Source of the DNA: an uncultured Desulfobacteraceae bacterium
GTDB taxonomy: Bacteria > Desulfobacterota > DSM-4660 > Desulfatiglandales > B25-G16
DNA: 64,000 bases
Assembly (NCBI GenBank): GCA_964549945.1
Contig: CAZJXD010000001.1
Location: 84,346-148,345 of the forward strand
Direction of reading: 5' to 3'
How positions within the stretch are numbered: position 1 is the first letter of the stretch; each line of letters begins with the position of its first letter. The position numbers were made by a program, and so were the translations under genes. Under the pieces are notes generated by a model. The model saw only the letters and a program-made list of their open reading frames with translations. It was not told where the DNA came from and made no database searches. Positions 1 through 64,000 of this stretch are shown piece after piece.

Positions 1-1582
1 AATAGATCGTTTTGGTTATTTGGCCCTTTATAAAATATTTTCCTGCCAGGGCGAGATTTGCAAAGGCGGAAAATGGCCTGTTCATCCGAGAAGATTTCTC
101 CCAATATTCTATGGCTTCTTCTTTCAGCCCTTTTGAATCAAGGATGATAGCATGGGTGTTGTAGTATGCGGTCATATCATTAGTGCCCCGAACAGGAAGG
201 AATTCCACGATAAAGAAAGCGATGGCTATTGATGAATAGATGGCGGTATTTTTGAACTGCTTGTTTTTGATAAAGAAAGCCAGGTAATTGATCCCAATGA
301 CAGCAAAGGGTATTAGGATCACCAACAGCGGCAACCGGTATCGGGTAGTAGTGAAGAAGATTATAAGGGTCGAGGCATAAAGCAGAAAGGTTGAGCAAAG
401 GGAAAGCAATTTTTCAGATTTAAGGCAGCTTACCGCCATTCCGGCCATGCCAAAGGGAAGAATCAACCATAGCCTCAAGAATGGAAATTTAAAAAAGCCT
501 ACAAAGTTGCTTATAAAGCCTATATGGTAATGGTCTCCCGCTTCGAACTGGTTGAAAAAGACCAAGGTCTTCTGAACTAGTTTCCAAATGAATGCAGCAG
601 GTTGTTCTAAGGCCATTTTAAAAACTTCACGGCCCCAGTAAGATGAGGCCTCCTGGGGGGATAATTTTTTATGCGTTCTCCTGCTTGCCTCTATCGTAAA
701 CTGTACCCCCTGCTCGAAAGGCGATGATGAGGCAAATGGAACGGGCCGGTAGTATGGATCGGGGTTTTGGAGGTTATTCCCAATAAAGAGGTTGAATCCG
801 GTTTGGGAGGTAGTCAGGGCGAAGTTGCCGGAAACCCTGTAATTCCTGACTGCAAAGGGGAATATGGATATGGATAGGCCAACGATAAATAGTATGAGTG
901 CTGCAAAGAAAGACTTCTTGTAATCTCTCTCTCTGGGTATGCTTAAGAGAGTAATGAGCAGCATGAGGGGAGTGATAACCACAAAGTTCGGCCGGACATT
1001 GAGCATAAAACCAGCGGCTAAACCGAGGATAAATAATTTAATCATCGAGTATTTATTGAGGACTGCTATGAAAAGATAGATAACCAGGGCAAATAAAAAA
1101 ACGGACAAAGAGGTCTTAAGGGGAACGATACTGTAAAAGATGAAAGGTTTATAAAGCGCGGCAATGAGGCAGGCAAAGAGGCCGGTCGTGCGATTGGCCA
1201 TCTCCTTTCCGATAAGATATGCGAGATAACAGGCAAAGGCTCCGAGGATGATATTCAGGAATCTGATATAGAGGATATCAGGCGAGAATATTTTATATAT
1301 GAGGGCCATAAGATATGCTGGAAGAGGGGCGAATTCGTAGATTGATGTTGATTGATAGGTTCTATCAGCTATTTTTGTAGCCCATGCATGGTAAACTCTT
1401 TCATCCCATAGGAGGAAGTCAAAATAGATACTGTTTTTAAGAGAAAATAGGGCAAAGGCCCTAAGGAGTAATGCGAGAGTAAGGATCCCGGATACCAATA
1501 AGAGAGAATATCTCTCAGGTAAGGATCCAAGTCTTTCGGAAAAATTATGCTTTTCAGGAGCCTGTTTCCCTGTTTTGGCCAT
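1..1582 (-). CDS. GT-C fold glycosyltransferase, ArnT/PMT-like (GT39/GT83 type), with TPR-like tail; partial, C-terminus lies beyond the left window edge
   Basis: This ORF is missing from the ORF track because it is open at the window edge. I checked every codon in the frame ending at 1582. There is no stop from position 2 to the ATG at 1580-1582 (527 codons), and an in-frame TAA lies just upstream at 1589-1591. The N-terminus is MAKTGKQAPEKHNFSERLGSLPERYSLLLVSGILTLALLLRAFALFSLKNSIYFDFLLWDERVYHAWA. A first TM helix is followed by a D-E-x-x-Y loop as in ArnT/PMT-type enzymes, then many hydrophobic segments. The tail ...EEAIEYWEKSSRMNRPFSAFANLALAGKYFIKGQ looks TPR-like. Confidence 0.75.
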   Translation of the reverse strand, partial: MAKTGKQAPEKHNFSERLGSLPERYSLLLVSGILTLALLLRAFALFSLKNSIYFDFLLWDERVYHAWATKIADRTYQSTSIYEFAPLPAYLMALIYKIFSPDILYIRFLNIILGAFACYLAYLIGKEMANRTTGLFACLIAALYKPFIFYSIVPLKTSLSVFLFALVIYLFIAVLNKYSMIKLFILGLAAGFMLNVRPNFVVITPLMLLITLLSIPRERDYKKSFFAALILFIVGLSISIFPFAVRNYRVSGNFALTTSQTGFNLFIGNNLQNPDPYYRPVPFASSSPFEQGVQFTIEASRRTHKKLSPQEASSYWGREVFKMALEQPAAFIWKLVQKTLVFFNQFEAGDHYHIGFISNFVGFFKFPFLRLWLILPFGMAGMAVSCLKSEKLLSLCSTFLLYASTLIIFFTTTRYRLPLLVILIPFAVIGINYLAFFIKNKQFKNTAIYSSIAIAFFIVEFLPVRGTNDMTAYYNTHAIILDSKGLKEEAIEYWEKSSRMNRPFSAFANLALAGKYFIKGQITKTIY

Positions 1583-1639
1583 TACTACTTAAAAAAAAGG
1601 ATAATCGATTATGTATCTAACTCGGTAGCCTTATAATGA

Positions 1640-1908
1640 GGGATATGGATGTCTTTTTTTGCACCGAGCTAGGCATTCGCTATGAGCCTGCTTGTTCCCG
1701 ATGATCCAGGCGGGCGTCCGTCCCCTATAGAGACATCCATATACGGAGAACTGGGATGTCCCTGAGGAGCAGATCGCCCGCCTCTATCTTTACCCTGTGG
1801 AATCCCTCGAAGGGGGTTCCGCCTCACGGCGGAAATTCCACAGGATGAACCTCTCGCGGGCACAACAGCATGGAACTCTTCGGTTGCAAAAAAAGACATC
1901 CATATCCC
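1640..1908. repeat. 269-bp element closed by a perfect 24-bp terminal inverted repeat (MITE-like element or structured RNA)
   Basis: The left arm 1640-1663 gggatatggatgtctttttttgca is the exact reverse complement of the right arm 1885-1908 tgcaaaaaaagacatccatatccc. Pairing extends about 5 bp inward with one bulge. The interior has nested stems: 1732-1738/1754-1760, and 1794-1803/1835-1844 closing two small hairpins. The ORF 1669..1917 inside it is Arg/Gly/Pro-rich and not credible. Confidence 0.6.
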
Positions 1909-2013
1909 TTGTGGCAATCTAGTTATGGAGTTAAAGCCATAATCAATAAAGGATATCTCAACTTAACCCAAAGGGCGAGGATTCCATCGATCCATATGAT
2001 CTTTCCCCCTCTT

Positions 2014-2249
2014 TTAATCATCCAGGATAGCCATTCCTTTACCCTGATTTGAATTGCGCCTCACAATCTTGAAGCCATGTTTGTCCTTGCAGTTACTAAG
2101 GATTCGCGGAGCGCTGTCAGTGGAGCTGTCATCCACGATGATAATTTCTTTATCGAAGGAATTTCTGTGACCTTTCTAATGATAGTAAGTAAGGTTTGTA
2201 CCTCGTTATAGGAAGGGCTGATAACCGAAATCTTCGAGGCCAACGGCAT
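2014..2249 (-). pseudogene. Family 2 glycosyltransferase fragment (frameshifted, catalytic C-terminal half missing)
   Basis: ORF 2061..2249 begins MPLASKISVISPSYNEVQTLLTIIRKV, a typical GT2 N-terminus. Near 2155-2175 the frame must slip by one nt to continue FDKEIIIVDDSSTDSAPRILSNCKDKHGFKIVRRNSNQGKGMAILDD, which stops at 2014-2016. Nothing resembling the rest of a GT2 domain follows before the 1640-1908 element. Confidence 0.6.
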
Positions 2250-2474
2250 TCGTTTAATTGTTATTGATTGGATATGGGGTGCGATTCATAAACATTAGGT
2301 ACCGTATCCCATTTTTCATGAATTACCAACTTTTATTTTTGGACACTATGTGCCATTCGGGAGGTTTATGCATTAAGGAAGAATGGGTTGGCCAATGACC
2401 GGCCAAAATATGAGAAATAGATAAAACGAAGGATCAAGAGATGCCTAAAAAAGAGGCACAAGGTTCAATTTCAT

Positions 2475-3515
2475 CTACTCTGTGCCCCTGATGATTGTAT
2501 CTAATGGATGGCTTATGGCCTCAGCTACGATAGCCCTAAAATGGATATCGTAAAAGTCACTGAACCACTCCAGCCCTGGTTCCTGTAAAATCACTGGAAG
2601 GGTGGTGTTAGGCGAAGAAGTGTCAGGAGCAAGGGCGATGTCAGTGATCTCTGTGTCGGTATCAGCGGCAGGGGCCTCGTGTGTGGCGACTGGCTCAAGG
2701 CTGGCCACTACCTCTGGCGAGTCCATCAGGGAAAGCAGGCCTTCTGATTGTAACAGTTCTGGGGCCTCTGGCCTTTGTGCAGATGCGGGGTTACCTTGGA
2801 AACCCGAGCCTGTCTCAGGAAGAGTTCCCTCAGCTATCATGGCCAGCTCATCTTTCTCCTCTGCCTTTCTCTCGTGCTTCTCGAGTGGCTCGGTATCCCC
2901 TAGGTGTTTCTGGATCTCCAAATTGCTGAATGATCGTATTGCGGGCGGCTGATCCGCGCTCAGCACACGCATTGCCTGGCCCGCCTCGATTTCCCTTATC
3001 TCGAGGGGCCTGTTTTGACTATACCCGTATCCCAGGCCTTCCTTGAACACCAAACCGGTTACCCCGCCCTGATAGTAGACAAAAAAGTCGGTTCCCCTCA
3101 CACCGGCAACAGCGGTTGGGGTATGGACCTCGTAGCGATTTCGCGAGGAGAATGACGACATCCTGAGGAACTTGCTTACTACGCTGTGGATCTTGCCCCT
3201 GAAGAGGCGAATTATCACTCTCCTACTACTTTTTCCTATCACGTATTCTGAAATCTCGACATTGCTCTTCTGGGCGAGCTGCATGATGGTGGCATCCGTG
3301 AAGGTAATCTCGGCCTTAGATCTGCTCTTGGTGTGGATAATATCGCCGACGTGTACCTCGTAACCGAGGCATGCAGGTCTTGTAATCTGCCCGGGTGAAA
3401 TGATGTCAACCTTCCCCTCAACGTAGGTGATCCTCCCAACCTGATCAGCCCGCGCCGGGGCAGGGAGGAGAATCAGCAGGACCAAAAAACCCATGAATGA
3501 TGCCATGATCTTCAT
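2475..3515 (-). CDS. Secreted FecR-domain protein with acidic/Pro-rich low-complexity C-terminal tail
   Basis: The ORF is 346 aa. It has a signal peptide MKIMASFMGFLVLLILLPAPARA. The stretch EVHTPTAVAGVRGTDFFVYY is the characteristic FecR-domain core. The last ~150 aa are compositionally biased (E, P, A, T). Confidence 0.8.
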   Translation of the reverse strand: MKIMASFMGFLVLLILLPAPARADQVGRITYVEGKVDIISPGQITRPACLGYEVHVGDIIHTKSRSKAEITFTDATIMQLAQKSNVEISEYVIGKSSRRVIIRLFRGKIHSVVSKFLRMSSFSSRNRYEVHTPTAVAGVRGTDFFVYYQGGVTGLVFKEGLGYGYSQNRPLEIREIEAGQAMRVLSADQPPAIRSFSNLEIQKHLGDTEPLEKHERKAEEKDELAMIAEGTLPETGSGFQGNPASAQRPEAPELLQSEGLLSLMDSPEVVASLEPVATHEAPAADTDTEITDIALAPDTSSPNTTLPVILQEPGLEWFSDFYDIHFRAIVAEAISHPLDTIIRGTE

Positions 3516-3606
3516 TTTGATCCCTCCTCGTTATGGTTTGCGGTCCGTTTAGAATGAAAGGTTGTTCCTTTCCCCTCTTGAAAAGTTCGACATGATGATT
3601 ACCCGC

Positions 3607-3936
3607 CTATTCCGGGTTCCATGGGTGAATCTGGTAATCCTTATCGAAACAGACAGCCATTCCTTCCGGTTCAGATCGCAGCACTTTCCCGGTTACTTTA
3701 ATCAGGGCATGTTTCCATTCATCTTTCAGGGCCTTAAGCTTATCGAGCGGGAGAACTAAATCTATTTTGACCGGCGTACTCTCAGGGAGGGGTTTTGTGG
3801 TGTGGAAGTATGCGCCTCCTGCACAAACGTTTTCTGTCAGGAGTCGGATGAGTTCTTTCTCTCGCTTCTTGAACAGAGGTTCGATTTTTGCTGGAATGTG
3901 GAGATCGAATCTTTCTAGCTTTCTTCTCTCTTTCAT
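3607..3936 (-). CDS. PilZ domain protein (putative c-di-GMP receptor)
   Basis: The ORF is 109 aa. It has an N-terminal RRKLER (RxxxR) and a downstream ENVCAGG, which is D/NxSxxG-like with Ser replaced by Cys. Spacing and size match single-domain PilZ proteins. Confidence 0.65.
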   Translation of the reverse strand: MKERRKLERFDLHIPAKIEPLFKKREKELIRLLTENVCAGGAYFHTTKPLPESTPVKIDLVLPLDKLKALKDEWKHALIKVTGKVLRSEPEGMAVCFDKDYQIHPWNPE

Positions 3937-3970
3937 GAGATGGAATAGTATTGGGAGATCGAGCTGATTT

Positions 3971-4003
3971 ACAATACGTAGATAGTATGATTTTCCTACG
4001 TAT
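3971..4003 (-). promoter_or_regulatory. Conserved 33-bp box, copy A (35 nt upstream of the PilZ ATG)
   Basis: The box acaatacgtagatagtatgattttcctacgtat matches 12084-12115 at 30 positions with one 1-nt gap. It contains an 8-bp inverted repeat, ATACGTAG (3974-3981) / CTACGTAT (3996-4003). Confidence 0.45.
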
Positions 4004-4067
4004 ATTTAGAATGGAATTATCCAAAAAAGTATTAGTAATGTTTCATCAGGGAGGCTTTTATAGGAGG

Positions 4068-4748
4068 CTATAAATTCTTGACAGCCCATAAGGATGCCTG
4101 GAGGCGGTTGGGCACATTGATCTTTTTAAAGATATTATAGATATGGGTCCTAACCGTGTTAGCGCTGATAAAGAGCTCATCGGCAATCTGCTCGTTTGTA
4201 GCCCCGGCAGCTGCCATGGACAGTATCTCTGTTTCCCGTGGTGTGAGTATACGAGCTTCTTTCTTCATAACGATATCCTTATCTTTGATGGCCAGGATGG
4301 TTTTTGACAGTATTCGCCTGGAAGCCCACAGTTGTCCATTAAAGATAACAGTAATGCCCTTGGGGAAAATGTGAAGGGGGTCATGCTCGTAAAAGAATCC
4401 TCGTACGCCTTTTTTTAATGTTTTTTCCTCTATTCCATGTCTGTGACTTATATTGAATAAGGCAATGTAGTGCTCCTTTAAAATGGTTTTTGCATTCGAT
4501 TCAAGCTCGGATAGATAGTTCTCAAGTTTTTTTTCCAGACAATCAAGGAGGATCAAGGCGGGTTTGGATATTTTCCTTTTATCTCCGAGAGGAATACGGC
4601 GTGCATTTTTCCTGGCCGTACATGTTGCCCCGGTCTCCTGGTGTAAGAAAAATGCCATGAGCTCATTTTGTAAGCTCCTGGGACCAATGATATAGATTAG
4701 CCTATCAGGTAACTGCTTTCGGTCTTTAGGAGAATCGTTCGTGCTCAT
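4068..4748 (-). CDS. LuxR-family transcriptional regulator, CsgD/VpsT-like (receiver-like N-domain + LuxR HTH)
   Basis: The ORF is 226 aa. The C-terminal LTPRETEILSMAAAGATNEQIADELFISANTVRTHIYNIFKKINVPNR is a LuxR/FixJ-type HTH. The N-terminal ~140 aa are receiver-like. NGQLWASRR lies at aa 138-146, just before the linker. Confidence 0.8.
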   Translation of the reverse strand: MSTNDSPKDRKQLPDRLIYIIGPRSLQNELMAFFLHQETGATCTARKNARRIPLGDKRKISKPALILLDCLEKKLENYLSELESNAKTILKEHYIALFNISHRHGIEEKTLKKGVRGFFYEHDPLHIFPKGITVIFNGQLWASRRILSKTILAIKDKDIVMKKEARILTPRETEILSMAAAGATNEQIADELFISANTVRTHIYNIFKKINVPNRLQASLWAVKNL

Positions 4749-4785
4749 ACCCGTATTGTAGGAATAAAAAAACTAAGAGTGCCGA

Positions 4786-4953
4786 TTAGAATTTGAGCTC
4801 AACATCGAGGACATAGATAACTCTCTTATACTCATAGATGGGCAGATTGGAGTTGCTCTTTATTCTGCTCACCTGAGCCATAAATGACAGATTTTTTGAT
4901 TGTTCCCAGATAAGCCCTGAAGAGCCTGTGAAGGTATCATCCTCTCGGTCCAT
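4786..4953 (-). pseudogene. C-terminal remnant of a TPR/beta-barrel outer-membrane protein (paralog of 12152..13726)
   Basis: My translation of this 55-codon frame is below the track cutoff: MDREDDTFTGSSGLIWEQSKNLSFMAQVSRIKSNSNLPIYEYKRVIYVLDVELKF*. It has an alternating beta-strand pattern and a terminal aromatic residue. It is comparable to the C-terminus of the 524-aa protein (...FSYSYTHSDSNVSSNGIDPYKFKKNVYGLMIMALF). It lies in a different frame from the TPR ORF that ends at 4937. Confidence 0.55.
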
Positions 4954-5407
4954 GTTCAATCGCCTCCAGATTCTTTCCTTCTTTTTTGAGGGCCAAGCCT
5001 TTTAAAAAAGCTATCCTCGCGGGGTTGATCTTCTGCCTCTCGGCCAGCCCTATCCACCATTTTGCCTCTTGGAGGCTTCCCTGCTGGATCAGGATATCCG
5101 CAAGTTCAACCACCGCATCCTTGATGCGAGGGGTGAGTGTTATCGCATCCTTGAGATTTGCGATTGCCTCGGGGTAATCTATAACCTGTTTATAGGCCAG
5201 GCCTAGAAAGAAGGCAGCTACGGAGGATGTTGGATCCTCCTCGCGCGCCCTTTTCAGTAACTCGATGGCTTCCTCGAAGTTCTCCTGCATGTATTGGGGA
5301 ATTCCCTGCTCGAGATAGTTGGATGTCTGACAGAGGGCATGCTCTTGGGAAAGAAGCGCAATATCGAATGTAAAAAAACAGCCTAGTAAAACTGCAACTC
5401 TATCCAT
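4937..5407 (-). CDS. Exported TPR-repeat protein; likely the surviving N-terminal part of a decayed TPR/beta-barrel OMP gene
   Basis: The ORF is 156 aa. NYLEQGIPQYMQENFEEAIELLKRAREEDPTSSVAAFFLGLAYKQVIDYPEAIANLKDAI aligns by eye with NHFVDGVEAYESGSYQEAINSLKKAIELEPGNLEFQYYLGLTYSAMGKYEEALEVFGKIV of 12152..13726. It ends prematurely where the paralog continues for ~370 more residues. Confidence 0.6.
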   Translation of the reverse strand: MDRVAVLLGCFFTFDIALLSQEHALCQTSNYLEQGIPQYMQENFEEAIELLKRAREEDPTSSVAAFFLGLAYKQVIDYPEAIANLKDAITLTPRIKDAVVELADILIQQGSLQEAKWWIGLAERQKINPARIAFLKGLALKKEGKNLEAIEHGPRG

Positions 5408-5659
5408 GGGACTGCTCTAATATTACGAATAAAATTCATTATTTTATTACATAAATTGGAACATTAATCAATACAATATTTTGTAACCGCTTAAATAATT
5501 TACGTATTAAGATATTGAGAATTTTACAACTGGCTATAAAGAAAAAGAGCTTTTCTCTAATGCGCTTGTGATTATGTTCATATTGACATGAGACGATGGT
5601 TGTTGTTGAATAGTGCGGCACCGCTCTCTCGAGTGCAGTGAAGAGGTTCGGTAAGCTCC

Positions 5660-6418
5660 ATGGACATGATTAACCCCGCGACCCCCCATATCTCGAAACC
5701 ATTTTCAGTGTTCATCCCTGTCTATAATGAACAAGATATTCTTATCCCGAACACCGAGAGGTTGATCTCCCATCTTGACCGATATGGGGTTAACTATGAG
5801 ATCATTATAGGAAGCAATGGCTCAAATGACCGCACCCCTGATCTAGGACAGATGCTGTCCGATGAGCATACCCGGATAAGGTTCTTCCATATCAAAGAAA
5901 AGGGAGTGGGAGATGCCTTTAAGCAGGGGATTCGGATGGCACGGTATGATGCGGTGGTGTCCCTGGACATGGATCTTTCCATCAACCTGGGCTTTATAGG
6001 TGAGGCCCTTGAATTTCTGGATGCCCATCATGACATAGTCATAGGCTCCAAGAAGGTGGGAGATGAAAGACGGTCGGTCTTCAGGAGGCTTGGAAGCGAT
6101 CTCTTTATCCTGGCAGCCAGGGTCTTACTCGGCCTTCCCTTCGAGGACTACTCCATTGGCGCCAAGGCGTATAAGAGGGATTTGGTGCTCGAATATGGCC
6201 ACAGGATTGACAAGGGGACCTCTTATGTGCTCAACATAGTGTACCTTGCATTCAGGAATAAAAGGAAGGTTATCGAGATACCTGTGAGGTGCGAGGATTA
6301 CAGGGAGAGCAGGTTCAACATCATCTACGAGGGTCTCTACCGCTTCTATCACCTCTTCAGGCTCTGGTATGTGGAAAGGATTGCTTCTAGCCCTTCTTCA
6401 CCCTTACCAGTGCAGTGA
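5660..6418 (+). CDS. Family 2 glycosyltransferase (soluble, DPM1/GtrB-like)
   Basis: The ORF is 252 aa. It has FSVFIPVYNEQDIL near the N-terminus and VVSLDMDLS (DxD-like), with no TM segments. The 3' end overlaps the convergent giant gene by 32 bp. Confidence 0.8.
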   Translation: MDMINPATPHISKPFSVFIPVYNEQDILIPNTERLISHLDRYGVNYEIIIGSNGSNDRTPDLGQMLSDEHTRIRFFHIKEKGVGDAFKQGIRMARYDAVVSLDMDLSINLGFIGEALEFLDAHHDIVIGSKKVGDERRSVFRRLGSDLFILAARVLLGLPFEDYSIGAKAYKRDLVLEYGHRIDKGTSYVLNIVYLAFRNKRKVIEIPVRCEDYRESRFNIIYEGLYRFYHLFRLWYVERIASSPSSPLPVQ

Positions 6419-9400
6419 TGATAACAGCTACGATGCTTAAAAGAATCGCAATAATAGCAATCGCTCCAGGCTTTGCATTAGAGGAGTTCGCGATCTCGAT
6501 AAAACACCCCGCACTCCCTGACACCCTGGTTCCTCCATCGGATGAGGTGGAGTTGAAGCTCACGCTCAGTCCGGGAGGCGGCGGCGGCTGCTCGGTGCTC
6601 TCGGGAGTTGTGAAGGCCTCGCTCGCAGACCTCATCGAGGTGGCCGTAAAATGGCCTCCCTCGTTGTCCTTGGGAACGAGCATGACGATGTCGGCAGCTG
6701 CCTCTACTTTGATCCAGTAAGCCGTGCCGGGCTGAAGCGTGGCACCAGAGGCGCGCTGTTCGTAGCCGTTGTTCGCACCGGTCCCGGTATAGTCCCACAC
6801 ATACTGCTGGGTGAGGGTGTTGTTGGCGCTCGTGATCCAGTAGGAATTAGGCCCATCGCTCACCGCGATGTTGTCGAGCTCGATGCTTGTGGCGGGCCAG
6901 GGCAATGCCACCATGTTCCACCCCGGTGAAAGGGGCACCTCTGTGTAGTCGCCGTCTGGTGCAGGCTGACCGGAGAAGGTGATGGTATCAGTAGAGGTAC
7001 TGATCACCCAGAACCCCCTGCCCGGATATACCTCAAGGTCTGCAAAGGAGGGATCATCCATCTCGATGTAGGAGGAGGTGTCCGGATCCCACGCGAACAC
7101 CCGCCAGATCCCCTTGTCATAGATACCGAGGGCGCTCTCCATGCTCTCCCTTAACGATGAGCCGCTCGCCAGAGTTACCGGCACGGTGAACATCTGATAG
7201 TCGGTCGCCTCCCCTGTGCCCCCGGGGAGCGCGAACTCGTGGGCAATGTCTGTGATGAACTCGTAGGCCCCTATATCGTAACCTGAGCCCTTAGGCCTCG
7301 CGTAGCCGGCGTAGTCTACAGTGACCGGGTCAGTTGAATCAGTAGGGATGGCGTCAATGCAAGGAGAACCAGATTGCAGCTCGTAGCTCCCGTAGAGGGG
7401 ATCCTGGGAGATGTTGCCATTGATACCAGTTTGATTTGAGGTATCACCTCCATACTGGCCGGTGGTGTTGCCGTACACGTCGTTGTATTCAATGGTAGGG
7501 CTGCCGCCAGTGTTGTTGATGCCGTAACCTTCGAAGTTGGTGATGGTGTTATATTTGACATCAGGTGTCGCCCCTTCTCCGTGACAATAGATGCCGTCTT
7601 CCGTGCCAGCGTCGATTGTATTATGGTAGATACCAGGGCTTGCCAATTCATCCATGGCGCTCATGGTGATGCCACTTGCACCGGAGTAGATGATGTTATT
7701 GGTGATTTGAGGGCTTGCCTCTTGGGTGTAGGCCCAGATGTCTATCCCAGACCACTGATTGCCGTAGATCTCATTTCTTTGTATGGCCGGGCTACAACTC
7801 TCTACCCCGATTCCATAATATTCATGGGTGTAAATCTGATTCCGTGCAACCGTCACCCCTGAGGCGCCCCTTACCCATACTCCAATAGAGTAATAACCGG
7901 TACCGTTCTCGTGTATTTGGTTGTCCTTGATAGTAGCATCGCTCGCCGTTGATTCAATCCAGAGGCCGGTACCGTTGTCGTGAACGTTGCAGTTTTTGAC
8001 GGATGCGCCGGTTCCCTCGATGAGAAGGCCTGCTGTGGGGAAATTCGCGAGCTCGAGGTTGTAAATCCTCACGCTATCAGCATCCTGATCTATGCCGATA
8101 CCGTATCCCCACATTGAGGCATCCGTTCCATCAAGCACCGGGCTGCTCCCGCTCTCACCGATAATGGTCACGTTATCCTGAGTGATGGTGAGGGAATCGT
8201 TCGCCTCGCCGTTTGCCACGTTGTAAGTGCCGAGAGCGAGGTTCACGCTGTAAGATCCGGCGGAGCCCCCGTTAATTCGATACAGTGCGTGATGGAGCGT
8301 CTTCCAGGGAGTATCGGAGGTCCCATTGCCGGTGAGGTCATTTCCCGATAAGATATTTATATAATAAGTGCCCGGACTATAGGAAGGGTAGTCAGCGTCA
8401 TTGCTGGGATCGGTACTCAAGCCCACCTCTTCACCGTCATAGTAACCGTCGTTATCTGAGTCGGAGTCGTTGGGATCGGTGCCCTTTTGGTACTCCTGAA
8501 GATCTGTTAGGCCATCAGAGTCACTATCGGCAGTACCATCATGGCTGGTTAGATCACCGAAGTAGGTGATCTCCCAGGTATCAGGCATGCCATCGCCGTC
8601 AGAATCTAAAGCCACGAACGTGGCCGTAACGCTCTTGTTGGAGTCCATGGTGATGGTTTCAGGGTTGGTGGAGCCTGTCAGATCGCCGCTCCACCCGCTG
8701 AACGTCCAGCCCGAATCTGCTGCCGCTGTCAATGTTACCACTGTGCCTTGATCAAACGTGCTGCCGGATGGATTAAGCGTCACAGTTCCTTGACCGACAG
8801 TGGTCACTGTCAGGCCATACTGTGTGGGAGTTACCACGGACAATACATATTTCCATATCTCAGCACCCTCTGCGTTATTCCTCGTCCCCACATAAAGCCT
8901 GTTGTCATATACTGCCATGCCGTTTGCGAACTGGTTATTCTCAGGATCCCCAAAACCACTGGTGTTTACCTGGCTCCAGGTCGATCCATCATATTCCCAT
9001 ACCCCGGCGCCTGCGCTAGAGTTATACGTAGCCATATAAAGCTTGGCGTTATAATTGGCCATGCCTGCGGCAGCGGTGGTAGCCGAGCCCCAAGGGGGTG
9101 TTGCTGTGATATTGGTCCAGGTCGATCCATCATATTCCCATACCTCAGCCGCCCCACTGGAGTTTTCGGTTCCCACATAAAGCTTGCCGTTATACACGGC
9201 CATGCTCCTGGCAGCATAGTTAGCCGAGCCCCAAGGGGGTGTTGTCGTTATATTGGTCCAGGTGGACCCGTCATATTCCCATACTTGAGCGCCTGTGGAA
9301 GAGTTATATATTCCCACATAAAGCTTGCCGTTATACACGGCCATGCAATAGGCGCGATAATTGTATCCATCCCCGAAGCCAACGGTGTTCACTTGAGTCC

Positions 9401-11054
9401 AGGTTGTCCCACCATCATATCTCCAGACCCCAACCCCGGAAGCGTTGCCTACTCCGGCATAAAGCTTGTCGTTATACACGGCCATAGAATCGGCAGCGTA
9501 GTTAGATGAACTCCCAAATCCTTCGGAGTTTACCTGGTTCCAGCTTGACCCGTATTCCCATACCTCAGTGCCTGTGCTTGAGTATGTTCCCACATAAAGC
9601 TTGTCGTTATACACGGCCATGCTGTTGACGCCGGCATTATTTGCGTCCCAACTGGGCGTTACCTTAGTCCAGGCCGACCCGTATTCCCATACCTCAGCGC
9701 CCTCGAATATTCCCACATAAAGCTTGTCGTTATACACGGCCATCCGGTAGGCGGACTTACTATTTGCATCGAAGTCGCCCTCGTTTACCTGGGTCCAGAA
9801 TGCGCCTATATACTCATCAGCCCCGATGTCGTAATATTTATATGTGCCTGCACCGGTATTAGTGGTATCGGGATCGTCGTATCTTTCGTCCCCTTCAAAG
9901 TCATCAGCAGGGGCACTGCTACTTGTACCTGCATCGATGCAAGCAGAACCCGCCTGGAGATGGTGATAGTTGTCACCCAGGGCAAAAAGAGGGTCGGCGT
10001 CGATATTGCCGCCACCATCGGTACCGAACGTAGTAACCCACCCCGTACCACTGCTGCCACAACCCTCGATGTCGCTATAGCTGAAGGTCGGTGGCGAGGT
10101 GCCGTAGTTATATATCTCTGGATAGCTTAATGCAGTGTCTCCCCAGAAGATGGAGTTGGTTACTGTCGTGGCGCAATAAGAATTGTACATCCCCCCGCCA
10201 TAACCGTATAGCGTTGAATTTTCGGTGAAGGTGCAGTTCATCAGGGAAGGGGAGAGTGATTCCTCGTTATACATCCCACCGCCACCTCCGCTGTCTCCCG
10301 AGTTCCCGCTGAAGATACAGTTAGTTATTGTCGGGGACGAAGAAAGATTATACATCCCGCCACCGCTTAGTGCAGAATTATCTTTAAATGTGCAATTAGT
10401 CACCGTCGGCGAGGCGTTAACGTAGTTGCACATCCCACCGCCGCTTCCGCTCGCGGTATTATTTTTGAACATGCAATTAGTCACCGTCGGCGAGGCGGGG
10501 TACATGGAGCCGTAGTTGCACATTCCAGCACCGCAACAATTAGATGAGTTTCCGGTGAAGATGCAGTTTGCCACCGTGGGGGAGACGCCATCGTTTAACA
10601 TGCCGCCACCTTTGTCATCTGGAGCCGAAGTTCCATTTGCATTTCCGCCGGTGATGGTAAAGCCGTCAATGGTGGCATCGTCAGCGCCCGTAACCACATG
10701 CAAGACGCTGTTTTGACCGTCAATGGTGGTGACATTGTTAGCCCAGTCCCGCTGATTCAGATCCGTCTCGGTCCCGGCAAACCCACCATAGAGGTCCACC
10801 CAAGATTTCAAGGTGATGCTCTCAGTATAGGTGCCTGCTTTGACCCAGATTTGCTTGCCGGTTGTGGCAGCACTGAGTGCAGCTGCGATTGTTGTGTAGG
10901 CATCACTCCACGAGAGACCATTATTTGCACCAGTGGCGTTCTTATCTACATATATCGGAGTGATGACCACTGCCTGGCAAATAGGTGATGAAATGAGAGT
11001 GAACAGGAAGGCTATAAAGATAAGAAATTTAATATGGCGTATTTGTGCTTTCAT
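6387..11054 (-). CDS. 1,555-aa secreted mosaic surface protein (beta-helix / 7-blade propeller / B-repeat / TSP3-like / beta-helix / C-terminal TM tail)
   Basis: It has a signal peptide MKAQIRHIKFLIFIAFLFTLISSPICQA. Residues ~30-390 are a parallel beta-helix with about six Pmp-like repeats (SPTVTNCxFxxNS...GGGMxN). Residues ~418-737 hold seven MAVYNxKLYVG...EVWEYDGSTW repeats. Residues ~746-813 (YGLTVTTVGQGTVTLNP...FSGWSGDL) are an InlB B-repeat/Listeria-Bacteroides-type domain. Residues ~816-885 are Asp-rich DxDxDG calcium-binding-like repeats. Residues ~895-1200 are a second NosD-like beta-helix. The protein ends ...SGSAGCFIEIANSSNAKPGAIAIIAILLSIVAVIITALVRVKKG. Confidence 0.9.
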   Translation of the reverse strand: MKAQIRHIKFLIFIAFLFTLISSPICQAVVITPIYVDKNATGANNGLSWSDAYTTIAAALSAATTGKQIWVKAGTYTESITLKSWVDLYGGFAGTETDLNQRDWANNVTTIDGQNSVLHVVTGADDATIDGFTITGGNANGTSAPDDKGGGMLNDGVSPTVANCIFTGNSSNCCGAGMCNYGSMYPASPTVTNCMFKNNTASGSGGGMCNYVNASPTVTNCTFKDNSALSGGGMYNLSSSPTITNCIFSGNSGDSGGGGGMYNEESLSPSLMNCTFTENSTLYGYGGGMYNSYCATTVTNSIFWGDTALSYPEIYNYGTSPPTFSYSDIEGCGSSGTGWVTTFGTDGGGNIDADPLFALGDNYHHLQAGSACIDAGTSSSAPADDFEGDERYDDPDTTNTGAGTYKYYDIGADEYIGAFWTQVNEGDFDANSKSAYRMAVYNDKLYVGIFEGAEVWEYGSAWTKVTPSWDANNAGVNSMAVYNDKLYVGTYSSTGTEVWEYGSSWNQVNSEGFGSSSNYAADSMAVYNDKLYAGVGNASGVGVWRYDGGTTWTQVNTVGFGDGYNYRAYCMAVYNGKLYVGIYNSSTGAQVWEYDGSTWTNITTTPPWGSANYAARSMAVYNGKLYVGTENSSGAAEVWEYDGSTWTNITATPPWGSATTAAAGMANYNAKLYMATYNSSAGAGVWEYDGSTWSQVNTSGFGDPENNQFANGMAVYDNRLYVGTRNNAEGAEIWKYVLSVVTPTQYGLTVTTVGQGTVTLNPSGSTFDQGTVVTLTAAADSGWTFSGWSGDLTGSTNPETITMDSNKSVTATFVALDSDGDGMPDTWEITYFGDLTSHDGTADSDSDGLTDLQEYQKGTDPNDSDSDNDGYYDGEEVGLSTDPSNDADYPSYSPGTYYINILSGNDLTGNGTSDTPWKTLHHALYRINGGSAGSYSVNLALGTYNVANGEANDSLTITQDNVTIIGESGSSPVLDGTDASMWGYGIGIDQDADSVRIYNLELANFPTAGLLIEGTGASVKNCNVHDNGTGLWIESTASDATIKDNQIHENGTGYYSIGVWVRGASGVTVARNQIYTHEYYGIGVESCSPAIQRNEIYGNQWSGIDIWAYTQEASPQITNNIIYSGASGITMSAMDELASPGIYHNTIDAGTEDGIYCHGEGATPDVKYNTITNFEGYGINNTGGSPTIEYNDVYGNTTGQYGGDTSNQTGINGNISQDPLYGSYELQSGSPCIDAIPTDSTDPVTVDYAGYARPKGSGYDIGAYEFITDIAHEFALPGGTGEATDYQMFTVPVTLASGSSLRESMESALGIYDKGIWRVFAWDPDTSSYIEMDDPSFADLEVYPGRGFWVISTSTDTITFSGQPAPDGDYTEVPLSPGWNMVALPWPATSIELDNIAVSDGPNSYWITSANNTLTQQYVWDYTGTGANNGYEQRASGATLQPGTAYWIKVEAAADIVMLVPKDNEGGHFTATSMRSASEAFTTPESTEQPPPPPGLSVSFNSTSSDGGTRVSGSAGCFIEIANSSNAKPGAIAIIAILLSIVAVIITALVRVKKG
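8844..9803 (-). repeat. Seven tandem coding repeats (period 123-144 bp) encoding the propeller blades
   Basis: The DNA word cataaagcttg(c/t)cgttatacacggccat recurs at 9176, 9317, 9458, 9593 and 9716, with degenerate copies near 8892 and 9035. At protein level there are 7 MAVYN-type blades. Confidence 0.8.
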
Positions 11055-11105
11055 CCTAATCCCCTTACCCTAAGCGAAAAAAAGGCGTATTTGCATACTT
11101 ATTGC

Positions 11106-11981
11106 TTACCCTGACGGCGGTTCTGGCGGACCCGGCAGTGTGGTCGTTGTCGTTGTTGTTGCTTCGGGCGTTGTGCTGGTCGTGGTCGTCGTGGTCGTTG
11201 TGCTGGTCGTGGTAGTAGTGGTCGTTGTGGTCGTCGTCGTGGTCGTCGTGGTAGAGGTTGTGGTGGTTGCTTCAGAGGTCGGAGTTTCTTCAGTCGTGGT
11301 CTCCTCTGTGGTCCCAAGTTCGGTTGTTACAGGGGCAGTTGGCACCTCCTCGAGCCCTTCCTGGAGCTCTTTGAGTTGATCCTCGGTCATGAGGATGGGC
11401 TTCGAGGGCGCCTCCCCTCCTATAATATCAGTCACAAGATCCTTGGTGAGCACGATATATTCCTCGGGTCTCAAAGCATTGGCCACCTCAATAACGTCTT
11501 CAAAACAGACTACCTTGGTGATGGTATCCGACTGGACCCACACCAGGAACAGGGTGCCCCGGACGCCCACAACTGCCGTTGGTGTTCCCACCTTGAAGCC
11601 CCTTTCCCTGAATCCGATTAGTTTCTTAGCGAAGACCCGAAGCTTTCCCATGGCCACTCTGAAAAATGCGCTCCTCTTTTTCTCCTTGGGGAGAAATGAG
11701 AAGTCATCCAGGGAGAGATCCGCATTTTTCCCCATGCTCAGGATACTGCCGTCTAGGAGCTCGATCCTCACGGCTGAATTATCGCCAGTCCTCACCCTGT
11801 CGTGCAGGTTCAAAGGAATGCCCACATACGCGGTAATGGGGCTGGGAACTTCCTCCCGGAATATCTGGGCTTCGCCCTTGAGCTTGGAGATATTTCCGAC
11901 CAGCTGAGCGGCCTGGGCGGAAAGGGGCAGTACTATTGCCAAAAAGAGAATCCCGATTATGAAATATATTGCTCTTTTCAT
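11106..11981 (-). CDS. Secreted FecR-domain protein with poly-Thr C-terminal tail
   Basis: The track ORF is 11106..12050. The second Met (MKRAIYFIIGILFLAIVLPLSAQA) gives a clean signal peptide and has an AAAGGGA purine tract upstream, so I prefer 11981 as the start. The FecR core is KVGTPTAVVGVRGTLFLVWV. The tail is TTTTSTTTTTTTTTTTTTTTTSTTTTTTTTSTT...LPGPPEPPSG. Confidence 0.8.
   Translation of the reverse strand: MKRAIYFIIGILFLAIVLPLSAQAAQLVGNISKLKGEAQIFREEVPSPITAYVGIPLNLHDRVRTGDNSAVRIELLDGSILSMGKNADLSLDDFSFLPKEKKRSAFFRVAMGKLRVFAKKLIGFRERGFKVGTPTAVVGVRGTLFLVWVQSDTITKVVCFEDVIEVANALRPEEYIVLTKDLVTDIIGGEAPSKPILMTEDQLKELQEGLEEVPTAPVTTELGTTEETTTEETPTSEATTTTSTTTTTTTTTTTTTTTTSTTTTTTTTSTTPEATTTTTTTLPGPPEPPSG
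11139..11335 (-). repeat. Low-complexity (ACN)n tract encoding the Thr-rich linker
   Basis: The plus strand reads ggtcgttgtcgttgttgttgc...gtggtcgtcgtggtcgtcgtggt. All three reverse and forward frames give homopolymer-like peptides: poly-T in the real frame, and poly-V and R/P-rich in the spurious ORFs 11140..11379 and 11099..11317. Confidence 0.85.
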
Positions 11982-12083
11982 GGAACAATCCCTTTTCTCG
12001 CTTTGGGCATTTGAGCTCACCAAAAAACTAGCCTGGCTTCTCTTTGCCATAAGTTGAAATAATAATGTAGGTTACAAGAAAAA

Positions 12084-12115
12084 GACAATACGCATATAGT
12101 ATGATTTTCCTCGTA
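12084..12115 (-). promoter_or_regulatory. Conserved box, copy B (upstream of the FecR-2/giant-protein operon)
   Basis: The box acaatacgcatatagtatgattttcctcgtat lies 34 nt from the 12050 ATG and ~103 nt from the preferred 11981 start. It keeps the outer AATACG/CGTATT inverted repeat. Confidence 0.45.
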
Positions 12116-12151
12116 TTATAGTATTAAGACTTTAAACACCTTTTATCTTTT

Positions 12152-13726
12152 CTAGAACAGAGCCATGATCATAAGGCCGTATACGTTCTTTTTGAATTTA
12201 TAGGGGTCTATGCCGTTGCTCGACACATTGGAGTCGCTGTGGGTATAGCTGTAAGAAAATGCGAGTTGAAAAATATCAGAGAGCGGCTTGGCAATAGAGA
12301 GTGCGAGGATATATTTCTTATCCTCACGTTCCCCGGTGAGTGTGTAAAATGGATTGCTGTGGAATGCGGTTTTCTCATAGGTCAGCGAGATGTCACCCCG
12401 GGTTTTCCACCAAGGAAGGGCCGATGCGATGCCCAGGAGGAGCTGATGGTATTTATACGAGTAGATGCTCTGATCGGCATCCTCTGAACCATACTTGTAT
12501 CCCGCCCTTGGATAGATTTCCTTGTTTGAAAATTGATAATACTGAACGATTCCAATAGAAAATTGATCGGCATCGGAGGTGACGTGATCGAGGTAATCCA
12601 TGTCCTGGTATGCAAAGGTGATTTCGCTCTTCAGGTTATGCGGTTCAACGATGGTGAGCGTGGGGCTGAGGGCGTGCATCTTGAGCTTCTTGTCCGAGTC
12701 GCTTCCGAAGGTTAAATAAAACCCCATATCCTGCCCGTTTTCCTTTCCCCCGGTACGATAGTAGCTGAATTCATAAGGGAGCCTGAAATAGAAGGGATGG
12801 CGGTTATAGTTGAGGTAGAGGTGGGGGATATGCCCGATGATATTGCTATCTACAAGATCCCTGTACCCGGTACAGTACAGGGAATATCCCGCTCCCAATT
12901 CAAGGTCCTTTCTGTTGAGCAGTTTGTATCCGCCCCTTATGATGAGGGTCTGGAAGAAATCGGCCTCATCCAGGGTCTCGCCCGTTGGCGAGACAATTGC
13001 GGCCTGCTCCAGGGCCTTCTGGAGTACATTGTCGTCATAGGACAAGGTAAATGAGCCCGAAAGATACCATGGCCTTCGCGCTTTCTTGGCCCCCCTCGCG
13101 TTCACGATCGCCTGCCGGGCATTCTGGGCAACGGAGGTGTCGGGATTCACCTCAATGGACTTGGCGAACATCTCCTCTGCCTTATCAAAGGCCTCGGCCT
13201 CAAAATACGCCGCACCGATGTTGTAGTAAATGAGCTGGAGCATCTTTGGCTCCAGATCCTTTGCCTTATTGAAATTCTGTATGGCGAGATCATACTTCTT
13301 GATTTTCTGAAAGGCATAGCCCTTCTCGAGGTAGACCCGGACGTCTTTTGGGGCAATCTCTTCCACAAGGGAGAGGGTATCGATGGCCTTCTGATACTGC
13401 TTTTGCTTTGAATAGACGGCTGCGATCTCGAAATATGCCTTCCGAAATGTAACGGGTTCTCTCTCCACGATCTTCCCGAACACCTCGAGTGCTTCCTCAT
13501 ACTTCCCCATCGCGCTGTAGGTGAGGCCGAGGTAGTATTGAAACTCGAGGTTTCCAGGCTCAAGCTCAATGGCCTTTTTAAGGGAATTTATGGCCTCCTG
13601 ATAAGAACCGCTTTCATAGGCCTCAACCCCGTCCACGAAGTGATTCATGGCGTTTTGCTGGGCTGAGGCGGTAACTGGAAGGAGAAGAAATGAAAAAAGG
13701 ATGAAGATAAAGGCAAGGTTTCTCAT
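12152..13726 (-). CDS. Outer-membrane protein: N-terminal TPR domain + C-terminal beta-barrel
   Basis: The ORF is 524 aa with a signal peptide MRNLAFIFILFSFLLLPVTASA. About 200 aa of TPR repeats are followed by ~310 aa of alternating hydrophobic/aromatic strands rich in Y/G/D. It ends in ...YGLMIMALF, a terminal Phe typical of OMP barrels. Confidence 0.8.
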   Translation of the reverse strand: MRNLAFIFILFSFLLLPVTASAQQNAMNHFVDGVEAYESGSYQEAINSLKKAIELEPGNLEFQYYLGLTYSAMGKYEEALEVFGKIVEREPVTFRKAYFEIAAVYSKQKQYQKAIDTLSLVEEIAPKDVRVYLEKGYAFQKIKKYDLAIQNFNKAKDLEPKMLQLIYYNIGAAYFEAEAFDKAEEMFAKSIEVNPDTSVAQNARQAIVNARGAKKARRPWYLSGSFTLSYDDNVLQKALEQAAIVSPTGETLDEADFFQTLIIRGGYKLLNRKDLELGAGYSLYCTGYRDLVDSNIIGHIPHLYLNYNRHPFYFRLPYEFSYYRTGGKENGQDMGFYLTFGSDSDKKLKMHALSPTLTIVEPHNLKSEITFAYQDMDYLDHVTSDADQFSIGIVQYYQFSNKEIYPRAGYKYGSEDADQSIYSYKYHQLLLGIASALPWWKTRGDISLTYEKTAFHSNPFYTLTGEREDKKYILALSIAKPLSDIFQLAFSYSYTHSDSNVSSNGIDPYKFKKNVYGLMIMALF

Positions 13727-13836
13727 TTGTAGCTCCCGCTTGCTGGGCCATGGATTTTCAATAGATTTTTAAAAATACTATTGGAACAATTTACCTGTCA
13801 AGCAATAAAATCGCCGCGTATAAATATAGTACTATT

Positions 13837-15204
13837 CTAATGAACAAAACCAGTAAAAAGCCTGATCTGGCGGATCAAGGAACTCGGGCTTCTATGCTTG
13901 AGACGCGATAGTATATAGGGGAGCCTCATGTAGTACGATAGGTAGGATCTGCGAACCACGTTATCCAGGAAAAGGGGATCGTGATCCGCGCAGTGAGGGG
14001 GAAAGCTCATATCGCCGTTATGCCAATCCTTTGATGGCTGCACCTTAAAACTGATACCGGTACCCGGGTATGGTGTGGCCATATGAAAGGACGCGTAGGT
14101 TGGATTGAGCTCCTTGGCGAAGTTGAGCGTTTCTTCCATTTCCGAGGGCAGCTCCCCTGGAAAACCGAGCATGAAGAAACAGGCGGTTTCTATGCCCGCT
14201 TCCCTCGTGAGGCGGATTCCCCGCCGTATTTCCTCGGGATTGATCCTCTTGTTTGTGCCATCCAATACTCTTGGTGACCCGGATTCAACCCCGAAATGGA
14301 TGAGCCTGCACCCTGCCCGTTTCATATGCTCCAGAAGCTCAGGATCCACCGCATCAGCCCTTGTCTGGCAGCACCAATAAAAGGGAAAGCTTCGGTTGAT
14401 AAGCCCAGCGTATATCTCCATGGCATGTGACCTGTTGGCGGTGAACTCCAGATCTATGAAGTATCCGTAACATGGCCCGGCAATCGAAGTCGCCCTCTCG
14501 ATTTCCGCCATGACATGTTCGGTGGGCTTCATGCGAACTCCTTTTGGGTACATTACCTTCAGACAGAAGCTACACTCATAGGGGCATCCCCTTGAGGCCT
14601 CAAACAGCAGAAAGGGCCTTCCCATCAGCTCATAGAAGTATCTGGAGGGATCGATCAGGTGAAATGAGGGAATGGGGAAATCCTTGAGGTTCGCAGGGCG
14701 TGGAGCGCTCGTGAAAAAGGGTTTGCCGTCTTTTCTGAATACCAGGCCGGGCACGGTACTCCAATCTTTCTGGGTTACCAGGGAGAGAAGTGTTTCCTCC
14801 GGCTCGCCTATTATCACTGCTCTGGCCTTGGTTTGGAGGAGCATTTCCCCGGGGAAGAGGGACCCGTGGGCGCCCATGATCAGCAGCTTTTCAGATGGAA
14901 GGGATCTTGCAAGTTCAACAAAATACCCAACCTCCAGATTCGGGCACTGCCATCTGTCCAAAGGGGAGGATGTGAGACCGATCCAATCGGATTCTCGGGC
15001 CAATCGAACTGCCTTTTCCCTCCATTTATGATCAACTCTGCCGTCCACAATGTGTACGTGAAGGCCCTCTTTTTCGAGAAGCGAAGCGCAAATCAAAAGG
15101 CTAAGCGGGGGCCAAGCCCGGTTGAAGCGTCGCCCCTTCTGACTGATTCTCCTACCCCAGCCGGGATTAATGAGCAGTATGTTTTTTAGGTTTGTTGAGT
15201 TCAT
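13837..15204 (-). CDS. B12-binding-domain radical SAM protein
   Basis: The ORF is 455 aa. The N-terminal ILLINPGWG...LLICASLLEKEGLHVHIVD is a Rossmann-like cobalamin-binding domain. ASRGCPYECSFC is the CxxxCxxC radical SAM cluster motif. Confidence 0.85.
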   Translation of the reverse strand: MNSTNLKNILLINPGWGRRISQKGRRFNRAWPPLSLLICASLLEKEGLHVHIVDGRVDHKWREKAVRLARESDWIGLTSSPLDRWQCPNLEVGYFVELARSLPSEKLLIMGAHGSLFPGEMLLQTKARAVIIGEPEETLLSLVTQKDWSTVPGLVFRKDGKPFFTSAPRPANLKDFPIPSFHLIDPSRYFYELMGRPFLLFEASRGCPYECSFCLKVMYPKGVRMKPTEHVMAEIERATSIAGPCYGYFIDLEFTANRSHAMEIYAGLINRSFPFYWCCQTRADAVDPELLEHMKRAGCRLIHFGVESGSPRVLDGTNKRINPEEIRRGIRLTREAGIETACFFMLGFPGELPSEMEETLNFAKELNPTYASFHMATPYPGTGISFKVQPSKDWHNGDMSFPPHCADHDPLFLDNVVRRSYLSYYMRLPYILSRLKHRSPSSLIRQIRLFTGFVH

Positions 15205-15219
15205 TAGGTTTGTTGAGTT

Positions 15220-17886
15220 TTAAAGGTCTAATTCTTTTAACCTTTCCCTTGAATGCTCGGCCCAGGTATCTTCAGGAAAGTCTTCAATCACTTGGCGAAA
15301 AACACGAATGGCCTCTTCACGCCTTCCTAGTTTCAGATGACAAAGCCCTGTATGGTAGAGCACTTCCGGGAGTTTCCTGGTTTCCGGGTAGTCCCTAACC
15401 ATCTCTTCAAAAGATTCCAGGGCTTTTGCCCAGTTTTGTTCCTTGAAATAAGTGATGGCGAGGTGGAACGCGGTCTGGTCAACAATGGGCGACAGGGGAA
15501 AGGAGGTCATCCCCTTTTTAAAGACAGTGCGTGCCTTCTCAAACTCTCCGCTATCGAAGTACTTCATCCCTTTATTGTAGATCTGGGTGGGGTCATGGTG
15601 GTGTACTACCAGGATGGCAGATATGAGAATGCCGATAATGGCCAGGCTGATACCCCACAGCAATTGCCTTTTTTGCCGTAACCCCATTAAGCACACAATC
15701 GGCGAGGCATGGCTTAGCCGTGAGCTCAGGACACGGACAACGGATAACAAAGAACGGATAACAGCCGTGTTGCGGAAAGGCCTAATCCCCGCAAGAATAA
15801 TGAATATGCCGATTATGCTTAAGAGGGAGCCGAGGTAATTGGGAAGCGAAGGCCCAAAGTAGAGCCTTACCCTCTCACGTGTCGGGTAGATGAGCATGAA
15901 GGAGGGTGAGGCCAGATAGATTCGCTCCGCTCCGTCCACATGCCAGTTGGGATGATAGGAGATCCTCACGAGATGAGGGCGACCGATATAAGGGGTTTCA
16001 ATGACGATCTCTTCCGGGCCGACTATCTCCTTGATGTCGGTATTCTGGGCAATCGGGTTTCTTGTGTTATGAAGATCTAAAATCCCGCTCTCAGGGAGCT
16101 TCTCATAAAAAATCGAGCTAAATAGCCTGGCATCATCGGGTTCGAGTGTCTCCTTAAAGGCGAGGTGGGTTGTGAGATCACCCCTTCTGAACCACTCAAA
16201 GGCAATTCTCCGCCAGTTGCTCGTAATCACAAGGGGAGGCTCATGATCGAGCAGGGAGACATACCTGTCCGAATTTCCCCGCAGACGATACACGGTATAG
16301 GGAGGGAAGTCCTGTTCGTGGATCACCTCCGGTTCGTTCTCTATTGCCTTCCTTACCGTGTTGGTGGCGGCGATAAAGTGGCTCACATTGAACATTTTCA
16401 AATGCTCGAGCCCCCTTTTGAAGTTCAACCTGGAGTAGTTATACCTTGAAAGGGGGCAGGAGGGCCTCGGGGAGGTTTCGGACTGGAGGTAGAAGACAAA
16501 GGGCGAGGTAATGCTTGACTGGATGTAGAGCCCCTCCAGGGTGGATCTTCCGGAGAAGAGCGGGAGGCTCTCGAAGGCCCTCACAGAGCCGGCGGCCCTG
16601 TGAAGAAGACCATGCTCATATGCCACGCGGGGGTCTCGACAGGAGCCCTTGAGATAGATATTCACAGCGTGGAATTGCGGCCAGAGGCCTTTTGTCTCGA
16701 ACCCCGAGTAATCCCACTTTATCCATTGTGGGATGTAGGTTACGTGCAAATCAACCCACAGGACGACCAAGCACACCAAGAAGATCGGGATTAATTGACG
16801 GGCCTTCATCCACTGAGTCATTACTCCTATGCCAATAGCCCCCATAATGAGCAGAGTGAATTGAAGACAGGGCAAGAAGCGGATATCAACCAGATTTATC
16901 TCATATGCGATAAAGTAGAACGCAGCCGCCACGAGGATGGCGAACCACAGGTATGAAAAGGCCTTTCCCTGCTTAAGCCTTGCCTTGTTTCGCCTTAGCG
17001 CCGCTCCTATCACCAGGATGGTGCCTATCAGGGCGAATATGATCATGGGGAGGAGTATCACGGGGAAGACCTGGGAGATCCCATCGAGGGTCCAGACGAA
17101 ATTATAGGCAGTGGTGTACGGCGTGAACCAGAGGAGCTGAATGAGCCAGAAGCCAAGGAGAAAAAAGGTGAGGGCGTTCACCTTCAGGTAGTACCCCAGG
17201 TTTTTTAAAAAGCCTTGAGTGGTGAAGAGAAAAAAGCTCGGAGCGAGCACGGCAAAGATGAGGGTATATCCGTGAGAAAGCCCTATACCCGTCAGGATAA
17301 GGGCATTGATAAGGATGAATCTGTTTTCGCGAATGCCCCGGTAAAAGGAGCCTATATAGAGGACGAGCAGTGCGAAACCAAGGCTATAGGCGAACTCCCC
17401 GGAGAGGGTGCTCGGGATGTTGCCTCCCCACATGGAATTAGACTCCATAAAGAGAAAGGGAAGTGTAAAAGCAGCGCCTATGAGCCGAACCGGTGGTTGT
17501 TGGTCCAGGAGTTTTAAGCACTCATAGGTACACAAGGGAAGGAGGAAGGTGCCGAGCACTGTTACCAATTTGAAGGCGATCTCAAGGGGCATAAAGAGCT
17601 GAAGCAGGGCTATGAGGAGAAAGGGGAGCGGAAAGTAAAACTGGAACAGGGGAAAACCCGCATAGTTGCCTTGCATCCAGCCCATGAGCTTGCCCCTGGG
17701 AAGAAGGGTGTTGATCAGATACTCCGCAGCTGAATAGTGGGAGGGGGTATCCCCTCCTGTGGCGATAGTCTTGAGCAAGAGGTAGGCAGGTGGAAAGTAG
17801 CTCAGGAGAAAGCCATAGATTAAAGCAAAGACGATGAGGTGGGCGGCGATATCAAGCGCCCTTTCTTTTAAACTGGCATAAGACAA
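15220..17886 (-). CDS. 888-aa polytopic membrane protein with C-terminal TPR domain (GT-C-like / PTPS-related membrane protein family, tentative)
   Basis: It has more than 12 hydrophobic helices in the first ~390 aa, with GGDTPSHYSAAEYL in the first loop. A large soluble middle domain and another TM segment follow. The C-terminus is TPR-like: FEKARTVFKKGMTSFP...AFHLAITYFKEQNWAKALESFEEMVRDYP...YHTGLCHLKLGRREEAIRVFRQV. The family assignment is from recollection only. Confidence 0.7.
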   Translation of the reverse strand: MSYASLKERALDIAAHLIVFALIYGFLLSYFPPAYLLLKTIATGGDTPSHYSAAEYLINTLLPRGKLMGWMQGNYAGFPLFQFYFPLPFLLIALLQLFMPLEIAFKLVTVLGTFLLPLCTYECLKLLDQQPPVRLIGAAFTLPFLFMESNSMWGGNIPSTLSGEFAYSLGFALLVLYIGSFYRGIRENRFILINALILTGIGLSHGYTLIFAVLAPSFFLFTTQGFLKNLGYYLKVNALTFFLLGFWLIQLLWFTPYTTAYNFVWTLDGISQVFPVILLPMIIFALIGTILVIGAALRRNKARLKQGKAFSYLWFAILVAAAFYFIAYEINLVDIRFLPCLQFTLLIMGAIGIGVMTQWMKARQLIPIFLVCLVVLWVDLHVTYIPQWIKWDYSGFETKGLWPQFHAVNIYLKGSCRDPRVAYEHGLLHRAAGSVRAFESLPLFSGRSTLEGLYIQSSITSPFVFYLQSETSPRPSCPLSRYNYSRLNFKRGLEHLKMFNVSHFIAATNTVRKAIENEPEVIHEQDFPPYTVYRLRGNSDRYVSLLDHEPPLVITSNWRRIAFEWFRRGDLTTHLAFKETLEPDDARLFSSIFYEKLPESGILDLHNTRNPIAQNTDIKEIVGPEEIVIETPYIGRPHLVRISYHPNWHVDGAERIYLASPSFMLIYPTRERVRLYFGPSLPNYLGSLLSIIGIFIILAGIRPFRNTAVIRSLLSVVRVLSSRLSHASPIVCLMGLRQKRQLLWGISLAIIGILISAILVVHHHDPTQIYNKGMKYFDSGEFEKARTVFKKGMTSFPLSPIVDQTAFHLAITYFKEQNWAKALESFEEMVRDYPETRKLPEVLYHTGLCHLKLGRREEAIRVFRQVIEDFPEDTWAEHSRERLKELDL

Positions 17887-18667
17887 GGATCACCCCCGTA
17901 ACAATTGCAAGGCCAAGCCAAAAAGGCCTTGTGCGCCTAAACCAATTCTCTGCACTCACTATTCTCACAGCGCTATTGCCGACCTCGGTATAATGTGCAT
18001 TTCCTGAATCGTACTCCAGATAACAGAAGACAGGGTATGCAGCACCCACGAGGGCGGAGAAATTTGAGATTTCAAAAAGGAGCAATGCCTCTGCCCCCGG
18101 CTCAACAACAAGCTCCCTCCGAGGCACTGGCGTGGAGAGCTCTTCGGGAAGAACAAGGGTTGCAGTCGTTGTCCTCGATCTGGACCCCTTGTTCTTTACC
18201 GAGAATCGAAGGAGCCCATTTCTTGAGATTGACAAGGCTTTACCCAGACACTCCAGCGCTGAGTTGGCGCTACTCCCTATGGAGAACGATGAGCACGACA
18301 CAGCGGAGAAGGGGTGACGGTTGATGTCTTGAAAGGTGATACGCGTGATCAAGGGATAGGTGCCCGCCTTTGAAGGCGAAGGCATTTTCCGAAAAAAAAC
18401 CGTCGCGGATTCACCTTCTCTGAGCAGATCCTTTCCCTTGTGGCTGCTGCTTTTCCCTGAAAGCACGAGGTGAACTTGCACATTGCAGGCGGGCTCATCA
18501 CCTTTGTTTGTGGCGGTGACCTCAATCTCGGGTATGCCATCCGTCACCGTAACCGAGGTTCGAATTTCGATTTGAATAATCCCGGCGATAGCAGGAGCGG
18601 AGTGGAAGAGCATCAAGGCTGTAAAACACCATGACAAAATCGACTGTGCTGTGCGTTTGAGCGCCAT
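17852..18667 (-). CDS. Exported protein with two Ig/CARDB-like segments and C-terminal TM + basic tail
   Basis: The track ORF starts at 18718. The Met at 18667 (MALKRTAQSILSWCFTALMLFHSAPAIA) gives a signal peptide. VTATNKGDEPACNVQVHLV resembles a CARDB strand pattern. It ends PFWLGLAIVTGVILVLCQFKRKGA. It overlaps the next gene by 35 nt, which suggests translational coupling. Confidence 0.6.
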   Translation of the reverse strand: MALKRTAQSILSWCFTALMLFHSAPAIAGIIQIEIRTSVTVTDGIPEIEVTATNKGDEPACNVQVHLVLSGKSSSHKGKDLLREGESATVFFRKMPSPSKAGTYPLITRITFQDINRHPFSAVSCSSFSIGSSANSALECLGKALSISRNGLLRFSVKNKGSRSRTTTATLVLPEELSTPVPRRELVVEPGAEALLLFEISNFSALVGAAYPVFCYLEYDSGNAHYTEVGNSAVRIVSAENWFRRTRPFWLGLAIVTGVILVLCQFKRKGA

Positions 18668-18710
18668 ACCTGTTGCTCCATATCTTCTTGCTGTGATATT
18701 CGGTGAGTGC

Positions 18711-19865
18711 TCACACACCTCCTCTTTTTATCACCTTCCTGCCGAATTTCTCTCTGATCTCATCCATGGCCCTATCGAGTTTTCTCTCTCGTTCTTCATT
18801 GGGGCCAAGGTGGAAGAGGCTCATCTGGGCATCCTCTGAATCTTTCAACAGATTCGAGACTTCTACACCGATGAGCCGAACCTTCTTTTTTAACGGCTGA
18901 TCTGCCAGCAGCTGGAGGGCGTTATATAATATCATCTTCGAGCTATCGGTTGCACCGGCGATGGTCTGAGCTTTGGTTGCGGCAGTGAAATCGTTAAACT
19001 TGATCTTGATGGTAACAGTCTTTCCTTTAAGTCCATGGTTCCTCAATCTCCGGGCAACGGTTTCGGCATGCTGCTTTAGAGTATCCATCAGCAGGCAGAG
19101 ATCGCCTGTATCGTATGGCAGGGTTTCCTCTGAACTGATCGATTTTATCTCTCTCGAGGGAAGGACAGCAGAGGAATCACGGCCATGGGAGAGCTCATGC
19201 AATCGAAGGCCGAGCTTTCCAAACCTCTTTACGAGTTGATCCCTGCTAAATGCTTTTATCTCTCCGGCTGTTTTGATCCCATAGCGCTTGAGGGCTTCCA
19301 CCGTTCTCCTTCCAACACCGGGGATCTTTTCCACGGACAATTCGGAGAGGAATGTATCCACCTCATCGGCCTGGATGATTGTCAACCCATCAGGCTTATG
19401 CATGTCGGAGGCAATCTTTGCCAGGAACTTATTGGGTGCGATGCCTATTGAGCAGGTCAGGCGAGTCTCCATATAGATGCGCCCCTTGATTTGCTTTGCA
19501 ATCTGCTCTGGGGTTCCCAAGAGATCCTCCGTTCCCGTGATGTCGAGATAGGCCTCATCGATGGAGACCTTTTCAACGAGGGGAGTAAAGTCCTCTAGGA
19601 TTTTCATTATGTTCCCGGACACCTTTTTGTACCGTTCCATATTTACCTTGAGGAAGACGCCACCCGGGCATTTTTCCCTGGCTTTGAATATGGGCATGGC
19701 GGAATGAACGCCGAAGCTTCTCGCCTCGTAGCTTGCGGTTGAGACCACGCCCCTGTTCGTGGTGCCTCCAACAATCACGGGCTTACCCTTTAACTCGGGA
19801 TGGTCCAGCACCTCGATGGCGGCGAAAAAGGCATCCATATCGATGTGAAGTATCGTCCTTTCCAT
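18711..19865 (-). CDS. dinB: DNA polymerase IV (Y-family)
   Basis: The ORF is 384 aa. MERTILHIDMDAFFAAIEVLDHPELKGKPVIVGG and SIDEAYLDIT are canonical DinB/UmuC palm motifs. Confidence 0.9.
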   Translation of the reverse strand: MERTILHIDMDAFFAAIEVLDHPELKGKPVIVGGTTNRGVVSTASYEARSFGVHSAMPIFKAREKCPGGVFLKVNMERYKKVSGNIMKILEDFTPLVEKVSIDEAYLDITGTEDLLGTPEQIAKQIKGRIYMETRLTCSIGIAPNKFLAKIASDMHKPDGLTIIQADEVDTFLSELSVEKIPGVGRRTVEALKRYGIKTAGEIKAFSRDQLVKRFGKLGLRLHELSHGRDSSAVLPSREIKSISSEETLPYDTGDLCLLMDTLKQHAETVARRLRNHGLKGKTVTIKIKFNDFTAATKAQTIAGATDSSKMILYNALQLLADQPLKKKVRLIGVEVSNLLKDSEDAQMSLFHLGPNEERERKLDRAMDEIREKFGRKVIKRGGV

Positions 19866-19908
19866 GCAATTAAGATCGAATGACTGTCAATACCTTGAAG
19901 ATAGATTT

Positions 19909-19958
19909 AGCCGCGGACACACGCAGACTCATGGCTGGCCGACTCGGCCAGCCATGAG
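19909..19958. repeat. CGCRGAC-doublet motif abutting a perfect 15-bp-stem palindrome (same architecture as 27673-27724)
   Basis: The motif agccgcggacacacgcagac (19909-19928) is followed directly by ctcatggctggccga-c-tcggccagccatgag (19928-19958). A partial inverted copy, gtctgcgg, lies at 20051-20058. Confidence 0.5.
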
Positions 19959-20117
19959 ATGTCATGCCCTTCGGGCAGGTGCTTAATTTCATTCTTCAAG
20001 TGCCTAGCATGTATCAAGATTCCAATCTATTTTCGTTATGCTTCATATTCGTCTGCGGGGTTCAACGCTTAATTTAAATCATAGCAACGGACAACTGATA
20101 ACGCTCAACTAACATCA

Positions 20118-22148
20118 TCAGGTCTTGTCGTAATGAGAGAATTGCATGGTGAAGGTAGCCCTCCCCTGGGAGGAAGAGCGGAGTGCAGTTGAATATCCGA
20201 ACATCCTGGACAGGGGCACAATAGTTTCCAGTATCTTCACGGTCCCCTTCGTTTCAATCTGCTCAATTCTACCACCCCGAGTGTTCAGATCATTGATTAC
20301 ATCGCCCACAAACTCCTCAGGGACCACGATCTCAAGCCTCATAATGGGCTCAAGGAGTAAAGGCTCGGCTTTCTCGCAGGCCTCTTTAAAGGCCATTGAC
20401 GCCGCGATTTTAAAGGAAAGGGGTGTGGAGATCCCTTCTTTGACCTTAACGTCATGAAGGGTGGTTTTTATGTCAATGACCGGATAGCCCATTATGACCC
20501 CGCTTGCAGATGCCTCCTCGACCCCTTGCATAATGGAGTTGAGAAACTCCTCGGTCAAAAGTGGGCTGGAACACTCATTGACAAACCGATTCCCCTTGCC
20601 TCGAGCCATGGGCGCGACCTCTATCTGAAGGCCGGCATAGTGGATCTCCCCTGCCCATTCACGATCGAAGACCTTCTCGGATAGGGCTTTTTGACTGATC
20701 GTCTCCCTGTACACTACCTGAGGCTTTCCAGTATTCACATCGAGATGAAACTCCCTCTTGAGCCTTTGGACCAGCACTTCCAGGTGAAGCTCACCCATGC
20801 CGGAGATTATCGTCTGCCCCGTATCCTCATCTACCGTAAATTTAAAGGTAGGGTCTTCATCGGCCACCTTTGTGAGGCTGTCCATGAGCCTCTCCTGGTT
20901 CTTTAATTGTTTCGGCTCCACCGCCATCGATATGACCGGCTGATCGAACTCCATGGACTCCAGGAGTATGGGATGGGCTCCGTCGCAGAGGGTATCCCCG
21001 GTGGTGGCCTCCTTTAGCCCCATCACTGCCACAATGTCACCGCAGATGGCCTGATCGATCCTCTCTCTTTTGTTTGCGTGCATCCTCAGGATCCTGGCTG
21101 CCCTCTCGGGGATGTTCTTGGTGCTGTTGAAGATCGTGGATCCTGCCTTCATTGCTCCCGAATAGATCCTGAGATAAGTCATTTTTCTTCCCTGATCCAT
21201 CACGATCTTAAAGGCCAGGGAGGAGAACGGTTCCTTTACGCTGGCGGATCTCGATTCGAGCTCCTTTGTCTTGGGATTGATGCCTTTTACGGGGGGTACG
21301 TCAAGGGGGGAGGGCAGGAACTCGACAATGCCGTCCAGAAGGGGCTGTATGCCCTTATTTCTCAGTGCTGCGCCGCAATAGATAGGGACAAGCCTGAGCT
21401 TTATGGTGGCCTCCCTGATTACCCTCTTTATGGTGGTAACGTCTATTTCCTGTTCAGAGAGGTATTTCTCCATTATGCTATCATCACTGTCAGCCAGCAG
21501 CTCGAGCATCCTGTTCCGATAGTTCCTCGCTGTCTCCAGATACCCGTCGGGGATAGCTGTCTCCTGGTAAGAGGCCCCGAGATCACTTTCATTCCACACA
21601 ATGGCCTTCATCTTCACTATATCGATCACCCCCTGAAAATCCTCTTCAAGCCCCCAGGGCAATTGGAGGATTAGGGGGGTAGCACCTAGTCTCTCCCTGA
21701 TCATTCTCACCGCACGGTCAAAGTCTGCGCCAAGCCTGTCAAGCTTATTGACAAAGGCAATCTTGGGGATCCCAAACCTGTCAGCCTGGTGCCACACCGT
21801 TTCCGATTGCGGTTCCACGCCACCGACAGCACAGAAAACCCCTATGGCCCCATCTAAAATCCTCAAGGACCTCTCCACCTCAATGGTAAAATCCACATGA
21901 CCGGGGGTGTCCAGGATGTTTATGGTGTGATCAAGCCACTTGCAGGTAGTAGCAGCAGAGGTAATGGTGATACCCCTCTCCTGTTCTTCGGGCATCCAGT
22001 CCATGATCGCTTCTCCATCATGAACCTCGCCCATCTTGTGAGATCTGCCGGTATAGTAAAGTATCCTCTCGGTGATGGTGGTCTTGCCCGCATCGATATG
22101 GGCGATGATACCTATATTACGCGTTTTCTTGAGCTGCTGGATTGACAT
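20118..22148 (-). CDS. fusA: Elongation factor G (stand-alone paralog, not in an str operon context)
   Basis: The ORF is 676 aa. [24 protein letters not shown] is the G1 motif and DTPGHVDF is G3. The EF-G domains II-V are recognisable throughout. Confidence 0.9.
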
Positions 22149-22178
22149 GGTGAATCAATCTAAGGTATCTTCCACACA

Positions 22179-22871
22179 GTGTCAAGCGAGTACGGAGATG
22201 ATGGGGATTACGCGGTGGCTTCCCGAACCAATCAGGTCTTAACGGAGATGTTCAATCTCCTCTACGCAGCTCTTGGGGCTCAAAACTGGTGGCCGGCAGA
22301 AACAGAACTAGAGATGATGGTTGGCGCTATTCTGACCCAGAACACCAACTGGAACAATGTGGAGAAGGCCATCGAGAACCTGAGGAAAGGGGATCTGCTC
22401 TCCGTAGCTGGGCTAAGGGATATACCGATTTCGGTGATCGCTGAATACATCAGGCCCGCAGGGTATTACAATATAAAGGCCAGGCGCTTAAAAAACCTCA
22501 TCGGCCTCGTTGAGGCCACGCACAACGGAGATATCAATACATTTCTCTCGCTTGATACCGATGCCCTTCGAGCTGAACTCTTGTCCGTCCGGGGAATAGG
22601 CAGGGAGACAGCCGATAGCATTGTCTTGTATGGGGCCGGAAGGCCCCTGTTCGTGATTGATACCTATACTTACAGGATTTTAGCGAGGCATGGAATTATT
22701 CAGGAGGAAGCGGGATACGATGAACTCCAGTCCTTGTTTATGGATAATCTGCCTCATGATCTCGAGCTATTCAAGGAATTTCATGCCTTGATCGTAAAGA
22801 CGGGCAAGCTCTACTGTAAGAAAAAGCCCCTCTGCCCCCCATGCCCGCTGGATACCTTTAGCAGGGTATAA
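22179..22871 (+). CDS. Endonuclease III-related HhH-GPD protein
   Basis: The ORF is 230 aa from a GTG. It contains QNWWPAETELEMMVGAILTQNTNWNNVEKAIENL, VRGIGRETADSIVLY (helix-hairpin-helix) and a C-terminal CKKKPLCPPCPL. The start is uncertain; Met23 (MFNLLY) is possible. Confidence 0.75.
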   Translation: MSSEYGDDGDYAVASRTNQVLTEMFNLLYAALGAQNWWPAETELEMMVGAILTQNTNWNNVEKAIENLRKGDLLSVAGLRDIPISVIAEYIRPAGYYNIKARRLKNLIGLVEATHNGDINTFLSLDTDALRAELLSVRGIGRETADSIVLYGAGRPLFVIDTYTYRILARHGIIQEEAGYDELQSLFMDNLPHDLELFKEFHALIVKTGKLYCKKKPLCPPCPLDTFSRV

Positions 22872-22897
22872 GAGGCAGCTCATTACCGGATATCTCT

Positions 22898-23920
22898 ATG
22901 CCGAGAAGATTCACTATATTTCTCACAGGGCTATTGGCGCTTATCCTCTGCACCTTCGCCGTGCTTTACTTCGGTTATTTCTTAGTAAGCCCCGCCGGCA
23001 TTGAAAAAACCGAGGAGATCTTTGTGGTGAAAAAGGGCAGAGGCCTCAGAACAATCGCTGCACAGCTCGAGGAACGGGGGCTTATCAAAGGCAAGAATCT
23101 ATTCATGCTCTGGGCATACGTGAGGGGAGGCGCACGGGATATAAAGGCGGGCGAATATAGCTTTAATCGGTCAATGGCCCCGGTAAAGATATTACATATG
23201 CTTACCTCAGGAGAGGTGAAGACTTACTCCTTCACTATTCCCGAAGGGCTTACTGCCGAGCAGATTGCCGACCTTCTGGAGATGAGAAATCTCGTGAATA
23301 AGAGGGATTTCGTCTATCTGGTTCACAATAAAGACCTTGTTGCCTCTTACGATGTCGATGGGAAAAGCCTTGAGGGATACCTCTTCCCTGATACCTACGT
23401 GATAAGCAGGGATATGGGGGCGCGGGGTTTGATTGATCTTATGGTTGATCGATTTTGGGAGGTATTCAATTCCCTGGTAGGAGACAAAAAACCCGCAATG
23501 CCGGTGAAGGACATCGTAACCCTGGCTTCCATTGTGGAGAAGGAGACAGGCCTAGCCGAGGAAAGGCCGGTCATTGCATCGGTGTTTTTAAATAGGCTCA
23601 AGAAGAGGATGAGGCTGGAAAGCGATCCAACGGTAATCTACGGCCTCGAGGATTTTAGCGGAGACCTCAAGAGAAAGGATCTCCGTGCTCCAAGCCCTTA
23701 CAATACCTATCTTCATCGTGGACTTCCTCCTGGACCGATCGCCAATCCCGGGAGGGAAGCGCTCAATGCCGTCATCAATCCGGCGGAGACGGACTACCTC
23801 TATTTCGTCTCAAAAAATGACGGAAGCCACCACTTCTCCTCCACGTTAAAAGAGCATAACAGGGCCGTGTACAAGTACCAGAAGAGAAGGCGACATCCCA
23901 TGCGAGGGGAGAACGGTTAA
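22898..23920 (+). CDS. mltG: Endolytic murein transglycosylase MltG (YceG family)
   Basis: The ORF is 340 aa with an N-terminal TM anchor. It contains ASIVEKETGLAEERPVIASVFLNRL, YNTYLHRGLPPGPIANPG and YLYFVSKNDGSHHFS, which are hallmark YceG motifs. Confidence 0.9.
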   Translation: MPRRFTIFLTGLLALILCTFAVLYFGYFLVSPAGIEKTEEIFVVKKGRGLRTIAAQLEERGLIKGKNLFMLWAYVRGGARDIKAGEYSFNRSMAPVKILHMLTSGEVKTYSFTIPEGLTAEQIADLLEMRNLVNKRDFVYLVHNKDLVASYDVDGKSLEGYLFPDTYVISRDMGARGLIDLMVDRFWEVFNSLVGDKKPAMPVKDIVTLASIVEKETGLAEERPVIASVFLNRLKKRMRLESDPTVIYGLEDFSGDLKRKDLRAPSPYNTYLHRGLPPGPIANPGREALNAVINPAETDYLYFVSKNDGSHHFSSTLKEHNRAVYKYQKRRRHPMRGENG

Positions 23921-23950
23921 AAAACATCAATCACAAAAGGAGGGTTACCG

Positions 23951-24508
23951 ATGAGAAGGGATTTCAAAATGATCTTCACAGTTGTCGCACTACTCGCTCT
24001 CTCGGGTGTCTTTCTGATCTCAGGATGCTCGGGATCAGCGAAAACCCTGGACATGAGCGTAAAAGGACCCCAGATGATCGTGAATCCCCAGACGGTTCGT
24101 GTGGGCATTGCGAGGATTATCGACACGAACTTGGTCTTCAGTGGGGCAGGTTTTGAGCCGGGCGATAGCGTGTTCATTGAACTGCTTGAGGTGCCCATGA
24201 ATGGTGAAAAGCTCAATCTCGCCATTGCAGATGGCAATGTAGGGAAGGACGGGATCTTTCATGCCCCAGTGGAGAAACTCACGAAGATTTCCGATTTCCT
24301 GAGGGCCTCGCTTGGCACCAATGAGAAAGGCGAAAACGCTCCAGTGATAACCAGGCCGCCTATGCCCCCGGGTGTCTACACGGCACGGGCGAAGAGCATG
24401 CTCGCGGATATAACAGCAGAGTGCACGTTGGAGGTAAAGGGGCCATCTCTGTTCGATCGGATCAAGGACTGGCTCGGCGTCAAGATGGGGAAGATCATCA
24501 AGAAATAA
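23951..24508 (+). CDS. Hypothetical lipoprotein
   Basis: The ORF is 185 aa. AAGGAGGG lies 7 nt upstream of the ATG. It has a lipobox LISGC after a hydrophobic leader. I recognise no other domain. Confidence 0.65.
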   Translation: MRRDFKMIFTVVALLALSGVFLISGCSGSAKTLDMSVKGPQMIVNPQTVRVGIARIIDTNLVFSGAGFEPGDSVFIELLEVPMNGEKLNLAIADGNVGKDGIFHAPVEKLTKISDFLRASLGTNEKGENAPVITRPPMPPGVYTARAKSMLADITAECTLEVKGPSLFDRIKDWLGVKMGKIIKK

Positions 24509-24567
24509 CCGCTCTATTAGTTCTTAAGCCTAGGGCGGGCTTGCACGCCTCGGCCATATATAATCGT

Positions 24568-24794
24568 GGTAATTACTCAGGTAGGTAGGTTGTCCTTCGA
24601 CCATGCTCAGGATGGTGAGCTTGTCGAACCATAGGCTAAAGACTGTTAGAAAACAATAGGGATACAGCATATTTTGTAACAGATTAGTTTGACTTGTTTG
24701 ACTCGCTCAACTGGTTTAACTAGTAAAACAAGCTAAACAATTAAAACCAATAAAACCAACTAAACAGCTTCAGCCTGACTACCTGAGTAGTCAC
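24568..24794. mobile_element. 227-bp MITE-like insertion with imperfect 17-bp TIRs and 7-bp direct flanking repeat
   Basis: TAATCGT (24561-24567) flanks the left side, followed by ggtaattactcaggtag. On the right, ctacctgagtagtcac is followed by TAATCGT (24795-24801). The inner 11 bp of the TIR are a perfect match (tactcaggtag / ctacctgagta). The interior has no coding capacity and is built from short words and their complements (gtttgacttgtttgac / gtaaaacaagctaaac). Confidence 0.55.
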
Positions 24795-24817
24795 TAATCG
24801 TAAAGCTATTTTATACC

Positions 24818-24872
24818 TTGACATAAAAACAGGGGCCCAATATAGTTCCGAGTAATTTGTATACTGTATACA
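24818..24872 (+). promoter_or_regulatory. Sigma70-type promoter TTGACA-17-TATAGT plus palindromic operator tgtatactgtataca
   Basis: The -35 element is at 24818-24823, the spacer is exactly 17 nt, and the -10 is at 24841-24846. The 15-bp perfect palindrome at 24858-24872 lies just downstream of the -10. The ATG of the OYE-type reductase is at 24904 with an AAGGAGG RBS. Confidence 0.55.
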
Positions 24873-24903
24873 TAATATCGACTTACAAAAGGAGGCCAGA
24901 GAG

Positions 24904-26886
24904 ATGGGTACACTACTGTTTGAATGGGATTATTCATCGTATCCTGGGGCAGGGAAATACCCTCATCTTTTCAAGCCGATCCAGCTAGGCAATCTCACTA
25001 TCCCAAACCGGATAAAGTACGCTGCTACCGAGGAGAACCTGAACGGGAGAGACGGTTTCGTAACCGACGCGGGCGTTGCCTACCTCAGGGAGAGGGCCAA
25101 AGGTGTGGTGGGCGGGATATGCACCATGCAAGGTGTCTATATGGATAAGGGCAGGCAAGGCCAGGGGTATGTCGGTCAAGCCGCTGCCTGGGATGATAAA
25201 TTCATCCCTGGTTTGAAGCGGCTCGCAGATGTCATCCATGAGGCCAGAGCGGTGGCGGGCTGCCAGCTAATGCACTGCGGCCGCGTTGGAGCCGTTGAGA
25301 CGGAATACTGTCAGGGCCCATCACCAGTTCCCCAGCGATTGAGGATCTTCCGGCCGGTAAAGGAAATGAGCAAGGAGGATATAAAGCAGTGCCTTAAGGA
25401 GCACGTGGAGGCAACGGAACGCCTGTTAAAGGCGGGTTTTGACATCGTTGAGATTTCGGGTATCGTGGGCTACTTGCTCTCCAATTTCGTATCCAGCTAT
25501 ACCAATAGGCGGACCGATGAGTACGGGGGGGATATACGTGGAAGGATGAGGTTCGTCGTGGAATGCATCCGGGAGGTGAAAAAGGTATGCGGCGATGTGC
25601 CCGTGGGCATCAGGCTCTGTGCCGAGGAGCTCTTAGATGATGTGGGCGGAAACACGCCTGAGGAATCCATGATCACCTATGAGATGGCAGAGGAGGCGGG
25701 AGCGGATTATATGAGCGTGACCGCAGGCTGGCAGGAGTCGATCTATCCGGTGATCAGCAGGGATATTCCCCAGGGGACCTGGCTCCATCTCGCTAAACGC
25801 GCCAAACAGCACCTCACGATACCCGTCGCAATGGCGTATCGACTCTTTGACCCGGCGATTCCTCATAAGGCCATTGAGCAGGGAAAGCTGGATATATGGG
25901 AGATGTGCCGTCCCATGATCGCCGATCCACTGATGCCGAAGAAGGTCTTGGAAGGAAATGAGGAGGAAATAAGGCCCTGTGTTGCCTGCAATCTCTGCCT
26001 CGCAAGGCTGTTCAGGGATGCGCCCATGACCTGCTACATCAATCCCATCTGTGCCCATGAGTGGGATCCGAAATACGAGATCAAACCAGCGGAGATGACG
26101 AAGAACATCATGATTGTCGGCGCTGGTCCTGCGGGCCTGGAGTGCGCCTGGGTAGCCGCTGAGAGAGGCCACGAGGTGCATGTGTATGACAAGAGGGAGG
26201 AGCTGGGCGGCTCCATTATCGATGCCTCCAAGGCCCCCTATGGTGACGACGAACTGTACGGGCAGATACGATTCACCAAGGCCATGTGTGAGAAGAACGG
26301 GGTAGAGTTCCACTTGGGCACCGAGGTGACCCCCGAGGTGATCGAGGAGGAGATGCCAGACTCGGTAGTTCTGGCCACAGGGCCGAGGTACGTCAAGGGA
26401 ACAGCCCCGGGTTTTGACCGGGAAAACGTCGTCTCTGTTTTGGATGTGCTCAACGGGAAGGCTGAGGTAGGAGAAAAGGCTGTCGTTTGGGGAAATCTCA
26501 AGCCTGGGATCGGGGTAGCCCTCTACCTGGCCAAACAGGGCAAGAAGGTGACCATCGTGGGCAAAGATCGCAAGCTCGGCAAGGATATCAATCCTTCCTT
26601 TAAGTGGCGGTACGCGAGATACCTAATAGATAACAGGGTCAAGATTTACAATGACTGCGATATCGAAGAAATCACCAATGACGGTGTTATCGTGAAAACC
26701 TATGACGGCTATCGGATCCCGATCGAGGCCGACACCGTAATAACCTCCGAGAGGGAGGCGAATCCCGGGCTGAAGGATGTAGTCCAGGAAAACGGTATTG
26801 AGCTTTTTGTCATTGGAGATGCACTGGTACCCCGGAATCTCTCGAGTGCTGTTCATGATGGCTACCGGATAGGTCTCCGAATCTAA
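24904..26886 (+). CDS. Old-yellow-enzyme-family FMN/[4Fe-4S]/FAD oxidoreductase (2,4-dienoyl-CoA reductase-like enoyl-/aryl-CoA reductase)
   Basis: The ORF is 660 aa. The N-terminal TIM-barrel OYE region contains LFKPIQLGNLTIPNRIKYAATE and QLMHCGR. The cluster motif is RPCVACNLCLARLFRDAPMTCYINPIC (CxxCxxC-x11-C). The C-terminal region has the dinucleotide fold IMIVGAGPAGLECAWVAAERGHEVHVYD. Confidence 0.85.
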   Translation: MGTLLFEWDYSSYPGAGKYPHLFKPIQLGNLTIPNRIKYAATEENLNGRDGFVTDAGVAYLRERAKGVVGGICTMQGVYMDKGRQGQGYVGQAAAWDDKFIPGLKRLADVIHEARAVAGCQLMHCGRVGAVETEYCQGPSPVPQRLRIFRPVKEMSKEDIKQCLKEHVEATERLLKAGFDIVEISGIVGYLLSNFVSSYTNRRTDEYGGDIRGRMRFVVECIREVKKVCGDVPVGIRLCAEELLDDVGGNTPEESMITYEMAEEAGADYMSVTAGWQESIYPVISRDIPQGTWLHLAKRAKQHLTIPVAMAYRLFDPAIPHKAIEQGKLDIWEMCRPMIADPLMPKKVLEGNEEEIRPCVACNLCLARLFRDAPMTCYINPICAHEWDPKYEIKPAEMTKNIMIVGAGPAGLECAWVAAERGHEVHVYDKREELGGSIIDASKAPYGDDELYGQIRFTKAMCEKNGVEFHLGTEVTPEVIEEEMPDSVVLATGPRYVKGTAPGFDRENVVSVLDVLNGKAEVGEKAVVWGNLKPGIGVALYLAKQGKKVTIVGKDRKLGKDINPSFKWRYARYLIDNRVKIYNDCDIEEITNDGVIVKTYDGYRIPIEADTVITSEREANPGLKDVVQENGIELFVIGDALVPRNLSSAVHDGYRIGLRI

Positions 26887-26900
26887 GAAGGAGGTGAGCG

Positions 26901-27422
26901 ATGCCAGTTGATCCACAAAGAGAATTGACAAGATTGCATGATGCCTTAGGTATTTCACAAGCTGTCATTAAAAGTACCTTTTTCGAGTGGCGCCAAACGG
27001 CCCTTGATTTACTCGGGCCCGGTTCTGACCCACTGAACGTCGTCCTCAAGTTTTGGGAAACAGCCGGTATAGACGTTGCCAAGGGTTTCTTTCCCATGCT
27101 GGACCTGCGCAAGGGTGAGGAGGGCGTCATTCTTGATCTGGGTAGGGCCTTGGCCGGCACGGGAATTGCTAATGGGGCCGTGGTTACTGTTGAAAAAGGC
27201 GAGGCTCCCTTTGAAGCTCTCATCAGATGGCACAGATGTCCCTGGCCAACCTTTGCCAGACGCTACGGTGTCTCTATGAAGGAGGATCTCTTGGGCTGCG
27301 ACAGATTTCTTCAGACAATTGTTGCCGAGGCAAACGCCCTCCTGGGTACCGACTTTAAGATAGAGACGCAGAAGGCCATCCCAAGCGGCGATGGCCTGTG
27401 TCTCCGGAGACTATTCAAGTAA
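26901..27422 (+). CDS. Hypothetical small Cys-containing protein
   Basis: The ORF is 173 aa with a good RBS (GAAGGAGG). The pattern RCPWP...GCDRF...GLCLRRLF reminds me of the small L-2-amino-thiazoline-4-carboxylate-hydrolase-like family. That is an unverified recollection. Confidence 0.6.
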   Translation: MPVDPQRELTRLHDALGISQAVIKSTFFEWRQTALDLLGPGSDPLNVVLKFWETAGIDVAKGFFPMLDLRKGEEGVILDLGRALAGTGIANGAVVTVEKGEAPFEALIRWHRCPWPTFARRYGVSMKEDLLGCDRFLQTIVAEANALLGTDFKIETQKAIPSGDGLCLRRLFK

Positions 27423-27444
27423 GTAAATGACAGGAGGATGAAAC

Positions 27445-27651
27445 ATGGCAGCACAAGTCGACATGAACAAATGCACCATGTGCGGGGGGACAAAAGAACC
27501 TATCTGTGTTGAGATGTGTCCAGACCAGGCTATCAGGGTGCAAGACGATAGAATCGTGGTCACGGAGTTCCTGTGCGAAGACTGCAACGAGTGCGGCTTC
27601 AGATGCCCGGATCACGCTATTTCCCTTCCCCTTGAGCTGGTAACCTTTTAA
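27445..27651 (+). CDS. Small ferredoxin-like protein with two non-canonical Cys clusters
   Basis: The ORF is 68 aa with an AGGAGG RBS. The Cys clusters are CTMCGGTKEPICVEMCP and CEDCNECGFRCP. Confidence 0.8.
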   Translation: MAAQVDMNKCTMCGGTKEPICVEMCPDQAIRVQDDRIVVTEFLCEDCNECGFRCPDHAISLPLELVTF

Positions 27652-27672
27652 TAAGGAAAATAAATTAACCTT

Positions 27673-27879
27673 AACCGCAGACCTACGCGGACCTTTTTCT
27701 CTGCCGACATTGGCAGAGAAAAAGTTGTCGGCTTTTTTTCTTCAAACCGAAATGTTTTATTTCAGGCCTTGGTTACTCGCAATCAACTACTTGGCATTCA
27801 CCTTTTCTAATATAGAGAATCGATTATATCTTTTAGCCGAGCATGTCGCTCGGCTAAAAGTCTGCGTGGGTCTGCGGTT
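27673..27879 (+). repeat. 207-bp structured intergenic element: 20-bp closing inverted repeat plus two 13-bp perfect hairpins
   Basis: The arm aaccgcagacctacgcggac (27673-27692) pairs with gtctgcgtgggtctgcggtt (27860-27879). Both mismatches are G-U compatible only on the plus-strand transcript. Hairpin H1 is 27693-27705/27712-27724. Hairpin H2 is 27830-27842/27848-27860. Confidence 0.6.
27703..27739 (+). terminator. Possible intrinsic terminator overlapping hairpin H1 (alternative structures)
   Basis: The stem is gccgaca (27703-27709) / tgtcggc (27726-27732). It is followed by seven T (27733-27739). Its left arm shares three nt with the stronger 13-bp hairpin H1. Confidence 0.35.
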
Positions 27880-27900
27880 TATTACAAAAAGGAGAAGGAG

Positions 27901-28320
27901 ATGAAGGTAAACAAGATCGATCACATCTGTATTGCCGTAAAGGATCTGGATGAGGCTCGAAAGATCTGGGAGCCCATTCTCGGCAAGCCGGAACCAGATG
28001 ATCCCTACGTGGACGAGCCGGAGAAGATCAGGGTCGCTCGATACTGGCTGGGGGATGTAGGCTTTGAGTTAATGGAGTCCACCTCCCCGGACGGTGAGGT
28101 CGCCAAGTTTATCGAGCGGCATGGCGAGGGCATCATGCTTATGAGTTTCAATGTGGATAACACAAGGGAGGCCATGGAGGAGCTGAAGGCAAAAGGCTAT
28201 TCCTTTATTGGGGGCGCCAGGCCTTTCAGGGATTGTGAATTTGCCTTCATTCACCCAAAGGCCGTAAACGGCGTGTTGCTGGAGTTAATCGATTATAAGT
28301 GGGATGAATTGAAGAAGTAG
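27901..28320 (+). CDS. Methylmalonyl-CoA epimerase-like VOC/glyoxalase-fold protein
   Basis: The ORF is 139 aa with an AGGAGAAGGAG RBS. It contains IDHICIAVKDLDEARKIW, HGEGIMLMSF and FIHPKAVNGVLLELI, which fit the epimerase subfamily pattern. Confidence 0.75.
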   Translation: MKVNKIDHICIAVKDLDEARKIWEPILGKPEPDDPYVDEPEKIRVARYWLGDVGFELMESTSPDGEVAKFIERHGEGIMLMSFNVDNTREAMEELKAKGYSFIGGARPFRDCEFAFIHPKAVNGVLLELIDYKWDELKK

Positions 28321-28374
28321 GTTGCGTGTTACTCATTCAACCTTACTCGTCTGAACCGGTTTTAAATGAAAAGA

Positions 28375-30174
28375 TCAATTGGCCCCATTTATTTCATAGA
28401 TTTTCATCATCTTTTTTTCTAGCCCCTCCTGCGCCAAGCGTATCTCTAAATCACACTGAAGGCACCGCTTTGCCTCTCGCTTTGCCCGCTCTTCATCGAA
28501 ACCGAGCTCAACCTCCCCAAGCCCCTCATGTCTCTCCTCAAGGGGCATGGTGGGCATGTTCTCCCTCTTGAGATCCGCAAATCCTTCCTCCCTCCTCCCC
28601 GTGTACGGCTGGGGGGAGATTCTATCTATTGCCAATTGCCCATTGCCCATCCCCGATTCAGAGATATCGCCATCCCCGCCCAAGAAGATATCAATGGAAC
28701 ACGCGGCCCTCCTTCCTGCGGCGATAGCATCGATAATGGTGCCGGGGGCCTTGGCCACATCACCGCCCACAAACACACCGGGCATCCCCGTTTCGAGGGT
28801 TTCGTCATCAAATATGATACACTCATTCTCAACCATTACCTCCCCATTGGCGCCGATACATGAGAGATCGGGGGCTTGACCTATTGCGAGGATCACCTGC
28901 TCGGTTCTCACCGTTTCCCGTATGTTCGCAAAATCTGGGCAGAACTTACCCTCCTCATCGAACACCGAGGTGCACCGCACGAGCTCTACGCCGGTGATAG
29001 TTCCGCTCTCCTCCAGTATCCTGCTCGGCCCCCATGAGGGCATGATCACAACGCCCTCCTCTATGGCCTGCTCGATTTCCCACTGGTTAGCCGGCATCTC
29101 CTCCCTGCATTCCAGGCAGGCCATTGTTACCTCCTTGGCACCGAGCCGTAAGGCGGTGAGCGCCACATCGATAGCCACATTGCCTCCCCCGACCACGAGC
29201 ACGTGATCCTTGAGGGCAACACCCTTTCCCTCGTTCACCTCGCGCAGGAAGTCAAGGCCCCACAGCACGTCATGGTGATTTCCCCCAGCGAGATCTATCC
29301 TCTTGCTGAGGTTTGCGCCAACTGCGATGAACACCGCTTCGTAGCCATCAGCCCTGAGGCTATCCAGGTCGAAATCCCTTCCCAGTTTTTGATTCGCCTT
29401 GAGCTCGATGCCGAGCTCGAGGATTCCCTTTATCTCCTCCTCCACCACGTTCTTGGGCAGGCGAAAATCGGGGATACCGAATCGCATCATCCCCCCTGGC
29501 TCGGGCATCTCCTCGAACACGGTGATGCGATGCCCCTTCTTCCGCAAGTAGAAGGCAGCGGTCAGGCCCGCAGGACCGGCACCGATAATCGCGACCTTGT
29601 GGCCGGTATCGGGGGCAAGCCTTGTGGCGCCCTCTGCCATCTCCGTCGCGTTATCAGCTGCGTAGCGCTTAAGCGCGCATATGGCAATGGGCTCATTGAC
29701 CTCCCCTCGCCTGCATGCATCCTCACAGGGATGGGTGCAGACACGACCCAGGATACCCGGAAAGGGCACCTTTTCTCGAATCAAGGCGTGCGCCTCATCG
29801 ATCTTCCCCTCTGCGATGAGCCTCAGGTATCCCGGTATATCGATTCCCGCGGGGCAGGCCTCAATACAGGGGGGAGCAGAGGGAATGAACTCCTTCGGGG
29901 CGAGGGCACGTAAAGGCCGCATGATATCGAGGATGGCGATGCCGTTTGGGCATACCTCCTCACACCTGCCACAGGTGGTGCAGGACCACGGATAGGGGGA
30001 GGCGGCGATCTCGTGGCTCAGGTCGAGCTCCACATGCCTCAGCACTCTTCTGATATTAAAGCCATTCACTCCGGTGAGGGGGCACGCGGAGCTACAGAGC
30101 CCGCATTGCTCGCAGGCACGAAACATGCTCACTTCATCGACGAACTTCTCGGCCAATCCTGTTCTAGTACCCAT
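28375..30174 (-). CDS. Fusion of HdrC-like di-[4Fe-4S] domain with NfnB/GltD-like FAD/NAD(P)H oxidoreductase
   Basis: The ORF is 599 aa. The N-terminal region has CEQCGLCSSACP ... CTTCGRCEEVCP. It then has CIEACPAGIDIPGYL...VCTHPCEDACRRG and VAIIGAGPAGLTAAFYLRKKGHRITVFE...GGMMRFGIPDFRLPK, typical of the glutamate synthase small-subunit family. Confidence 0.8.
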   Translation of the reverse strand: MGTRTGLAEKFVDEVSMFRACEQCGLCSSACPLTGVNGFNIRRVLRHVELDLSHEIAASPYPWSCTTCGRCEEVCPNGIAILDIMRPLRALAPKEFIPSAPPCIEACPAGIDIPGYLRLIAEGKIDEAHALIREKVPFPGILGRVCTHPCEDACRRGEVNEPIAICALKRYAADNATEMAEGATRLAPDTGHKVAIIGAGPAGLTAAFYLRKKGHRITVFEEMPEPGGMMRFGIPDFRLPKNVVEEEIKGILELGIELKANQKLGRDFDLDSLRADGYEAVFIAVGANLSKRIDLAGGNHHDVLWGLDFLREVNEGKGVALKDHVLVVGGGNVAIDVALTALRLGAKEVTMACLECREEMPANQWEIEQAIEEGVVIMPSWGPSRILEESGTITGVELVRCTSVFDEEGKFCPDFANIRETVRTEQVILAIGQAPDLSCIGANGEVMVENECIIFDDETLETGMPGVFVGGDVAKAPGTIIDAIAAGRRAACSIDIFLGGDGDISESGMGNGQLAIDRISPQPYTGRREEGFADLKRENMPTMPLEERHEGLGEVELGFDEERAKREAKRCLQCDLEIRLAQEGLEKKMMKIYEINGAN

Positions 30175-30195
30175 AAATCCTTATTTTTGATTTTT

Positions 30196-30256
30196 GATTT
30201 GCGATTTTCGATTGGTGAACTTGCTTTTTGCTGATCATCTCTCACAATCGCAAATC
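30196..30256 (-). other. Intercistronic hairpin (11-bp perfect inverted repeat) between the two Hdr-like genes
   Basis: The arms are gatttgcgatt (30196-30206) and aatcgcaaatc (30246-30256). The right arm touches the TAG stop (30256-30258) of the upstream gene. Confidence 0.5.
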
Positions 30257-32319
30257 TAAAATTTTTCAAGTCCCAGGTGTTTCACCATTTCCCTCATGGT
30301 ATTCGCGAACTTCGGGCCATCTGCGGCCGAACACCAGATATTCCAGAGCTTATCGGGATCATACCCCTTTCTCGCCAATCTCTTCTTCGCCTTCTTGATC
30401 CTCTGCTCGGCCGCGTAGTTGCCCTTGATATAGTGGCATGTGGGAAACTCACAGCCCGCCACAAGCACGCCCGCCGCACCCAGCTCAAAGGCCCTCTCTA
30501 TAAAGTCAACGGACACCCTTGCCGAGCACATCACCCGTATGAGCCGCGCGTTGGAAGGGTACTGAAGCCTGCTCACGCCTGCCATGTCCACTCCTCCCAG
30601 GGCACACCAGTGACACACAAACCCGATGATTTTCTCCTCAGCCCTCTCCTCCAGGGCAGCCTCCACCTGGGCGAGGATCTGCTCGTCTGAATAATGGATA
30701 ATGGTGACGGCGTTCTTGGGACAATCCGCTGCGCAGAGACCGCAGCCCTTGCACAGGGCCTTGATTACCTGTGGTTTCTCATCCACCCACTGGATTGCAC
30801 CATAGGGGCAATTTTTTTCGCACAACCCGCAGCCACTACAGAGATCCAGATCGATATCCGCCACGATTCCCTCAGCCTCAAGGAACCCCCTTTTCATGGG
30901 AATCGAGGCCCTCATGGCTGCTCCCGCACCCTCTTCCATAGACTCCTTCAGGCTCTTTGGAGATCGCGCGCATCCACACAGGGAGATGCCGTCGGAGGGA
31001 AAATCCAAAGGGCCGAGTTTTATGTGGGCCTCCTGGAAGAACCCATCGGGATTTGTAGAGACCTTGAGAAGGCCCTTGATCTCATCAACGGTATCATTGC
31101 CCTTGAAGCCTGTGGTGAGCACGATCAGGTCGGCAGGAATGCCGAGTTCCTTGCCGAGCAGCAGATCGTGCACGTGCACCGAGAGATTGCCGTCCTCCAC
31201 TCTCACCTCGGGGTACCGGTCATCGGGGAAACGTATGAATCGGGCTCCCGCCTTTTTCGCCGCCTCTAGATCCGACCCCTCCTCCCTCACCATGCTGAGA
31301 TCCCTGTAAAGGATATGCACGCGGAGAGCATCGTTGCGAGCCTTAAGGGTCAGCGCGTTTTTGACAGATATGTGGCATCCTATTGCACAACAACCGCGGG
31401 ATTCGTTTTTCGAGTTGACACAGTTGATGATCACCACGTCTCCTATATCACCGACCTCATCTCGTTTCAGCATCCCCTCAAATTCAAGCTGGGTAATCAC
31501 CCGAGGATCGTGGCCGTATTCGAATTGTCCAGCTGGTTCGATCTCCTTCATCCCGGTGGCCACAATGATGGTTGAGACATCGAGCTCCTCCCTTGACCCA
31601 TTTGCCCTTACTGTGACCTTATAGTTGCCAATGTATCCCTCGACGGCCTCTATCACGCCGTTTGTATATACCTTGATGTTTGGGTGAGACTCAACAAGGG
31701 CAACCGTGGAGTTCACGATCTCATCGGCCACTACTGTTCCATGATCGTGAGAGATGGCTGCAATACGGTTGAGAAGGCCGCCCAGCTTGGATTCCCTCTC
31801 CACGAGTATTGCGTGAAACCCCTGATCAGCTATGTGTAGTGCGGCGTTCATCCCGGCTATGCCACCCCCTAATATCAGGCAGTCCGTTTTCACGGGGAGC
31901 CGTATCTCCTGACCCTCCTCGAGAAGCGCGGCCTTGGCAACGCCCATCTTTACGAGATCCTTGGCCTTATCCGTTGCCTTTTTGGGGTCGTCTCGGTGAA
32001 CCCAGGAAGACTGTTCCCTGATGCTCACGAACTCAAGCAAGTAGGGATTCAACCCCGCCTCCTTGACTGTCCTCCTGAAAAGCGGCTCATGGGTCCTTGG
32101 CGTACACGATGCGATGACGACCCTGTTGAGGCTATGCTCTTTGATAAGCTCCTTCATCGTGGCGAGATAGTCCACCGAGCACGACCATTTTCCCTCATCG
32201 GCAAGGACCACGTGTTTTAGTCCCCTGGCATACTCGACGACCTCGGGCACATTCACGATACCCGCGATGTTCGAACCACAATCACAGATAAAGGCGCCTA
32301 TCCTGATTTCCTCGCTCAT
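30256..32319 (-). CDS. HdrA-like flavoprotein fused to MvhD-like C-terminal domain (QmoB-like architecture)
   Basis: The ORF is 687 aa. It contains ILGGGIAGMNAALHIADQG (FAD), ferredoxin motifs CSGCGLCEKNCP and CKGCGLCAADCP, and a C-terminal IIGFVCHWCALGGVDMAG...RVMCSARV (MvhD/FlpD-like). Confidence 0.85.
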   Translation of the reverse strand: MSEEIRIGAFICDCGSNIAGIVNVPEVVEYARGLKHVVLADEGKWSCSVDYLATMKELIKEHSLNRVVIASCTPRTHEPLFRRTVKEAGLNPYLLEFVSIREQSSWVHRDDPKKATDKAKDLVKMGVAKAALLEEGQEIRLPVKTDCLILGGGIAGMNAALHIADQGFHAILVERESKLGGLLNRIAAISHDHGTVVADEIVNSTVALVESHPNIKVYTNGVIEAVEGYIGNYKVTVRANGSREELDVSTIIVATGMKEIEPAGQFEYGHDPRVITQLEFEGMLKRDEVGDIGDVVIINCVNSKNESRGCCAIGCHISVKNALTLKARNDALRVHILYRDLSMVREEGSDLEAAKKAGARFIRFPDDRYPEVRVEDGNLSVHVHDLLLGKELGIPADLIVLTTGFKGNDTVDEIKGLLKVSTNPDGFFQEAHIKLGPLDFPSDGISLCGCARSPKSLKESMEEGAGAAMRASIPMKRGFLEAEGIVADIDLDLCSGCGLCEKNCPYGAIQWVDEKPQVIKALCKGCGLCAADCPKNAVTIIHYSDEQILAQVEAALEERAEEKIIGFVCHWCALGGVDMAGVSRLQYPSNARLIRVMCSARVSVDFIERAFELGAAGVLVAGCEFPTCHYIKGNYAAEQRIKKAKKRLARKGYDPDKLWNIWCSAADGPKFANTMREMVKHLGLEKF

Positions 32320-32323
32320 CCGA

Positions 32324-33679
32324 CTAACCTTTTGTGTTTCTCGATACCGCTTTCATGGCAGCCGCGCCCGCCTGGACGACCGATTCGGAGATATCGATTG
32401 GACCGGTGGCACCACCGCACACGTATATTCCCTCCACGTTGGTTTCAAGCGGTGCCATCACCGGTTCCCGCTCCTTGAAGAACCCCAGATCATCAAGCTC
32501 TATTTTCAGTACCTTTGCCAATCTCTTGTTTCGCTCGCTCGGGATAAGCCCGGTGGAAAGGACCAGGAGTTCCACCTGCTGCTGCTCGATTTCACCCGTA
32601 TCCAGGTTCTCGTACCTCACGGTCAAATTCCTGGTCTCAGGATCCTCGAACACATCGTAGGGCCTGGCCTTTACATACCTGACGCCGCTTTCCCTGGCCT
32701 TCTGATAAAATCCCCAAAAACCCTTCCCATATGCCTTGAGGTCGTTATAGAATACCGTGGTCTCAGCGGTTGCATCGTGCTCCTTGTTGATAATGGTCTG
32801 CTTTGTGGCCACCATACAGCATACCTTCGAGCAGTACGGCAAGCCCTTGGTCAAACCCCTACCTGCGCATTGAATCCAGGCGATCTTTTTCGCGTGTTTC
32901 CCATCGGAGGGCCTGATAATCTCGCCCGCTGTTGGGCCTCCGGCATTCATCAACCTCTCAAACTGGGTGTTCGTGATCACGTTGTCATAGATATTGTAGC
33001 CGTAGAGCCCTGTGTCCGGCTCCGCAGATCGTATGCCCGTGGCCACGATAATCCCATCAACCTCGATGTCCATAGGCCTGTCAGCCTGCCAGAGGACCAC
33101 CGCATCCTTTCCCTCCTCTTTGCATGCCTTCACGCACAGCGCAATGGGGCACTCCCTGCACTGGCTACAGTCCACCACGCATCCCCCAACGCAGGCCCCC
33201 TGCTCGCGCATCTTTCCATAGCGGCACCGGGGATCGATGACCGATACATTTGGCACGGCCTGCGGAAAGGGCATGTATATCAGCTTCCTCATGCCGCCAA
33301 TCTTTCCATCCAGTTCATCGGGAACAATCACCGGGCAGGCCTCAACGCATTTTCCGCAGCCGGTACACTTCTGCTCATCGATATATCTGCCCTTTTTGAT
33401 CAACCTCGCGGTGAAGGTGCCATTGTGTTCGTTGACCCTTCTCACCTCTGTGTTGGTGAGTATTTCTATGTTGGGATGATTATCCACCTCATACATCAGG
33501 GGAGATTCTATGCATATGGAGCAGTCGTTAGTGGGAAAGGTCTTATCCAGCCTCGCCATCATCCCGCCTATGCTGGCCGTATCATCGACGAGGTACACCT
33601 TGCAGCCATAGTCGGCTGCGTTCAGGGCCGCATTGATGCCGGCAATGCCGCCGCCTATTATCAAGATCGCCTCGGACAT
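32324..33679 (-). CDS. HdrA-like FAD/FeS flavoprotein (QmoA-like)
   Basis: The ORF is 451 aa. It contains ILIIGGGIAGINAALNAADYG, CTGCGKCVEACP and IQCAGRGLTKGLPYCSKVCCMVATK, the HdrA signature arrangement. Confidence 0.85.
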   Translation of the reverse strand: MSEAILIIGGGIAGINAALNAADYGCKVYLVDDTASIGGMMARLDKTFPTNDCSICIESPLMYEVDNHPNIEILTNTEVRRVNEHNGTFTARLIKKGRYIDEQKCTGCGKCVEACPVIVPDELDGKIGGMRKLIYMPFPQAVPNVSVIDPRCRYGKMREQGACVGGCVVDCSQCRECPIALCVKACKEEGKDAVVLWQADRPMDIEVDGIIVATGIRSAEPDTGLYGYNIYDNVITNTQFERLMNAGGPTAGEIIRPSDGKHAKKIAWIQCAGRGLTKGLPYCSKVCCMVATKQTIINKEHDATAETTVFYNDLKAYGKGFWGFYQKARESGVRYVKARPYDVFEDPETRNLTVRYENLDTGEIEQQQVELLVLSTGLIPSERNKRLAKVLKIELDDLGFFKEREPVMAPLETNVEGIYVCGGATGPIDISESVVQAGAAAMKAVSRNTKG

Positions 33680-33808
33680 AGTTTTTGTTTATGGAGTTTA
33701 TGGAGTTTGTTGTGTTTCTTGGGTTCTTTTTCTATATTTAAGTCAGGTTGATCGGTTTACCGTTCATGGTTCCCGGTTCCCGAATTGCATAGCGAAGCGA
33801 GCTTGCGA

Positions 33809-34066
33809 TTATATCTCCGTTACTATGATCGCTTCGGCTTTACACACGGCCTCGCAGGTGCCGCAGCCCAAGCAGTTCTGGCTACGAGCCGGAAAGGACC
33901 TTCCTGCCCTCATCTCAAAGACATCCACCGGACACAACTCAGCGCACTCACCGCAGCCATTACATCTCGCGCTTTCGACTTTTATCAGATAAACGAAGTA
34001 TTCCCTCTTTTCCCTTCCCACGTGATGCCATTTTTTCTTGACAAAGATTTTGTATACAGTATACAT
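33809..34066 (-). CDS. 2x[4Fe-4S] ferredoxin; start codon uncertain
   Basis: The core is VESARCNGCGECAELCPVDVFEM...QNCLGCGTCEAVCKAEAIIV. The track ATG (34064-34066) lies inside the palindromic operator and upstream of the predicted minus-strand TSS. An in-frame GTG at 34019-34021 is an alternative start. A purine tract GGGAAGGGAAAAGAGGGAA follows it. Confidence 0.6.
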   Translation of the reverse strand: MYTVYKIFVKKKWHHVGREKREYFVYLIKVESARCNGCGECAELCPVDVFEMRAGRSFPARSQNCLGCGTCEAVCKAEAIIVTEI

Positions 34067-34077
34067 ATTCTAGTCAA
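34038..34077. promoter_or_regulatory. Symmetric divergent promoter pair sharing one palindromic operator tgtatacagtataca
   Basis: The sequence is cTTGACAaagatttTGTATACAGTATACAtattctAGTCAAg. The plus-strand -35 TTGACA is at 34038-34043. The minus-strand -35 TTGACT is at 34072-34077. The palindrome is at 34051-34065, and its TATACA half-sites serve as candidate -10 elements (spacers of 16 nt on plus; 15-17 nt on minus). Confidence 0.5.
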
Positions 34078-34217
34078 GAAAATAAATAGTGCTGTACCTG
34101 GCGCATTTTCCCCTCAGACAGAGCCTCTTGAATCCGGTAACGGCGGAATAACCAATCCAAGCGATCTGGGCGAAACTCGCACTGAAACGGTTTACCATAG
34201 AAAAAAGGAGAAACGCC

Positions 34218-36242
34218 ATGGCCCAAGAAAGGAAGCTGTACCCCTCGTTTCGTAATCCATTATGCCTGAAGCTCGATCGTCCCCTTCCAGAGGAGATAGC
34301 GGTAATCGGGGCAGGAACGATCGGGCCCGATATTGGGTATTACCTGAAATCAGCCCTTCCGGGAATAAAACTCTTTCTCGTGGATGTGGTTGAGGAGCCC
34401 TTGAAGAACGCCGAGAAGAGGATCTCCGGATACGTTCAGAAGGCAGCGGACAGAAGGAAGATGACAGAAGATCAGGCCAACGCAATCCTCAGCAATATCA
34501 CCTACACCATGGACTACGAGAAGATCAGTGGATGCGATCTGGTGATTGAGGCCGCCACGGAGAACGTAGCCTTAAAGAAGAAGGTATTCGAGGACGTTGA
34601 AGCCCTTGTCAGCGAGAAGGCCATCCTCACCTCGAATACCAGCTCCATACCTGCTGACAGGATCTTCGCGAACATGAAAAAGCCAGAGAGGTCCACTATA
34701 ACCCACTTCTTTGCGCCGGCGTGGCGAAGCCTGCCGGTGGAGGTAATTCGGTGGGAGGGAGCCAGCCAGGAGGTCGTTGATTACCTGTTCTGGTTTTTCG
34801 CCCACACGGGCAAGGCCCCCCTTATAACCGACAACGCCATTTGCTTCATGTTGGACCGGGTCTTCGATAACTGGTGCAATGAGGCCGCCTATCTGCTGGA
34901 GCATGCATCCGCGAGCCAGATAGACAAGGCCGCGGAGGAGTTCGTGTTTGCGGGCCCTTTCTATGTCCTCAATATGGCACGGGGTAACCCCATTATCGTT
35001 GAAACCAACACCCTCCAGATGGAAGAGGGGCCCCACTATAAACCGGCTAGGATCCTGGAATCTGTTGACACGTGGCAAACGCATAGACCAGGTTCAAAGG
35101 TGGACGTTCCAGGGGAGTTAGGTAATCTAATCAGAGACAGATTGCTGGGCATTCTCTTGTCGCAGTCCTTTGATATCATCGATAGGGGGATCGGCACCAG
35201 GGAAGACCTCAATTTCGGTTGCCAGATCGCCCTGGGATTTAGGAAAGGGCCATTTGATATCATCAGGGAACTCGGTGAGGGAGAGGTCGAGCGGATCATG
35301 GCCGAATTCCAGAAGGAAAGGCCCGGATTTCCGGGGCCGAGGCAACCCCTCTCCGCATACCAGGAGTTCCCGCGCCACCTCATCGTTGATGAGATGGACG
35401 GGGTTGTGATTATCACCCTCAGGAGACCGCAGGCGATGAATGCCATCAGCGACGAGATAAATGATGAGATCCTCTCGGTGTTGAGGGAACACATCGATAA
35501 CCCGGAGGTGAGGGGATTTGTGATCACCGGATACGGGAACAGCGCCTTCTCGGCGGGTGCGGATATCGGTAAGTTCCCGCAGACCCTCGGAAACAAGGAT
35601 GCGGCGCTTCACTACGCAAAGGACTGCGCACAGGTACAGCTCTTCATGGACCGGATGGAGAAACCGATAGTCGCGGCGATAAACGGCATGGCCCTGGGTG
35701 GGGGTCTGGAGGTGGCGCTTCGATGTCATGGAATGGTGGCCACCAAAAACGCGATCTTCCAGTTCCCTGAGATCACCCTCGGGATCCTGCCAGGCATCGG
35801 CGGGTGCATCGTCCCCTATCGGAAGTGGCCTCAGGGAGCGAAGCTCTTTCATGAGATGATCTGCTTTGCCAGGCGCATTACCGCCAATGAGGCTTCCGAT
35901 ATCGGTATGGTGGATAGGATCGCAGATGACTACTCTGAGATGATCAGGGAGGCGGTAAAAGCGGTCCACGGCTTGCAGGGGAAGATCAGAAGGATCCCCG
36001 ATGGACCTGTTGATATCCCGGAGATAACCATCCCTGAGAAGCCCATGGCGGGAAAGCTGCCCTTAAGCAAGGAGGCCATCTCGATTATCGCAAAGACCAT
36101 CAAGACAGGAGCGGCTGCCGGTTCCTTTGCCGAGGCCCTTGAGATAGGGTATCGAGGATCCGCTGAGATTGCCTGCACAGAGGCGGCAAAGGAAGGGATC
36201 TCGGCCTTCCTCGAGAAGAGAAGGCCGGAGTTCAAGAGGTAG
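34218..36242 (+). CDS. Bifunctional 3-hydroxyacyl-CoA dehydrogenase (N) / enoyl-CoA hydratase (C) fusion
   Basis: The ORF is 674 aa. IAVIGAGTIGPDIGYYL is a NAD Rossmann fold at the N-terminus. The C-terminal crotonase fold has VVIITLRRPQAMNAISDEI...FVITGYGNSAFSAGADI...AAINGMALGGGLEVAL. The domain order is the reverse of FadB. Confidence 0.85.
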   Translation: MAQERKLYPSFRNPLCLKLDRPLPEEIAVIGAGTIGPDIGYYLKSALPGIKLFLVDVVEEPLKNAEKRISGYVQKAADRRKMTEDQANAILSNITYTMDYEKISGCDLVIEAATENVALKKKVFEDVEALVSEKAILTSNTSSIPADRIFANMKKPERSTITHFFAPAWRSLPVEVIRWEGASQEVVDYLFWFFAHTGKAPLITDNAICFMLDRVFDNWCNEAAYLLEHASASQIDKAAEEFVFAGPFYVLNMARGNPIIVETNTLQMEEGPHYKPARILESVDTWQTHRPGSKVDVPGELGNLIRDRLLGILLSQSFDIIDRGIGTREDLNFGCQIALGFRKGPFDIIRELGEGEVERIMAEFQKERPGFPGPRQPLSAYQEFPRHLIVDEMDGVVIITLRRPQAMNAISDEINDEILSVLREHIDNPEVRGFVITGYGNSAFSAGADIGKFPQTLGNKDAALHYAKDCAQVQLFMDRMEKPIVAAINGMALGGGLEVALRCHGMVATKNAIFQFPEITLGILPGIGGCIVPYRKWPQGAKLFHEMICFARRITANEASDIGMVDRIADDYSEMIREAVKAVHGLQGKIRRIPDGPVDIPEITIPEKPMAGKLPLSKEAISIIAKTIKTGAAAGSFAEALEIGYRGSAEIACTEAAKEGISAFLEKRRPEFKR

Positions 36243-36325
36243 GTGGCTTTGACGTTATCCTGAGGGATGGGGAATCCATATAGACCCGTGATTTGTGTTC
36301 GGGCTGCTGCAAGAGGAGAAGCACT

Positions 36326-37516
36326 ATGGAGCTATTTAGGGATATGACAATACTATCCCTGGAGCAGGCAACAACCCTGCCCTACCTCACCTACAGGCTC
36401 GTCCAGGACGGGATGAATGTAGTTAGAGTCGAACATCCGGTCTATGGTGACCCAAACCGGATGATCGGGGAGAACTACCTCAAAGAAGAGCGGATGCATT
36501 GCTATTACCTCTGTATTAATGCAGGGAAAAAGGCGATTACCCTTAACCTGGCAGAGGAAAAGGGCAAGCAAATCTTACGAGAGCTTATCGTGAAACTCAA
36601 GGTTGATATCTTTGCCACCAATCAACTGCCGAGAAACTATGGAAAGTTGGGAGTGGATTACGAGACGTTAAGAGAGATTAAATCGGATATTATCTGGCTG
36701 GGCATTACAGGCTTTGGGCCCGAGATTAATGAGGCGGCTTATGAGCCGATCCTCGAGGCGAGATCCGGATTAATGGAGGTAACCGGAGAGCCTGACGGTG
36801 AACCCCAATCGCTTGGTATACCCTTGGCCGATATGGGCACAAGCGAACACGCCTACGGGCTGCTGATGAAGGCCCTATTGAAGCGGGAGAGGACAGGCGA
36901 GGGATCAAGGATCGATATATCTATGCTTGAGTCGGCAACCTCCTGGCTCACCGTGGCAACGACGTTAACGGCAACCTTTGGCGAAAAAGTGACAAGATCC
37001 GGAAATACCCATCAATACTTTGCACCTGTATCCGTTTTTAAGACAAAGAACGGCTATGTATACATGGCCGTTGGTAATGATCGACAATGGAAGGCTTTTG
37101 CGTCGCTGCCCCGGTTTCAGCTCCTCGATAAACCGGAATACGAGAAAAACGAGGGCAGAATACATGACGTAGTGAACCTGAACAAATCGATCAGCGAGGT
37201 CTTAGAAACGCTTACCTCGGAAGAGCTCATTGAAAAGTTCAACAAGATAGGGCTCCCCATAAGCAAGATCAACACCATCCCCGAGGTATTGGATGATCCC
37301 CTCATGAAAAGGAGGCTTCTTAAATCCAGGGATTCAAAATCGGGGCTTGAACTCACACTTGCACCAGCACCGTTTGTGACACCATTTCTCGATGAGTCTA
37401 ACAACACGCTTTCCTTCCCCCCCAGATTCGGAGAGCACAACAGGGAGATATATTGCCACATCCTCGGCTATTCCGAGGACGAGGTAACCAGGTTCAAGGA
37501 AGAAGGGGTAATATAG
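36326..37516 (+). CDS. Family III CoA-transferase (CaiB/BaiF family)
   Basis: The track ORF starts at 36293. The Met at 36326 has AGGAG 8 nt upstream. It contains ILSLEQATTLPYLTYRLVQDGMNVVRVE, GIPLADMGTSEHAYGLLMKAL and FAPVSVFKTKNGYVYMAV. Confidence 0.85.
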   Translation: MELFRDMTILSLEQATTLPYLTYRLVQDGMNVVRVEHPVYGDPNRMIGENYLKEERMHCYYLCINAGKKAITLNLAEEKGKQILRELIVKLKVDIFATNQLPRNYGKLGVDYETLREIKSDIIWLGITGFGPEINEAAYEPILEARSGLMEVTGEPDGEPQSLGIPLADMGTSEHAYGLLMKALLKRERTGEGSRIDISMLESATSWLTVATTLTATFGEKVTRSGNTHQYFAPVSVFKTKNGYVYMAVGNDRQWKAFASLPRFQLLDKPEYEKNEGRIHDVVNLNKSISEVLETLTSEELIEKFNKIGLPISKINTIPEVLDDPLMKRRLLKSRDSKSGLELTLAPAPFVTPFLDESNNTLSFPPRFGEHNREIYCHILGYSEDEVTRFKEEGVI

Positions 37517-37518
37517 CC

Positions 37519-38310
37519 ATGCGAATCATCGTCCTTATCAAGCAGGTGCCCGACACCACGGAGATCAAGATCGATCAGAAGACCGGCACACTCATCAGGG
37601 AGGGTGTAGAGAGCATTATCAATCCTGATGACAGGCATGCCATTGAGCTCGCCGTGACATTAAAAGGGGATCATGGGGGAAAGGCCACGGTGCTCTCAAT
37701 GGGCCCTCCCCAGGCGATCGATGCTATCTCCGAGGCAATGGGGATGGGCATCGATGAGGGAATACTGCTTACCGACAGGAATTTTGCAGGTGCGGATACC
37801 TGGGCCACCGCATTCACGCTTGGAATGGCCATAAAGAGGCTAAGGAGATACGATCTGATCATCTGCGGAAGGCAGGCGATCGACGGCGACACGGCCCAGA
37901 TAGGCCCCCAGGTCGCGGAGTTCTTGGGCCTGCCCCAGCTTACCTATGTGAGGGGGATCGAGGAGATCGACGAGAAACGCATCGTGGTCCAGAGAAGCCT
38001 GGAGGACGGCTACGAGAGGATGGCTTCCCCGCTTCCCGCCTTGATTACCGTCATAGGCGAGATAAACAGGCCGAGGTCTCCAAGGGTGGATCTCCTCATC
38101 GACGCCTGCAAGGATGTGGCGAATATCAAGATCTGGGATGTGGCGGACTTAGGTCTCACTGTGCAGGAGGTCGGTTTAAGAGGCTCTCTCACACGGGTGA
38201 TCAAGACGTTTCCCCCCAAGTCCAAGAGGGAGGGGGAGATGTTAAAGGGCAGTAAGGATGAAGTAGTGAGTCAACTGTTAGATAGGATGCACAGCAAACA
38301 TCTTGTGTAA
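37519..38310 (+). CDS. etfB: Electron transfer flavoprotein beta subunit
   Basis: The internal Met at 37519 gives the canonical MRIIVLIKQVPDTTEIKIDQKTGTLIREGVESIINPDDRHAIELAV. The longer track ORF overlaps the preceding gene. Confidence 0.9.
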   Translation: MRIIVLIKQVPDTTEIKIDQKTGTLIREGVESIINPDDRHAIELAVTLKGDHGGKATVLSMGPPQAIDAISEAMGMGIDEGILLTDRNFAGADTWATAFTLGMAIKRLRRYDLIICGRQAIDGDTAQIGPQVAEFLGLPQLTYVRGIEEIDEKRIVVQRSLEDGYERMASPLPALITVIGEINRPRSPRVDLLIDACKDVANIKIWDVADLGLTVQEVGLRGSLTRVIKTFPPKSKREGEMLKGSKDEVVSQLLDRMHSKHLV

Positions 38311-38331
38311 GGAGAACGTAGCGTTTTGGCT

Positions 38332-38454
38332 GGAGTATTGGAGCATTGGAGAAGTGGAGCAATGGATTAATGTCTGAACGTAACTCTATCGTAGAGAAAT
38401 GTAAAAAAATCCTCTGATCACCATTACTCCAGCACTCCAATTCTCCATTATTCC
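38332..38454 (+). other. Long imperfect hairpin in the etfB-etfA spacer
   Basis: The left arm is ggagtattggagcattggagaagtggagcaatgg (38332-38365). The right arm is ccattactccagcactccaattctccattattcc (38421-38454). They are complementary at 27 of 34 positions by my count. The arms are built from repeated GGAG/CTCC words. Confidence 0.5.
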
Positions 38455-38476
38455 ATAAATCTTAAGGGGATTACCT

Positions 38477-39670
38477 ATGGCTATAGCGATCGATGGGGAT
38501 CTCTGCAACGGTTGCGGGAGATGTATAAAGGTCTGTCCATACGCCGGGGTAGAGCTGCGAGAGGGAGGGGCGGTACTCACCGAAAGATGCACGGCCTGTG
38601 GCGCATGCATAGAGGTATGTAAGGTCGAGGCCATCCGCTCTGATATCAAAGAGAGAGAGATACCGGATTTTAGCGATTATCAAGGTGTATGGGTATTCGC
38701 GGAGCAGAGGGATGGGGCTCTCAGCAGGGTAACCTTTGAGCTCTTAGGCCTCGGGCAGAGGCTCGCCGAAGAGCTCAATCAGGAGCTCTCGGCGGTGCTT
38801 CTGGGGCATGAGGTAGCGCATCTGGTCGAGGAGCTCCAGGAGTTCGGGGCCCAGAATATCTACCTTGCCCAGCACAAACTTCTCGCCCATTACCAGACAA
38901 ATCCGTATGCGAAGGTTCTCTCTGGGATCGTATCGGAGCTTAAGCCCTGCATCCTTCTGATCGGCGCGAGCAGCATCGGACGTGATCTCGCGCCCAGGGT
39001 TTCCATGAGTCTCAATCTCGGGCTCACCGCCGACTGCACGGGGCTCGCCGTTGATCCAAACGATGGCTCCCTGCTTCAGACCAGACCGGCCTTTGGTGGA
39101 AACGTGATGGCAACGATAAAGACTCCCTACAGCAGGCCTCAGATGACAACGGTGAGGCCGGGCGTGATGGAGGCGAAACGGAGTGATGGTTCGAAACAGT
39201 GCAGGGTAATTGAGAAGAAGGTGAAATTGCTGGACAAAGACAGGCTCACCGAGGTCTTGGAGGCGGTGCGGGAGAGGAAAAGTGGCGTCGATCTCTGCGA
39301 TGCCACGGTGATTGTGGCAGGCGGAAGGGGTGTAGGATCGAAGGAGGGTTTGGAGTGTATATTCTCGCTTGCCGAGGCTCTGGATGGCGAGGTCGCTGGC
39401 ACGAGGATGGTCATCGAGGAGGGATGGCTTCCGGCAGAGAGGCAGGTAGGGCAGACAGGTCAGACGGTGAGGCCCGAGCTCTACATTGCATGTGGTATAT
39501 CCGGCGCGATCCAGCACAGGGCCGGAATGCTCGGATCGCGCTATGTGGTTGCCATTAACACCGATGAGAGGGCCCCCATCTTCGAGGTGGCCGACTGGGG
39601 TATCGTTGGAAACCTTCACGAGATTGTCCCCACATTGGCCGGCGCACTGAGAGAGAGAAAGGCGGGATAG
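38477..39670 (+). CDS. etfA: Electron transfer flavoprotein alpha subunit with N-terminal 2x[4Fe-4S] ferredoxin domain
   Basis: The ORF is 397 aa. It has CNGCGRCIKVCP and CTACGACIEVC in the first 55 aa. The EtfA fold follows, with VIVAGGRGVGSKEG, QVGQTGQTVRPELYIACGISGAIQH. Confidence 0.9.
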   Translation: MAIAIDGDLCNGCGRCIKVCPYAGVELREGGAVLTERCTACGACIEVCKVEAIRSDIKEREIPDFSDYQGVWVFAEQRDGALSRVTFELLGLGQRLAEELNQELSAVLLGHEVAHLVEELQEFGAQNIYLAQHKLLAHYQTNPYAKVLSGIVSELKPCILLIGASSIGRDLAPRVSMSLNLGLTADCTGLAVDPNDGSLLQTRPAFGGNVMATIKTPYSRPQMTTVRPGVMEAKRSDGSKQCRVIEKKVKLLDKDRLTEVLEAVRERKSGVDLCDATVIVAGGRGVGSKEGLECIFSLAEALDGEVAGTRMVIEEGWLPAERQVGQTGQTVRPELYIACGISGAIQHRAGMLGSRYVVAINTDERAPIFEVADWGIVGNLHEIVPTLAGALRERKAG

Positions 39671-39674
39671 GGAG

Positions 39675-40811
39675 ATGATGGTACGTTCGGATATGGAGGA
39701 ACTTCTGCGTAGGGTCATGGCACGGTTTGTGGATGAAGAGGTTATCCCCGTTGCCAGGGAGATCGATGATAGGGGTGAGTTCCCCTTTGACCTATTCAAA
39801 AGGCTCGCCGATATGGGCATCCTTGGAATCAGGTATCCCAAGAAAGCGGGAGGTTCAGGGGGAAATACTACCCTTTACTGTATCTCGGTTGAGGAGTTGG
39901 CACGGGGGCTCATGAGCCTGGCCGCGATCACCGCCATGCAGTGCCTTATGGCCACCAACGGCCTCTATCTCTATGGTACCAAGCAGATGCATGAGGAGTA
40001 CTTACGGCCTGCCTTGAGGGGTGAGAAGATCGGCGCATTTCAGCTCACCGAGCCCGAGGCGGGATCGGATCTCGGCAATGTTCGTACCAGGGCCACCAAG
40101 GTCAAGGATGGGTGGGTCATCAACGGAATGAAGACCTGGTCAACGAGCGGCCCCTATGGAGACTTCCACACGGTGCTGTGCCAGACCGATCTGGACAGGG
40201 GATTAAAGGGGCTCATGTTCGTCTTCATCCCCAGCGATACCCCCGGGTTCTCTCACAGCAAGAAGTTCGACACGCTGGGCACGAGAACATCGGCCCTCTC
40301 AGAGATCTACTTCAATAATTGTCATGTTCCTGACGAATACATGCTGGGGGAGCTGGGCAGGGGCCTTGATGTCTTGTTGACCATCTTGGCGGAGATCAGG
40401 GTGATGACCGGGTGTCTGGCCATTGGATTGCTTCGCGCGGCAATGGATGATTCCATAAGGTATTGTAAGGAGAGGGTACAGTTTGGCAGGCCGATCGGCA
40501 CGTATCAGCTCATCCAGGCAAAGATCGCGAATATGGCCGTCAATCTAGAGGCGAGCAACCTCATGTGCTATAAGGTGACCCATCTCGTTGACAAAGGCAT
40601 TGCCTGTTTAAATGAGGCGTCCATGGCCAAGTATTTTGCAACCGAGGCCGCATGCTCCGCGGCGGATGAGGCCATGAGGATCTTCGGCGCCTACGCCTAT
40701 TCAATGGAATACAACGTGCAGAGGTATTACAGGGACAACCGTTTCTTGCTCTACGGCGGGGGGACGCACGAGGTGCTTCAGACCACGATTGCGAGGCAGT
40801 ACCTGCGGTAG
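39675..40811 (+). CDS. Acyl-CoA dehydrogenase
   Basis: The ORF is 378 aa. It contains GAFQLTEPEAGSD, WVINGMKTWSTSG, QFGRPIGTYQLIQAKIANM and YGGGTHEVLQTTIAR. These match ACAD family motifs, including the C-terminal catalytic-Glu context. Confidence 0.9.
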   Translation: MMVRSDMEELLRRVMARFVDEEVIPVAREIDDRGEFPFDLFKRLADMGILGIRYPKKAGGSGGNTTLYCISVEELARGLMSLAAITAMQCLMATNGLYLYGTKQMHEEYLRPALRGEKIGAFQLTEPEAGSDLGNVRTRATKVKDGWVINGMKTWSTSGPYGDFHTVLCQTDLDRGLKGLMFVFIPSDTPGFSHSKKFDTLGTRTSALSEIYFNNCHVPDEYMLGELGRGLDVLLTILAEIRVMTGCLAIGLLRAAMDDSIRYCKERVQFGRPIGTYQLIQAKIANMAVNLEASNLMCYKVTHLVDKGIACLNEASMAKYFATEAACSAADEAMRIFGAYAYSMEYNVQRYYRDNRFLLYGGGTHEVLQTTIARQYLR

Positions 40812-40835
40812 CGGTGTAAAAAGACGATTGATCAC

Positions 40836-41549
40836 ATGGAAAAAGGACCACTACATACGAACAAAGGGAATTCTACCCTGATAAAGCCCATTAAAAAGGA
40901 GAACCTCGGGAGCCAGGTCTTTGAGCAGATAAAGGGGATGATCCTGAGGGGGGAGATCCCTCCCGAAAGACGCATGATAGAAAGCGAGATTGCCCTCTCA
41001 ATGGGCATTAGCAGAACCCCAGTCAGAGAGGCAGTACATAAGCTTGAGGCAGAAGGCTTCCTCACGCCCCTTCCCAAGGGAGGGTATGTGGTGAGAGGGC
41101 TCACCATCTCCGATATCGAGGACACCTTCGACATCCGGAGTATTCTGGAGAGCTTTGCCGGGTATCTCACCGCCAAGAGGCATGTTGAGGATGAGCTTAT
41201 CGCTCTGGAGGTGAAGATAGATGAGTTTCAGCGATATCTGGACGGAGGTAATCTAAAAAGACTCGCCGTGGTAAATACCGAGTTCCATGAAGCCCTTTAC
41301 GCAATGAGCAAGAGCCCTCGGTTAACAAAGATGATTCATGGTCTCAGGGATGAGATCTACTTTTTAAGAAAGATCATACTCAAATCGGAGGAGATGGCTC
41401 GATTGTCCAATAAGGATCATAGAGAGATAGTAGATGCCATAAAGAAAAGAGAGGCGGAAAAGGTAGAGAGGCAGCTCAAAGAGCATATCTTAAGGGGTAA
41501 GGACTTTGTCCTCAATGAAATCAAGAAGGGAAATGTGAGCATTAGCTAA
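40836..41549 (+). CDS. GntR-family transcriptional regulator, FadR-type (FCD C-terminal domain)
   Basis: The ORF is 237 aa. The winged HTH is SEIALSMGISRTPVREAVHKLEAEGFL. The all-helical C-terminal domain has EFHEALY and DHREIVDAI, which are FCD-like His/Asp ligand positions. Confidence 0.85.
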   Translation: MEKGPLHTNKGNSTLIKPIKKENLGSQVFEQIKGMILRGEIPPERRMIESEIALSMGISRTPVREAVHKLEAEGFLTPLPKGGYVVRGLTISDIEDTFDIRSILESFAGYLTAKRHVEDELIALEVKIDEFQRYLDGGNLKRLAVVNTEFHEALYAMSKSPRLTKMIHGLRDEIYFLRKIILKSEEMARLSNKDHREIVDAIKKREAEKVERQLKEHILRGKDFVLNEIKKGNVSIS

Positions 41550-41582
41550 CCCGCGACTAACAAGGATAGATGTGGAGAAGAC

Positions 41583-41981
41583 ATGCCTGAGAAAAAGATC
41601 AGAATCATGATTGCGAAGCCAGGTCTTGACGGTCATGACAGGGGTGCAAAAGTGATGGCCCATGCCCTGAGGGATGCTGGGATGGAGGTGATATACACCG
41701 GACTGCATCAAACCGTTCCCTCTATAGTGAAGATGGCTATCGAGGAGGATGTCGATGTGATAGGCCTCTCTATCATGTCCGGGGCCCATATTCCAATCGC
41801 GAGAAAGTTGATGGAATTGATCGGGAAAGAGGGCCTGGATAACGTAATGGTTGTCGTGGGAGGGGTAATCCCCACCAAGGATATCCCCACATTAAAGAAG
41901 ATCGGCGTGAAAGGTGTGTTCCCCGGCGGCACCCCGTTCGAGGAATCCATTACATTTATTAAAGAAAATGTTCGCAATTAG
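41583..41981 (+). CDS. B12-binding small subunit of an acyl-CoA (methylmalonyl-CoA-type) mutase
   Basis: The ORF is 132 aa. IMIAKPGLDGHDRGAKV carries the DxHxxG cobalamin His-ligand motif. It also has IGLSIMSGAH. Confidence 0.85.
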   Translation: MPEKKIRIMIAKPGLDGHDRGAKVMAHALRDAGMEVIYTGLHQTVPSIVKMAIEEDVDVIGLSIMSGAHIPIARKLMELIGKEGLDNVMVVVGGVIPTKDIPTLKKIGVKGVFPGGTPFEESITFIKENVRN

Positions 41982-41998
41982 TGGTACCTGGGTTGAGC

Positions 41999-42208
41999 GG
42001 TTCACTGTTCAGGGTTCATAATTGGTTGCCTCATCTTCATACTGGTCTATGTTCATCGTCTTCTAACCCCTGGCCCAGACCTGGTTTAGCAGTCCTTTTC
42101 GTAGAATCCTTGGACGTAGCGTTCAGAAGAACCGTTTAAAGCGCACGTTAGCTCGCACCAGGGCAGGCTTGAACTGTGAACCTCGGAACTTTGAACCTGA
42201 GTATTTAC
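41999..42208. repeat. Structured spacer between the mutase subunit genes; one end resembles the 24568-24794 element TIR
   Basis: The arm ggttcactgttca (41999-42011) pairs with tgaactgtgaacc (42170-42182) at 12 of 13 positions. The reverse complement of 42193-42208, gtaaatactcaggttc, matches the left TIR ggtaattactcaggtag at 13 of 16 positions. Confidence 0.45.
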
Positions 42209-42255
42209 AAAAACTCAAGGAACTCAACAAACACTAGAAACAGGAGTAACCAGGG

Positions 42256-43884
42256 ATGGGAGTAGCAAGATATATAAGGGATGAGAAAGACAGGATAGAA
42301 GACGTGATCCTTCAGTCTGGTATTCACGTCAAGCCCCTTTACGCGGAGGATGACCTCAAAGAAGCGGGGTTTGACTACAGCAAAGATCTCGGGAATCCGG
42401 GAGAATACCCCTTTACGAGGGGGATCCATAGGTTGGGATACAGGAGTCGCGAATGGACTACGAGGCAGTACACGGGCTTCGGCACACCAGGGGAGACCAA
42501 TAAACGCTTCAAGCTGATGATCGGTCAGGGTCAAACTGGGCTGAATGTGGCGTTCGACCTCCCCACCCAGATGGGCTACGACTCGGATGATCCCATTGCG
42601 GAAGGAGAGGTAGGCCGTGTAGGCATGGCAGTGGATTCCCTGAAGGACTTCGAGATCGCCTTCAAGGACATCGCGCTCGATAGGATCGGCACCGGGTTAA
42701 CGATCAATGCCGTGGCCTCCGTCATGCTCGCGATGTATCAGGCCACCGCGGAGAAGTATGGGTTCTCCAAGCAGGGCATAAGCGCCACCCCGCAGAACGA
42801 CATCCTGAAGGAGATTGTAGGTCGAGGTGCGTGGATATTTCCCGTAGAACCGGCCGTGCGCCTGATCGGTGATGTGATCGAGTACTCCATTAAGGAGATG
42901 CCCAAGAACAATCCAGTCAGTGTGTGCGGGTACCACATTAGGGAAGCGGGGGCAACGCCGGTACAGGAGATCGCCTGCGCCATAGGGATTGCGAACGCTT
43001 ATATAGATGAGGTCTTGAAGCGGGGGCTTCACATCGATGACTTTGTTGGCAGGTTTTCCTTCAACCTCGATGTGTTCGGAAACCTATGGGAACAGGTTGC
43101 AAAGTTCAGGGCAGCGAGAAAGCTATGGGCGGAGAATATCAAGGAGAAATACGGGGCAGCCAACGACAGATCGATGTATTTAAGGGGCATCTTCGGTGGG
43201 GGAGGAGGAGGGCTCACCAAGGAACAACCGGAGAATAACATCGCGAGGAGTGCCTACTATGCCCTGGCCGCTGCCTTAAGCGGCGCTCAGACGACCGCCT
43301 TATGCTCCTACGATGAGGCCTATACCATTCCCACGCCTCACTCTGCCCTTATCTCTTTGAGGACATTGCAGATCTTGATGGATGAAGTAGGCCTCAGGGA
43401 CACCGTCGATCCCCTGGCAGGTTCTTATTTCATAGAGACCCTTACCAAACAGATGGAGCAAAAGATCGTCGAGGAGATGGCGAAGATCGATAGATTGGGG
43501 GGAATGGTGAAGGCGATCTCATCAGGCTATATCCAGAAGGAGGTGGCGAGACAGGCCTATGAATTTGAGAAGGGCGTCCAGAGCGGGGAGCTCATAAAGG
43601 TGGGGGTTAACAAATACAGAGGAGGCGAGCAGGGAGAGGTGGAGCTCCATGAATATAGCGATGAGTCAGCAAAGGAGCAGATAAAGGCCCTCAAGGAGTT
43701 AAGGAGGACCCGAGACAACAGGGAGGTTACTCGAACACTTAAGGCATTGGAGAAGGCAGCAAAAGAGGAGAAAAACGTCATGCCCCACCTGGTGGAATGC
43801 TGCAAGGCATATGCCACTGTTGGGGAGATGACGGGGGTATTCAGGGGCATATTTGGGGAATTCGTGGAGCCAAGCATCTTGTAG
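42256..43884 (+). CDS. Acyl-CoA mutase large (catalytic, TIM-barrel) subunit
   Basis: The ORF is 542 aa with a CAGGAG RBS. It contains PGEYPFTRGIHRLGYRSREWTTRQYTGFGTPGETNKRFKLMIGQGQTGLNVAFDLPTQMGYDSDDP, a methylmalonyl-CoA mutase family signature. Confidence 0.85.
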   Translation: MGVARYIRDEKDRIEDVILQSGIHVKPLYAEDDLKEAGFDYSKDLGNPGEYPFTRGIHRLGYRSREWTTRQYTGFGTPGETNKRFKLMIGQGQTGLNVAFDLPTQMGYDSDDPIAEGEVGRVGMAVDSLKDFEIAFKDIALDRIGTGLTINAVASVMLAMYQATAEKYGFSKQGISATPQNDILKEIVGRGAWIFPVEPAVRLIGDVIEYSIKEMPKNNPVSVCGYHIREAGATPVQEIACAIGIANAYIDEVLKRGLHIDDFVGRFSFNLDVFGNLWEQVAKFRAARKLWAENIKEKYGAANDRSMYLRGIFGGGGGGLTKEQPENNIARSAYYALAAALSGAQTTALCSYDEAYTIPTPHSALISLRTLQILMDEVGLRDTVDPLAGSYFIETLTKQMEQKIVEEMAKIDRLGGMVKAISSGYIQKEVARQAYEFEKGVQSGELIKVGVNKYRGGEQGEVELHEYSDESAKEQIKALKELRRTRDNREVTRTLKALEKAAKEEKNVMPHLVECCKAYATVGEMTGVFRGIFGEFVEPSIL

Positions 43885-43915
43885 GGAAAGAAACTACTCA
43901 ATATTAACCAAAAAA

Positions 43916-45442
43916 ATGAATATTGGCGATTGGATAAGGAAATGGAATGATCTCTCACCTTTGAAGGTGGCAGTCATCGATAATGGTCATGAGTTCACCT
44001 ATAGGGAGCTTAATCGAAGGTGCAACAAATTGGCAAATTTCCTCCTCCAAAGAGGCATAAGCAAGGGAGAGAGGGTAGGAGTCCTTCTATATAACCGCCA
44101 CGAGTATCTAGAGATCTATTTTGCCTTGGCAAAGATAGGAGCTGTATTGGTCCCTCTAAACTGGAGAATGGCTCCCCTTGAAATAGCATACATCTTACAG
44201 GATTGCGGGGCTACCTATCTATTCTTTGGCGAGGAGTTCCTCGATACCGTACTTTACATCAGGGATAGCGTTGAAACAGTTATACGTTATATTTCCCTAG
44301 CCCAGGAGGAAATTCCATGGGCAGAGAATTATAGCAAGGCAAAGGAATGCTCTTCAAATGAGCCTATCGGCTTTATTGAACCCGATCTAGAGGATCCCCA
44401 TCTCATCTTATATACCTCAGGCACCACAGGTTTTCCGAAGGGTGCCGTCCTTACCAATAGAAAGACATTTTTTAACGCCCTCAATGCCAACATATTCTAT
44501 CGGCTCACCCCTGAAGATATATTTTTGGTTTCTCGGCCTTTGTTCCACTCAGGTGGCCTTTTGGTTGATTCGACTCCTGCCCTTTATAGGGGTGCTATGG
44601 TAATCTACAAAAGGCGTTTTAGCCCCCATGAGTACCTGGAGACCATTGAAAAATACCAGGTCACCATTATGGAAACATCAGCTACTTTCTTAAACTTCGT
44701 GCTCAAGGAATGTGATTTAAGCGCATACAACCTAAATTCATTAAAGTCATATTATACCGGCGGTGAAAGGGTTTCTACAGCGTTACTCAAAGAATACCAC
44801 GAGCGAGGCATTCCCCTAAGCCAGATATTCGGAATGACGGAAACATCGATAGTGACGTGGCTCTCAATCGATGATGCTGTGAGGAAACGTGGCTCTGTGG
44901 GCAAGCCTGTGCTCCATGGTGAGGTAAGGATCGTGAATCGTGAGATGCAGCCAGTGAGCCCTGGGGAGACCGGAGAAGTTGTAGTGAGAGGTCCCATCTT
45001 AATGTTGGGTTATTGGAATAAGCCAGAGGTTACGAGAGAGGTGGTAAAAAATGGCTGGTTTCACACGGGAGACCTCGCCACAATTGACGATGAAGGCTTT
45101 ATCTATATTATTGATCGTGAAAAGGATATGTTTATCAGCGGAGGAGAAAATGTCTATCCGGCCGAGATCGAGAAGCTCCTCCTCACACACCCCAAGATAC
45201 TGGAAGTGGCTGTTTATGGAGTTCCTGATGAAAAGTGGGGCGAGGTTGGCAAGGCATCAATAATCTTAAAAGAAAAAGTAATGAGTACCTCGGAGGTTGT
45301 GGAGTTTTTATGTGGCAAGATCGGCAAGTTCAAGATCCCGAAGTATGTTGAATTTGTTGATGATCTGCCAAGAACGGCAACAGGAAAGATCAAGAAATAC
45401 CTGTTGACCCAAAGATCTAAGAAGGAAATACGCTTGGCGTGA
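43916..45442 (+). CDS. AMP-forming acyl-CoA synthetase/ligase (ANL superfamily)
   Basis: The Met at 43916 (MNIGDWIRKW...) avoids overlap with the mutase gene. It contains ILYTSGTTGFPKGAVLTN, YYTGGERV, GWFHTGDLATIDDEGFIYIIDREKDMFISGGENVYPAEIE and PRTATGKIKK. Confidence 0.85.
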   Translation: MNIGDWIRKWNDLSPLKVAVIDNGHEFTYRELNRRCNKLANFLLQRGISKGERVGVLLYNRHEYLEIYFALAKIGAVLVPLNWRMAPLEIAYILQDCGATYLFFGEEFLDTVLYIRDSVETVIRYISLAQEEIPWAENYSKAKECSSNEPIGFIEPDLEDPHLILYTSGTTGFPKGAVLTNRKTFFNALNANIFYRLTPEDIFLVSRPLFHSGGLLVDSTPALYRGAMVIYKRRFSPHEYLETIEKYQVTIMETSATFLNFVLKECDLSAYNLNSLKSYYTGGERVSTALLKEYHERGIPLSQIFGMTETSIVTWLSIDDAVRKRGSVGKPVLHGEVRIVNREMQPVSPGETGEVVVRGPILMLGYWNKPEVTREVVKNGWFHTGDLATIDDEGFIYIIDREKDMFISGGENVYPAEIEKLLLTHPKILEVAVYGVPDEKWGEVGKASIILKEKVMSTSEVVEFLCGKIGKFKIPKYVEFVDDLPRTATGKIKKYLLTQRSKKEIRLA

Positions 45443-45530
45443 ATAGAGGAAAATAGTGAGAATTGAAATATATATGGAAGCTTTTACGAGACGTAAAATA
45501 TTTTCACTCATTTAAGAAGAGACTAGAAAA

Positions 45531-46052
45531 ATGGAACGTTCGGCTAATAAGATTGTTGCTGATTTATTATTCTTACCAGAAAAGGCAGAATTACTTTATA
45601 ATGACATACGTTATATCTTGATAAGACCGGATACATTGATCGGGTTTCAAAAGCTTGTCGAAGAAGCACTTGGTCCGATAGCCTCAGATCTGATGTTCAA
45701 AGCAGCTTGCAATATTGGATCATTAATAGGCAGAAAGTTCATAGAGGGTCCGGCGGGTTCACAAAGGGATATGATTATCTCAATGCTCGATGCTGCTAAT
45801 GAATTGGGATGGGCTAAGATGTGCCTGAAAGACAATAAGGCTTTCCCTAGTCTGATAGTGTTGGAGGCATTCAATTCTGCCTTTGCGTCGGCTTATTCGC
45901 AAAGCTCGACTCCTGTCTGTCATCTGATAAGGGGAATCTTTAATGGAGCCCTATCACAGATGATTGGACCAATTACAGAAAATAGAGAGGTCGAATGCTT
46001 AGCAATGGGGTTTCCGAAATGCATTTTTGAGTTTAGGATGCAGAAAAGATAA
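45531..46052 (+). CDS. V4R (4-vinyl reductase-type) small-molecule-binding domain protein
   Basis: The ORF is 173 aa. It contains IRYILIRPDTLIGF, VCHLIRGIFNGALSQ and EVECLAMGFPKCIFEF, matching the V4R pattern seen in XylR/DmpR sensor domains and BchJ. The gene is AT-rich; a hand count of one 60-nt line gave 38% GC. Confidence 0.65.
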   Translation: MERSANKIVADLLFLPEKAELLYNDIRYILIRPDTLIGFQKLVEEALGPIASDLMFKAACNIGSLIGRKFIEGPAGSQRDMIISMLDAANELGWAKMCLKDNKAFPSLIVLEAFNSAFASAYSQSSTPVCHLIRGIFNGALSQMIGPITENREVECLAMGFPKCIFEFRMQKR

Positions 46053-46345
46053 AAGGAAGAGCGACTTAAAGGCTCTCCTGCTCTTTTTATGCCATGAAAT
46101 ACTCTTTGAGCAAAGCAGCTAGTAGAGTGCTGCCTCATTTGAGTCCGATCCAGGCCATGTAATCTATAACCGCGTTGGATAGCAGATCTCTAAGATATGA
46201 GCTGAGATTCAATAAAAAAACCACCATAGGTTAAATACAAAAATCCATTCTTTAATAAACCAGGCGCGAATGTAGATCCCGCAGGGGATCACTGCTCTCA
46301 CATCGCAAAGCGCAAGAACATTGCTGGCCTACGTTACCGCTTTCC

Positions 46346-46570
46346 TCATGTGATGCCGAATTCTAATCGAATCTCTAAAGGGGGGATGACCTCAATGGCC
46401 AATTGTAAGCAGTCTACCTCGCAGGCACCACAATAGTGGCATTCCCCAGGGTAATTCACTATAGGCAGATTCTTCTCTTCATCCCAGCCGAAGACATCTG
46501 AGGGACAATTGTCATAACAAGCTTTGCAGCTATTGCAGTATTCATAATCTATTTGAGGTCCATAGTCCAT
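46346..46570 (-). CDS. 2x[4Fe-4S] ferredoxin (AprB-N-terminal-like), partner of the FAD protein
   Basis: The ORF is 74 aa. The motifs are CNSCKACYDNCP and CHYCGACEVDC. It lies 16 nt downstream of 46587..48266. Confidence 0.75.
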   Translation of the reverse strand: MDYGPQIDYEYCNSCKACYDNCPSDVFGWDEEKNLPIVNYPGECHYCGACEVDCLQLAIEVIPPLEIRLEFGIT

Positions 46571-48484
46571 GTCTGTTATCCTCCTTTCAGTTCCATGGTG
46601 CTCCTACATTGGAGTTGAACTGGCCGTTCTCTTGCCAGACCAGCACTGCCTTTCGCCAGTGCTCATCGTCTCGATTAGGATAATCCACCCTATAATGCCA
46701 GGGCACTAGGCGACTTTCAGTACGGATGAGAGCAGCCCGAGCATGAATCTCTCCCACGGTGATAATATTTTGCACCTCCACAGCTCGCATTAGTTCATGA
46801 GGGTTATCTACCTGAAGCCGGGGAACGTATTTATCTTGTACATTAGCCAATTGCTGTAAAGCATAAGTAAGCTTAGAGTCATGCTTCTCGAAGCCCACAT
46901 ACTCAGTCACCAGTCGGCGGACTGTATCCTCCAGATGCAGTGGCTTGAGACCCTTGACGCGGTTGAGTGGGGCCAATACCCGCTCCTTCTCTTGGAGCAC
47001 CTGTTCACAGTCTACTACCGGCTCAGGTCTTTCCTGTGCCTCCTTGGCTGCATTCGGTCCCTCCACATAGCCCCATACCAGAGCACCTGTAGCTCCAGAC
47101 ATCATGGAGCCGCCAATGACATCACCAGCTGCGTACAGGCCAGGGAGTGAAGTCTCACCCGTCTCATTTATTACCACTCCGCCCATACTGCGAACGATGC
47201 CGTCCATCCAATTACGAGGTTCGGTAGGGACATTTTGCAAACTGCCGATTTTGTTGGCCAGATGTAGCCCGTAGGGGAGCTCATTAGCTCCCACGAAACT
47301 CCAACATGCGTGGGCTTCCTCATCGGCAAAGGTAGCCATGTCAAGGCCCAACCTCTCTCTAGCTTGAAATAATATAGCTGCAAGCGTGAGGACAGGATCG
47401 GTGGGGTTTTCCTCAGCGAGATCTCCCAACTTGTCCAGGACTCTCTCACCTTTCTGGTTTCTGAGTTCATACCAAGGCATGACGAACATAGGCAGGCCCC
47501 TTGGCAAGCCTTTTGTGGCGGGATGGATATAGACAAATTCCATGTTGGCCAGTTTTGCACCAGCCCGGTAGGCTGCTGCTGTACCGTCTCCACAGTTCTG
47601 TGGGTCCTGATAGAGGATGAACAAATTGCTGGGGAAGGAGCCATAGGGGTGCCAGTACAAGCGATGGGCGCCGCCGCTAGCCAGAATGGTGGCCTTGGCT
47701 TTAACCACCACGAACTTACCGGTGCGGGTGTTAAGCCCCATGGCACCCACTACGGCACCATCCTGGATCAATAGGTTAGTCAACATAGTGCGTTGGATGG
47801 TTTGCACTCCCCGCCGGCGAACTTCGGCTGCAAGCTTAATCTTTAAATCGGCCCCCCGGTAGAAGATGAAATCATGCACGCCATGTAGCCGGCCCGATTG
47901 CATTTTGTAGGCACCATCTTCCTCCTTGACCTTGACCCCAATCTTCTCGATCTCGGCTACCACCTTCAATGCGTTTCGGGTGACTACCAGGTTCAGCTTA
48001 GGATCCACTAGCCCTTCGGTGCCGACGCCCCGTCGTATAGCCAGCTCTTCCGGTGTTATACCATTCAGCTTTGGATGAGCAATATTCGGGAAGTGGTCCA
48101 TGCCAGTACCAGCGTCGCCGCTGCGGCGAATGGCTGCTTTTTCCATGATAGCCACCTCTACGCCGTATTCCCGGGCTTTGATGGCAGCCATGCAGCCGGA
48201 TAGTCCACCACCGATGATAAGCACATCCTTACTGATAACTTCATCGGCTATGTCATTCAGCTTCATGATGACCTCCCTCGGGCTGCTTATCTATGAGCTC
48301 TGTGATGTTGGTGGCCACAGAGATGGCGTACTTGGCGTAAAACTTCTCCCAGTCGGGCACAGGTCGTCGGTAACGCCACAGGATGAAGCAGCTCTCGCTA
48401 CAGAAGATATGGGGCTTTCCCCGCACCACCTTTTTGACCTCTCCGCCCCCAAATGCTCGCTTGCAGAATTCACACTTCTTGCTC
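46473..48484. repeat. Direct repeat copy 1 (2,012 bp, identical to 49523-51534)
   Basis: The offset is exactly 3,050 bp. Every stretch I compared base by base is identical. All embedded six-frame ORFs (559, 191, 89, 83 and 60 aa) are identical in both copies. Confidence 0.9.
46587..48266 (-). CDS. FAD-dependent oxidoreductase, fumarate reductase/succinate dehydrogenase flavoprotein-like (AprA-like), copy 1
   Basis: The ORF is 559 aa. It contains VLIIGGGLSGCMAAIKAREYG (FAD), ILASGGAHRLY and LPGLYAAGDVIGG. A capping and helical C-terminal domain follow. Confidence 0.85.
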   Translation of the reverse strand: MKLNDIADEVISKDVLIIGGGLSGCMAAIKAREYGVEVAIMEKAAIRRSGDAGTGMDHFPNIAHPKLNGITPEELAIRRGVGTEGLVDPKLNLVVTRNALKVVAEIEKIGVKVKEEDGAYKMQSGRLHGVHDFIFYRGADLKIKLAAEVRRRGVQTIQRTMLTNLLIQDGAVVGAMGLNTRTGKFVVVKAKATILASGGAHRLYWHPYGSFPSNLFILYQDPQNCGDGTAAAYRAGAKLANMEFVYIHPATKGLPRGLPMFVMPWYELRNQKGERVLDKLGDLAEENPTDPVLTLAAILFQARERLGLDMATFADEEAHACWSFVGANELPYGLHLANKIGSLQNVPTEPRNWMDGIVRSMGGVVINETGETSLPGLYAAGDVIGGSMMSGATGALVWGYVEGPNAAKEAQERPEPVVDCEQVLQEKERVLAPLNRVKGLKPLHLEDTVRRLVTEYVGFEKHDSKLTYALQQLANVQDKYVPRLQVDNPHELMRAVEVQNIITVGEIHARAALIRTESRLVPWHYRVDYPNRDDEHWRKAVLVWQENGQFNSNVGAPWN

Positions 48485-48486
48485 GT
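48253..48486 (-). pseudogene. Zinc-ribbon (TRASH-like) gene copy lacking its start codon
   Basis: This is the same frame as 51303..51536, but the repeat ends inside the start codon. ATG AGC AAG AAG in copy 2 reads ACG AGC AAG AAG here, preceded by an in-frame TAA six codons upstream. There is no other in-frame Met, and the GGAGGGAG RBS is absent. Confidence 0.5.
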
Positions 48487-48598
48487 GCTCTCTTGCTCTT
48501 AAGAATTGATACTGATCAAAATAATTTCCTGTACCTGCCAAGTGTTATTGCATTTTATCGAAAAAATCCACCTATGAATTTATTGTTCTGAATGTTTT

Positions 48599-49270
48599 CT
48601 ATTGATGTGGATTTTTAAAAACAACAGCCTTTATTGGTGTTGGATTATAAGCATTGCAAGGACTGCGGTCTTGTGGACAATTAGAAATAGCAACTAGGCA
48701 GTCCATGTTTGCCTGAAAATCAATGTAATCACCAGCTTCACTAAATGGTTCGCGAATTGCCCAAACACCATTAGAGTTCTCGGTCAGGTTCATGAATATC
48801 GAAGCACAACAATCTTCATTGAAGTCTTTTTTCGTAAGGCCATATGGTGCTAAGGCCATTGCAAAGTTATCTTGACAATTGCGCATTCCTTTAATACCAA
48901 ACCTAGCATAATTTATATCTTCACTACAGTAACCTCCAGTCCAGCCACCAGTAGAACCCCGCGCACCAACTTTATCTTCGATTATGGTCAACATATTATT
49001 ACCTTTTTGTGAATATACACTGTGCCCCTTCGTAATGTGCAAAGTCTTATTAAACAAACACGTTATGACACAAGATGACCGCTCCCCTAAGTCGTTAAGG
49101 TTAAAAAAGATTACATCTATGACTTGCTGGCCTTCGATGTCAATTAGTCGAAAAATCTGCCTATTCTTTATAATTAAACTCAGATATTCTCGAGCTGGTA
49201 CTATAATTTCACGAATTATAGTCATTTTGATGTTATTATCGTTTGGATTCGCTACTATTTTTCTCCCCAA
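48599..49270 (-). CDS. DUF1989-like (urea-carboxylase-associated family) protein
   Basis: The ORF is 223 aa. VPAREYLSLIIKNRQIFRLIDIEGQQVIDVIFF resembles the N-terminal signature I recall for DUF1989/YcgI proteins. The gene is strongly AT-rich; two 60-nt lines hand-counted at 32% and 43% GC. Confidence 0.6.
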   Translation of the reverse strand: MGRKIVANPNDNNIKMTIIREIIVPAREYLSLIIKNRQIFRLIDIEGQQVIDVIFFNLNDLGERSSCVITCLFNKTLHITKGHSVYSQKGNNMLTIIEDKVGARGSTGGWTGGYCSEDINYARFGIKGMRNCQDNFAMALAPYGLTKKDFNEDCCASIFMNLTENSNGVWAIREPFSEAGDYIDFQANMDCLVAISNCPQDRSPCNAYNPTPIKAVVFKNPHQ

Positions 49271-49500
49271 TTATGACCCTATTCTTGATATACTAAAATA
49301 TGGAGTCTTGAATTACATAGGGCTTATTATTAATGTTAGCACTTTTAGTATTGCACAAGGGGCTCAATAGCCTGTCTCATATCCGAGGGCATATTGCATA
49401 GATCCAAATTGATCTTTCCCCTTCTTCAGACGATGCTTTATTTCTTCCTGGAGCAGACGTTATTCCTAAAATGCATAGAGCTTCATGTCTTTGATCTGCA

Positions 49501-49620
49501 CTATTTTCCTTGAGGCTTTACATTCTCTTCATCCCAGCCGAAGACATCTGAGGGACAATTGTCATAACAAGCTTTGCAGCTATTGCAGTATTCATAATCT
49601 ATTTGAGGTCCATAGTCCAT
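49501..49620 (-). pseudogene. Truncated ferredoxin copy (first cluster motif only)
   Basis: The repeat edge at 49523 cuts the ferredoxin gene after codon 32. My translation is MDYGPQIDYEYCNSCKACYDNCPSDVFGWDEE + NVKPQGK*. At 39 aa it is below the track cutoff. Confidence 0.6.
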
Positions 49621-51534
49621 GTCTGTTATCCTCCTTTCAGTTCCATGGTGCTCCTACATTGGAGTTGAACTGGCCGTTCTCTTGCCAGACCAGCACTGCC
49701 TTTCGCCAGTGCTCATCGTCTCGATTAGGATAATCCACCCTATAATGCCAGGGCACTAGGCGACTTTCAGTACGGATGAGAGCAGCCCGAGCATGAATCT
49801 CTCCCACGGTGATAATATTTTGCACCTCCACAGCTCGCATTAGTTCATGAGGGTTATCTACCTGAAGCCGGGGAACGTATTTATCTTGTACATTAGCCAA
49901 TTGCTGTAAAGCATAAGTAAGCTTAGAGTCATGCTTCTCGAAGCCCACATACTCAGTCACCAGTCGGCGGACTGTATCCTCCAGATGCAGTGGCTTGAGA
50001 CCCTTGACGCGGTTGAGTGGGGCCAATACCCGCTCCTTCTCTTGGAGCACCTGTTCACAGTCTACTACCGGCTCAGGTCTTTCCTGTGCCTCCTTGGCTG
50101 CATTCGGTCCCTCCACATAGCCCCATACCAGAGCACCTGTAGCTCCAGACATCATGGAGCCGCCAATGACATCACCAGCTGCGTACAGGCCAGGGAGTGA
50201 AGTCTCACCCGTCTCATTTATTACCACTCCGCCCATACTGCGAACGATGCCGTCCATCCAATTACGAGGTTCGGTAGGGACATTTTGCAAACTGCCGATT
50301 TTGTTGGCCAGATGTAGCCCGTAGGGGAGCTCATTAGCTCCCACGAAACTCCAACATGCGTGGGCTTCCTCATCGGCAAAGGTAGCCATGTCAAGGCCCA
50401 ACCTCTCTCTAGCTTGAAATAATATAGCTGCAAGCGTGAGGACAGGATCGGTGGGGTTTTCCTCAGCGAGATCTCCCAACTTGTCCAGGACTCTCTCACC
50501 TTTCTGGTTTCTGAGTTCATACCAAGGCATGACGAACATAGGCAGGCCCCTTGGCAAGCCTTTTGTGGCGGGATGGATATAGACAAATTCCATGTTGGCC
50601 AGTTTTGCACCAGCCCGGTAGGCTGCTGCTGTACCGTCTCCACAGTTCTGTGGGTCCTGATAGAGGATGAACAAATTGCTGGGGAAGGAGCCATAGGGGT
50701 GCCAGTACAAGCGATGGGCGCCGCCGCTAGCCAGAATGGTGGCCTTGGCTTTAACCACCACGAACTTACCGGTGCGGGTGTTAAGCCCCATGGCACCCAC
50801 TACGGCACCATCCTGGATCAATAGGTTAGTCAACATAGTGCGTTGGATGGTTTGCACTCCCCGCCGGCGAACTTCGGCTGCAAGCTTAATCTTTAAATCG
50901 GCCCCCCGGTAGAAGATGAAATCATGCACGCCATGTAGCCGGCCCGATTGCATTTTGTAGGCACCATCTTCCTCCTTGACCTTGACCCCAATCTTCTCGA
51001 TCTCGGCTACCACCTTCAATGCGTTTCGGGTGACTACCAGGTTCAGCTTAGGATCCACTAGCCCTTCGGTGCCGACGCCCCGTCGTATAGCCAGCTCTTC
51101 CGGTGTTATACCATTCAGCTTTGGATGAGCAATATTCGGGAAGTGGTCCATGCCAGTACCAGCGTCGCCGCTGCGGCGAATGGCTGCTTTTTCCATGATA
51201 GCCACCTCTACGCCGTATTCCCGGGCTTTGATGGCAGCCATGCAGCCGGATAGTCCACCACCGATGATAAGCACATCCTTACTGATAACTTCATCGGCTA
51301 TGTCATTCAGCTTCATGATGACCTCCCTCGGGCTGCTTATCTATGAGCTCTGTGATGTTGGTGGCCACAGAGATGGCGTACTTGGCGTAAAACTTCTCCC
51401 AGTCGGGCACAGGTCGTCGGTAACGCCACAGGATGAAGCAGCTCTCGCTACAGAAGATATGGGGCTTTCCCCGCACCACCTTTTTGACCTCTCCGCCCCC
51501 AAATGCTCGCTTGCAGAATTCACACTTCTTGCTC
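49523..51534. repeat. Direct repeat copy 2 (2,012 bp)
   Basis: See copy 1. The unique spacer between the copies is 48485-49522 (1,038 bp). Confidence 0.9.
49637..51316 (-). CDS. FAD-dependent oxidoreductase (AprA/SdhA-like), copy 2
   Basis: The 559-aa translation is identical to 46587..48266. Confidence 0.85.
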   Translation of the reverse strand: MKLNDIADEVISKDVLIIGGGLSGCMAAIKAREYGVEVAIMEKAAIRRSGDAGTGMDHFPNIAHPKLNGITPEELAIRRGVGTEGLVDPKLNLVVTRNALKVVAEIEKIGVKVKEEDGAYKMQSGRLHGVHDFIFYRGADLKIKLAAEVRRRGVQTIQRTMLTNLLIQDGAVVGAMGLNTRTGKFVVVKAKATILASGGAHRLYWHPYGSFPSNLFILYQDPQNCGDGTAAAYRAGAKLANMEFVYIHPATKGLPRGLPMFVMPWYELRNQKGERVLDKLGDLAEENPTDPVLTLAAILFQARERLGLDMATFADEEAHACWSFVGANELPYGLHLANKIGSLQNVPTEPRNWMDGIVRSMGGVVINETGETSLPGLYAAGDVIGGSMMSGATGALVWGYVEGPNAAKEAQERPEPVVDCEQVLQEKERVLAPLNRVKGLKPLHLEDTVRRLVTEYVGFEKHDSKLTYALQQLANVQDKYVPRLQVDNPHELMRAVEVQNIITVGEIHARAALIRTESRLVPWHYRVDYPNRDDEHWRKAVLVWQENGQFNSNVGAPWN

Positions 51535-51536
51535 AT
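51303..51536 (-). CDS. Small zinc-ribbon protein with TRASH-like C-x2-C-x20-C-x3-C pattern
   Basis: I prefer the Met at 51536 (MSKKCEFCKRAFGGGEVKKVVRGKPHIFCSESCF...), which is preceded by GGTGGAGGGAGAGATT. The stop overlaps the FAD gene start by 14 nt. Confidence 0.6.
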   Translation of the reverse strand: MSKKCEFCKRAFGGGEVKKVVRGKPHIFCSESCFILWRYRRPVPDWEKFYAKYAISVATNITELIDKQPEGGHHEAE

Positions 51537-51667
51537 AATCTCTCCCTCCACCGATTGATAACGAATAAATCAATCGCCTCTAACCGCCCCGTTCTTGTCC
51601 AAGTTCTAGATTCCCTCCTTAACTCTCTCGACTTTCAAGTAATAAAAGCAGCCTCATCATAAATCCA

Positions 51668-53617
51668 CTAATTGCTTGATTGCCTTACAACATAACGATT
51701 GGACTGAAAGCTTAGCCCTTCGAGGACTACTGCCATCACAATCGCCATACCCCCTGCAATCTTCATCATACCGATAGGGAAAAAAACCGCAAACCCGCCA
51801 ACAAGAAACAAAAGTCTCCCCAGCCAATTTACCCTTTTTATTAAGTAGCCTTCTAAACCAATGCCTATGCTTATCGCACCTATAATTGAAAATGCTACTG
51901 CCAGTAATATCTCTAATAGCGACCCCTTAAGAAGTAAAGCAGGATTATATACAAAGGCGAAAGGTACAATGAAAACCAAGATACCCAGGCGCATGGCCTG
52001 AAATCCAGTTCCCATCATGGGACCACCAGCAATTATAGCCGCCATCCAGGCTCCTTCACAAACCGGTGGAGTAATAACGTGTGTTATTGCAAAGTAGAAG
52101 ATGAACAAGTGAGCAGCCATCATAGGGATTCCGGCCTTTGTCAAAGCGGGAGCTACAAGAATAGCCATCATTAGGTAGGCGACCATACTGGGTAATCCCA
52201 TTCCGAATATGTAACAAGCTGCCCCTGTTAATACGAGTAGAAAGAAAATGTTGCCATGGCTCAACTTAAGAAGCATGCTGCTAAGAGTCAGTGGCAGGCC
52301 CGTAACCTCTACGCATCCAATTAGAATACCGATAGCAGCGGCAATAGGGAAAATCCTAGTTAGCAGCCTTATTGTCTGGTAAAAAACCTCCCCTATAGTC
52401 TTCAGATTCCATCGGCTTTCTTTCCTAAAGATGGCGACTAATAACAAAGCCCCTATTGCGTATAGACAACAAGTTATCGGCGAGTACCTCAGTACTGCTA
52501 GAAAATATATTAATACTGCCATCGGCACCAGGAAATGCCAGCCCGACTTCAATACTTTTACCATAGATGGTAGTTCTTCGCGGGATAGACCTATCATTCC
52601 TCTTTTTTTCGCCTGCAAATGTGCCTGCACGAATAAAGCGATATAATATAGCATTCCAGGCAAAAATGCAGCTATGGCTATATCAATATAAGGAACTTGC
52701 ATAAAGTCAGCCATAATGAAAGCGGTTGTCCCCATAATAGGTGGCATTAGCATGCCACCGGTGGAAGCCGCAGTCTCAATAGCACCAGCATATACAGGTT
52801 CGTAACCTATTCTCTTCATCAATGGAATAGTAATTACACCTGTGGTGACTATGTTTGACGTGGGAGAGCCTGAAATCATCCCAAAAAGGCCGCTACCGAT
52901 TACTGCTACCTTGGCCGGTCCCCCTGCGAAGCGGCCAGCTAAGGCGAGCGATGAGTCCAGAAAGAATGTGCCTGCTCCTAAGACACTGATAAACATGCCA
53001 AACGTAAGAAAAATAAACGCATATGTTGCTATTACTTTCATGATTAGGCTAAACATGCCCGTGGGGAATAACCAAGAATGGGCGACTATCTCTGACCAGC
53101 TGCTACGAGGCCCCCAGAAGATTCCCGGAAATAAATCAGTGTATAGGCAATAAAATATGGCTATCAATACTATAATAATAACAGGCCAGCCCATTGTACG
53201 CCGTGTCGCCTCCAAGACGGCAATTATTGTCATTGTTCCCAATACTAACTCAAGCAATGTAGGACCGAAGCTGGTGAGAATTATCTCCGTCGCATTTATC
53301 GAAATATAGATAGTACCTACCAGGCTTACCCCGATAAATATGAAATCGTGCCACTGTAACCTATTGTCCTTTGTCCACTTTTTTCTTGCCGGGAAAAATA
53401 AGAAAGAGAAAATGAGCATCATGCCCAGAACAATTGGCAGATGCTCCTCCTCATTTATAAATATCCATTTAGTCTCTAGAAATCCAAGAAGATACAATAG
53501 ATTGTATAAGCAAAATAAAATGGCCCCTATTCTAACTACTTTACCAAATGTCCCCTTAAATTCCCTCAGCTGGCTTTCGTCCTCAGTCTTTATCGAACTT
53601 ATATCAGTGTCTTTCAT
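51668..53617 (-). CDS. TAXI-type TRAP transporter fused permease (4TM/12TM)
   Basis: The ORF is 649 aa with about 16-18 hydrophobic helices. It lies directly downstream of a TAXI-like solute receptor. Confidence 0.8.
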   Translation of the reverse strand: MKDTDISSIKTEDESQLREFKGTFGKVVRIGAILFCLYNLLYLLGFLETKWIFINEEEHLPIVLGMMLIFSFLFFPARKKWTKDNRLQWHDFIFIGVSLVGTIYISINATEIILTSFGPTLLELVLGTMTIIAVLEATRRTMGWPVIIIVLIAIFYCLYTDLFPGIFWGPRSSWSEIVAHSWLFPTGMFSLIMKVIATYAFIFLTFGMFISVLGAGTFFLDSSLALAGRFAGGPAKVAVIGSGLFGMISGSPTSNIVTTGVITIPLMKRIGYEPVYAGAIETAASTGGMLMPPIMGTTAFIMADFMQVPYIDIAIAAFLPGMLYYIALFVQAHLQAKKRGMIGLSREELPSMVKVLKSGWHFLVPMAVLIYFLAVLRYSPITCCLYAIGALLLVAIFRKESRWNLKTIGEVFYQTIRLLTRIFPIAAAIGILIGCVEVTGLPLTLSSMLLKLSHGNIFFLLVLTGAACYIFGMGLPSMVAYLMMAILVAPALTKAGIPMMAAHLFIFYFAITHVITPPVCEGAWMAAIIAGGPMMGTGFQAMRLGILVFIVPFAFVYNPALLLKGSLLEILLAVAFSIIGAISIGIGLEGYLIKRVNWLGRLLFLVGGFAVFFPIGMMKIAGGMAIVMAVVLEGLSFQSNRYVVRQSSN

Positions 53618-53648
53618 AACTCTTTAGCATCATATGTTTGACTAAACT

Positions 53649-54668
53649 TTATCGCTTCTCCTTAGCCAAGAGTGTCCGTTGAAGATCATCCAATTCTTTC
53701 GTCCAAATACCCTTTTCCTTGTAATATTTGATAGCCCCAGCATGGTATGCGACCACCGAGGGGAATTTAAGTGCTCTCTTCAGATTGAACTCACCACATG
53801 TGCGGTGAATTTCAGCAAGTTCTTGTGCGTGGTCATATACTGCTTTAGTTATGGCATAGGCTAAGTCTTCGCTAGTATAAGGATTGGTAAATAGATAAAC
53901 GGTTGTGGCAGCAACGGGGACATCTTCGGGTATGCCATATAGACCCTTCGGTGCTATGTCTGAAACAAGATTGATAAGTGGCTCTCGCTCATTCATATAG
54001 TCTACAACTTCTGGCGGAACTGGGATAACAACAATGCCCTTAGCCGCCTTCAGTTTCTCGCAATGACCTCCAATCGATCCACCGTAGGCATCTATCTTAC
54101 CTTCTATCATACGGTCAGCTGTTGCCGAGAGGCCTCCCCGCTCAAAAGCCACCACCTTGTCTGTTATGCCGTAATAGTCCAACATAAGTCTGTTTTTCAA
54201 AGTAGAGCTTTGTGATACCCCGGAAATATAAGCTACTTTCTTTCCCACTAAGTCCTTTATCGTCTTTATGCCAGTCTCTGGAGTAGTAAAAAAGCAGGCA
54301 TACCCGCTATTGCCTGCGCCTAGTACACGCAGCGGTCTCGGTCCCTTCTCTTTAAGCTTCTCAACCCCATGAGTACAACTATAAATCCAGTATAGATTGT
54401 CTAGGGCTAAATCTAACTTTCCTTCGGCTACACCGTCGAGAATTGGTAAAGCCCCGGGCATGGCTCTTAAAATTGCCTTGTTATCTAAGTGCCTATCGAT
54501 AACAACTGTAAGTCCGGCTGCAGTTGCATACAAAGGACCGCCCATCGTTTCGACACCAAAAAAGATCACCTTTTCTTTTTTTGCCGGTGCACCAGCTACG
54601 GGCATTACGCCGACTGCTAGTACCAACACGGCAAGTAGTGCTGCAATTAGCTTCAATAATTTACTCAT
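53649..54668 (-). CDS. TAXI-family TRAP solute-binding protein
   Basis: The ORF is 339 aa with a signal peptide MSKLLKLIAALLAVLVLAVGVMPVAGA. It contains GGPLYATAAGL and GAGNSGY. The size and periplasmic-binding-fold pattern are consistent with TAXI receptors. Confidence 0.75.
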   Translation of the reverse strand: MSKLLKLIAALLAVLVLAVGVMPVAGAPAKKEKVIFFGVETMGGPLYATAAGLTVVIDRHLDNKAILRAMPGALPILDGVAEGKLDLALDNLYWIYSCTHGVEKLKEKGPRPLRVLGAGNSGYACFFTTPETGIKTIKDLVGKKVAYISGVSQSSTLKNRLMLDYYGITDKVVAFERGGLSATADRMIEGKIDAYGGSIGGHCEKLKAAKGIVVIPVPPEVVDYMNEREPLINLVSDIAPKGLYGIPEDVPVAATTVYLFTNPYTSEDLAYAITKAVYDHAQELAEIHRTCGEFNLKRALKFPSVVAYHAGAIKYYKEKGIWTKELDDLQRTLLAKEKR

Positions 54669-54736
54669 AATAACCTCCTTAGATTAAAGATTTATAATTG
54701 ACCTTCAAATTTAAAGGCCAGCATTTATTTTTACTA

Positions 54737-55141
54737 CTATTTAATACGTAAGGTAGCGCTAGAGAGGATGTTATAATCGTTATCGGCAACACTAATAGAG
54801 TACATCCCAGGGCTGAATTTCATAAGGATCAGCGAGGTTGAGAATTCTCCATGGTCACTGACCTCTGGAATTGGGTTGCAAGAAAGTGTCTCATCAATAG
54901 CCAATCCGTTTTGTGTAACAACCATTATCTTTATTTCTTTGCCTATAGATAGACCAGAGCATGTTATGATGGTCTTTGCTTCTCTTCCTGCTATCACTTC
55001 CGCTGGGGAAAGTGTCAATATTGGGGATACTGTTGATTTTTCTGGTTGCACTGCGCACCCCACTATCGCAAGAATTGAGATAAGCAACAGAGAAATCAAA
55101 GAAATAACAATTACAATACAATTCTTCATAATGCCCTCCAA
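54737..55141 (-). CDS. Small lipoprotein, unknown function
   Basis: The ORF is 134 aa with a lipobox LAIVGC. It is beta-rich and AT-rich, and is the first gene after the 55249-55284 promoter/operator. Confidence 0.6.
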   Translation of the reverse strand: MEGIMKNCIVIVISLISLLLISILAIVGCAVQPEKSTVSPILTLSPAEVIAGREAKTIITCSGLSIGKEIKIMVVTQNGLAIDETLSCNPIPEVSDHGEFSTSLILMKFSPGMYSISVADNDYNILSSATLRIK

Positions 55142-55248
55142 TAATTTTTATTAGTAAAGACTATCAAATAATGGGAAATTAAAAATTGGGTTAAAAATGG
55201 TACGAAATGAGAATTTGTTAATAGTTGAAGTTTAGAATGGAGATAATC

Positions 55249-55284
55249 TGTATACTGTATACCGTACTCATTTATTGTTGTCAA
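55249..55284 (-). promoter_or_regulatory. Minus-strand promoter TTGACA-17-TATACA overlapped by third operator copy
   Basis: On the minus strand the sequence reads TTGACAacaataaatgagtacggTATACAgtataca. The -35 is at 55279-55284, the -10 at 55256-55261, and the palindrome tgtatactgtatac(c) at 55249-55263 (14 of 15 positions). Confidence 0.5.
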
Positions 55285-55589
55285 TAAAAAATTGATTCAA
55301 AAAATTAAGATCTATTAAGCGTAGTTTAATTCATAAATGAAAATTTGTTATTGTTATGTTGACATATAATGTCCAGTGAGTTTACACTAACACCTCATAA
55401 AATCCTCAGATGACGGTAGTGCCGTTACCTTCGAAAACACATAGGTCCGAACGAGCACAGCATGCCCGCCATGCACACACACCGACAAGACACGCATCCC
55501 CAGTTATACTGAAGAGAAAGGAGGTGAAAGCCTAATAGCCAAAGGCTCAGCATTCATTTACCCCTAACCAAAGACGAGGAGGTAGAGAG

Positions 55590-56612
55590 ATGAAAAAGCA
55601 AGGCATTTCAAAAGTAATAGGGCTTGTAATGACATTGTTCATTTTGAGCCTTTTTCCCGTTCCATCTGCCGCGGCGCCCATAACGCTTAGCTACGCGAAC
55701 TTTCCCCCTGCACCTACTTTTCCCTGTGTGCAAATGGAGCGGTGGAAAGAGGAGGTAGTGAAGAGGACCGGCGGCAAGGTCGCGATAAACACCTATCCCG
55801 GCAGCACCCTTCTCGACGCGAAGAACATGATGGATGGCGTAATTGCAGGAACGGCTGATATCGGGTGCCTGTGCATGGCCTATCAACCAGGCAGGTTTAT
55901 CGTGACAAACGCTACTGCCTTACCCCTTGGCTTCCCCAACGCCACGGTAGCCAGCCTCACCCTCTGGGATATCTACCGGAAACACAATCCCGATGAATTC
56001 GCAAAGGTAAAGGTCCTCACCATGTTCACCTGTGCGCCCGCAAATATCTATGCAAAGAAACCGGTAAAGAACCTTGAAGACCTCAAGGGACTGGAGCTCA
56101 GGGCTTCCGGAGGAGTTGCTCAGGTATTGGAGGCATTGGGAGCCGCTCCTGTGGGAATGCCCCAGTCGGAATGTCCCGAGGCCCTACAAAAAGGGGTGGT
56201 CAAGGGAGCGGTGTCGTCGCTTGAAACCCTTATGGATTTCAAGTACGCGGAGATGTGCAGGTATGTGACGATCTTTAACGGTCCGGTGTATCCCTTTGCC
56301 GTGGTCATGAATATGGACAAGTGGAACTCATTGCCAAAGGATGTGCAAGATGTGATGGATGGGTTGGGGACGGAGCAGGCCTGGTGGACTGGTAACTACA
56401 TGGACAAGCATGTGGATGAGTCCGTCGAGTGGTCGAAGAAGAACTATAACATCGAGATCACCGACCTGACCACGAGGGAGATGATAAGGTGGAATAGGTT
56501 GATGAAGCCCCTGATCGATAAATGGATTACCGATGCCGAGGCCAAGGGATTACCGGCCAGGACCATAATAAAAGACATCAGGATAGCGAGGGACTATCAT
56601 TCCCGATTCTAA
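55590..56612 (+). CDS. dctP: TRAP transporter substrate-binding protein (DctP family)
   Basis: The ORF is 340 aa with a GAGGAGG RBS and a signal peptide. It contains LSYANFPPAPTFPCVQMERWKEEV and LRASGG. It is followed by Q and M permease genes. Confidence 0.85.
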   Translation: MKKQGISKVIGLVMTLFILSLFPVPSAAAPITLSYANFPPAPTFPCVQMERWKEEVVKRTGGKVAINTYPGSTLLDAKNMMDGVIAGTADIGCLCMAYQPGRFIVTNATALPLGFPNATVASLTLWDIYRKHNPDEFAKVKVLTMFTCAPANIYAKKPVKNLEDLKGLELRASGGVAQVLEALGAAPVGMPQSECPEALQKGVVKGAVSSLETLMDFKYAEMCRYVTIFNGPVYPFAVVMNMDKWNSLPKDVQDVMDGLGTEQAWWTGNYMDKHVDESVEWSKKNYNIEITDLTTREMIRWNRLMKPLIDKWITDAEAKGLPARTIIKDIRIARDYHSRF

Positions 56613-56693
56613 GAGGGCGAGGGAATAACGGATTTTGGGTGGTATCCCAAAGTCCGTTTATTCCCTTAAAGCCAAGGAGGTTTGACGGCGAAT

Positions 56694-57182
56694 ATGGAGT
56701 TCCTGGATAAAGCGAGCAGAATACTAAATCAGGTGTTTGTCTGGATAGCCGGTGTATTTTTGGTGGGAATGATCCTGCTCGCCTGCTCGAATATCTTTTT
56801 GAGGATTGTGTGGCTCCCGGTAAAGGGCACCTTTGAGCTTATGGGGTTTTTCGGCGCAATTGTCACCGCCTTTGCCCTTGGCTACACACAGATCAAGAGG
56901 GGCCATATAGGAATAGATATAGTGGTGACTCAATTCTCGGCAACAGCCCAGAGAATCCTCAGCGGCATCAATTACCTCATCTGCACGGTATTCTTTTCTA
57001 TTGCGGGCTGGCAGATAGCTAAGTGGGCCACAACCCTCTGGAAAACAGGAGAAGTCACCGAAACGCTGAGGATTATTTTCTACCCTTTCACCTATGGCGT
57101 TGCCCTGGGTTGTTTCGTTCTTGCCCTCGTATTGTTAGTTGACCTTTTAAGAGTGCTCATTGAAGGCGAAGGAGCCTCATAG
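56694..57182 (+). CDS. dctQ: TRAP transporter small permease (DctQ family)
   Basis: AAGGAGG at 56674-56680 favours the ATG at 56694 over the track start at 56682. The protein has 4 TM helices. Confidence 0.8.
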   Translation: MEFLDKASRILNQVFVWIAGVFLVGMILLACSNIFLRIVWLPVKGTFELMGFFGAIVTAFALGYTQIKRGHIGIDIVVTQFSATAQRILSGINYLICTVFFSIAGWQIAKWATTLWKTGEVTETLRIIFYPFTYGVALGCFVLALVLLVDLLRVLIEGEGAS

Positions 57183-58487
57183 ATGAACTTGGTGGCTGTT
57201 GGAGTGCTTGGAATCCTCGTACTGCTCCTTGTTCTATTCTTTCTGGGGATGCCAGTTGGCTTTGCAATGGCAGTAGTGGGTTTCTGCGGGTTTTGCTACG
57301 TAGTTTCCTTCAAGGCAGCCCTCAACATGATAGGCGCTGACATTTGGGTTACATTCTCTAAATACGGTTTAACGGTAATACCCCTTTTCGTCTTAATGGG
57401 TTATGTGGCATTCAAAGCGGGGATAGCTGAAAGATTATATGACGCCGCGTACAAGTGGCTAGGTCATTGGCCCGGGGGTTTGGCAATAGCCACAATAGGG
57501 GCCGACGAGCTTTTTGCTGCGATCTGCGGTTCCAATACGGCTACCGCGGCCACGATGGGCACAGTAGCCTTGCCACAGATGAAAAGGTATCATTATGACA
57601 CGAGGCTAAGCAGCGGCACTGTTGTTACCGGCGGCACCTTGGGTACGGTAATGCCTCCCAGCGTGGTCATCATTGTCATCGGTTTGCAAACGGAACAATC
57701 GATAGCCAAGCTCTTCCTCGGCGGCATTTTACCTGCAATCCTTTTGGGAATTTTGTTCGTTCTTACCATCCTCACTCTTTGCAAGCTCTATCCGAGCTTC
57801 GGTCCGCCTGGGCCGAAGACGAGTTTCGGAGAGAAGATCAAGTCCCTGCCAGGGGTTATTGAAGCGATAGCCATATTTGTCCTGGTAATCGGAGGTTTGT
57901 TTGTTGGGTTATTTACCCCTACCGAAGCGGGGGCGGTCGGTGTGTTGTGCACGTTTATTGTGGCCGTTGCAACTCGTAGGCTCACATGGGATGGCCTTAT
58001 CAGCTCAATTGTGGAGACGCTGAAGATATCGTGCATGGTATTTGTCCTTGTAACGGGAGCAATAATTTTTGGTCGCTTTCTGGCGGTAACGAGAATCCCC
58101 TTTATCGTGGCGGATTTTGCCGCTTCGCTTCCGGTATCGCCCTTCGTTATTCTCGCATTCGTGTTGCTGATCTATTTGATAGGGGGCTGTGTCATGGATG
58201 CCCTGGGATTTCTGGTGCTCACCGTCCCTATCTTCTTTCCCCTGGGAATGGCCCTTGGTTTCGATCCAGTATGGTACTCCATAATCTTGACGATGGTGAC
58301 GACATTGGGGGCAATTACACCCCCTGTAGGCGTCAATATATATGTGGTGAAGGCGTTGGCTCCGGAAATAAGCATTGGTACTATTTTCAAGAGCGTGAGC
58401 CTTTTTTTGCTGGCGTGCATTATATCTATAATTATTTTAATAATTTTCCCTCAAATCGTTTTATTTATACCGGATATGCTTCACTAG
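57183..58487 (+). CDS. dctM: TRAP transporter large permease (DctM family)
   Basis: The ORF is 434 aa with ~12 TM helices. Its start abuts the dctQ stop. Confidence 0.9.
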   Translation: MNLVAVGVLGILVLLLVLFFLGMPVGFAMAVVGFCGFCYVVSFKAALNMIGADIWVTFSKYGLTVIPLFVLMGYVAFKAGIAERLYDAAYKWLGHWPGGLAIATIGADELFAAICGSNTATAATMGTVALPQMKRYHYDTRLSSGTVVTGGTLGTVMPPSVVIIVIGLQTEQSIAKLFLGGILPAILLGILFVLTILTLCKLYPSFGPPGPKTSFGEKIKSLPGVIEAIAIFVLVIGGLFVGLFTPTEAGAVGVLCTFIVAVATRRLTWDGLISSIVETLKISCMVFVLVTGAIIFGRFLAVTRIPFIVADFAASLPVSPFVILAFVLLIYLIGGCVMDALGFLVLTVPIFFPLGMALGFDPVWYSIILTMVTTLGAITPPVGVNIYVVKALAPEISIGTIFKSVSLFLLACIISIIILIIFPQIVLFIPDMLH

Positions 58488-58617
58488 GCAAAGATATTTG
58501 AAATTCGAAACTGGAAACTTGAGAGAGGGGGAACCCAAAGGTGCTTTTTTCAGATTCGAGTTTCTTTCAACGACTGCCTTCGCAAACCAGTCAAATAAAA
58601 AAGGAGTGAAAGGTACT

Positions 58618-59913
58618 ATGACGAAAAGCTTTATGCCGGAAGTCCATACCGAAGAAGAGTTGAAAGACCTCCAGTTGAGGGGTCTCAAATGGACGGTTAC
58701 CCATGCCTATACAGGATCGGATTTCTATAGAAGGCGATTCGATGAAGCCAGGGTAAAACCGGATGATATTAGCTCCTTGAACGATATAAAACGGCTGCCC
58801 TTTACCACTGCCAAGGACTTGCAGGAAGGCTATCCCTTCCCCTTACGATCGGTGCCCTTTAAGGATATTGTGAGGATTCACGCCTCATCCGGCACCACGG
58901 GCAAGAGAAAGGTGCTTTGCTATACACGGAAGGATATCGAGGACTGGGGAGATTTCTTTGCCAGGTGCTACGAGATGGCGGGATTAAACGAGGAGGATAG
59001 GGTCCAGATAGCCGTGGGCTACGGGGTGTGGACGGCCGGCGTCGGCTTTCAGCTGGGCTGCGAGAAGTTCGGTGCCATGGCCATTCCCGCAGGCCCCGGC
59101 AATATCGATATGCAGTGCATGTTCCTCGTTGATTTTCAAACCACCGTGCTCTGCTGTACTGCCTCAATGGGGCTGCTCATGGCAGAGGAGGTGGAGAAGC
59201 GGAACATAAAGGACCGGATAACTCTAAAAAAGGTTATCTTTGGATCGGAACGCTCCAGCGAGGCGATGCGAAAGAGGATCAAGGAGCTTCTCGGTGTCGA
59301 ACATATCTTCGATATCCCCGGCATGACGGAGCTCTATGGCCCCGGCACCGGCCTTGATTGTGTGTATCATGAGGGCATCCATTACTGGGCGGACTACTAC
59401 ATCCTCGAGATACTGGACCCCGACACCCTTGAAGAGGTCGAGGATGGAGAGGTTGGGGAGATGGTGGTAACCACCCTCAGGAAGGAGGGCTCGCCGCTGA
59501 TCAGGTATAGAACGAGGGACCTCACCAGGATCATCCCGAAGCGGTGTTCCTGTGGATCTGTCCTTCCCATGCACGATGCCCTCTTGGGCCGATCCGACGA
59601 TATGTTCATCATTAGGGGAGTGAATATCTATCCCAGCCAGGTGGACACTATTCTGTCAAATATCCCTGGGGCGGGAAGCGAGTATCAGATCCTTCTGGAT
59701 AGAAAAGAGGATGGCAAGGATTACATGAGCTTGAAGATCGAGCGGGGTCAGGGGCAAGACCCATTGAGGGATGAGGAGTTGAAGAGGAAGGTAGAGGATG
59801 AGATAAAAAAGCAGGTCCTGGTGAGCGGTGCAGTGAGCATCGTTGAGTACGGGGAGCTGCCCAGGTCTGAGAGGAAGAGCAAGAGGGTGTTCGATAACCG
59901 GGGGAATGATTAG
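58618..59913 (+). CDS. Phenylacetate-CoA ligase family (PaaK-like) arylacetate-CoA ligase
   Basis: The Met at 58618 follows AAAGGAG. It contains LRGLKWTVTHAYTGSDFYRRRFDEARVKPDDISSLNDIKRLPFTTAKDL, RIHASSGTTGKRKV, GVWTAGVGFQLGCEKFGAMAIPAGPGN and IIRGVNIYPSQV. Confidence 0.85.
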   Translation: MTKSFMPEVHTEEELKDLQLRGLKWTVTHAYTGSDFYRRRFDEARVKPDDISSLNDIKRLPFTTAKDLQEGYPFPLRSVPFKDIVRIHASSGTTGKRKVLCYTRKDIEDWGDFFARCYEMAGLNEEDRVQIAVGYGVWTAGVGFQLGCEKFGAMAIPAGPGNIDMQCMFLVDFQTTVLCCTASMGLLMAEEVEKRNIKDRITLKKVIFGSERSSEAMRKRIKELLGVEHIFDIPGMTELYGPGTGLDCVYHEGIHYWADYYILEILDPDTLEEVEDGEVGEMVVTTLRKEGSPLIRYRTRDLTRIIPKRCSCGSVLPMHDALLGRSDDMFIIRGVNIYPSQVDTILSNIPGAGSEYQILLDRKEDGKDYMSLKIERGQGQDPLRDEELKRKVEDEIKKQVLVSGAVSIVEYGELPRSERKSKRVFDNRGND

Positions 59914-59952
59914 GGTTTAGAAATTCCACGCAGTGACGGATGAGGGGTATTT

Positions 59953-60816
59953 ATGAGGAAATTTGATTATTATCAGCCTGAGACCCTTAAAGAGGCCTGG
60001 TCCCTGATGGAGAAGATCAAGGGGGAGGCCAGATACGTTGCAGGGGGCACCGATATCATCGTCAATATAAAAGATAAGAAGATTCAGCCCGATGCACTGA
60101 TCTCACTAAAGAGAATCAAGGAGTTGGCCGGTATCCACCGCAACAGGGAATTGGTGTTCGGAAGCATGACTCTTCTAAGAGACCTGGAGAGAGATCCCCG
60201 CATTGGCAGGGAATACCCGGCACTTGCTCGGGCGGCCATGGTACTCGCCACCCCCCAGATCAGGAACGTGGCTACTGTGGGGGGTAATCTCTGCAATGCA
60301 GCGCCGTCTGCTGACTGCGCTCCCCCTCTCTTGGTGATGGAGGCAAGCCTCACACTCGAAGGTCCTGGAGGCCGGAGGGAGGTATCGATTGAGGATTTCT
60401 TCAAGGCCCCAGGCCATACATGCATGGATACCACCGAGATCCTAACCCGGATCAGGATCCCGTCTGCACAGGAACGCAATGGAACCTCTTTTTTAAAGCT
60501 GGGCAGGGTTTCCACGGATATCGCCGTGGCAAATGCTGCTGCCTTCATCACAATGGAGGGAAAGATCTGTTCGAGATGTCGTATTGCCGTGGGTGCGGTA
60601 GCTCCGGTACCATTGAGGCTTATCTCAGTGGAGCGGATGATTGAGGGGGAGGCGATATCCCCTGAGCTCCTGGATAGGGCGGCGAGGATGGCAGAGGATG
60701 AGGTTACGCCAATTACAGATGTTCGCTCGACCGCCGAGTACCGGAGGATAACATCAGGGGTGCTGGTTAAAAGGGCAATAGAGGAGGCCATGAAAGCAGT
60801 GGAGGAAAGGGAATGA
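59953..60816 (+). CDS. FAD-binding medium subunit of a molybdopterin hydroxylase (CoxM/XdhB-like)
   Basis: The ORF is 287 aa. It contains YVAGGTDIIV and NVATVGGNLCNAAPSADCAPPLL. There is no Cys-rich insertion of the kind described for the 4-hydroxybenzoyl-CoA reductase beta subunit. Confidence 0.85.
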   Translation: MRKFDYYQPETLKEAWSLMEKIKGEARYVAGGTDIIVNIKDKKIQPDALISLKRIKELAGIHRNRELVFGSMTLLRDLERDPRIGREYPALARAAMVLATPQIRNVATVGGNLCNAAPSADCAPPLLVMEASLTLEGPGGRREVSIEDFFKAPGHTCMDTTEILTRIRIPSAQERNGTSFLKLGRVSTDIAVANAAAFITMEGKICSRCRIAVGAVAPVPLRLISVERMIEGEAISPELLDRAARMAEDEVTPITDVRSTAEYRRITSGVLVKRAIEEAMKAVEERE

Positions 60817-61280
60817 AAAAGGCCATACGCTTTTTCCTTAACGGTCGCGAGGTTTCAACGGAGGTTGAGGCGCATAAGATGCTGCTGGAGGTGTTGAGGG
60901 ATAATTTCCAGCTTACTGGGGCCAAGGATGGCTGCGGTCTGGGCGAATGCGGTGCATGCACGGTACTGGTGGATGGCCTGAGCGTACCTTCATGCCTCTA
61001 TCCGGCCTTTGAGGTTGAGGGGAAGTCGGTCACCACCATCGAGGGATTGGTAGGGGAGGGAAACGAGCTCCACCCTATTCAGAAGGCCTTTGTGGAACGT
61101 GGAGGAATTCAGTGCGGGTTTTGCACGCCGGGGATGATCATGTCTGCAAAGGCGCTTTTGGATGAGAATCCCGACCCCACCGAGGAGGAGATCAAGCGAG
61201 GGATAGCCGGCAATCTATGCCGTTGTACGGGGTACGTGCAGATCATCGACTCCATCGCAGAGGCCGCCAAAAAACTCTAA
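60813..61280 (+). CDS. [2Fe-2S] small subunit of molybdopterin hydroxylase (CoxS-like)
   Basis: The ORF is 155 aa. It contains [16 protein letters not shown] and [12 protein letters not shown]...NLCRCTGY. Confidence 0.9.
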
Positions 61281-61289
61281 GGAGATAAC

Positions 61290-63683
61290 ATGACCGAATA
61301 CAGTTTCATTGGTCCCGAGGCTCCCAGGCCGGATGCGCCCGATAAGGCAGCAGGCAAGGCCCTTTACATTCACGATCTCGCAAGGCCGAGGATGCTCTAC
61401 GGGAAGATTAAGTTCAGCGATTATGCCCACGCCAGGATAAAACACATCGATACCTCCAAGGCGGAGAGGGTGCCAGGGGTTCACGCGGTGATCACCGGGT
61501 ACAACACGCCCGAGATCAGGATTGGGTTTATAAGGGACAACTTCGTCTTGAAAAGGGATAAGGTCAGGCAGTTTCGAGATGAGGTGGCCGCAGTAGCGGC
61601 AATCGATCCTGATATTGCCGAAGAGGCAATAGGGCTGATCGAGGTCGAATACGAGGAACTTCCCGCCGTATTCTCCCCTGAGGATGCCCTCAAGGAGGGT
61701 GCCCCACTCGTTCATGAAGCGGATGTAAAGGGCCGGCCCAAGTCGGATAACCTGGTCCCCGTGCCCTGGAAATTCGTAGCGGGCGACGTTGAAAAGGCAA
61801 AACAGGGGGCGGCATACATTGCCGAGGATGAGTTCCAGACTCCCTTGATACAGCAGTCCTGCCTGGGAACGGCTGGCTGTATTGCGGAATTCGATCTCCA
61901 GAACAATCTGCTCATCCATACCAAGACCCAGATCCCCTTCCTGGCGCAGAACGATTTCAACCGTGCCCTCGCTGCCATGGGACTAAAGGGGAAGAATACA
62001 AGGGTCATCGTTCCAACCCTGGGCGGTTCATTCGGGACGGGGCTTGACACCCACAGCTATGAATACATTGCTATACTATTGGCGTACAAGACGGGGAGAC
62101 CGGTCAAAATAGTCTTTACGCGGGAAGAGGAGTTCACGGCCCTCTCACCCAGACAGCCTTCAAAGGCCCACATCATCCAGGGCTGCGATAGAAGAGGCAT
62201 GCTCACCTTTCGGGAGGTCAGGATGATCCTCGATAACGGCGCCTATACATCGTGGGGCGCGACCACACCGAGCGTGATGATGCTGCCCATCTCCACCCTC
62301 TACAGGGTTCCCAATGTCCTTTACGAGACCAAGATCGTCTATACAAACAACACCTACTGTCAGGCCATGAGGGGATACGGAAATCCCCAGGCCACCTGGG
62401 CCTTGGAGAGCAACGTGGATCAGCTCGCCGAGGCGGCTGGTATCGATCCTTTCGAGTTCAGGATGATAAACGGCAACGTACCCAACGAAACCTCCCCGAT
62501 GGGGCTGAAGATCACCACATGCGGCCTGAAGGATTGCATGGAAGCGGTGGCAGAAAAGCTCAAATGGAAGGAGAAACGGGGGAAGGAAAGAAGTAAGGCC
62601 CGGGGTGTGGGAATGGCCAGCCTGTTTCACGTGGGCGGTGCCGCCAGGGTTTACCGCTCGGATGGCACCGGCATCATCATGAAGCTGGATGATTTTGGCA
62701 ATGTCTCGGTCATCACCGGCGGGGTGGAGATGGGGCAGGGATTTGACTCCGCACTGACCTTGGCCTCTGCTGAGGCGCTCGGGGTGACACCGGACAAGGT
62801 CACGATCATATCAGGGGATACGGCGATCTGCCCGTGGGATGTGGGCACACATGCGAGTCGTGGGGCATTCACCGCAGGCAATGCCGCGATCATGGCCGCG
62901 GGCAAGGCAAGGGAGAAGATCTTTCAGCTTGCCTCGGAACATTTCATGCCTCGAGTACTCTCAAGCCTCAAAAAACAGGTGAAAAAGGACACTAGCTTTG
63001 AGATGCCCGATCTCGATTTCGAGAGGAAGTTCCTTTCCTCTGAGTTCGACATGAGGGAGAACCACATTTTCCTTAAGGAAGACCCGGACAACCCATTCCT
63101 TCGCGTCAGCCTCGAGGAGATCCTGAGGGCCGCCCACTACAAGGAGCACGGCACCATGATTGTCGCTGAGGCATTCTACGATCCCGCCAATGAAATGGTC
63201 GATCCGAAAACCAGCAGGGGAAATATCTCAACCACCTACATCTTCGGAACCCAGGGGGCAGAGGTAGAGGTAGATCGAGAGACCGGGAAGGTGAAAATCC
63301 TGAAGTTTGTGGCGGCCCATGACGTGGGCAAGGTGATAAACAGGCAGACGATCAAGGGACAGATCTACGGGGGGATTGCAACGGGCATGGGATATGCACT
63401 TTGCGAGGAGTACAAGACCGAGAGAGGCAGGAATCTAAACCCCAACTTCCTGGACTATAAGATTCTTTCGGCTCCTGATATTGACTTCCCCATTCACGTG
63501 GAATGCATTGAGACGAATGACAAGGCCGGTCCCTTTGGGGCGAAGGGGGTTGGCGAACCGGGCGATGTGCCCACCGCTCCTGCCATCGCGAACGCCATCT
63601 ACGATGCGATTGGGGTGAGGATCACGAGCCTTCCCATCACCCCGGAGAAGATCCTCGCTGCGTTGAGGGAAAAGAAGCAATAA
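61290..63683 (+). CDS. Molybdopterin-binding large subunit, xanthine dehydrogenase/CoxL family
   Basis: The ORF is 797 aa. It contains TLGGSFGTGLD, YCQAMRGYGNPQ and GEPGDVPTAPAIANAIYDAIG. The a/b hammerhead and Mo-binding domains are recognisable. Confidence 0.9.
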   Translation: MTEYSFIGPEAPRPDAPDKAAGKALYIHDLARPRMLYGKIKFSDYAHARIKHIDTSKAERVPGVHAVITGYNTPEIRIGFIRDNFVLKRDKVRQFRDEVAAVAAIDPDIAEEAIGLIEVEYEELPAVFSPEDALKEGAPLVHEADVKGRPKSDNLVPVPWKFVAGDVEKAKQGAAYIAEDEFQTPLIQQSCLGTAGCIAEFDLQNNLLIHTKTQIPFLAQNDFNRALAAMGLKGKNTRVIVPTLGGSFGTGLDTHSYEYIAILLAYKTGRPVKIVFTREEEFTALSPRQPSKAHIIQGCDRRGMLTFREVRMILDNGAYTSWGATTPSVMMLPISTLYRVPNVLYETKIVYTNNTYCQAMRGYGNPQATWALESNVDQLAEAAGIDPFEFRMINGNVPNETSPMGLKITTCGLKDCMEAVAEKLKWKEKRGKERSKARGVGMASLFHVGGAARVYRSDGTGIIMKLDDFGNVSVITGGVEMGQGFDSALTLASAEALGVTPDKVTIISGDTAICPWDVGTHASRGAFTAGNAAIMAAGKAREKIFQLASEHFMPRVLSSLKKQVKKDTSFEMPDLDFERKFLSSEFDMRENHIFLKEDPDNPFLRVSLEEILRAAHYKEHGTMIVAEAFYDPANEMVDPKTSRGNISTTYIFGTQGAEVEVDRETGKVKILKFVAAHDVGKVINRQTIKGQIYGGIATGMGYALCEEYKTERGRNLNPNFLDYKILSAPDIDFPIHVECIETNDKAGPFGAKGVGEPGDVPTAPAIANAIYDAIGVRITSLPITPEKILAALREKKQ

Positions 63684-64000
63684 CCTGATACCCGAGGGCT
63701 GCCAAAGATCGCCTTTCTCAACAAGCCTTTTATTCCGCCCGACATAACCCCGGTGCGGCCCTTCTTGCCCAAATCTTATACGATTTTTACTTAAAAGTGC
63801 ATATAAGGTGATTAAGAAATGGTTTCAAAAAACATTATCGCTATGAGCAGACGGATCGGAAGCCAGATACAGCATCGGATAGCAAATCTAATCTGTACTT
63901 TATTGAGATTTAAGAGTGGCTCGAGATCAATTGAATAGTGCGAATCCAGTTGCATGCAAGATGTTGTGTCCGTTAAAGATGATGCTCAATTCCATGTAAT

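Follow-up and report, generated by a model that had tools for sequence, protein, structure and literature searches.

Type 11 secretion (T11SS) is the newest named secretion system, with Neisseria Slam1/2, Xenorhabdus NilB, HrpB and Acinetobacter HsmA as members. We know of no T11SS cargo that requires a FecR-like partner; FecR domains normally couple an outer-membrane protein to gene regulation. CFI-box-CTERM (NCBIfam NF041770) is listed as a putative C-terminal sorting domain alongside PEP-CTERM, MYXO-CTERM and GlyGly-CTERM. For MYXO-CTERM-type proteins type II secretion (T2SS) after tail processing has been described, and the choice-of-anchor Q domain typically occurs where proteins exchange one C-terminal anchor for another. 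To our knowledge no sorting enzyme has been assigned to CFI-box-CTERM, and no mention of this domain was found in the literature searched.

The outer-membrane proteins (OMPs) of the T11SS are defined as DUF560 barrels of 14 strands with N-terminal TPRs, as compared with 16 strands in PgaA (PMC8406197). T11SS cargo follows a rule of variable N-terminus and conserved C-terminal targeting domain (PMC12282271). Cargo is known for only seven T11SS OMPs, from one host-associated cluster; nine clusters from water and soil are without known cargo (PMC8406197, PMC12282271). The published similarity network already places DUF560 proteins of Desulfobacterales, in clusters that are uncharacterised.

We analysed a 64,000-nt stretch of DNA (the window) from an uncultured Desulfobacteraceae bacterium. 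The first-pass annotation had pointed to three consecutive minus-strand genes as a candidate dedicated surface-export module in an arrangement not recognised as a described system. The ORFs are as stated: a gene for an OMP (12152..13726, 524 aa), a gene for a FecR-like putative tether (11106..12050, 314 aa) and, across the gap of 51 nt noted earlier, a gene for a giant mosaic surface protein or adhesin (6387..11054, 1555 aa), identified as an ORF with domain matches. No description of the trio was found in the literature searched, and the core idea of an export or display module holds, the trio being syntenic across dozens of contigs. We lean towards reading it as a dedicated three-component system for the surface display of large proteins, built around a divergent OMP of the DUF560/SlipAM family (Slam, type 11 secretion). 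Upstream of the OMP gene, in a gap of 110 nt, TTGACA-18-TATTTT (13772..13801, minus strand) resembles a sigma-70 promoter more closely than any other site of the region; this is only suggestive, because such sites are no more numerous there than in shuffled sequence.

A set of 78 non-redundant loci was found through the FecR-like gene. In counts not corrected for phylogeny, a barrel OMP gene lies directly upstream in 41 of the 42 loci with at least 1.7 kb of upstream DNA, and a large secreted protein bearing a conserved C-terminal domain (Cdom) is encoded downstream in at least 25 of the 36 loci with at least 3 kb of downstream DNA, giants that run off the flank being scored as misses. Besides the window, 10 independent contigs show the complete order, OMP to FecR-like to large secreted protein. 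A control set of 1018 ORFs from 37 loci gave 0 Cdom matches and 0 CFI motifs. We saw a FecR-like gene without the OMP in one locus (L106/L107), and in L053 the giant is absent downstream. The co-occurrence that the first-pass annotation had proposed to examine is thus found, and the outcome named there as refuting, a trio syntenic in no other genome, is not. As the trio is retained in dozens of related genomes, it is therefore probably a machine, so far undescribed, for bringing large proteins to the cell surface. The hosts are sediment Desulfobacterota, in contrast to the host-associated Proteobacteria of known T11SS.

The OMP has a signal peptide, followed by a domain with strong TPR matches in Pfam at residues ~20-210 (TPR_1, 3.5e-32). 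With Pfam and AlphaFold (AF2) combined, this periplasmic domain can be placed at residues ~24-216 (13079..13657, minus strand), with about 6 TPR pairs. The AlphaFold model (pLDDT 90.1) has 12 helices and 14 strands; the latter lie between residues 220 and 523, the sixth being kinked or split at 353-356. The barrel occupies residues 217-524 (12155..13078, minus strand), and the C-terminal ~310 residues finish in ...MALF. Pfam and the structure prediction, for which the first-pass annotation had called together with a strand count, therefore agree with its outline of ~200 aa of TPR and a ~310-aa barrel with Phe as the last residue.

As to family, either a Slam/DUF560 protein or an exopolysaccharide (EPS) porin had been offered on the basis of the TPR-plus-barrel plan. 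The search against PF04575 (DUF560; gathering score 22 bits) that was proposed at the same time divides: the window barrel scanned alone (residues 216-524) is unmatched even at E<=10, while seven of eight orthologous barrels (36-68% identical) pass with 25-36 bits. In the distant branch of the cassette family, 7/8 OMPs also pass (28-55 bits), with matches covering nearly the whole profile (positions ~35-288), as do five of 10 sampled remote representatives. Among 41 full-length homologues, PF04575 is matched at E<=0.01 by 18 (best 1e-8) and TPR_Slam (PF24575) by 31; the window OMP itself reaches 20.8 bits against TPR_Slam, under the cut-off of 35.2. The sole profile matches of the window barrel (residues 216-524) are BBP2_2 at 0.062 and TIGR03016 at 0.006. 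Its DUF560 membership thus rests on its orthologues, since the barrel has no reportable PF04575 score of its own, and the clade stands at the edge of DUF560, since some relatives match BBP2_2 (PF10082) instead. With these reservations the scores of the orthologues and other homologues favour Slam/DUF560 and not the EPS porin. Like T11SS, the locus relies on one OMP in which a periplasmic TPR domain at the N-terminus precedes a barrel of 14 strands, and its orthologues and distant relatives pass the PF04575 gathering score; it differs in a window barrel below Pfam detection and in a longer TPR domain of about 6 repeats.

EPS porin models were also tried. The models for PgaA (TIGR03939, 16.7 bits against a cut-off of 367) and BcsC (NF008520, 17.7 against 858) match the TPR region only, with E~1e-3, and the strand count of the barrel, 14, falls short of the 16-18 of EPS porins; by these models the OMP is not an EPS porin. 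Searched with Foldseek, the whole model comes closest to BcsC (E 7e-15, TM 0.48, rmsd 9.5 A, 10% identity), a match carried largely by the TPRs, and the best matches of the barrel taken separately are the 14-strand CymA and FadL.

The FecR-like protein was correctly called a secreted FecR-domain protein: it matches PF04773 with 46.5 bits (E 5e-12; gathering score 24) and has a cleavable signal peptide, the likely start being Met24 at 11981. Orthologues are 47-90% identical and are always encoded between the OMP and cargo genes. With classical FecR/FecA/FecI systems the protein shares the FecR domain, its TPTAVxGVRG core and the pairing with an outer-membrane barrel. It differs from them in that the protein itself has neither a cytoplasmic anti-sigma domain nor a TM segment, and that no ECF sigma factor gene (sigma-70 r2/r4) and no TonB-dependent receptor or transducer was found within 10 kb. 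Leptospira LipL45 and Lsa33 are likewise envelope proteins (lipoproteins) with FecR domains outside anti-sigma factors and make the best NCBIfam matches, yet with scores far under the cut-offs (48 against 350 and 43 against 420, respectively). Specific to the cassette family is a variable disordered linker, of which there are three chemistries, followed by a C-terminal LPxxPxxP motif. In the window the linker is a poly-Thr low-complexity segment (11139..11327, minus strand; about 60% Thr), a putative target of O-glycosylation, and the motif is LPGPPEPPSG (11109..11138, minus strand). Across all linker types, L305, P306, P309 and P312 are retained in 85-96% of the 68 complete FecR-like proteins compared. 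A FecR-like partner with this ending, and in one clade a linked glycosylation module, set the cassette apart from known T11SS.

The giant is made of a signal peptide, a beta-helix, seven repeats of ~46 aa (YN(D/G)KLYVG), Flg_new_2, TSP3, a second beta-helix and a C-terminal tag, and it also has a choice-of-anchor Q domain. Profile scans bore out the earlier claim that it has no autotransporter barrel and no T1SS or T9SS signal. The claim of no recognisable C-terminal signal was mistaken, for at the extreme C-terminus Gly-Cys-Phe-Ile leads into a hydrophobic stretch with basic residues after it (...SAGCFIEIANSSNAKPGAIAIIAILLSIVAVIITALVRVKKG). The terminus thus reads ...SGSAGCFIEIANSSNAKPG-AIAIIAILLSIVAVIITALV-RVKKG, that is GCFI, a TM helix and a basic tail. 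This sorting-type tail (6390..6587, minus strand) comprises a PPPPPG linker (6570-6587), GCFI (6498-6509) and the TM helix with RVKKG (6390-6467). Ahead of it is the beta-rich Cdom (residues ~1267-1480; 6615..7256, minus strand), which is common to the downstream proteins in 26 metagenome loci.

The cargo tag can accordingly be described as three elements in succession: a beta-rich domain of ~200 aa, a linker of prolines and G-C-F-[I/V]. The tetrapeptide is conserved across clades of cargo proteins, and all three elements are retained in loci whose FecR identity is down to ~30%. The passengers, by contrast, are diverse (beta-helix, PKD, Laminin_G and others), in proteins of 635 to over 5000 aa. 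The cassette therefore resembles T11SS in a cargo gene that adjoins the OMP gene and in a cargo with variable N-terminus and conserved C-terminal domain; the cargo being unlipidated is also allowed in T11SS (cf. hemophilin). In contrast to known T11SS cargo, cassette cargo is 5-50 times larger, has an extra G-C-F-[I/V] or CFI-box tail, and its Cdom is not recognisably the 8-strand TbpBBD/lipoprotein-C barrel. Cdom had no Pfam or NCBIfam match; its AF2 model (pLDDT 70) has about 13 short strands, and a Foldseek search with this model of moderate quality gave nothing below E 0.019, TbpB, hemophilin and fHbp being absent from the matches.

The cargo tag is related to the uncharacterised CFI-box-CTERM domain of NCBIfam. 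A full NF041770 match (cut-off 40 bits) was found in the orthologous cargo of L001, with 93.9 bits, and also in the cargo of L049, L069, L097 and P0125. The last 61 and 289 residues of the window giant are unmatched by NF041770 at E<=10. The giant keeps the Gly-Cys-Phe-Ile start, the TM helix and the basic tail, and carries the choice-of-anchor Q domain, but its tail is without the ATAAYGS...LRxFRD core; the DNA that encodes its TM helix can be aligned to a decaying counterpart in L057, the closest relative. Also different from CFI-box-CTERM proteins, most cassette cargo stop 5-12 residues past GCF[IV], with no TM helix.

The tail of the giant raises an alternative that we consider unlikely, although it survives best among the rivals: the giant is exported by another route, e.g. 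by T2SS after GCFI/TM processing, and the OMP and FecR-like protein serve as its anchor, the FecR-like protein threading or docking at the barrel or TPRs and holding the Cdom of the cargo. A C-terminal TM anchor would keep the giant in the inner membrane unless cleaved, which speaks against our main reading, and the TM and basic tail, like the CFI-box-CTERM of L001, L049, L069 and L097, resembles sortase-type signals that need processing; no candidate processing enzyme for the tail was found. In L001 a T2SS operon (GspF, pseudopilins, GspK, PilM/N) is situated directly upstream of the OMP gene and divergent from it, but T2SS genes are adjacent in this one examined locus only. A long linker with a terminal docking peptide gives the FecR-like protein the look of a tether, and a barrel of 14 strands offers little room for proteins of 1500-5000 aa; still, the DUF560 family is experimentally a family of translocators (PMC8406197, PMC12282271). 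Moreover, with most cargo lacking a TM helix past GCF[IV], a sorting step by a membrane protease cannot be general.

The first-pass annotation was silent on the glycosyltransferase and radical-SAM genes that flank the trio. Upstream on the minus strand are a B12-binding radical-SAM enzyme (13837..15204), which belongs to an accessory modification module conserved beside the trio in the poly-Thr clade, a membrane glycosyltransferase (PTPS_related, GT-C-type) that ends in a TPR domain (15220..17886; PF10131 3e-37, TPR/YfiO) and a CARDB-like secreted protein (17852..18718), by profile matches a conserved module member. On the other side, on the plus strand, is a small GT2 (5660..6418, 252 aa; PF00535 1e-21) of the ArnC/Dpm1-like type of polyprenyl-phosphate sugar synthases, with ArnC and dolichyl-P-hexose transferase as best NCBIfam matches; it is the only GT2 seen, and its gene is conserved in related loci. 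The PTPS_related module adjoins the trio in 10 of 11 poly-Thr loci vs two of nine others (Fisher p = 0.0045, uncorrected for phylogeny).

This neighbourhood might suggest that the OMP is a porin for a glycan or glycoconjugate made by the GT2, GT-C and radical-SAM enzymes, with the FecR-like protein and the adhesin as co-regulated matrix components, a reading that we find quite improbable. The TPR-plus-barrel plan is that of EPS porins (PgaA, BcsC, PelB, AlgK/AlgE), the context is of biofilm type with glycosyltransferases nearby, and in the window's clade the GT-C, GT2 and radical-SAM genes are adjacent to the OMP gene and often divergent from it. BcsC is the best whole-model fold match, and PF04575 also catches some PgaA homologues (PMC8406197). 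Against it stand the weak geometry of the BcsC match, the strand number, the barrel sequence unmatched by porin models and the confinement of the PgaA and BcsC matches to the TPRs. As the first-pass annotation had said, no membrane-bound processive polysaccharide synthase was found among the large ORFs scanned in the window; nor was a conserved one seen near the trio in the related loci examined, so that both parts of the case it had named as refuting, an EPS-porin score and a synthase conserved nearby, fail. The cassette is also without the periplasmic polymer-modifying enzymes of EPS systems, and its conserved neighbours are proteins and not polysaccharide genes. In seven of nine loci with non-Thr linkers the trio occurs without the module, the FecR-like and cargo genes staying in place.

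Downstream of the trio on the minus strand we found a degraded paralogous set. It consists of a TPR-barrel OMP gene reduced to a remnant (4792..5407), a CsgD-like LuxR regulator (4068..4748), a PilZ protein (3607..3936) and a second FecR-domain protein (2475..3515), 31% identical to the first. Compared with the intact gene for a 505-aa paralogue in L057 (17043..18560), the remnant has an internal deletion of ~890 bp: codons for residues 152-448 are lost, what survives codes only for the TPR part (residues 1-151) and the final ~56 residues of the barrel, and the ORF at 4937..5407 (156 aa) encodes TPR only. The second FecR gene is not adjacent to the remnant, and its 3' end is non-homologous. 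The first-pass annotation had counted the FecR/TPR-barrel pairing twice in 14 kb; this is true only ancestrally. The paralogous set in L057 is OMP2-LuxR-FecR2, but today the barrel is found once in the window, and the second pair counts as a degraded paralogue, most of the barrel having gone from its OMP gene. The CsgD-like regulator and the PilZ protein near the trio make a context of biofilm type.

Trans-envelope signalling, in which the FecR-like protein would sense an event at the OMP and relay it to the LuxR/CsgD-like and PilZ proteins controlling adhesin expression, has the classical role of FecR domains, the regulator genes 1.6-3 kb downstream and the L057 set in its favour, but is very improbable given a FecR-like protein with a cleavable signal peptide and without anti-sigma domain or TM segment, the absence of ECF sigma factor and TonB-dependent transducer, the related loci, most of which have no regulators yet have a cargo gene, and the T11SS literature, where FecR co-occurrence accompanies Sigma70_r2/r4, i.e. 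classical FecIR.

Returning to surface display by a Slam-type OMP, the analysis establishes gene order, the family of the OMP clade, the barrel topology, the conserved motifs and the co-occurrence counts, and from these we infer the direction of transport, the binding partners and the glycosylation as follows. All three proteins would cross the inner membrane via Sec, and the OMP would insert as a 14-strand barrel with its TPR domain of ~190 aa in the periplasm. The giant may be recognised by the cassette-wide cargo tag; N-terminal passengers differ completely. In the window the TM helix and basic tail come after this tag. The OMP would then move the giant to the cell surface or hold it there. 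The FecR-like protein could be an adaptor or tether that the system cannot do without. Its FecR domain would bind a partner, either the cargo tag or the barrel, the disordered linker would span the distance and the LPxxPxxP peptide would dock in the groove of a TPR domain, in all likelihood the one on the OMP. The poly-Thr linker of the window's clade is probably O-glycosylated in the periplasm by the adjacent module, which comprises the GT2, predicted to produce a polyprenyl-phosphate sugar, the GT-C transferase with TPR, the radical-SAM enzyme and the CARDB protein. The full version of this proposal, an undescribed Desulfobacterota branch of T11SS with a cargo address tag whose G-C-F-[I/V] is the core of CFI-box-CTERM, an obligatory periplasmic FecR partner docking by its LPxxPxxP end on the TPRs of the OMP and, in one clade, a mucin-like stalk that a dedicated GT-C/GT2 module makes of the poly-Thr linker, is possible but somewhat short of probable.

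The best reading, which we hold to have slightly better than an even chance, is a new variant of type 11 secretion directed by a cargo tag, with a mechanism that we infer. For an environmental branch of T11SS, the cassette supplies a rule for cargo that can be tested, together with an accessory protein that is conserved; if the full version of the proposal is true, these would be the first cargo and the first accessory factor predicted for environmental (non-cluster-1) T11SS. It also links the orphan CFI-box-CTERM domain to candidate machinery, and on the full version the machinery behind CFI-box proteins would be named. The contrast between a narrow 14-strand barrel and beta-helix adhesins of several thousand residues is a puzzle, and a 14-strand Slam-type barrel would, if the full version is true, be able to handle adhesins of 1,000-5,000 residues. 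In sulfate-reducing and syntrophic Desulfobacterota, giant surface proteins likely drive aggregation, mineral attachment and the formation of filaments or consortia. This biology would become tractable once an export module is defined, and the Cdom-GCF[IV] tag could reveal the surface-adhesin repertoire of these uncultured organisms from sequence alone.

Three consecutive genes on the minus strand encode an outer-membrane protein (OMP; 12152..13726, 524 aa), a FecR-like protein (11106..12050, 314 aa) and a giant secreted protein (6387..11054, 1555 aa). On balance, and with modest confidence, we read this trio as a surface display system that is directed by a cargo tag, has a type-11-family OMP at its core and uses the FecR-like protein as adaptor. 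Two points are much firmer than the export or display function: that the trio works as a single functional unit, and that the DUF560 family includes the OMP clade. ORF calling returned exactly the coordinates that the first-pass annotation had proposed for the three genes; the intergenic gaps are 101 nt (OMP/FecR-like) and 51 nt (FecR-like/giant). A promoter and terminator scan of the region, which is only suggestive, placed the top sigma-70-like match within the 110 nt that precede the OMP gene, with a total number of sites not above shuffle expectation, and detected no terminator-like site between the genes of the trio.

The remaining genes of the window are those of housekeeping and anaerobic metabolism (EF-G, DinB, Hdr/Mvh-like flavoproteins, ETF, acyl-CoA enzymes and TRAP transporters). 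A flavoprotein/FeS gene cluster with an MvhD (FlpD) fusion of the HdrA/Mvh type (28375-33679, minus strand) is characteristic of the energy metabolism of Desulfobacterota and supports the taxonomic placement. An exact direct repeat of 2,012 bp (46473-48484 and 49523-51534, spacing 3,050 bp), each copy of which carries an identical gene for a 559-aa FAD_binding_2/Succ_DH_flav_C flavoprotein (46587..48266 and 49637..51316), stems either from a recent tandem duplication or from an artefact of the assembly.

The nearest relatives of the trio are in MAGs of Desulfobacterales, Desulfatiglandales and Desulfatibacillaceae. Every independent contig found from OMP homologues (36–88% identity) carries the OMP gene and then the FecR-like gene, and a large secreted protein comes next wherever the contig continues; the exception is one error-rich long-read contig without the giant. 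With the FecR-like protein as seed, a scan of metagenomes gave 80 loci, and the pooled and de-replicated set contains 78. A barrel OMP is encoded directly upstream of the FecR-like gene in 41 of the 42 loci with at least 1.7 kb of upstream sequence, while an ORF bearing the C-terminal domain of the giant described below lies downstream in 25 of the 36 loci with at least 3 kb of downstream sequence, giants leaving the flank being scored as misses. A scan of genome contigs with the full OMP alignment picked up TPR motifs, and true relatives accounted for only about 5 of its 42 loci; the TPR-only proteins, which have no related barrel (L012–L048), served as a negative control, in which the 1,018 ORFs of 37 unrelated TPR loci yielded no match to the C-terminal domain and no CFI motif. 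The association of the three genes holds down to ~30% identity of the FecR-like protein and ~23% identity of the OMP, where linker and passengers are unrecognisably changed. An association of this breadth is unlikely to be due to chance or to vertical linkage alone, with the caveat that the counts are not corrected for phylogeny. Small ORFs with a ‘23S rRNA intervening sequence protein’ domain (PF05635) occur in two related loci (L050, 11622-12063; L001, 1675-2151), and one ORF of this kind sits between the OMP and FecR-like genes of one locus; these may be mobile or selfish elements. The L001 contig (1-9515, a Desulfobacterales MAG) has the cassette divergently oriented beside a type II secretion/pseudopilin operon (GspF, GspG-like, GspK, PilM/N) and has no glycosylation module.

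The giant is a mosaic in which a type I signal peptide is followed by a first beta-helix, seven ~46-aa YN(D/G)KLYVG...VWEY repeats, a Flg_new_2 domain, TSP3 calcium-binding repeats, a second beta-helix with choice-of-anchor Q, a ~200-aa domain (residues ~1267-1480) and a tail consisting of PPPPPG, GCFI, a transmembrane helix and RVKKG. The earlier view that it has no recognisable C-terminal signal was not borne out, since this tail and the shared ~200-aa domain had been missed. In related loci the passengers differ widely (PKD, Laminin_G, Big_5 or beta-helix; 635 to over 5,000 aa), and what these cargo proteins have in common is the C-terminal domain, a proline linker and G-C-F-[I/V]; in some of them the CFI-box-CTERM domain of NCBIfam is complete (93.9 bits in L001). 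Most end 5–12 residues behind the Cys of GCF[IV], and in sister lineages of the window the transmembrane coding stretch is visibly decaying behind the stop codon; hence it seems that the helix can be dispensed with and that the domain with GCF[IV] is the constant tag. The AlphaFold model of the domain (pLDDT 70) is beta-rich, with about 13 short strands, and has no significant fold match in the PDB. Known cargo of type 11 secretion has an 8-strand barrel. A lipoprotein nature of the cargo was rejected, as the giants lack a lipobox and their signal peptides look type I.

In the closest relative (L057, where 15899-15975 aligns with window positions 6390-6470) the giant stops at a TGA ten codons past GCFI, and AIALVAILLSIIAVLLALRVSKEK, a transmembrane helix with a basic tail, is still encoded in frame right behind this codon; three fragments (P0121–P0123) end at the same place. 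Selenocysteine insertion or read-through at the TGA was considered and rejected: no SECIS-like Rfam match was found there (fold z-score −0.5), the frames of the transmembrane remnants differ in sister loci, and the stop codon of distant clades is TAG or TAA. For these reasons the tail looks to be decaying in many lineages, in a repeated loss of the anchor, and not to be recoded. In another locus (L088, 10911-16606) there are two successive cargo genes (1098 and 721 aa) behind only one OMP/FecR-like pair; both products contain the C-terminal domain and end GNGCFID..., so one machine may serve several cargo proteins. Retention only, with the giant exported by another route, is a rival that we consider unlikely, given the family to which the OMP is assigned. 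Tag-directed display remains our preferred reading.

Strong TPR matches cover OMP residues ~20-210 (TPR_1, 3.5e-32). The C-terminal ~310 residues, ending ...MALF, give only noise against Pfam and NCBIfam when scanned alone (best matches BBP2_2, 0.062, and the PEP-CTERM-associated OMP model TIGR03016, 0.006). A confident AlphaFold2 model made from an alignment of 41 homologues (pLDDT 90.1) shows a 14-strand barrel, preceded by a signal peptide and 12 TPR-type helices. The DUF560 family, which defines type 11 secretion (T11SS), combines a TPR N-terminus with a 14-strand barrel, while PgaA has 16 strands (PMC8406197). The assignment of the window OMP comes from its relatives: PF04575 (SlipAM, the Slam/DUF560 barrel) is matched by 18 and the Slam TPR model by 31 of the 41 homologues, and seven of eight orthologous barrels scanned alone reach 25–36 bits, in register with the profile (gathering score 22). 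A barrel-profile search of 1.84 billion representatives gave 3,610 relatives, ten of which were sampled as barrels only; five passed PF04575 and two BBP2_2. Most telling, seven of eight OMPs from a distant branch of the same cassette score 28–55 bits across almost the full length of the PF04575 profile. By these profile scores, the window OMP is a divergent DUF560-family member. That the FecR partnership is not universal in the wider barrel family follows from the most distant full-length homologue examined (L055, 397-4416; 23% identity), whose gene precedes one for an 813-aa protein lacking a FecR domain.

Export of a glycan through the OMP would be in line with the first Foldseek match against the PDB, BcsC (E 7e-15, TM-score 0.48, rmsd 9.5 Å, 10% identity), but much of this match is due to the TPRs; the top barrel-only matches are the 14-strand CymA and FadL, and no Slam structure is among the PDB matches. 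The PgaA and BcsC models reach only the TPR region, with scores far below cut-offs, and a PDB sequence search with the barrel profile gave nothing at E≤1. We rejected an exopolysaccharide-porin identity on the strand number, the missing similarity in the barrel and the absence of a synthase among the large ORFs scanned, and we regard glycan export as quite improbable. Of the two plans that the first-pass annotation had left side by side, the Slam/DUF560 one is favoured.

The FecR-like protein has a signal peptide (most plausible start Met24), a FecR domain (PF04773, 46.5 bits), a ~65-residue tract of about 60% Thr and the end LPGPPEPPSG. Its nearest named relatives, well below their cut-offs, are Leptospira LipL45 and Lsa33, which are non-anti-sigma FecR proteins; a PDB sequence search with its profile gave nothing at E≤1. 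Among 68 complete family members the linker is poly-Thr/TTTE repeats of up to ~240 aa, Gly/Pro-rich or acidic, and despite this change a C-terminal L-P-x-x-P-x-x-P is kept in 85–96%; in the distant clade it reads LPDFPxxP, and the cargo there has PPMPMG...GCFV. With its folded domain, its spacer and its terminal peptide, the protein is built like a tether or adaptor. As the OMP TPR domain is always co-encoded, it is the obvious candidate receptor for the peptide. A disulfide between the FecR-like protein and the Cys of the cargo GCF motif was rejected, since Cys159 varies across the family. Signalling of the FecA/FecR style is very improbable, as the protein has neither an anti-sigma domain nor a transmembrane segment and no ECF sigma factor is encoded nearby.

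Upstream of the trio are genes for a B12 radical-SAM protein, a PTPS_related (GT-C-type) membrane glycosyltransferase with C-terminal TPR and a CARDB-like protein; downstream is a small ArnC/Dpm1-type GT2. This accessory module accompanies the trio in 10 of 11 loci with a Thr/Ser-rich linker vs two of nine others (Fisher p = 0.0045), one of the two being a frameshifted poly-Thr gene. From this correlation and what is known of the families, the poly-Thr spacer is most economically read as a target of O-glycosylation in the periplasm: the GT2 would make a polyprenyl-P-sugar, which the GT-C enzyme would transfer to the spacer. In some loci (upstream regions of L003/L004 and L053) a YdjC-type deacetylase and a GNAT acetyltransferase are encoded between the CARDB and GT2 genes, which fits modified-sugar synthesis.

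The pairing of FecR with a TPR-barrel protein had been reported twice in 14 kb. The duplication is real in the lineage: L057, whose OMP is 88% identical, has beyond the GT2 a paralogous 505-aa TPR-barrel gene, then a CsgD-like LuxR gene and a long FecR-Big_13 gene. In the window, the barrel is present only once and the paralogue is degraded, an internal deletion of ~890 bp having left residues 1-151 and the last ~56 (5407..4955 and 4959..4792). The annotated-looking 156-aa TPR ORF at 4792-5407 is a fragment of this pseudogene. The second FecR gene (2475-3515) diverges at its 3′ end, losing homology after about residue 330 to its L057 counterpart of at least 555 aa with Big_13, and positions 1-2475 have low GC (0.44) and few ORFs; together these suggest that this edge of the locus has been rearranged or has suffered a deletion.

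The T11SS literature is on Proteobacteria and leaves nine environmental clusters uncharacterised (PMC8406197, PMC12282271); the published DUF560 network table already includes Desulfobacterales proteins. In the T11SS co-occurrence tables FecR stands only beside ECF sigma domains (Sigma70_r2/r4), which marks those entries as classical FecIR. Our literature search found no paper that deals with CFI-box-CTERM or that pairs a FecR-domain protein with a DUF560 OMP. There is a realistic chance that the OMP, the FecR-like protein and their tagged cargo represent a distinct secretion-system sub-type.

Follow-up and report, generated by a model that had tools for sequence, protein, structure and literature searches.

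Tandem GTATAC elements as predicted operators of a GntR/FCD repressor in a catabolic island of an uncultured Desulfobacteraceae bacterium

Introduction

The GntR-family regulator Atu1419 of A. fabrum, a member of the FCD/VanR group, has been crystallised on the sequence ATGTATACAT (PDB 6z74). Its residue Arg45 reads the G of the GTATAC core, and a change of this G to A abolishes binding (PMC7797058). NanR of E. coli, another GntR regulator with an FCD domain, binds as one dimer per GGTATA repeat, and three dimers load cooperatively via a 32-residue N-terminal extension (PMC8012715). For operators of the FadR subfamily, the general pattern NyGT-Nx-ACNy was given by Rigali 2002, as cited in Suvorova et al. 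2015 (PMC4494728).

A protein of a different fold acts on a closely similar sequence in G. sulfurreducens, where HgtR (GSU3364) gives a footprint on TTGTATACAGTATACTAA at positions +11 to +23 of gltA (PMC2817479). HgtR is a 62-aa protein, predicted to be of the ribbon-helix-helix type, that represses gltA and has a global energy-metabolism regulon (PMC2817479). Sites similar to that of HgtR precede icd-mdh, frdC, atpG, nuoA, sfrB, and a gntR gene; HgtR was reported in Geobacter only; and the GntR-like protein GSU3370 also shifted the gltA promoter carrying the same sequence (PMC2817479).

Here, we analyze a 64-kb stretch of DNA from an uncultured Desulfobacteraceae bacterium (the window) and describe a predicted regulon of its catabolic island, in which one repressor would act through three operators on four transcription units. 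Systems in which a GntR/FCD repressor controls a catabolic island along with its own operon are well known; the one predicted here is mildly novel in the tandem architecture of its GTATAC units and in the identity of its element with the HgtR site.

Results

Tandem GTATAC units in the window

The 15-mer pattern TGTATAC-N-GTATACA (written TGTATACNGTATACA / GTATACNGTATAC) was scanned along the window. The scan returned two exact matches, TGTATACTGTATACA (24858-24872) and TGTATACAGTATACA (34051-34065), and one match with 1 mismatch, TGTATACTGTATACC (55249-55263), which confirms the three positions reported in a first-pass annotation of this DNA, as well as its statement that the copies are intergenic (3/3 sites). 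An overlapping fourth match with 2 mismatches at 55256-55270 represents a third GTATAC-like unit that continues the same 7-bp period. Dinucleotide-preserving shuffles of the window predict 0.02 matches at ≤2 mismatches, and four matches were reached in 0/100 shuffles. Relaxing the scan of the window to 3 mismatches gave no extra site, and no match at ≤2 mismatches was found in 432 kb of unrelated loci, many of which are from Desulfobacterales. With 0.02 matches expected against three loci observed, a chance origin of the sites is excluded. The GTATAC hexamer itself occurs 10 times in the window, and 6 of the 10 copies are inside the three sites. Restriction-site avoidance of GTATAC was considered and rejected, as 10 copies compared to about 15 expected amount to no strong bias.

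The three sites, which we call O1, O2, and O3, have the extended sequence (T/C)TGTATAC-W-GTATAC in common. Each can be decomposed into TTGTATAC-W-G plus C-W-GTATACAT, i.e. into two near-perfect copies of the Atu1419 10-mer that are offset by 7 bp, and in variant sites elsewhere the inner hexamers are constant and the outermost T/A positions vary (e.g. GGTATACCGTATACC in locus L255, and O3 of the window). Because of these two properties, the element is best read as two adjacent GTATAC dimer sites (three at 55.25 kb) and not as one long palindrome. In their repeat geometry, O1 and O2 each have two units and O3 has three, all with the 7-bp period.

These features set the window's sites apart from the operators of the known FCD regulators to which they are otherwise similar. 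The rule that GntR operators are A/T-rich palindromes with a GT..AC core, which the first-pass annotation had invoked, is indeed the rule of the family (PMC4494728), and GTATAC is present twice in each site. According to the same paper (PMC4494728), FadR-subfamily operators are likewise A/T-rich, have the GT..AC core, and are found in the regulator's own promoter or divergon, but they are usually single palindromes with a GT-to-AC distance of 3 nt, whereas this distance is 2 nt in the tandemly duplicated GTATAC of the window. The close hexamer repeats of NanR, (GGTATA)3, draw a parallel to the three units of O3; the NanR repeats, however, are direct, non-palindromic, and spaced by 8-9 bp, and the units in the window are palindromic with a 7-bp period.

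Promoters and gene units

Each copy was said to overlap or directly follow a promoter, and this holds: O1 is downstream of one, and O2 and O3 are positioned over -10 regions. The predicted operators are unstranded features. O1 (TGTATAC-T-GTATACA, 24858..24872, an exact match) occupies approximately +5 to +20 of the predicted OYE-operon promoter TTGACA-17-TATAGT (24818..24846, plus strand, 11/12 matches in a consensus scan); it begins 11 nt downstream of this promoter and ends 32 nt upstream of the OYE start codon. O2 (TGTATAC-A-GTATACA, 34051..34065, also an exact match) has its centre between -35 boxes that face each other, TTGACA at 34038-34043 (plus strand) and TTGACT at 34077-34072 (minus strand), and covers both predicted -10 regions. 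O3 (GTATAC-T-GTATAC-C-GTACTC, 55249..55270), with its three units in a 7-bp period, overlaps the -10 box and the spacer of the minus-strand promoter TTGACA (55283-55278)-17-TATACA (55260-55255). The description of all these promoters as near-consensus stands for site 1 (11/12) but not for sites 2 and 3, which are weaker: their TATACA '-10' boxes are devoid of the conserved final T, so that only one of the three promoters, that of site 1, passes the consensus test.

The four units of the predicted regulon are arranged as follows. Unit 1, the OYE operon (24904..27651, plus strand; delineated from Pfam, NCBIfam, and sequence reading), encodes an OYE/FadH-like flavoenzyme (24904-26886; Pfam, NCBIfam), a protein of 173 aa for which Pfam gave no match (26901-27422), and a small ferredoxin (27445-27651). 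Unit 2, the Hdr/Nfn-like operon (28375..34021, minus strand; Pfam, open reading frames, and synteny in the related loci L002 and L006), encodes a ferredoxin with an inferred GTG start (~33809-34021), an HdrA-like protein (32324-33679), an HdrA/FlpD-like protein (30256-32319), and an NfnB/GltD-like protein (28375-30174). Unit 3 (34218..45442, plus strand; Pfam, NCBIfam, and synteny), predicted to be autoregulated, starts with genes for a 3-hydroxyacyl-CoA dehydrogenase/enoyl-CoA hydratase (HCDH), a family III CoA-transferase, EtfB, EtfA, and an acyl-CoA dehydrogenase, and continues with GntR, a B12-binding subunit, an acyl-CoA mutase, and an acyl-CoA ligase. Unit 4, the TAXI-TRAP operon (51668..55129, minus strand; Pfam and translation), encodes a predicted lipoprotein (54737-55129), a TAXI-type TRAP solute-binding protein (53649-54668), and a fused DctQM-like permease (51668-53617), and may extend into SdhA-like and DUF1989 genes. 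NCBIfam supplied no equivalog-level names for the enzymes.

The dctP promoter, TTGACA-18-TACACT at 55359-55388 of the window, is kept in the related loci L001 and L002 and has no operator. As dctP possesses this conserved, motif-free promoter of its own, DctPQM-PaaK was left out of the predicted regulon; together with the downstream 4-hydroxybenzoyl-CoA-reductase-like genes, it appears to be under separate regulation.

The GntR/FCD regulator

The regulator is a 237-aa protein encoded on the plus strand at 40836..41549 (Pfam). Its GntR winged helix-turn-helix domain (PF00392, residues 26-86, E = 3.9e-14, above the Pfam cut-off) is preceded by ~25 residues, the orthologs being similar in length, and is followed by an FCD domain (PF07729, residues 96-218, E = 6.9e-25). 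His151, His195, and His217 are invariant among 8 orthologs, which is consistent with an FCD metal site. A search of the six-frame translation of the window with the GntR/FCD profile found this one GntR/FCD gene only, in accord with the earlier statement that it is the sole regulator of its family in the window and resides inside one of the operons it would control. The only other regulator seen in the window is a LuxR-type protein (4068-4748).

Atu1419 (6z74) is the third-best PDB match of the window's GntR. Although the overall identity of the two proteins is low (phmmer E = 7e-19), they are alike in domain architecture and have an identical recognition helix, ISRTPVREA, and residues Glu49, Arg60, Thr61, and Arg64 of the window's protein align with the DNA-contacting Glu34, Arg45, Thr46, and Arg49 of Atu1419. 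The likeness extends to the operator, which in both systems has the GTATAC core (ATGTATACAT in Atu1419), is found over -10 boxes, and is autoregulatory or predicted to be so. Atu1419, however, is a tetramer that loops DNA between single 10-bp palindromes 109-190 bp apart, whereas the units in the window are adjacent, with a 7-bp period. The Atu1419 effector, methylene-THF, is unlikely to apply to the window's GntR.

Conservation of the motif at GntR-mutase operon promoters

The closest relatives of the window are Desulfobacteraceae metagenome-assembled genomes (MAGs). In eight MAG loci from Desulfobacteraceae or "Deltaproteobacteria", the gene order is the same and the encoded GntR is 69-80% identical to that of the window. 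Of the close relatives, two (L002 and L006) include the ferredoxin/HCDH spacer containing O2, and both have the exact 15-mer there. In these two loci, CTTGACA..TTTTGTATACAGTATACA..TAGTCAAGA, which includes the -35 boxes of site 2, is invariant and the remaining spacer has diverged, with a ~230-bp insertion in L006. The OYE site is kept in L030 (same MAG as L001) together with its -35 and -10 boxes and the SD sequence, and its flanks have diverged.

In distant orthologs drawn from genome and metagenome collections, the GntR-B12-mutase trio is constant and the head of the operon varies. The leading gene encodes CoAT3 in L068, L072, L085, L128, L213, and L210, GntR itself in L214, L215, and L220, and HCDH in loci of the window type, and the motif is found at the promoter whichever gene leads; in the distant orthologs, it has 0 or 1 mismatch. 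In L215, the motif is downstream of a complete TTGACA-17-TATAAA promoter, and in L210 it is over the -10 region. Comparative footprinting, which the first-pass annotation had suggested, shows that the motif tracks the promoter of the operon with the GntR ortholog: it is present at the promoter of the GntR-B12bd-mutase operon in 12/12 loci with a readable promoter (the window, L002, L006, L068, L072, L085, L128, L210, L213, L214, L215, and L220), over a range of GntR identity of 40-80%.

Second sites were found within a few kb in some relatives, before a carboxyltransferase gene in L213, and between a glyoxalase-fold gene and an ABC transporter in L079, which shares a contig with L068. Glyoxalase-fold protein and carboxyltransferase genes recur near motif sites in the relatives. 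The glyoxalase-fold proteins of the window (27901-28320) and L079 (2189-2635) have the size and family of methylmalonyl-CoA epimerase, and the presence of these genes suggests a methylmalonyl-CoA-type branch in the regulated pathway.

No motif was found in the retrieved DNA of the orthologous loci L004, L005, L007, and L008 (GntR 69-70% identical), which excludes the HCDH/Hdr promoter region; L005 contains zero GTATAC hexamers in 20.7 kb. In L004, L005, and L008, a 260-290-nt spacer before GntR contains a conserved promoter-like stretch, TTGTAGAAATTCCAATACAT, and in L007 the gap before GntR is of similar length, with a sequence unlike that of the other three. We tentatively read the TTGTAGAAATTCCAATACAT stretch as a promoter, TTGTAG-18-TATAAG, which fits it better than an operator whose spacing has changed.

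The comparison also bears on the idea that the repeats are not a protein operator at all, being instead an intrinsic, TATAC-type -10 element of the promoters, a repeat that arose by chance, or the remains of a mobile element. TATACA does double as the putative -10 box at sites 2 and 3. At site 1 and in L215, however, the element is downstream of a complete -35/-10 promoter; the shuffles leave 0.02 matches to chance, and no repeat family was found around the sites; and in spacers that have otherwise diverged, no element is better conserved than the 15-mer. We consider this explanation to be very improbable.

A recognition helix signature shared across phyla

A scan of one genome per species yielded at least 120 loci with the exact 15-mer (125 sites). 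About 80 of the 125 listed sites lie between genes and have a gene start no more than 350 bp away, and ~45 of the listed loci (≥120) are from Desulfobacterota-type lineages. Among the matches listed, a gene with GntR and FCD domains is present in the 8-kb block of 31-32 of 120 loci, and in 23-24 of those, the motif is ≤300 bp upstream of the start of the GntR/FCD gene or at it; in 4 more of these listed loci, the motif lies ahead of the leading gene of the operon to which the regulator belongs. The listed motif-GntR loci belong to Alphaproteobacteria, Cyanobacteria, Bacillota, Acidimicrobiia, Deinococcota, and Desulfobacterota, with examples in Sphingopyxis, Falsiruegeria, several cyanobacteria, Isobaculum, Planococcus, Acidimicrobiia, Calidithermus, and Thiotrichaceae.

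GntR and FCD domains are present in all 27 motif-linked regulators that were aligned. Those outside the window's orthologs are only 21-30% identical to the window protein, and SR(T/M/I)P(V/I/L)REA is found in 27/27, with S-R-x-P-x-R-E invariant. The SRxPxRE signature is absent from 18/18 FCD regulators compared that have no motif nearby: 16 FCD regulators located beside TAXI genes without the motif have SRVT(V/I)R(E/D)A (13 proteins) or no Arg (3 proteins), and the helix in L009 and L010, which have no motif, is SRVTIR(E/A)A. As the helix signature and the motif co-vary, this protein-DNA relationship points to GntR as the reader of the motif. The helix SRTPVRE is insufficient as a predictor on its own: of 80 metagenomic loci chosen for this helix, many of them on short contigs, ~17 have the motif at ≤2 mismatches, and a handful have it at ≤1 mismatch, all upstream of the regulator or its operon.

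The TAXI loci were also tried as a neutral background for GntR density and rejected in this role, since 16/42 carry a GntR/FCD gene of their own, which makes the Fisher test uninformative; they were reused as the helix contrast given above. Distant Desulfobacterales TAXI-TRAP homologs are regularly preceded by a different GntR/FCD gene (helix SRVTVREA) with no 15-mer nearby (L165, L167-L169, L171, L173, L178, L179, L182, L183, and L185-L187), and this looks like a separate TAXI-linked GntR system. In the Clostridia loci L012, L039, L049, and L071, the exact 15-mer is upstream of pyruvate formate-lyase-like (glycyl radical) genes, and no GntR gene is present in the 8-kb block.

HgtR and the Geobacter sites

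The Geobacter HgtR operator resembles that of the window in its DNA core, TTGTATACAGTATAC, in the position of the repressor just downstream of the start site, as at site 1, and in the presence of a gntR gene with a site in its own promoter (Ueki and Lovley 2010; PMC2817479). The 13-nt core of the window motif is identical to the HgtR site. The two systems differ in that the protein shown to bind in Geobacter is a 62-aa ribbon-helix-helix protein (PF19807) and not a GntR regulator, that the regulon is one of TCA-cycle and energy genes, and that the lineage is another.

This likeness raises the possibility that the window's sites are bound, instead of by GntR or alongside it, by a ribbon-helix-helix repressor like HgtR whose gene is outside the window. 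Besides the identical core and the position of the footprinted site relative to the start (PMC2817479), palindromic hexamers in tandem with a 7-bp period would suit cooperative ribbon-helix-helix dimers. Moreover, among the matches listed, the Geobacter/Desulfuromonas 15-mer matches reproduce the published HgtR regulon, as they precede icd in 9 loci (L033, L047, L059, L063, L095, L106, L107, L113, and L122), mdh in 3 loci (L046, L114, and L115), and gntR. On the other hand, an HgtR (PF19807) profile, which we built from the protein recovered via a published primer and which finds 31/31 positive controls, was run over the window translated in six frames, L001-L130, and L205-L284 (the GntR-mutase loci) and gave no match. 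The source-named HgtR homologs listed, which are close relatives of HgtR, are from Desulfuromonadales or generic Deltaproteobacteria/Proteobacteria MAGs, with none named as Desulfobacterales, whereas the relatives of the window are Desulfobacteraceae. The motif also adjoins GntR/FCD genes in phyla without a known HgtR. Furthermore, the predicted targets in the window are acyl-CoA catabolic and transport genes and not HgtR's TCA-cycle/energy set, and the window is Desulfobacteraceae-like rather than of the Geobacter/Desulfuromonadales kind. We therefore regard a role for an HgtR-like protein at these sites as unlikely.

A GntR gene adjoins the motif in the Geobacter/Desulfuromonas loci L015, L023, L045, L088, L103, and L105, where it is divergent from a Trk-like channel gene. 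The cloning primers of GSU3370 encode MKKPMEKH... and ...AALQLDI, the primer used for "gntR" primer extension encodes ETIRDAI, and all three peptides match the motif-adjacent GntR clade of Geobacter-type loci. Because of these matches, the HgtR target "gntR" is probably GSU3370 itself, and GSU3370 probably reads the same element. In a Desulfuromonadaceae MAG (L134, 1726-1740), a 2-mismatch match, AATATACCGTATACA, is located ~55 bp upstream of hgtR, which hints at HgtR autoregulation.

A probably inserted block and the TAXI-TRAP unit

In L001, L002, L005, and L207, dctPQM-paaK directly follows the mutase gene. The block that separates them in the window (~43850-55310) and is absent between mutase and dctP in these four loci contains genes for the ligase, a V4R protein, two SdhA-like proteins, DUF1989, the TAXI-TRAP system, and the lipoprotein; its G+C content is lower, 0.41-0.47 in parts. 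L008 keeps a 5' remnant of the ligase gene. Given the arrangement in the relatives, the block looks like an insertion or the product of differential loss. O3 is just inside it, and homology to the upstream region of the relatives' dctP begins near 55310. Within the block, positions 46473-48484 and 49523-51534 constitute a 2,012-bp direct duplication, 100% identical and 3,050 bp from start to start, that carries an SdhA/FrdA-like flavoprotein gene with its flanks and reflects a very recent segmental duplication event or, alternatively, an artefact of the assembly.

The best relative of the TAXI binding protein in the genome collection is 34% identical, and its 42 homologous loci are motif-free. 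In L215, TAXI-TRAP and ligase genes are inside the GntR-mutase operon, and for this reason we count the TAXI unit of the window in the same regulon. The arrangement in L215 also lends support to the earlier suggestion that the AT-rich block is functionally tied to the catabolic cluster. Of the four-unit regulon outlined in the first-pass annotation, the site at the promoter of the regulator's own operon, the OYE site, and the link to TAXI (through L215) are supported, with site 3 standing outside the ortholog comparison.

It is nevertheless conceivable that a paralogous GntR/FCD protein with the same helix, encoded outside the window, controls some of the sites, most likely O1 and O3, and that the GntR of the operon acts at O2 only. 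The 15-mer is shared by regulators with only 21-30% identity to each other; in Desulfobacterales, it is also found ahead of genes (carboxyltransferase, PLP enzyme, and POR-like) whose 8-kb blocks lack a GntR gene; and site 3 is within the putatively inserted block. This division of labor is, however, an improbable one given that (i) the window has a single GntR/FCD gene, (ii) O1, O2, and O3 share the extended sequence described above, and (iii) the second sites of the relatives cluster a few kb from the GntR-mutase operon (the L068/L079 contig and L213).

Discussion

Considering (i) the position of the element at promoters, (ii) its phylogenetic footprints, (iii) its tracking of the operon irrespective of the leading gene, (iv) its co-occurrence with the regulator, (v) the helix signature, and (vi) the crystal precedent of Atu1419, the motif is likely to be the operator of the GntR/FCD repressor encoded at 40836-41549, which would control the four units. 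The original interpretation of the palindrome as a GntR operator is hence supported, as a prediction, by promoter tracking, the helix signature, and the Atu1419 precedent.

We propose the following model, in which GntR binding, repression, stoichiometry, and the effector are what we infer. In its effector-free state, GntR would bind the tandem GTATAC-N-GTATAC element, which covers the -10 region at sites 2 and 3 and lies just downstream of the start site at site 1. The bound protein would block RNA polymerase at the OYE, Hdr/Nfn-like, and TAXI-TRAP units and at its own beta-oxidation/Etf/mutase/ligase unit. Each GTATAC would correspond to the minimal site for one FCD dimer seen in the Atu1419 crystal, and, on this premise, two dimers (three at site 3) would load side by side, as NanR does on GGTATA repeats; NanR demonstrates that dimers of an FCD regulator can be packed in this way. 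Binding of a pathway metabolite, a carboxylate or an acyl-CoA, to the FCD domain would then release the DNA.

Such a regulon would join enzymes of an unassigned substrate into one pathway and tie the putatively inserted block to it. With the enzymes linked in this way, the effector of GntR would name the substrate. The association of the 15-mer with FCD regulators across phyla additionally offers a ready rule for the annotation of similar operators.

A further, more tentative possibility is that GTATAC-N-GTATAC represents a widespread, uncatalogued class of FCD-GntR operators, comprising two dimer sites 7 bp apart and used for autoregulation from Cyanobacteria to Desulfobacterota, onto which HgtR was recruited in Geobacter beside a GntR of the GSU3370 type. 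If so, two unrelated repressors would compete or cooperate on one operator, and the published HgtR regulon would in part be under GntR control as well. The shared element, in any case, raises the question of dual GntR/HgtR control in Geobacter.

The Atu1419 10-mer ATGTATACAT occurs once in the window, at 37056-37065, inside the coding region of the CoA-transferase. This copy is probably due to chance, and, by analogy to the degenerate intragenic site of Atu1419, it could conceivably function as an internal auxiliary site.

Follow-up and report, generated by a model that had tools for sequence, protein, structure and literature searches.

The locus described here is part of a 64,000-nt stretch of DNA that was analysed as a whole (the window). 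It raises the question of whether an old-yellow-enzyme-family reductase (OYE) and the soluble Hdr/Nfn-like flavoproteins encoded next to it act as one system, and which reaction such a system would serve. All of the genes and domains named in a preliminary description of this DNA were found at the coordinates given there (Table 1). Its three-gene plus-strand operon holds for the genes listed, but it misses a fourth, epimerase-like gene, and the "small Cys protein" label does not fit the 173-aa protein, which is not cysteine-rich (three Cys, none invariant). This protein has the fold of aromatic-ligand sensor domains. Since homologs of Fd85 are 68-69 aa long, its true start is probably the GTG at 34021, giving 70 aa. 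The divergent beta-oxidation-type operon encodes a 3-hydroxyacyl-CoA dehydrogenase/enoyl-CoA hydratase fusion (HAD/ECH, 674 aa), a family III CoA-transferase, EtfB, EtfA with an N-terminal ferredoxin domain, and an acyl-CoA dehydrogenase.

Table 1. Features of the locus, with positions in the window.
Feature	Positions	Strand	Remarks
Sigma-70-like promoter	24818-24846	+	TTGACA, 17 nt, TATAGT; 11/12 matches; 5′ of OYE operon; consensus match only
Operator copy 1	24858-24872		Perfect palindrome TGTATACTGTATACA; just 3′ of the -10 hexamer of the OYE-operon promoter
OYE reductase, 660 aa	24904-26886	+	2-Naphthoyl-CoA reductase (NCR) superclade; Oxidored_FMN + Pyr_redox_2
173-aa accessory protein	26901-27422	+	V4R/Bet3/MopR-sensor-like fold; weak ATC_hydrolase (PF14196) signal
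Fd68, 68-aa 2x[4Fe-4S] ferredoxin	27445-27651	+	
Methylmalonyl-CoA-epimerase-like protein, 139 aa	27901-28320	+	Glyoxalase fold; TIGR03081 85 bits, cutoff 115
HdrC-like + NfnB/GltD-like fusion, 599 aa	28375-30174	-	HdrC-like residues 13-98; NfnB/GltD-like 99-575
HdrA-like + MvhD (FlpD) fusion, 687 aa	30256-32319	-	
HdrA-like core, 451 aa (HdrA451)	32324-33679	-	QmoA-like
Fd85, 2x[4Fe-4S] ferredoxin	33809-34066	-	ORF listed as 85 aa
Operator copy 2	34051-34065		TGTATACAGTATACA; between ferredoxin/Hdr operon and divergent HAD/ECH operon
Beta-oxidation-type operon	34218-40811	+	Divergent from ferredoxin/Hdr operon
GntR/FCD-family regulator	40836-41549	+	Candidate binder of palindrome
Operator copy 3	55249-55263		TGTATACTGTATACC; one mismatch; upstream of the 55590-63683 operon
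TRAP transporter + PaaK-like ligase + 4-hydroxybenzoyl-CoA-reductase-like enzyme operon	55590-63683		

Related loci were found through the HdrC-NfnB protein, and 46 of them carry at least 9 kb of upstream flank. Based on this set, an OYE ortholog lies beside the Hdr-like genes in 42 of the 46 loci (41 plus L003, in which the OYE gene is cut by the contig end), and a reverse look-up from OYE orthologs recovered all three Hdr-like genes in 6/6 cases. The co-occurrence anticipated in the preliminary description is thus borne out from both sides, and the outcome that it named as contrary, Hdr-like genes never found with OYE genes, is clearly not what we observed. In 39 of the 46 loci, all eight genes are collinear on one strand in the order OYE, 173-aa protein, ferredoxin, epimerase-like protein, ferredoxin, HdrA, HdrA-MvhD and HdrC-NfnB. 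These collinear strings have short intergenic gaps and span several phyla, the unit being present in MAGs labelled Desulfobacterota, Dehalococcoidia, Anaerolineales and Planctomycetota. The convergent pair of operons noted earlier is real in the window, but it is an inverted, derived variant of this conserved eight-gene unit. The 173-aa protein gene lies 3′ of OYE in every ortholog locus examined, and Fd68 is present in all OYE-ortholog loci, even those without the second ferredoxin. No OYE gene was found within 10 kb of the module in L001, L002, L013, L064 and L072. This conservation of gene neighbourhood strongly supports a functional link between OYE and the Hdr/Nfn-like genes, which is distinct from proof of a physical complex or of bifurcation.

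A HAD/ECH gene adjoins the unit in 14 of 84 loci, and in L091 and L045 it is part of the operon itself. The L091 operon is a single 10-gene string made up of the OYE genes, HAD/ECH, a thiolase and the Hdr genes. Genes for 4-hydroxybenzoyl-CoA-reductase-like and PaaK-like proteins accompany the unit only in the lineage of the window (family 22, four loci). The beta-oxidation genes near the unit are generic and would be compatible with a plain dienoyl-CoA reductase too.

The OYE protein comprises an FMN-binding TIM barrel, a [4Fe-4S] linker (C359/362/365/377) and an FAD domain. Its best solved relative is NCR (6qkg; 473 bits versus 284 for FadH), to which it is 39.5% identical, compared with 33% for FadH. 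Among 1.84 billion representatives, the OYE clade forms a single 50%-identity cluster whose nearest other cluster contains NCR; identity is at least 73% inside the clade and about 40% to NCR. In a neighbour-joining tree, OYE and NCR form a superclade with a support of 99/100 and FadH falls outside, so that the placement against FadH and NCR proposed earlier as a check comes out on the NCR side. OYE retains residues Y197, Y82, R245, Y320 and E341 of NCR (the last as E333), and only one of 36 orthologs departs from this set; the roles of these residues, including that of E341 as a low-potential FMN determinant, have been described (PMC6502838). In our motif comparison, the GxGxxG motif of the NADPH domain was absent from the OYE clade and NCR and present in FadH and sister clade C. 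Without an NAD(P)H-binding motif, OYE would need an external one-electron donor. Taken together, these features point to a naphthoyl-CoA-reductase-like flavoenzyme that is predicted to be unable to bind NAD(P)H itself.

OYE and NCR therefore share the three-domain FMN/[4Fe-4S]/FAD architecture, the Tyr197 proton donor and the lack of the NAD(P)H motif, and OYE would require a ferredoxin-type donor, as proposed for NCR. Nevertheless, OYE forms a separate, tight clade with several exchanges. W459, which blocks the NADPH site in NCR, is replaced by Leu, resembling the FadH position; V38 is replaced by Glu, H284 by Gln and N247 by Cys; and several acidic residues near the FAD of NCR are changed, among them E446 to S and E541 to K. 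The replacement of these acidic residues, together with that of W459, suggests that the FAD of OYE may be less low-potential than that of NCR. The E. coli 2,4-dienoyl-CoA reductase FadH (1PS9) resembles OYE in fold, cofactor set and Tyr proton donor, but differs in having His26 and the NADPH GxGxxG motif and no equivalent of E341. It works alone with NADPH, with no partner protein. The OYE gene, unlike that of NCR, is always followed by those for the V4R-like protein, a ferredoxin and the epimerase-like protein and is linked to the Hdr/Nfn-like genes; none of these partner genes was found at the one NCR-cluster locus covered by the analysis, L088 (5.5 kb). In strain NaphS2, the BamGHI-like genes NPH_5472-74 adjoin NCR/DHNCR (PMC2988823). 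This is an earlier example of an NCR gene that has its own soluble electron module in the cluster, although that module is BamGHI-like there and Hdr/Nfn-like here.

The domain maps of the module are clear against solved HdrA, HdrC, MvhD and NfnB structures, and all of its cluster cysteines are invariant across 47-72 orthologs. The 599-aa fusion contains an HdrC-like 2x[4Fe-4S] domain (C21-C31, C65-C75), an NfnB/GltD-like domain with Fer4_20 clusters that retains both the FAD motif (GAGPAG at 198) and the NAD(P)H motif (GGGNVA at 329), and a C-terminal extension with an invariant RCLQCDLE. In the 687-aa protein, the N-terminal domain is a cluster domain, the TrxR-like FAD domain lacks the CxxC pair, and a C-terminal 2x[4Fe-4S] domain is present along with an MvhD [2Fe-2S] domain; domain comparison showed no inserted ferredoxin domain in this protein. 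HdrA451 has a TrxR-like FAD domain with a 4-Cys cluster, an equivalent of Lys409 and the FPTNDCSIC motif, which is present in this protein only, and its inserted ferredoxin domain carries an extra invariant 4-Cys insert (C152/163/167/171). HdrA451 is thus a candidate carrier of a bifurcating FAD. The lack of a CCG-domain or membrane subunit, reported earlier, was confirmed: no gene of the locus has a Pfam CCG match, the CCG signature occurs in only one of 967 ORFs across 84 related loci, and no 19-residue segment reaches the hydrophobicity that a membrane helix would need.

Among known systems, QmoABC of sulfate reducers presumably follows the same plan, with a short HdrA-like flavoprotein, a long HdrA-like-MvhD protein, an HdrC-like 2x[4Fe-4S] unit and no HdrB. 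The two differ, by domain plan, in that a soluble NfnB/GltD domain, fused to the HdrC-like domain, replaces the membrane cytochrome b (HdrE-like) part of QmoC; the partner here is OYE, and no aprBA genes were found near the module. NfnAB and Bfu-type NfnABC/StnABC likewise contain an NfnB/GltD-type domain with two [4Fe-4S] clusters, an FAD motif and an NAD(P)H motif, and the best solved matches of the 599-aa fusion, C-terminal extension included, are 9bov, 9n5u (NfnA) and 8oh5_C; the module, in contrast, has neither an NfnA partner nor a HydB/NuoF-type module. HdrL of Desulfobacterium autotrophicum is a predicted Hdr/GltD combination (PMC2702500), in which the GltD-type domain is fused to HdrA rather than to an HdrC-like domain.

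A precedent for the wiring comes from class II benzoyl-CoA reductase (BCRII). There, the bifurcating FAD sits in one of the two HdrA units, the high-potential electrons leave along the HdrC/D-like branch, and the low-potential ones reach the aromatic-ring reductase through the inserted ferredoxin domain (bioRxiv 10.64898/2026.04.10.717634). As in BamBCDEFGHI, an HdrA-type assembly that pairs a bifurcating with a degenerate FAD unit and includes an MvhD adaptor would serve a CoA-ester (ring) reductase, with a low-potential exit through the inserted ferredoxin domain. The differences are that the catalytic subunit is the flavoenzyme OYE instead of the tungsten enzyme BamB, that the two HdrA units are separate proteins instead of one fused BamE, that a fused NfnB-type NAD(P)(H) site takes the place of BamD and ETF at the end of the high-potential branch, and that the BamGHI input module is missing.

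The sequence TGTATACNGTATACA is found exactly at both operator copies 1 and 2, whereas an exact 14-base site would be expected by chance about 0.0005 times in the window (our own calculation). The same operator thus does stand at both operons, as noted previously, but the second copy lies in the divergent region shared with the HAD/ECH operon, where it partly coincides with a plus-strand TTGACA...TATACA promoter-like element and with the ATG annotated for the ferredoxin. The palindrome is also present upstream of OYE orthologs in L008, L010, L011, L024, L042, L066, L069, L090 and L092, and the position of copy 2 is kept in L001, L003, L005, L007, L013, L072 and L092. GntR/FCD genes accompany the palindrome in L072 and L090 too, and we infer that the GntR/FCD regulator of the window is a candidate for its binder. 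With copy 3, the operator-sharing set includes a PaaK-like aryl-CoA ligase and a 4-hydroxybenzoyl-CoA-reductase-like Mo enzyme.

On balance, we consider it probable that the unit encodes a soluble acyl/aryl-CoA reductase system that needs neither ATP nor tungsten and is coupled by flavin-based bifurcation or confurcation. The NCR-type OYE would be the catalytic subunit, transferring a hydride from FMN to the substrate, with a proton from Tyr190, and receiving electrons along the route surface FAD, [4Fe-4S] cluster, FMN. Lacking an NAD(P)H site, it would have to receive single electrons from a ferredoxin, and Fd68 is the likely direct donor to its FAD domain. A Qmo-like HdrA heterodimer would handle the electrons. 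HdrA451 shows every mark of a bifurcating FAD, from the CxxC pair, the conserved Lys and the adjacent 4-Cys cluster to the inserted ferredoxin domain, which would be the low-potential exit. The C-terminal ferredoxin domain and MvhD [2Fe-2S] cluster of HdrA-MvhD may form the entry path, as in solved Hdr and BCRII complexes, and the HdrC-like clusters would lead to the fused NfnB/GltD-type FAD/NAD(P)(H) site and not to HdrB or a membrane cytochrome. With these roles, three couples would be joined: NAD(P)+/NAD(P)H, oxidised/reduced ferredoxin and the substrate/product pair of OYE.

The direction of electron flow is drawn from analogy with the wiring of Hdr and BCRII, which would place NAD(P) on the high-potential branch. 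In the preferred direction, reduced ferredoxin would enter, one electron would pass downhill via HdrC-NfnB to NAD(P)+, and the second would pass uphill via the inserted ferredoxin domain and Fd68 to OYE. The epimerase/isomerase-like protein, together with the associated hydratase/dehydrogenase and thiolase, may then act on the product. The earlier proposal of an NAD(P)H-driven module linked to OYE therefore stands as to the gene link, but "NAD(P)H-driven" would need revision, since, with an NfnB-like domain on the high-potential HdrC branch, NAD(P)+ may be the acceptor or, in confurcation, NAD(P)H may serve as a co-donor.

This co-donor role defines the next most likely variant, which we regard as doubtful: NAD(P)H (via NfnB-HdrC) and reduced ferredoxin would together reduce the HdrA FAD, and mid-potential electrons (about -400 mV) would leave through MvhD to OYE and a substrate of similar potential. 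This would be the soluble equivalent of the confurcation scheme put forward for QmoABC and APS reductase. Such a scheme is the machine of our preferred explanation run in reverse, and sequence alone cannot tell the two apart. The QmoA-like, QmoB-like and HdrC-like domain plan, the role of MvhD as the mid-potential port in Hdr wiring and the NCR-family couples at -375 to -493 mV (PMC12016498) are all consistent with it. However, reduced ferredoxin alone should be capable of reducing a -400 mV substrate via OYE, so that the gain would lie only in sparing ferredoxin, and Qmo confurcation is itself only a proposed model.

We consider it unlikely that the unit is an energy-conserving 2,4-dienoyl-CoA/enoyl-CoA reductase of fatty-acid beta-oxidation, comparable to Bcd/EtfAB or caffeyl-CoA reductase, in which NAD(P)H would be the donor and the easily reduced dienoyl-CoA, via OYE, the high-potential acceptor, while the small ferredoxins would accept electrons at low potential and leave the exergonic reaction in reduced form. 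The OYE orthologs are annotated as 2,4-dienoyl-CoA reductase in their sources, they keep the Tyr donor and the general FadH/NCR active-site scaffold, and their Leu at the W459 position is nearer to the Phe of FadH. In addition, HAD/ECH, thiolase, acyl-CoA dehydrogenase and ETF genes recur in the company of the unit, which is common in fatty-acid-degrading Desulfobacterota. Nevertheless, OYE groups with NCR and keeps the low-potential FMN glutamate that FadH lacks, the HdrC-like branch to which NfnB is fused is a high-potential exit in solved systems and not a donor entry, the regulon holds aryl-CoA-type enzymes, and FadH performs the dienoyl-CoA reaction without any such partner.

Finally, a module acting without mechanistic coupling to OYE, as a stand-alone ferredoxin:NAD(P)+ oxidoreductase (an Nfn/HdrL substitute) in the same catabolic island, would agree with the five loci that lack a nearby OYE and with the HdrL-type fusions known from other contexts, but it is very improbable given the mostly collinear, cross-phylum linkage, the operator common to both operons and the lack of an NAD(P)H site in OYE.

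In line with the preliminary description, the subunit combination is not known as a characterised complex: no published description of OYE with Hdr/Nfn-like proteins was found in the literature searched, whose partial coverage leaves room for an earlier one. If the preferred direction is true, CoA esters below the potential of ferredoxin, such as conjugated, cyclic-dienoyl or aromatic ones, would become reducible. The conserved unit points to an uncharacterised electron-bifurcating reductase system that is common in sediment sulfate reducers.

An ORF and Pfam check recovered every reading frame named in the preliminary description, with the positions and domain content given there. In the plus-strand operon, the genes it listed stood, i.e., an old-yellow-enzyme-family reductase (OYE), a 173-aa protein (p173) and a small ferredoxin (Fd68), while a fourth gene, for a glyoxalase-fold protein, had been overlooked. 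This epimerase-like protein scores 85 bits against the curated methylmalonyl-CoA epimerase cutoff of 115 bits and is thus below it. The minus-strand operon encodes a second small ferredoxin (Fd85), a short HdrA core (HdrA451), an HdrA-MvhD fusion and an HdrC::NfnB fusion. Since Fd85 homologs are 68-69 aa long, its true start is probably the GTG at 34021. As claimed earlier, CCG domains and membrane subunits are missing: all eight proteins lack both a CCG domain and any hydrophobic stretch of membrane-helix length. The window genes gave neither a Pfam match to CCG nor its signature, which occurred in just 1 of 967 ORFs of the related loci. None of the eight scored above an NCBIfam cutoff; the best matches (mycofactocin OYE_2, BaiCD, HdrA2 and PRK12771) were all below, and these memberships are not claimed.

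Positions of the eight genes, the palindrome copies and neighbouring genes in the window
Feature	Position	Strand	Description
Palindrome, copy 1	24858-24872		TGTATACNGTATACA, 15 bp, perfect; exact copy directly downstream of the near-consensus OYE-operon promoter
OYE	24904-26886	+	660 aa; Oxidored_FMN and pyridine-nucleotide-disulfide-oxidoreductase-type FAD domain
p173	26901-27422	+	173 aa; no Pfam family
Fd68	27445-27651	+	68 aa; 2x[4Fe-4S] ferredoxin
Epimerase-like protein	27901-28320	+	139 aa; glyoxalase fold; resembles methylmalonyl-CoA epimerase
HdrC::NfnB fusion	28375-30174	-	599 aa; residues 13-98 match HdrC, 99-575 match NfnB/GltD-type subunits
HdrA-MvhD fusion	30256-32319	-	687 aa
HdrA451	32324-33679	-	451 aa; HdrA core
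Fd85	33809-34066	-	Small ferredoxin; annotated ATG within palindrome copy 2
Palindrome, copy 2	34051-34065		TGTATACNGTATACA, exact; divergent region between the ferredoxin/Hdr operon and the plus-strand HAD/ECH operon
EtfA	37453-39670 (region)	+	N-terminal 2x[4Fe-4S] ferredoxin domain
Acyl-CoA dehydrogenase	39675-40811	+	
GntR/FCD regulator	40836-41549	+	
Mutase family, small subunit	41583-41981		B12 subunit
Mutase family, large subunit	42256-43884		
CoA ligase	43853-45442		AMP-forming
V4R-domain protein	45531-46052		
FAD_binding_2/Succ_DH_flav_C protein	46587-48266	-	559 aa
DUF1989 protein	48599-49270		
FAD_binding_2/Succ_DH_flav_C protein	49637-51316	-	559 aa
TRAP transporter	51668-54668		TAXI type
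Palindrome, copy 3	55249-55263		One mismatch; ~330 bp upstream of the TRAP/PaaK-like/Mo-enzyme operon (to 63683)

Public metagenomes contain at least 120 full-length relatives of HdrC::NfnB (~585 aa, 62-87% identity among the best 120). The best 120 share length and domain set, each stands for one 90%-identity cluster, and they come from marine, marsh and aquifer sediments. Based on a scan of one genome per species, queried with conserved HdrC::NfnB peptides, we collected the best 80 loci, all from MAGs and nearly all from Desulfobacterota; the other labels belong to single MAGs of Anaerolineales, Planctomycetota, Gammaproteobacteria and Syntrophorhabdales and may be explained by binning errors. 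Among the 58 loci with at least 3.7 kb of upstream sequence, 57 carry the HdrA-MvhD gene and 56 the HdrA core gene. An OYE ortholog is present in 41 of the 46 loci with at least 9 kb upstream and in one more, L003, where it is cut by the end of the fetched stretch. The co-occurrence check that had been proposed thus gave 42/46 from the module side and, in a reverse search from OYE orthologs, the three Hdr-like genes adjoining in 6 of 6 look-ups. The pattern named beforehand as speaking against the proposal, Hdr-like genes with classical partners and never with OYE genes, is clearly not the one observed, given this OYE linkage; HdrB, a Qmo-type membrane subunit, Apr and hydrogenase were not recurrent among the gene families of the related loci.

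The order OYE, p173, Fd68, epimerase-like, Fd85, HdrA, HdrA-MvhD, HdrC::NfnB is collinear on one strand in 39 of the OYE-bearing loci. The convergent layout was found only in the window, its closest relatives (L007, L008, L010, L011 and L092) and a Dehalococcoidia-labelled lineage (L085 and L087); judged from this distribution, it arose by inversion of the usual collinear unit. L091 has a single string of OYE, p173, ferredoxin, epimerase-like, HAD/ECH (3-hydroxyacyl-CoA dehydrogenase/enoyl-CoA hydratase fusion), DUF35/HMG-CoA-synthase-like protein, thiolase, HdrA, HdrA-MvhD and HdrC::NfnB genes. Besides the eight genes, the recurrent neighbours in 84 loci were a TetR regulator (22), the HAD/ECH fusion (14) and an inserted aminotransferase (9), with TRAP or ABC transporters and CoA ligases scattered among them; apart from TetR, HAD/ECH and the unit's own genes, 9 of the 84 loci was the maximum for any neighbour family.

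Some loci depart from this arrangement. In one sublineage (L037, L046, L047, L049, L051, L057, L060, L063, L068, L071 and L081), an extra ~2 kb separates the epimerase-like gene from that of the second ferredoxin. In nine loci this insert contains a class I/II aminotransferase gene (~393 aa), which may point to a connection with 2-oxo acids derived from amino acids in the sublineage. L011 (CP070673.1) has HdrC::NfnB and the convergent OYE operon, with a xanthine-dehydrogenase-family Mo subunit between them and the HdrA genes absent within the flank. In L064, HdrC::NfnB and HdrA-MvhD are present and the short HdrA and OYE absent.

OYE contains an Oxidored_FMN TIM barrel (PF00724, E 4e-58, residues 22-353), a [4Fe-4S] linker with C359, C362, C365 and C377 invariant in 36 orthologs, and a C-terminal FAD-binding Rossmann domain with a GAGPAG motif at position 406; linker and motif align with the motifs of 2-naphthoyl-CoA reductase (NCR) and FadH. 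Its nearest solved structure is NCR (6QKG), with 473 bits over the full length and 39.5% identity, followed by FadH with 284 bits and 33% identity; amine dehydrogenases and the 6l6j Oxidored_FMN-domain protein score below FadH. When 1.84 billion cluster representatives were searched exhaustively, OYE and its close orthologs (the window clade) corresponded to just one cluster at 50% identity (73% identity, 1138 bits), and the next cluster, 44% identical to OYE, contains NCR (51% identity to NCR). The suggested placement of OYE against FadH and NCR was carried out as a neighbour-joining tree with 100 bootstraps, a distance method with few named references. The window clade (bootstrap 100) is sister to an unnamed clade, clade C (100 for the pair), and both group with the NCR clade (99), leaving FadH-like sequences outside; OYE thus falls in the NCR superclade in a clade of its own.

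In NCR, Tyr197 is the proton donor, and Glu341 lowers the FMN potential and is the counter-charge on Arg245 (PMC6502838). Tyr197, Tyr82, Arg245, Tyr320 and Glu341 of NCR are all kept in OYE, and the mapped residues are invariant in at least 35 of 36 orthologs. The low-potential FMN pair of Glu341 and Arg245 corresponds to E333 and R237 in OYE; FadH has no Glu341 equivalent. At the position of NCR Val38 and FadH His26, the window clade has an invariant Glu43, so no His lies near N5; further substitutions relative to NCR are His284 to Gln and Asn247 to Cys. In the NADPH domain, the GxGxxG motif is present in FadH (GCGGIG) and clade C (GGGKIG) and missing from NCR (GGNEIS(IQ)) and the window clade (GNLKPG(IG)); Leu451 of OYE takes the place of W459, which blocks the NADPH site of NCR. 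The FadH-type set, i.e., GxGxxG, His26 near the FMN and no E341 equivalent, is not found in OYE, nor is any NCBIfam equivalog above cutoff. Because of its NCR-like residues and the absent GxGxxG, OYE is an NCR-like reductase that is probably unable to draw on NAD(P)H itself and would depend on a one-electron donor.

For the Hdr/Nfn-like module, HdrA sequences were aligned against Methanothermococcus HdrA (5ODC) and the HdrA chain 9SFI_A. HdrA451 matches 5odc_A and 9sfi_A (E 1e-110) over the thioredoxin-reductase-like FAD domain and the inserted ferredoxin domain, and keeps FPTNDCSIC with the CxxC pair, CCMVATK, the Lys409 equivalent and the four cysteines of the adjacent cluster. Its inserted ferredoxin domain bears a ~25-residue insert, absent from the aligned methanogen HdrA structures, in which C152, C163, C167 and C171 are invariant in 47 orthologs; this insert may hold an additional Fe-S cluster on the low-potential exit. 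In HdrA-MvhD (HdrA match, E 8e-122), the N-terminal cluster domain, the C-terminal 2x[4Fe-4S] domain and the whole of MvhD are present; its FAD domain lacks the CxxC pair, and the inserted ferredoxin domain is missing. By domain content, the two proteins divide between them the domains that the methanogen HdrA homodimer supplies twice. HdrC::NfnB carries two HdrC-type and two NfnB-type clusters, with invariant GAGPAG (FAD) and GGGNVA (NAD(P)H) motifs; the protein matches PF14691 and PF07992 as well as 5vj7, 4ylf and 5jca (E 1e-72), and for its C-terminal extension there are counterparts in the NfnB-like portions of 9BOV, 9N5U and 8OH5_C. Additionally, four cysteines that belong to none of the known cluster motifs (C353, C401, C571 and C574) are near-invariant; two lie in the C-terminal RCLQCDLE, and the four may constitute another metal or cluster site.

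The 173-aa protein had been labelled a small Cys protein; on its sequence and its modelled V4R-type fold, an Fe-S or CCG-like nature was rejected. The structure predicted from 29 homologs (pLDDT 87.6, pTM 0.83) matches Bet3/TRAPPC3, the phenol-binding sensor domains of PoxR, MopR and DmpR, and H-NOX with TM ~0.55. This is a V4R-type fold for small hydrophobic ligands, in agreement with a weak ATC_hydrolase signal, and p173 might, as a weak inference from the model, be a ligand-binding or adaptor subunit. The small genes after the clade-C OYE (L089) are not homologous to p173 or Fd68.

Each part of the unit is known, i.e., an NCR-type OYE, an HdrA-type bifurcating flavoprotein, MvhD, HdrC and NfnB, and we did not find their combination described. 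The HdrA features of HdrABC are present (TrxR-like FAD domain, CxxC pair, Lys409 equivalent, Fe-S domains), while HdrB with its two CCG domains is absent. With QmoABC, compared at the domain level only, the unit shares the plan of a QmoA-like protein, a QmoB-like protein (HdrA plus MvhD) and an HdrC-like domain. Neither hydrophobic segments as in the QmoC cytochrome b nor Apr-like (aprBA) genes were found, the latter looked for beside the window's module and within the recurrent families of the related loci. The NfnB-type subunit of NfnAB, with Fer4_20 clusters, FAD and NADPH site, is shared, and NfnA ([2Fe-2S] with a FAD/NAD site) is found neither in the window's unit nor in the conserved families of related loci. 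In class II benzoyl-CoA reductase (BCRII), the HdrA module serves a tungsten enzyme, and the unit has no domain of tungsten BamB, BamC, HdrD-like BamD or BamGHI. BCRII BamE is a fused double HdrA with just one bifurcating FAD, which the pair of HdrA451 and HdrA-MvhD resembles, as it also does QmoA/QmoB. We rate the unit, on its predicted parts, as a putative bifurcation-coupled CoA-ester reductase; it lies outside HdrABC, QmoABC, NfnAB and BCRII, because each comparison misses at least one defining feature. The NCR of strain NaphS2 clusters with BamGHI-like genes (PMC2988823), and therefore a soluble electron module beside a type III reductase has a precedent, although with a different module. 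The HdrL of Desulfobacterium autotrophicum is a predicted HdrA/GltD fusion in other contexts (PMC2702500). A full-text literature search found no paper on a cluster of OYE/NCR with Hdr/Nfn-type genes, in keeping with the earlier remark that this subunit combination is not known as a characterised complex; the papers on Desulfococcus biacutus and BzS1 that matched concern unrelated genes.

Beyond sequence, motifs, phylogeny and synteny, what we say of the unit is what we infer. In solved Hdr complexes and BCRII, the bifurcating FAD is supplied with electrons by way of the C-terminal ferredoxin domain and MvhD; from this FAD, the high-potential electron exits by the adjacent cluster to HdrC/HdrD-type clusters and the low-potential electron by the inserted ferredoxin domain (bioRxiv 10.64898/2026.04.10.717634). 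If this wiring is transferred to the unit, NAD(P)+/NAD(P)H would end the high-potential branch and would be the most positive of the three couples involved, so that the substrate of OYE would lie below about -320 mV. We prefer a BCRII-like reading in which reduced ferredoxin would be the donor and NAD(P)+ the sink, and OYE would receive electrons more negative than ferredoxin. As a variant, NAD(P)H and reduced ferredoxin might confurcate onto a substrate of ~-400 mV, a Qmo-like scheme that runs opposite to the preferred one. In a rival scheme of the Bcd/Etf kind, NAD(P)H would be the donor and a readily reduced dienoyl-CoA the high-potential acceptor; this agrees with the beta-oxidation neighbours and the 'dienoyl-CoA reductase' label but accounts less well for the module wiring and the NCR-like FMN site. 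Processing of the reduced product would fall to the epimerase/isomerase-like protein, followed by the HAD/ECH fusion and, in several loci, by a DUF35-associated thiolase.

A bolder extension of the preferred ferredoxin-driven reading, which we consider unlikely, is that the unit is a fourth anaerobic route of dearomatisation, in which a type III-like OYE, boosted by its own HdrA-type bifurcation with ferredoxin as donor and NAD(P)+ as sink via HdrC-NfnB, would reduce monocyclic (benzoyl-CoA-like or hydroxy/heteroaryl) CoA esters without ATP or tungsten. If true, electrons well below the ferredoxin potential would be generated by a system widespread in uncultured sediment Desulfobacterota and Chloroflexota.

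Both operons of the unit share an operator, as had been noted, with TGTATACNGTATACA exact at each. The palindrome is kept at both positions in related loci and is also found 5′ of OYE in the distant collinear loci L024, L042, L066, L069 and L090. The plus-strand operon divergent from Fd85 encodes the HAD/ECH fusion, a family III CoA-transferase, EtfB, EtfA, an acyl-CoA dehydrogenase and a GntR/FCD regulator. The TetR regulator upstream of many orthologs was considered as the binder and rejected: its gene and the palindrome are largely mutually exclusive across loci. Because of this exclusion, and because GntR/FCD regulators accompany the palindrome in the window, L072 and L090, the GntR/FCD protein is the likely candidate binder.

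Behind copy 3 lies an operon for TRAP DctP/Q/M and a PaaK-like aryl(acetyl)-CoA ligase, which scores 359 bits to phenylacetate-CoA ligase 4R1L. The operon also encodes a molybdenum enzyme of three subunits; for the large one, 4-hydroxybenzoyl-CoA reductase 1RM6_A is by far the nearest match (368 bits; second-best, 213 bits). Because of this ligase and this reductase-like enzyme, the palindrome regulon looks like an aromatic-acid pathway, in the window's lineage only. The FAD subunit of the molybdenum enzyme has 287 aa, presumably too short for the [4Fe-4S] insertion of a genuine HcrC. The ferredoxin domain of EtfA is like that of bifurcating CarE-type ETFs, and the ETF with the acyl-CoA dehydrogenase is thus a potential second bifurcating system under the same operator.

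Directly downstream of the GntR gene (41583-46052) lie a split B12-dependent methylmalonyl-CoA-mutase-family enzyme, a CoA ligase and a V4R-domain protein that shares its general fold class with p173. Farther on, two FAD_binding_2/Succ_DH_flav_C genes have identical Pfam scores, which suggests a recent tandem duplication of ~3 kb; they flank a DUF1989 gene, and a TAXI-type TRAP transporter is nearby.

Among the sequencing runs searched, no RNA run contained the OYE gene. The DNA runs point to a sediment metagenome as the source, with relatives in marsh, marine and mangrove sediments, and include no enrichment culture that hints at the substrate.

NCR-type (type III) reductases are still described as having an unknown natural electron donor (PMC6502838; PMC13365417), and the unit is a concrete, genetically linked candidate donor system for an NCR sister clade. 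Current annotation hides its reaction under '2,4-dienoyl-CoA reductase' and 'glutamate synthase small subunit'. The unit would extend the short list of flavin-based bifurcating enzymes with an HdrA heterodimer in which the HdrC branch terminates at an NAD(P) site of the NfnB type, and would show that a Qmo-like plan is possible in a soluble, NAD(P)-linked form. Because of its many HdrC::NfnB cluster relatives in sediment metagenomes, the reaction of the unit is probably a quantitatively relevant step in anaerobic carbon turnover.
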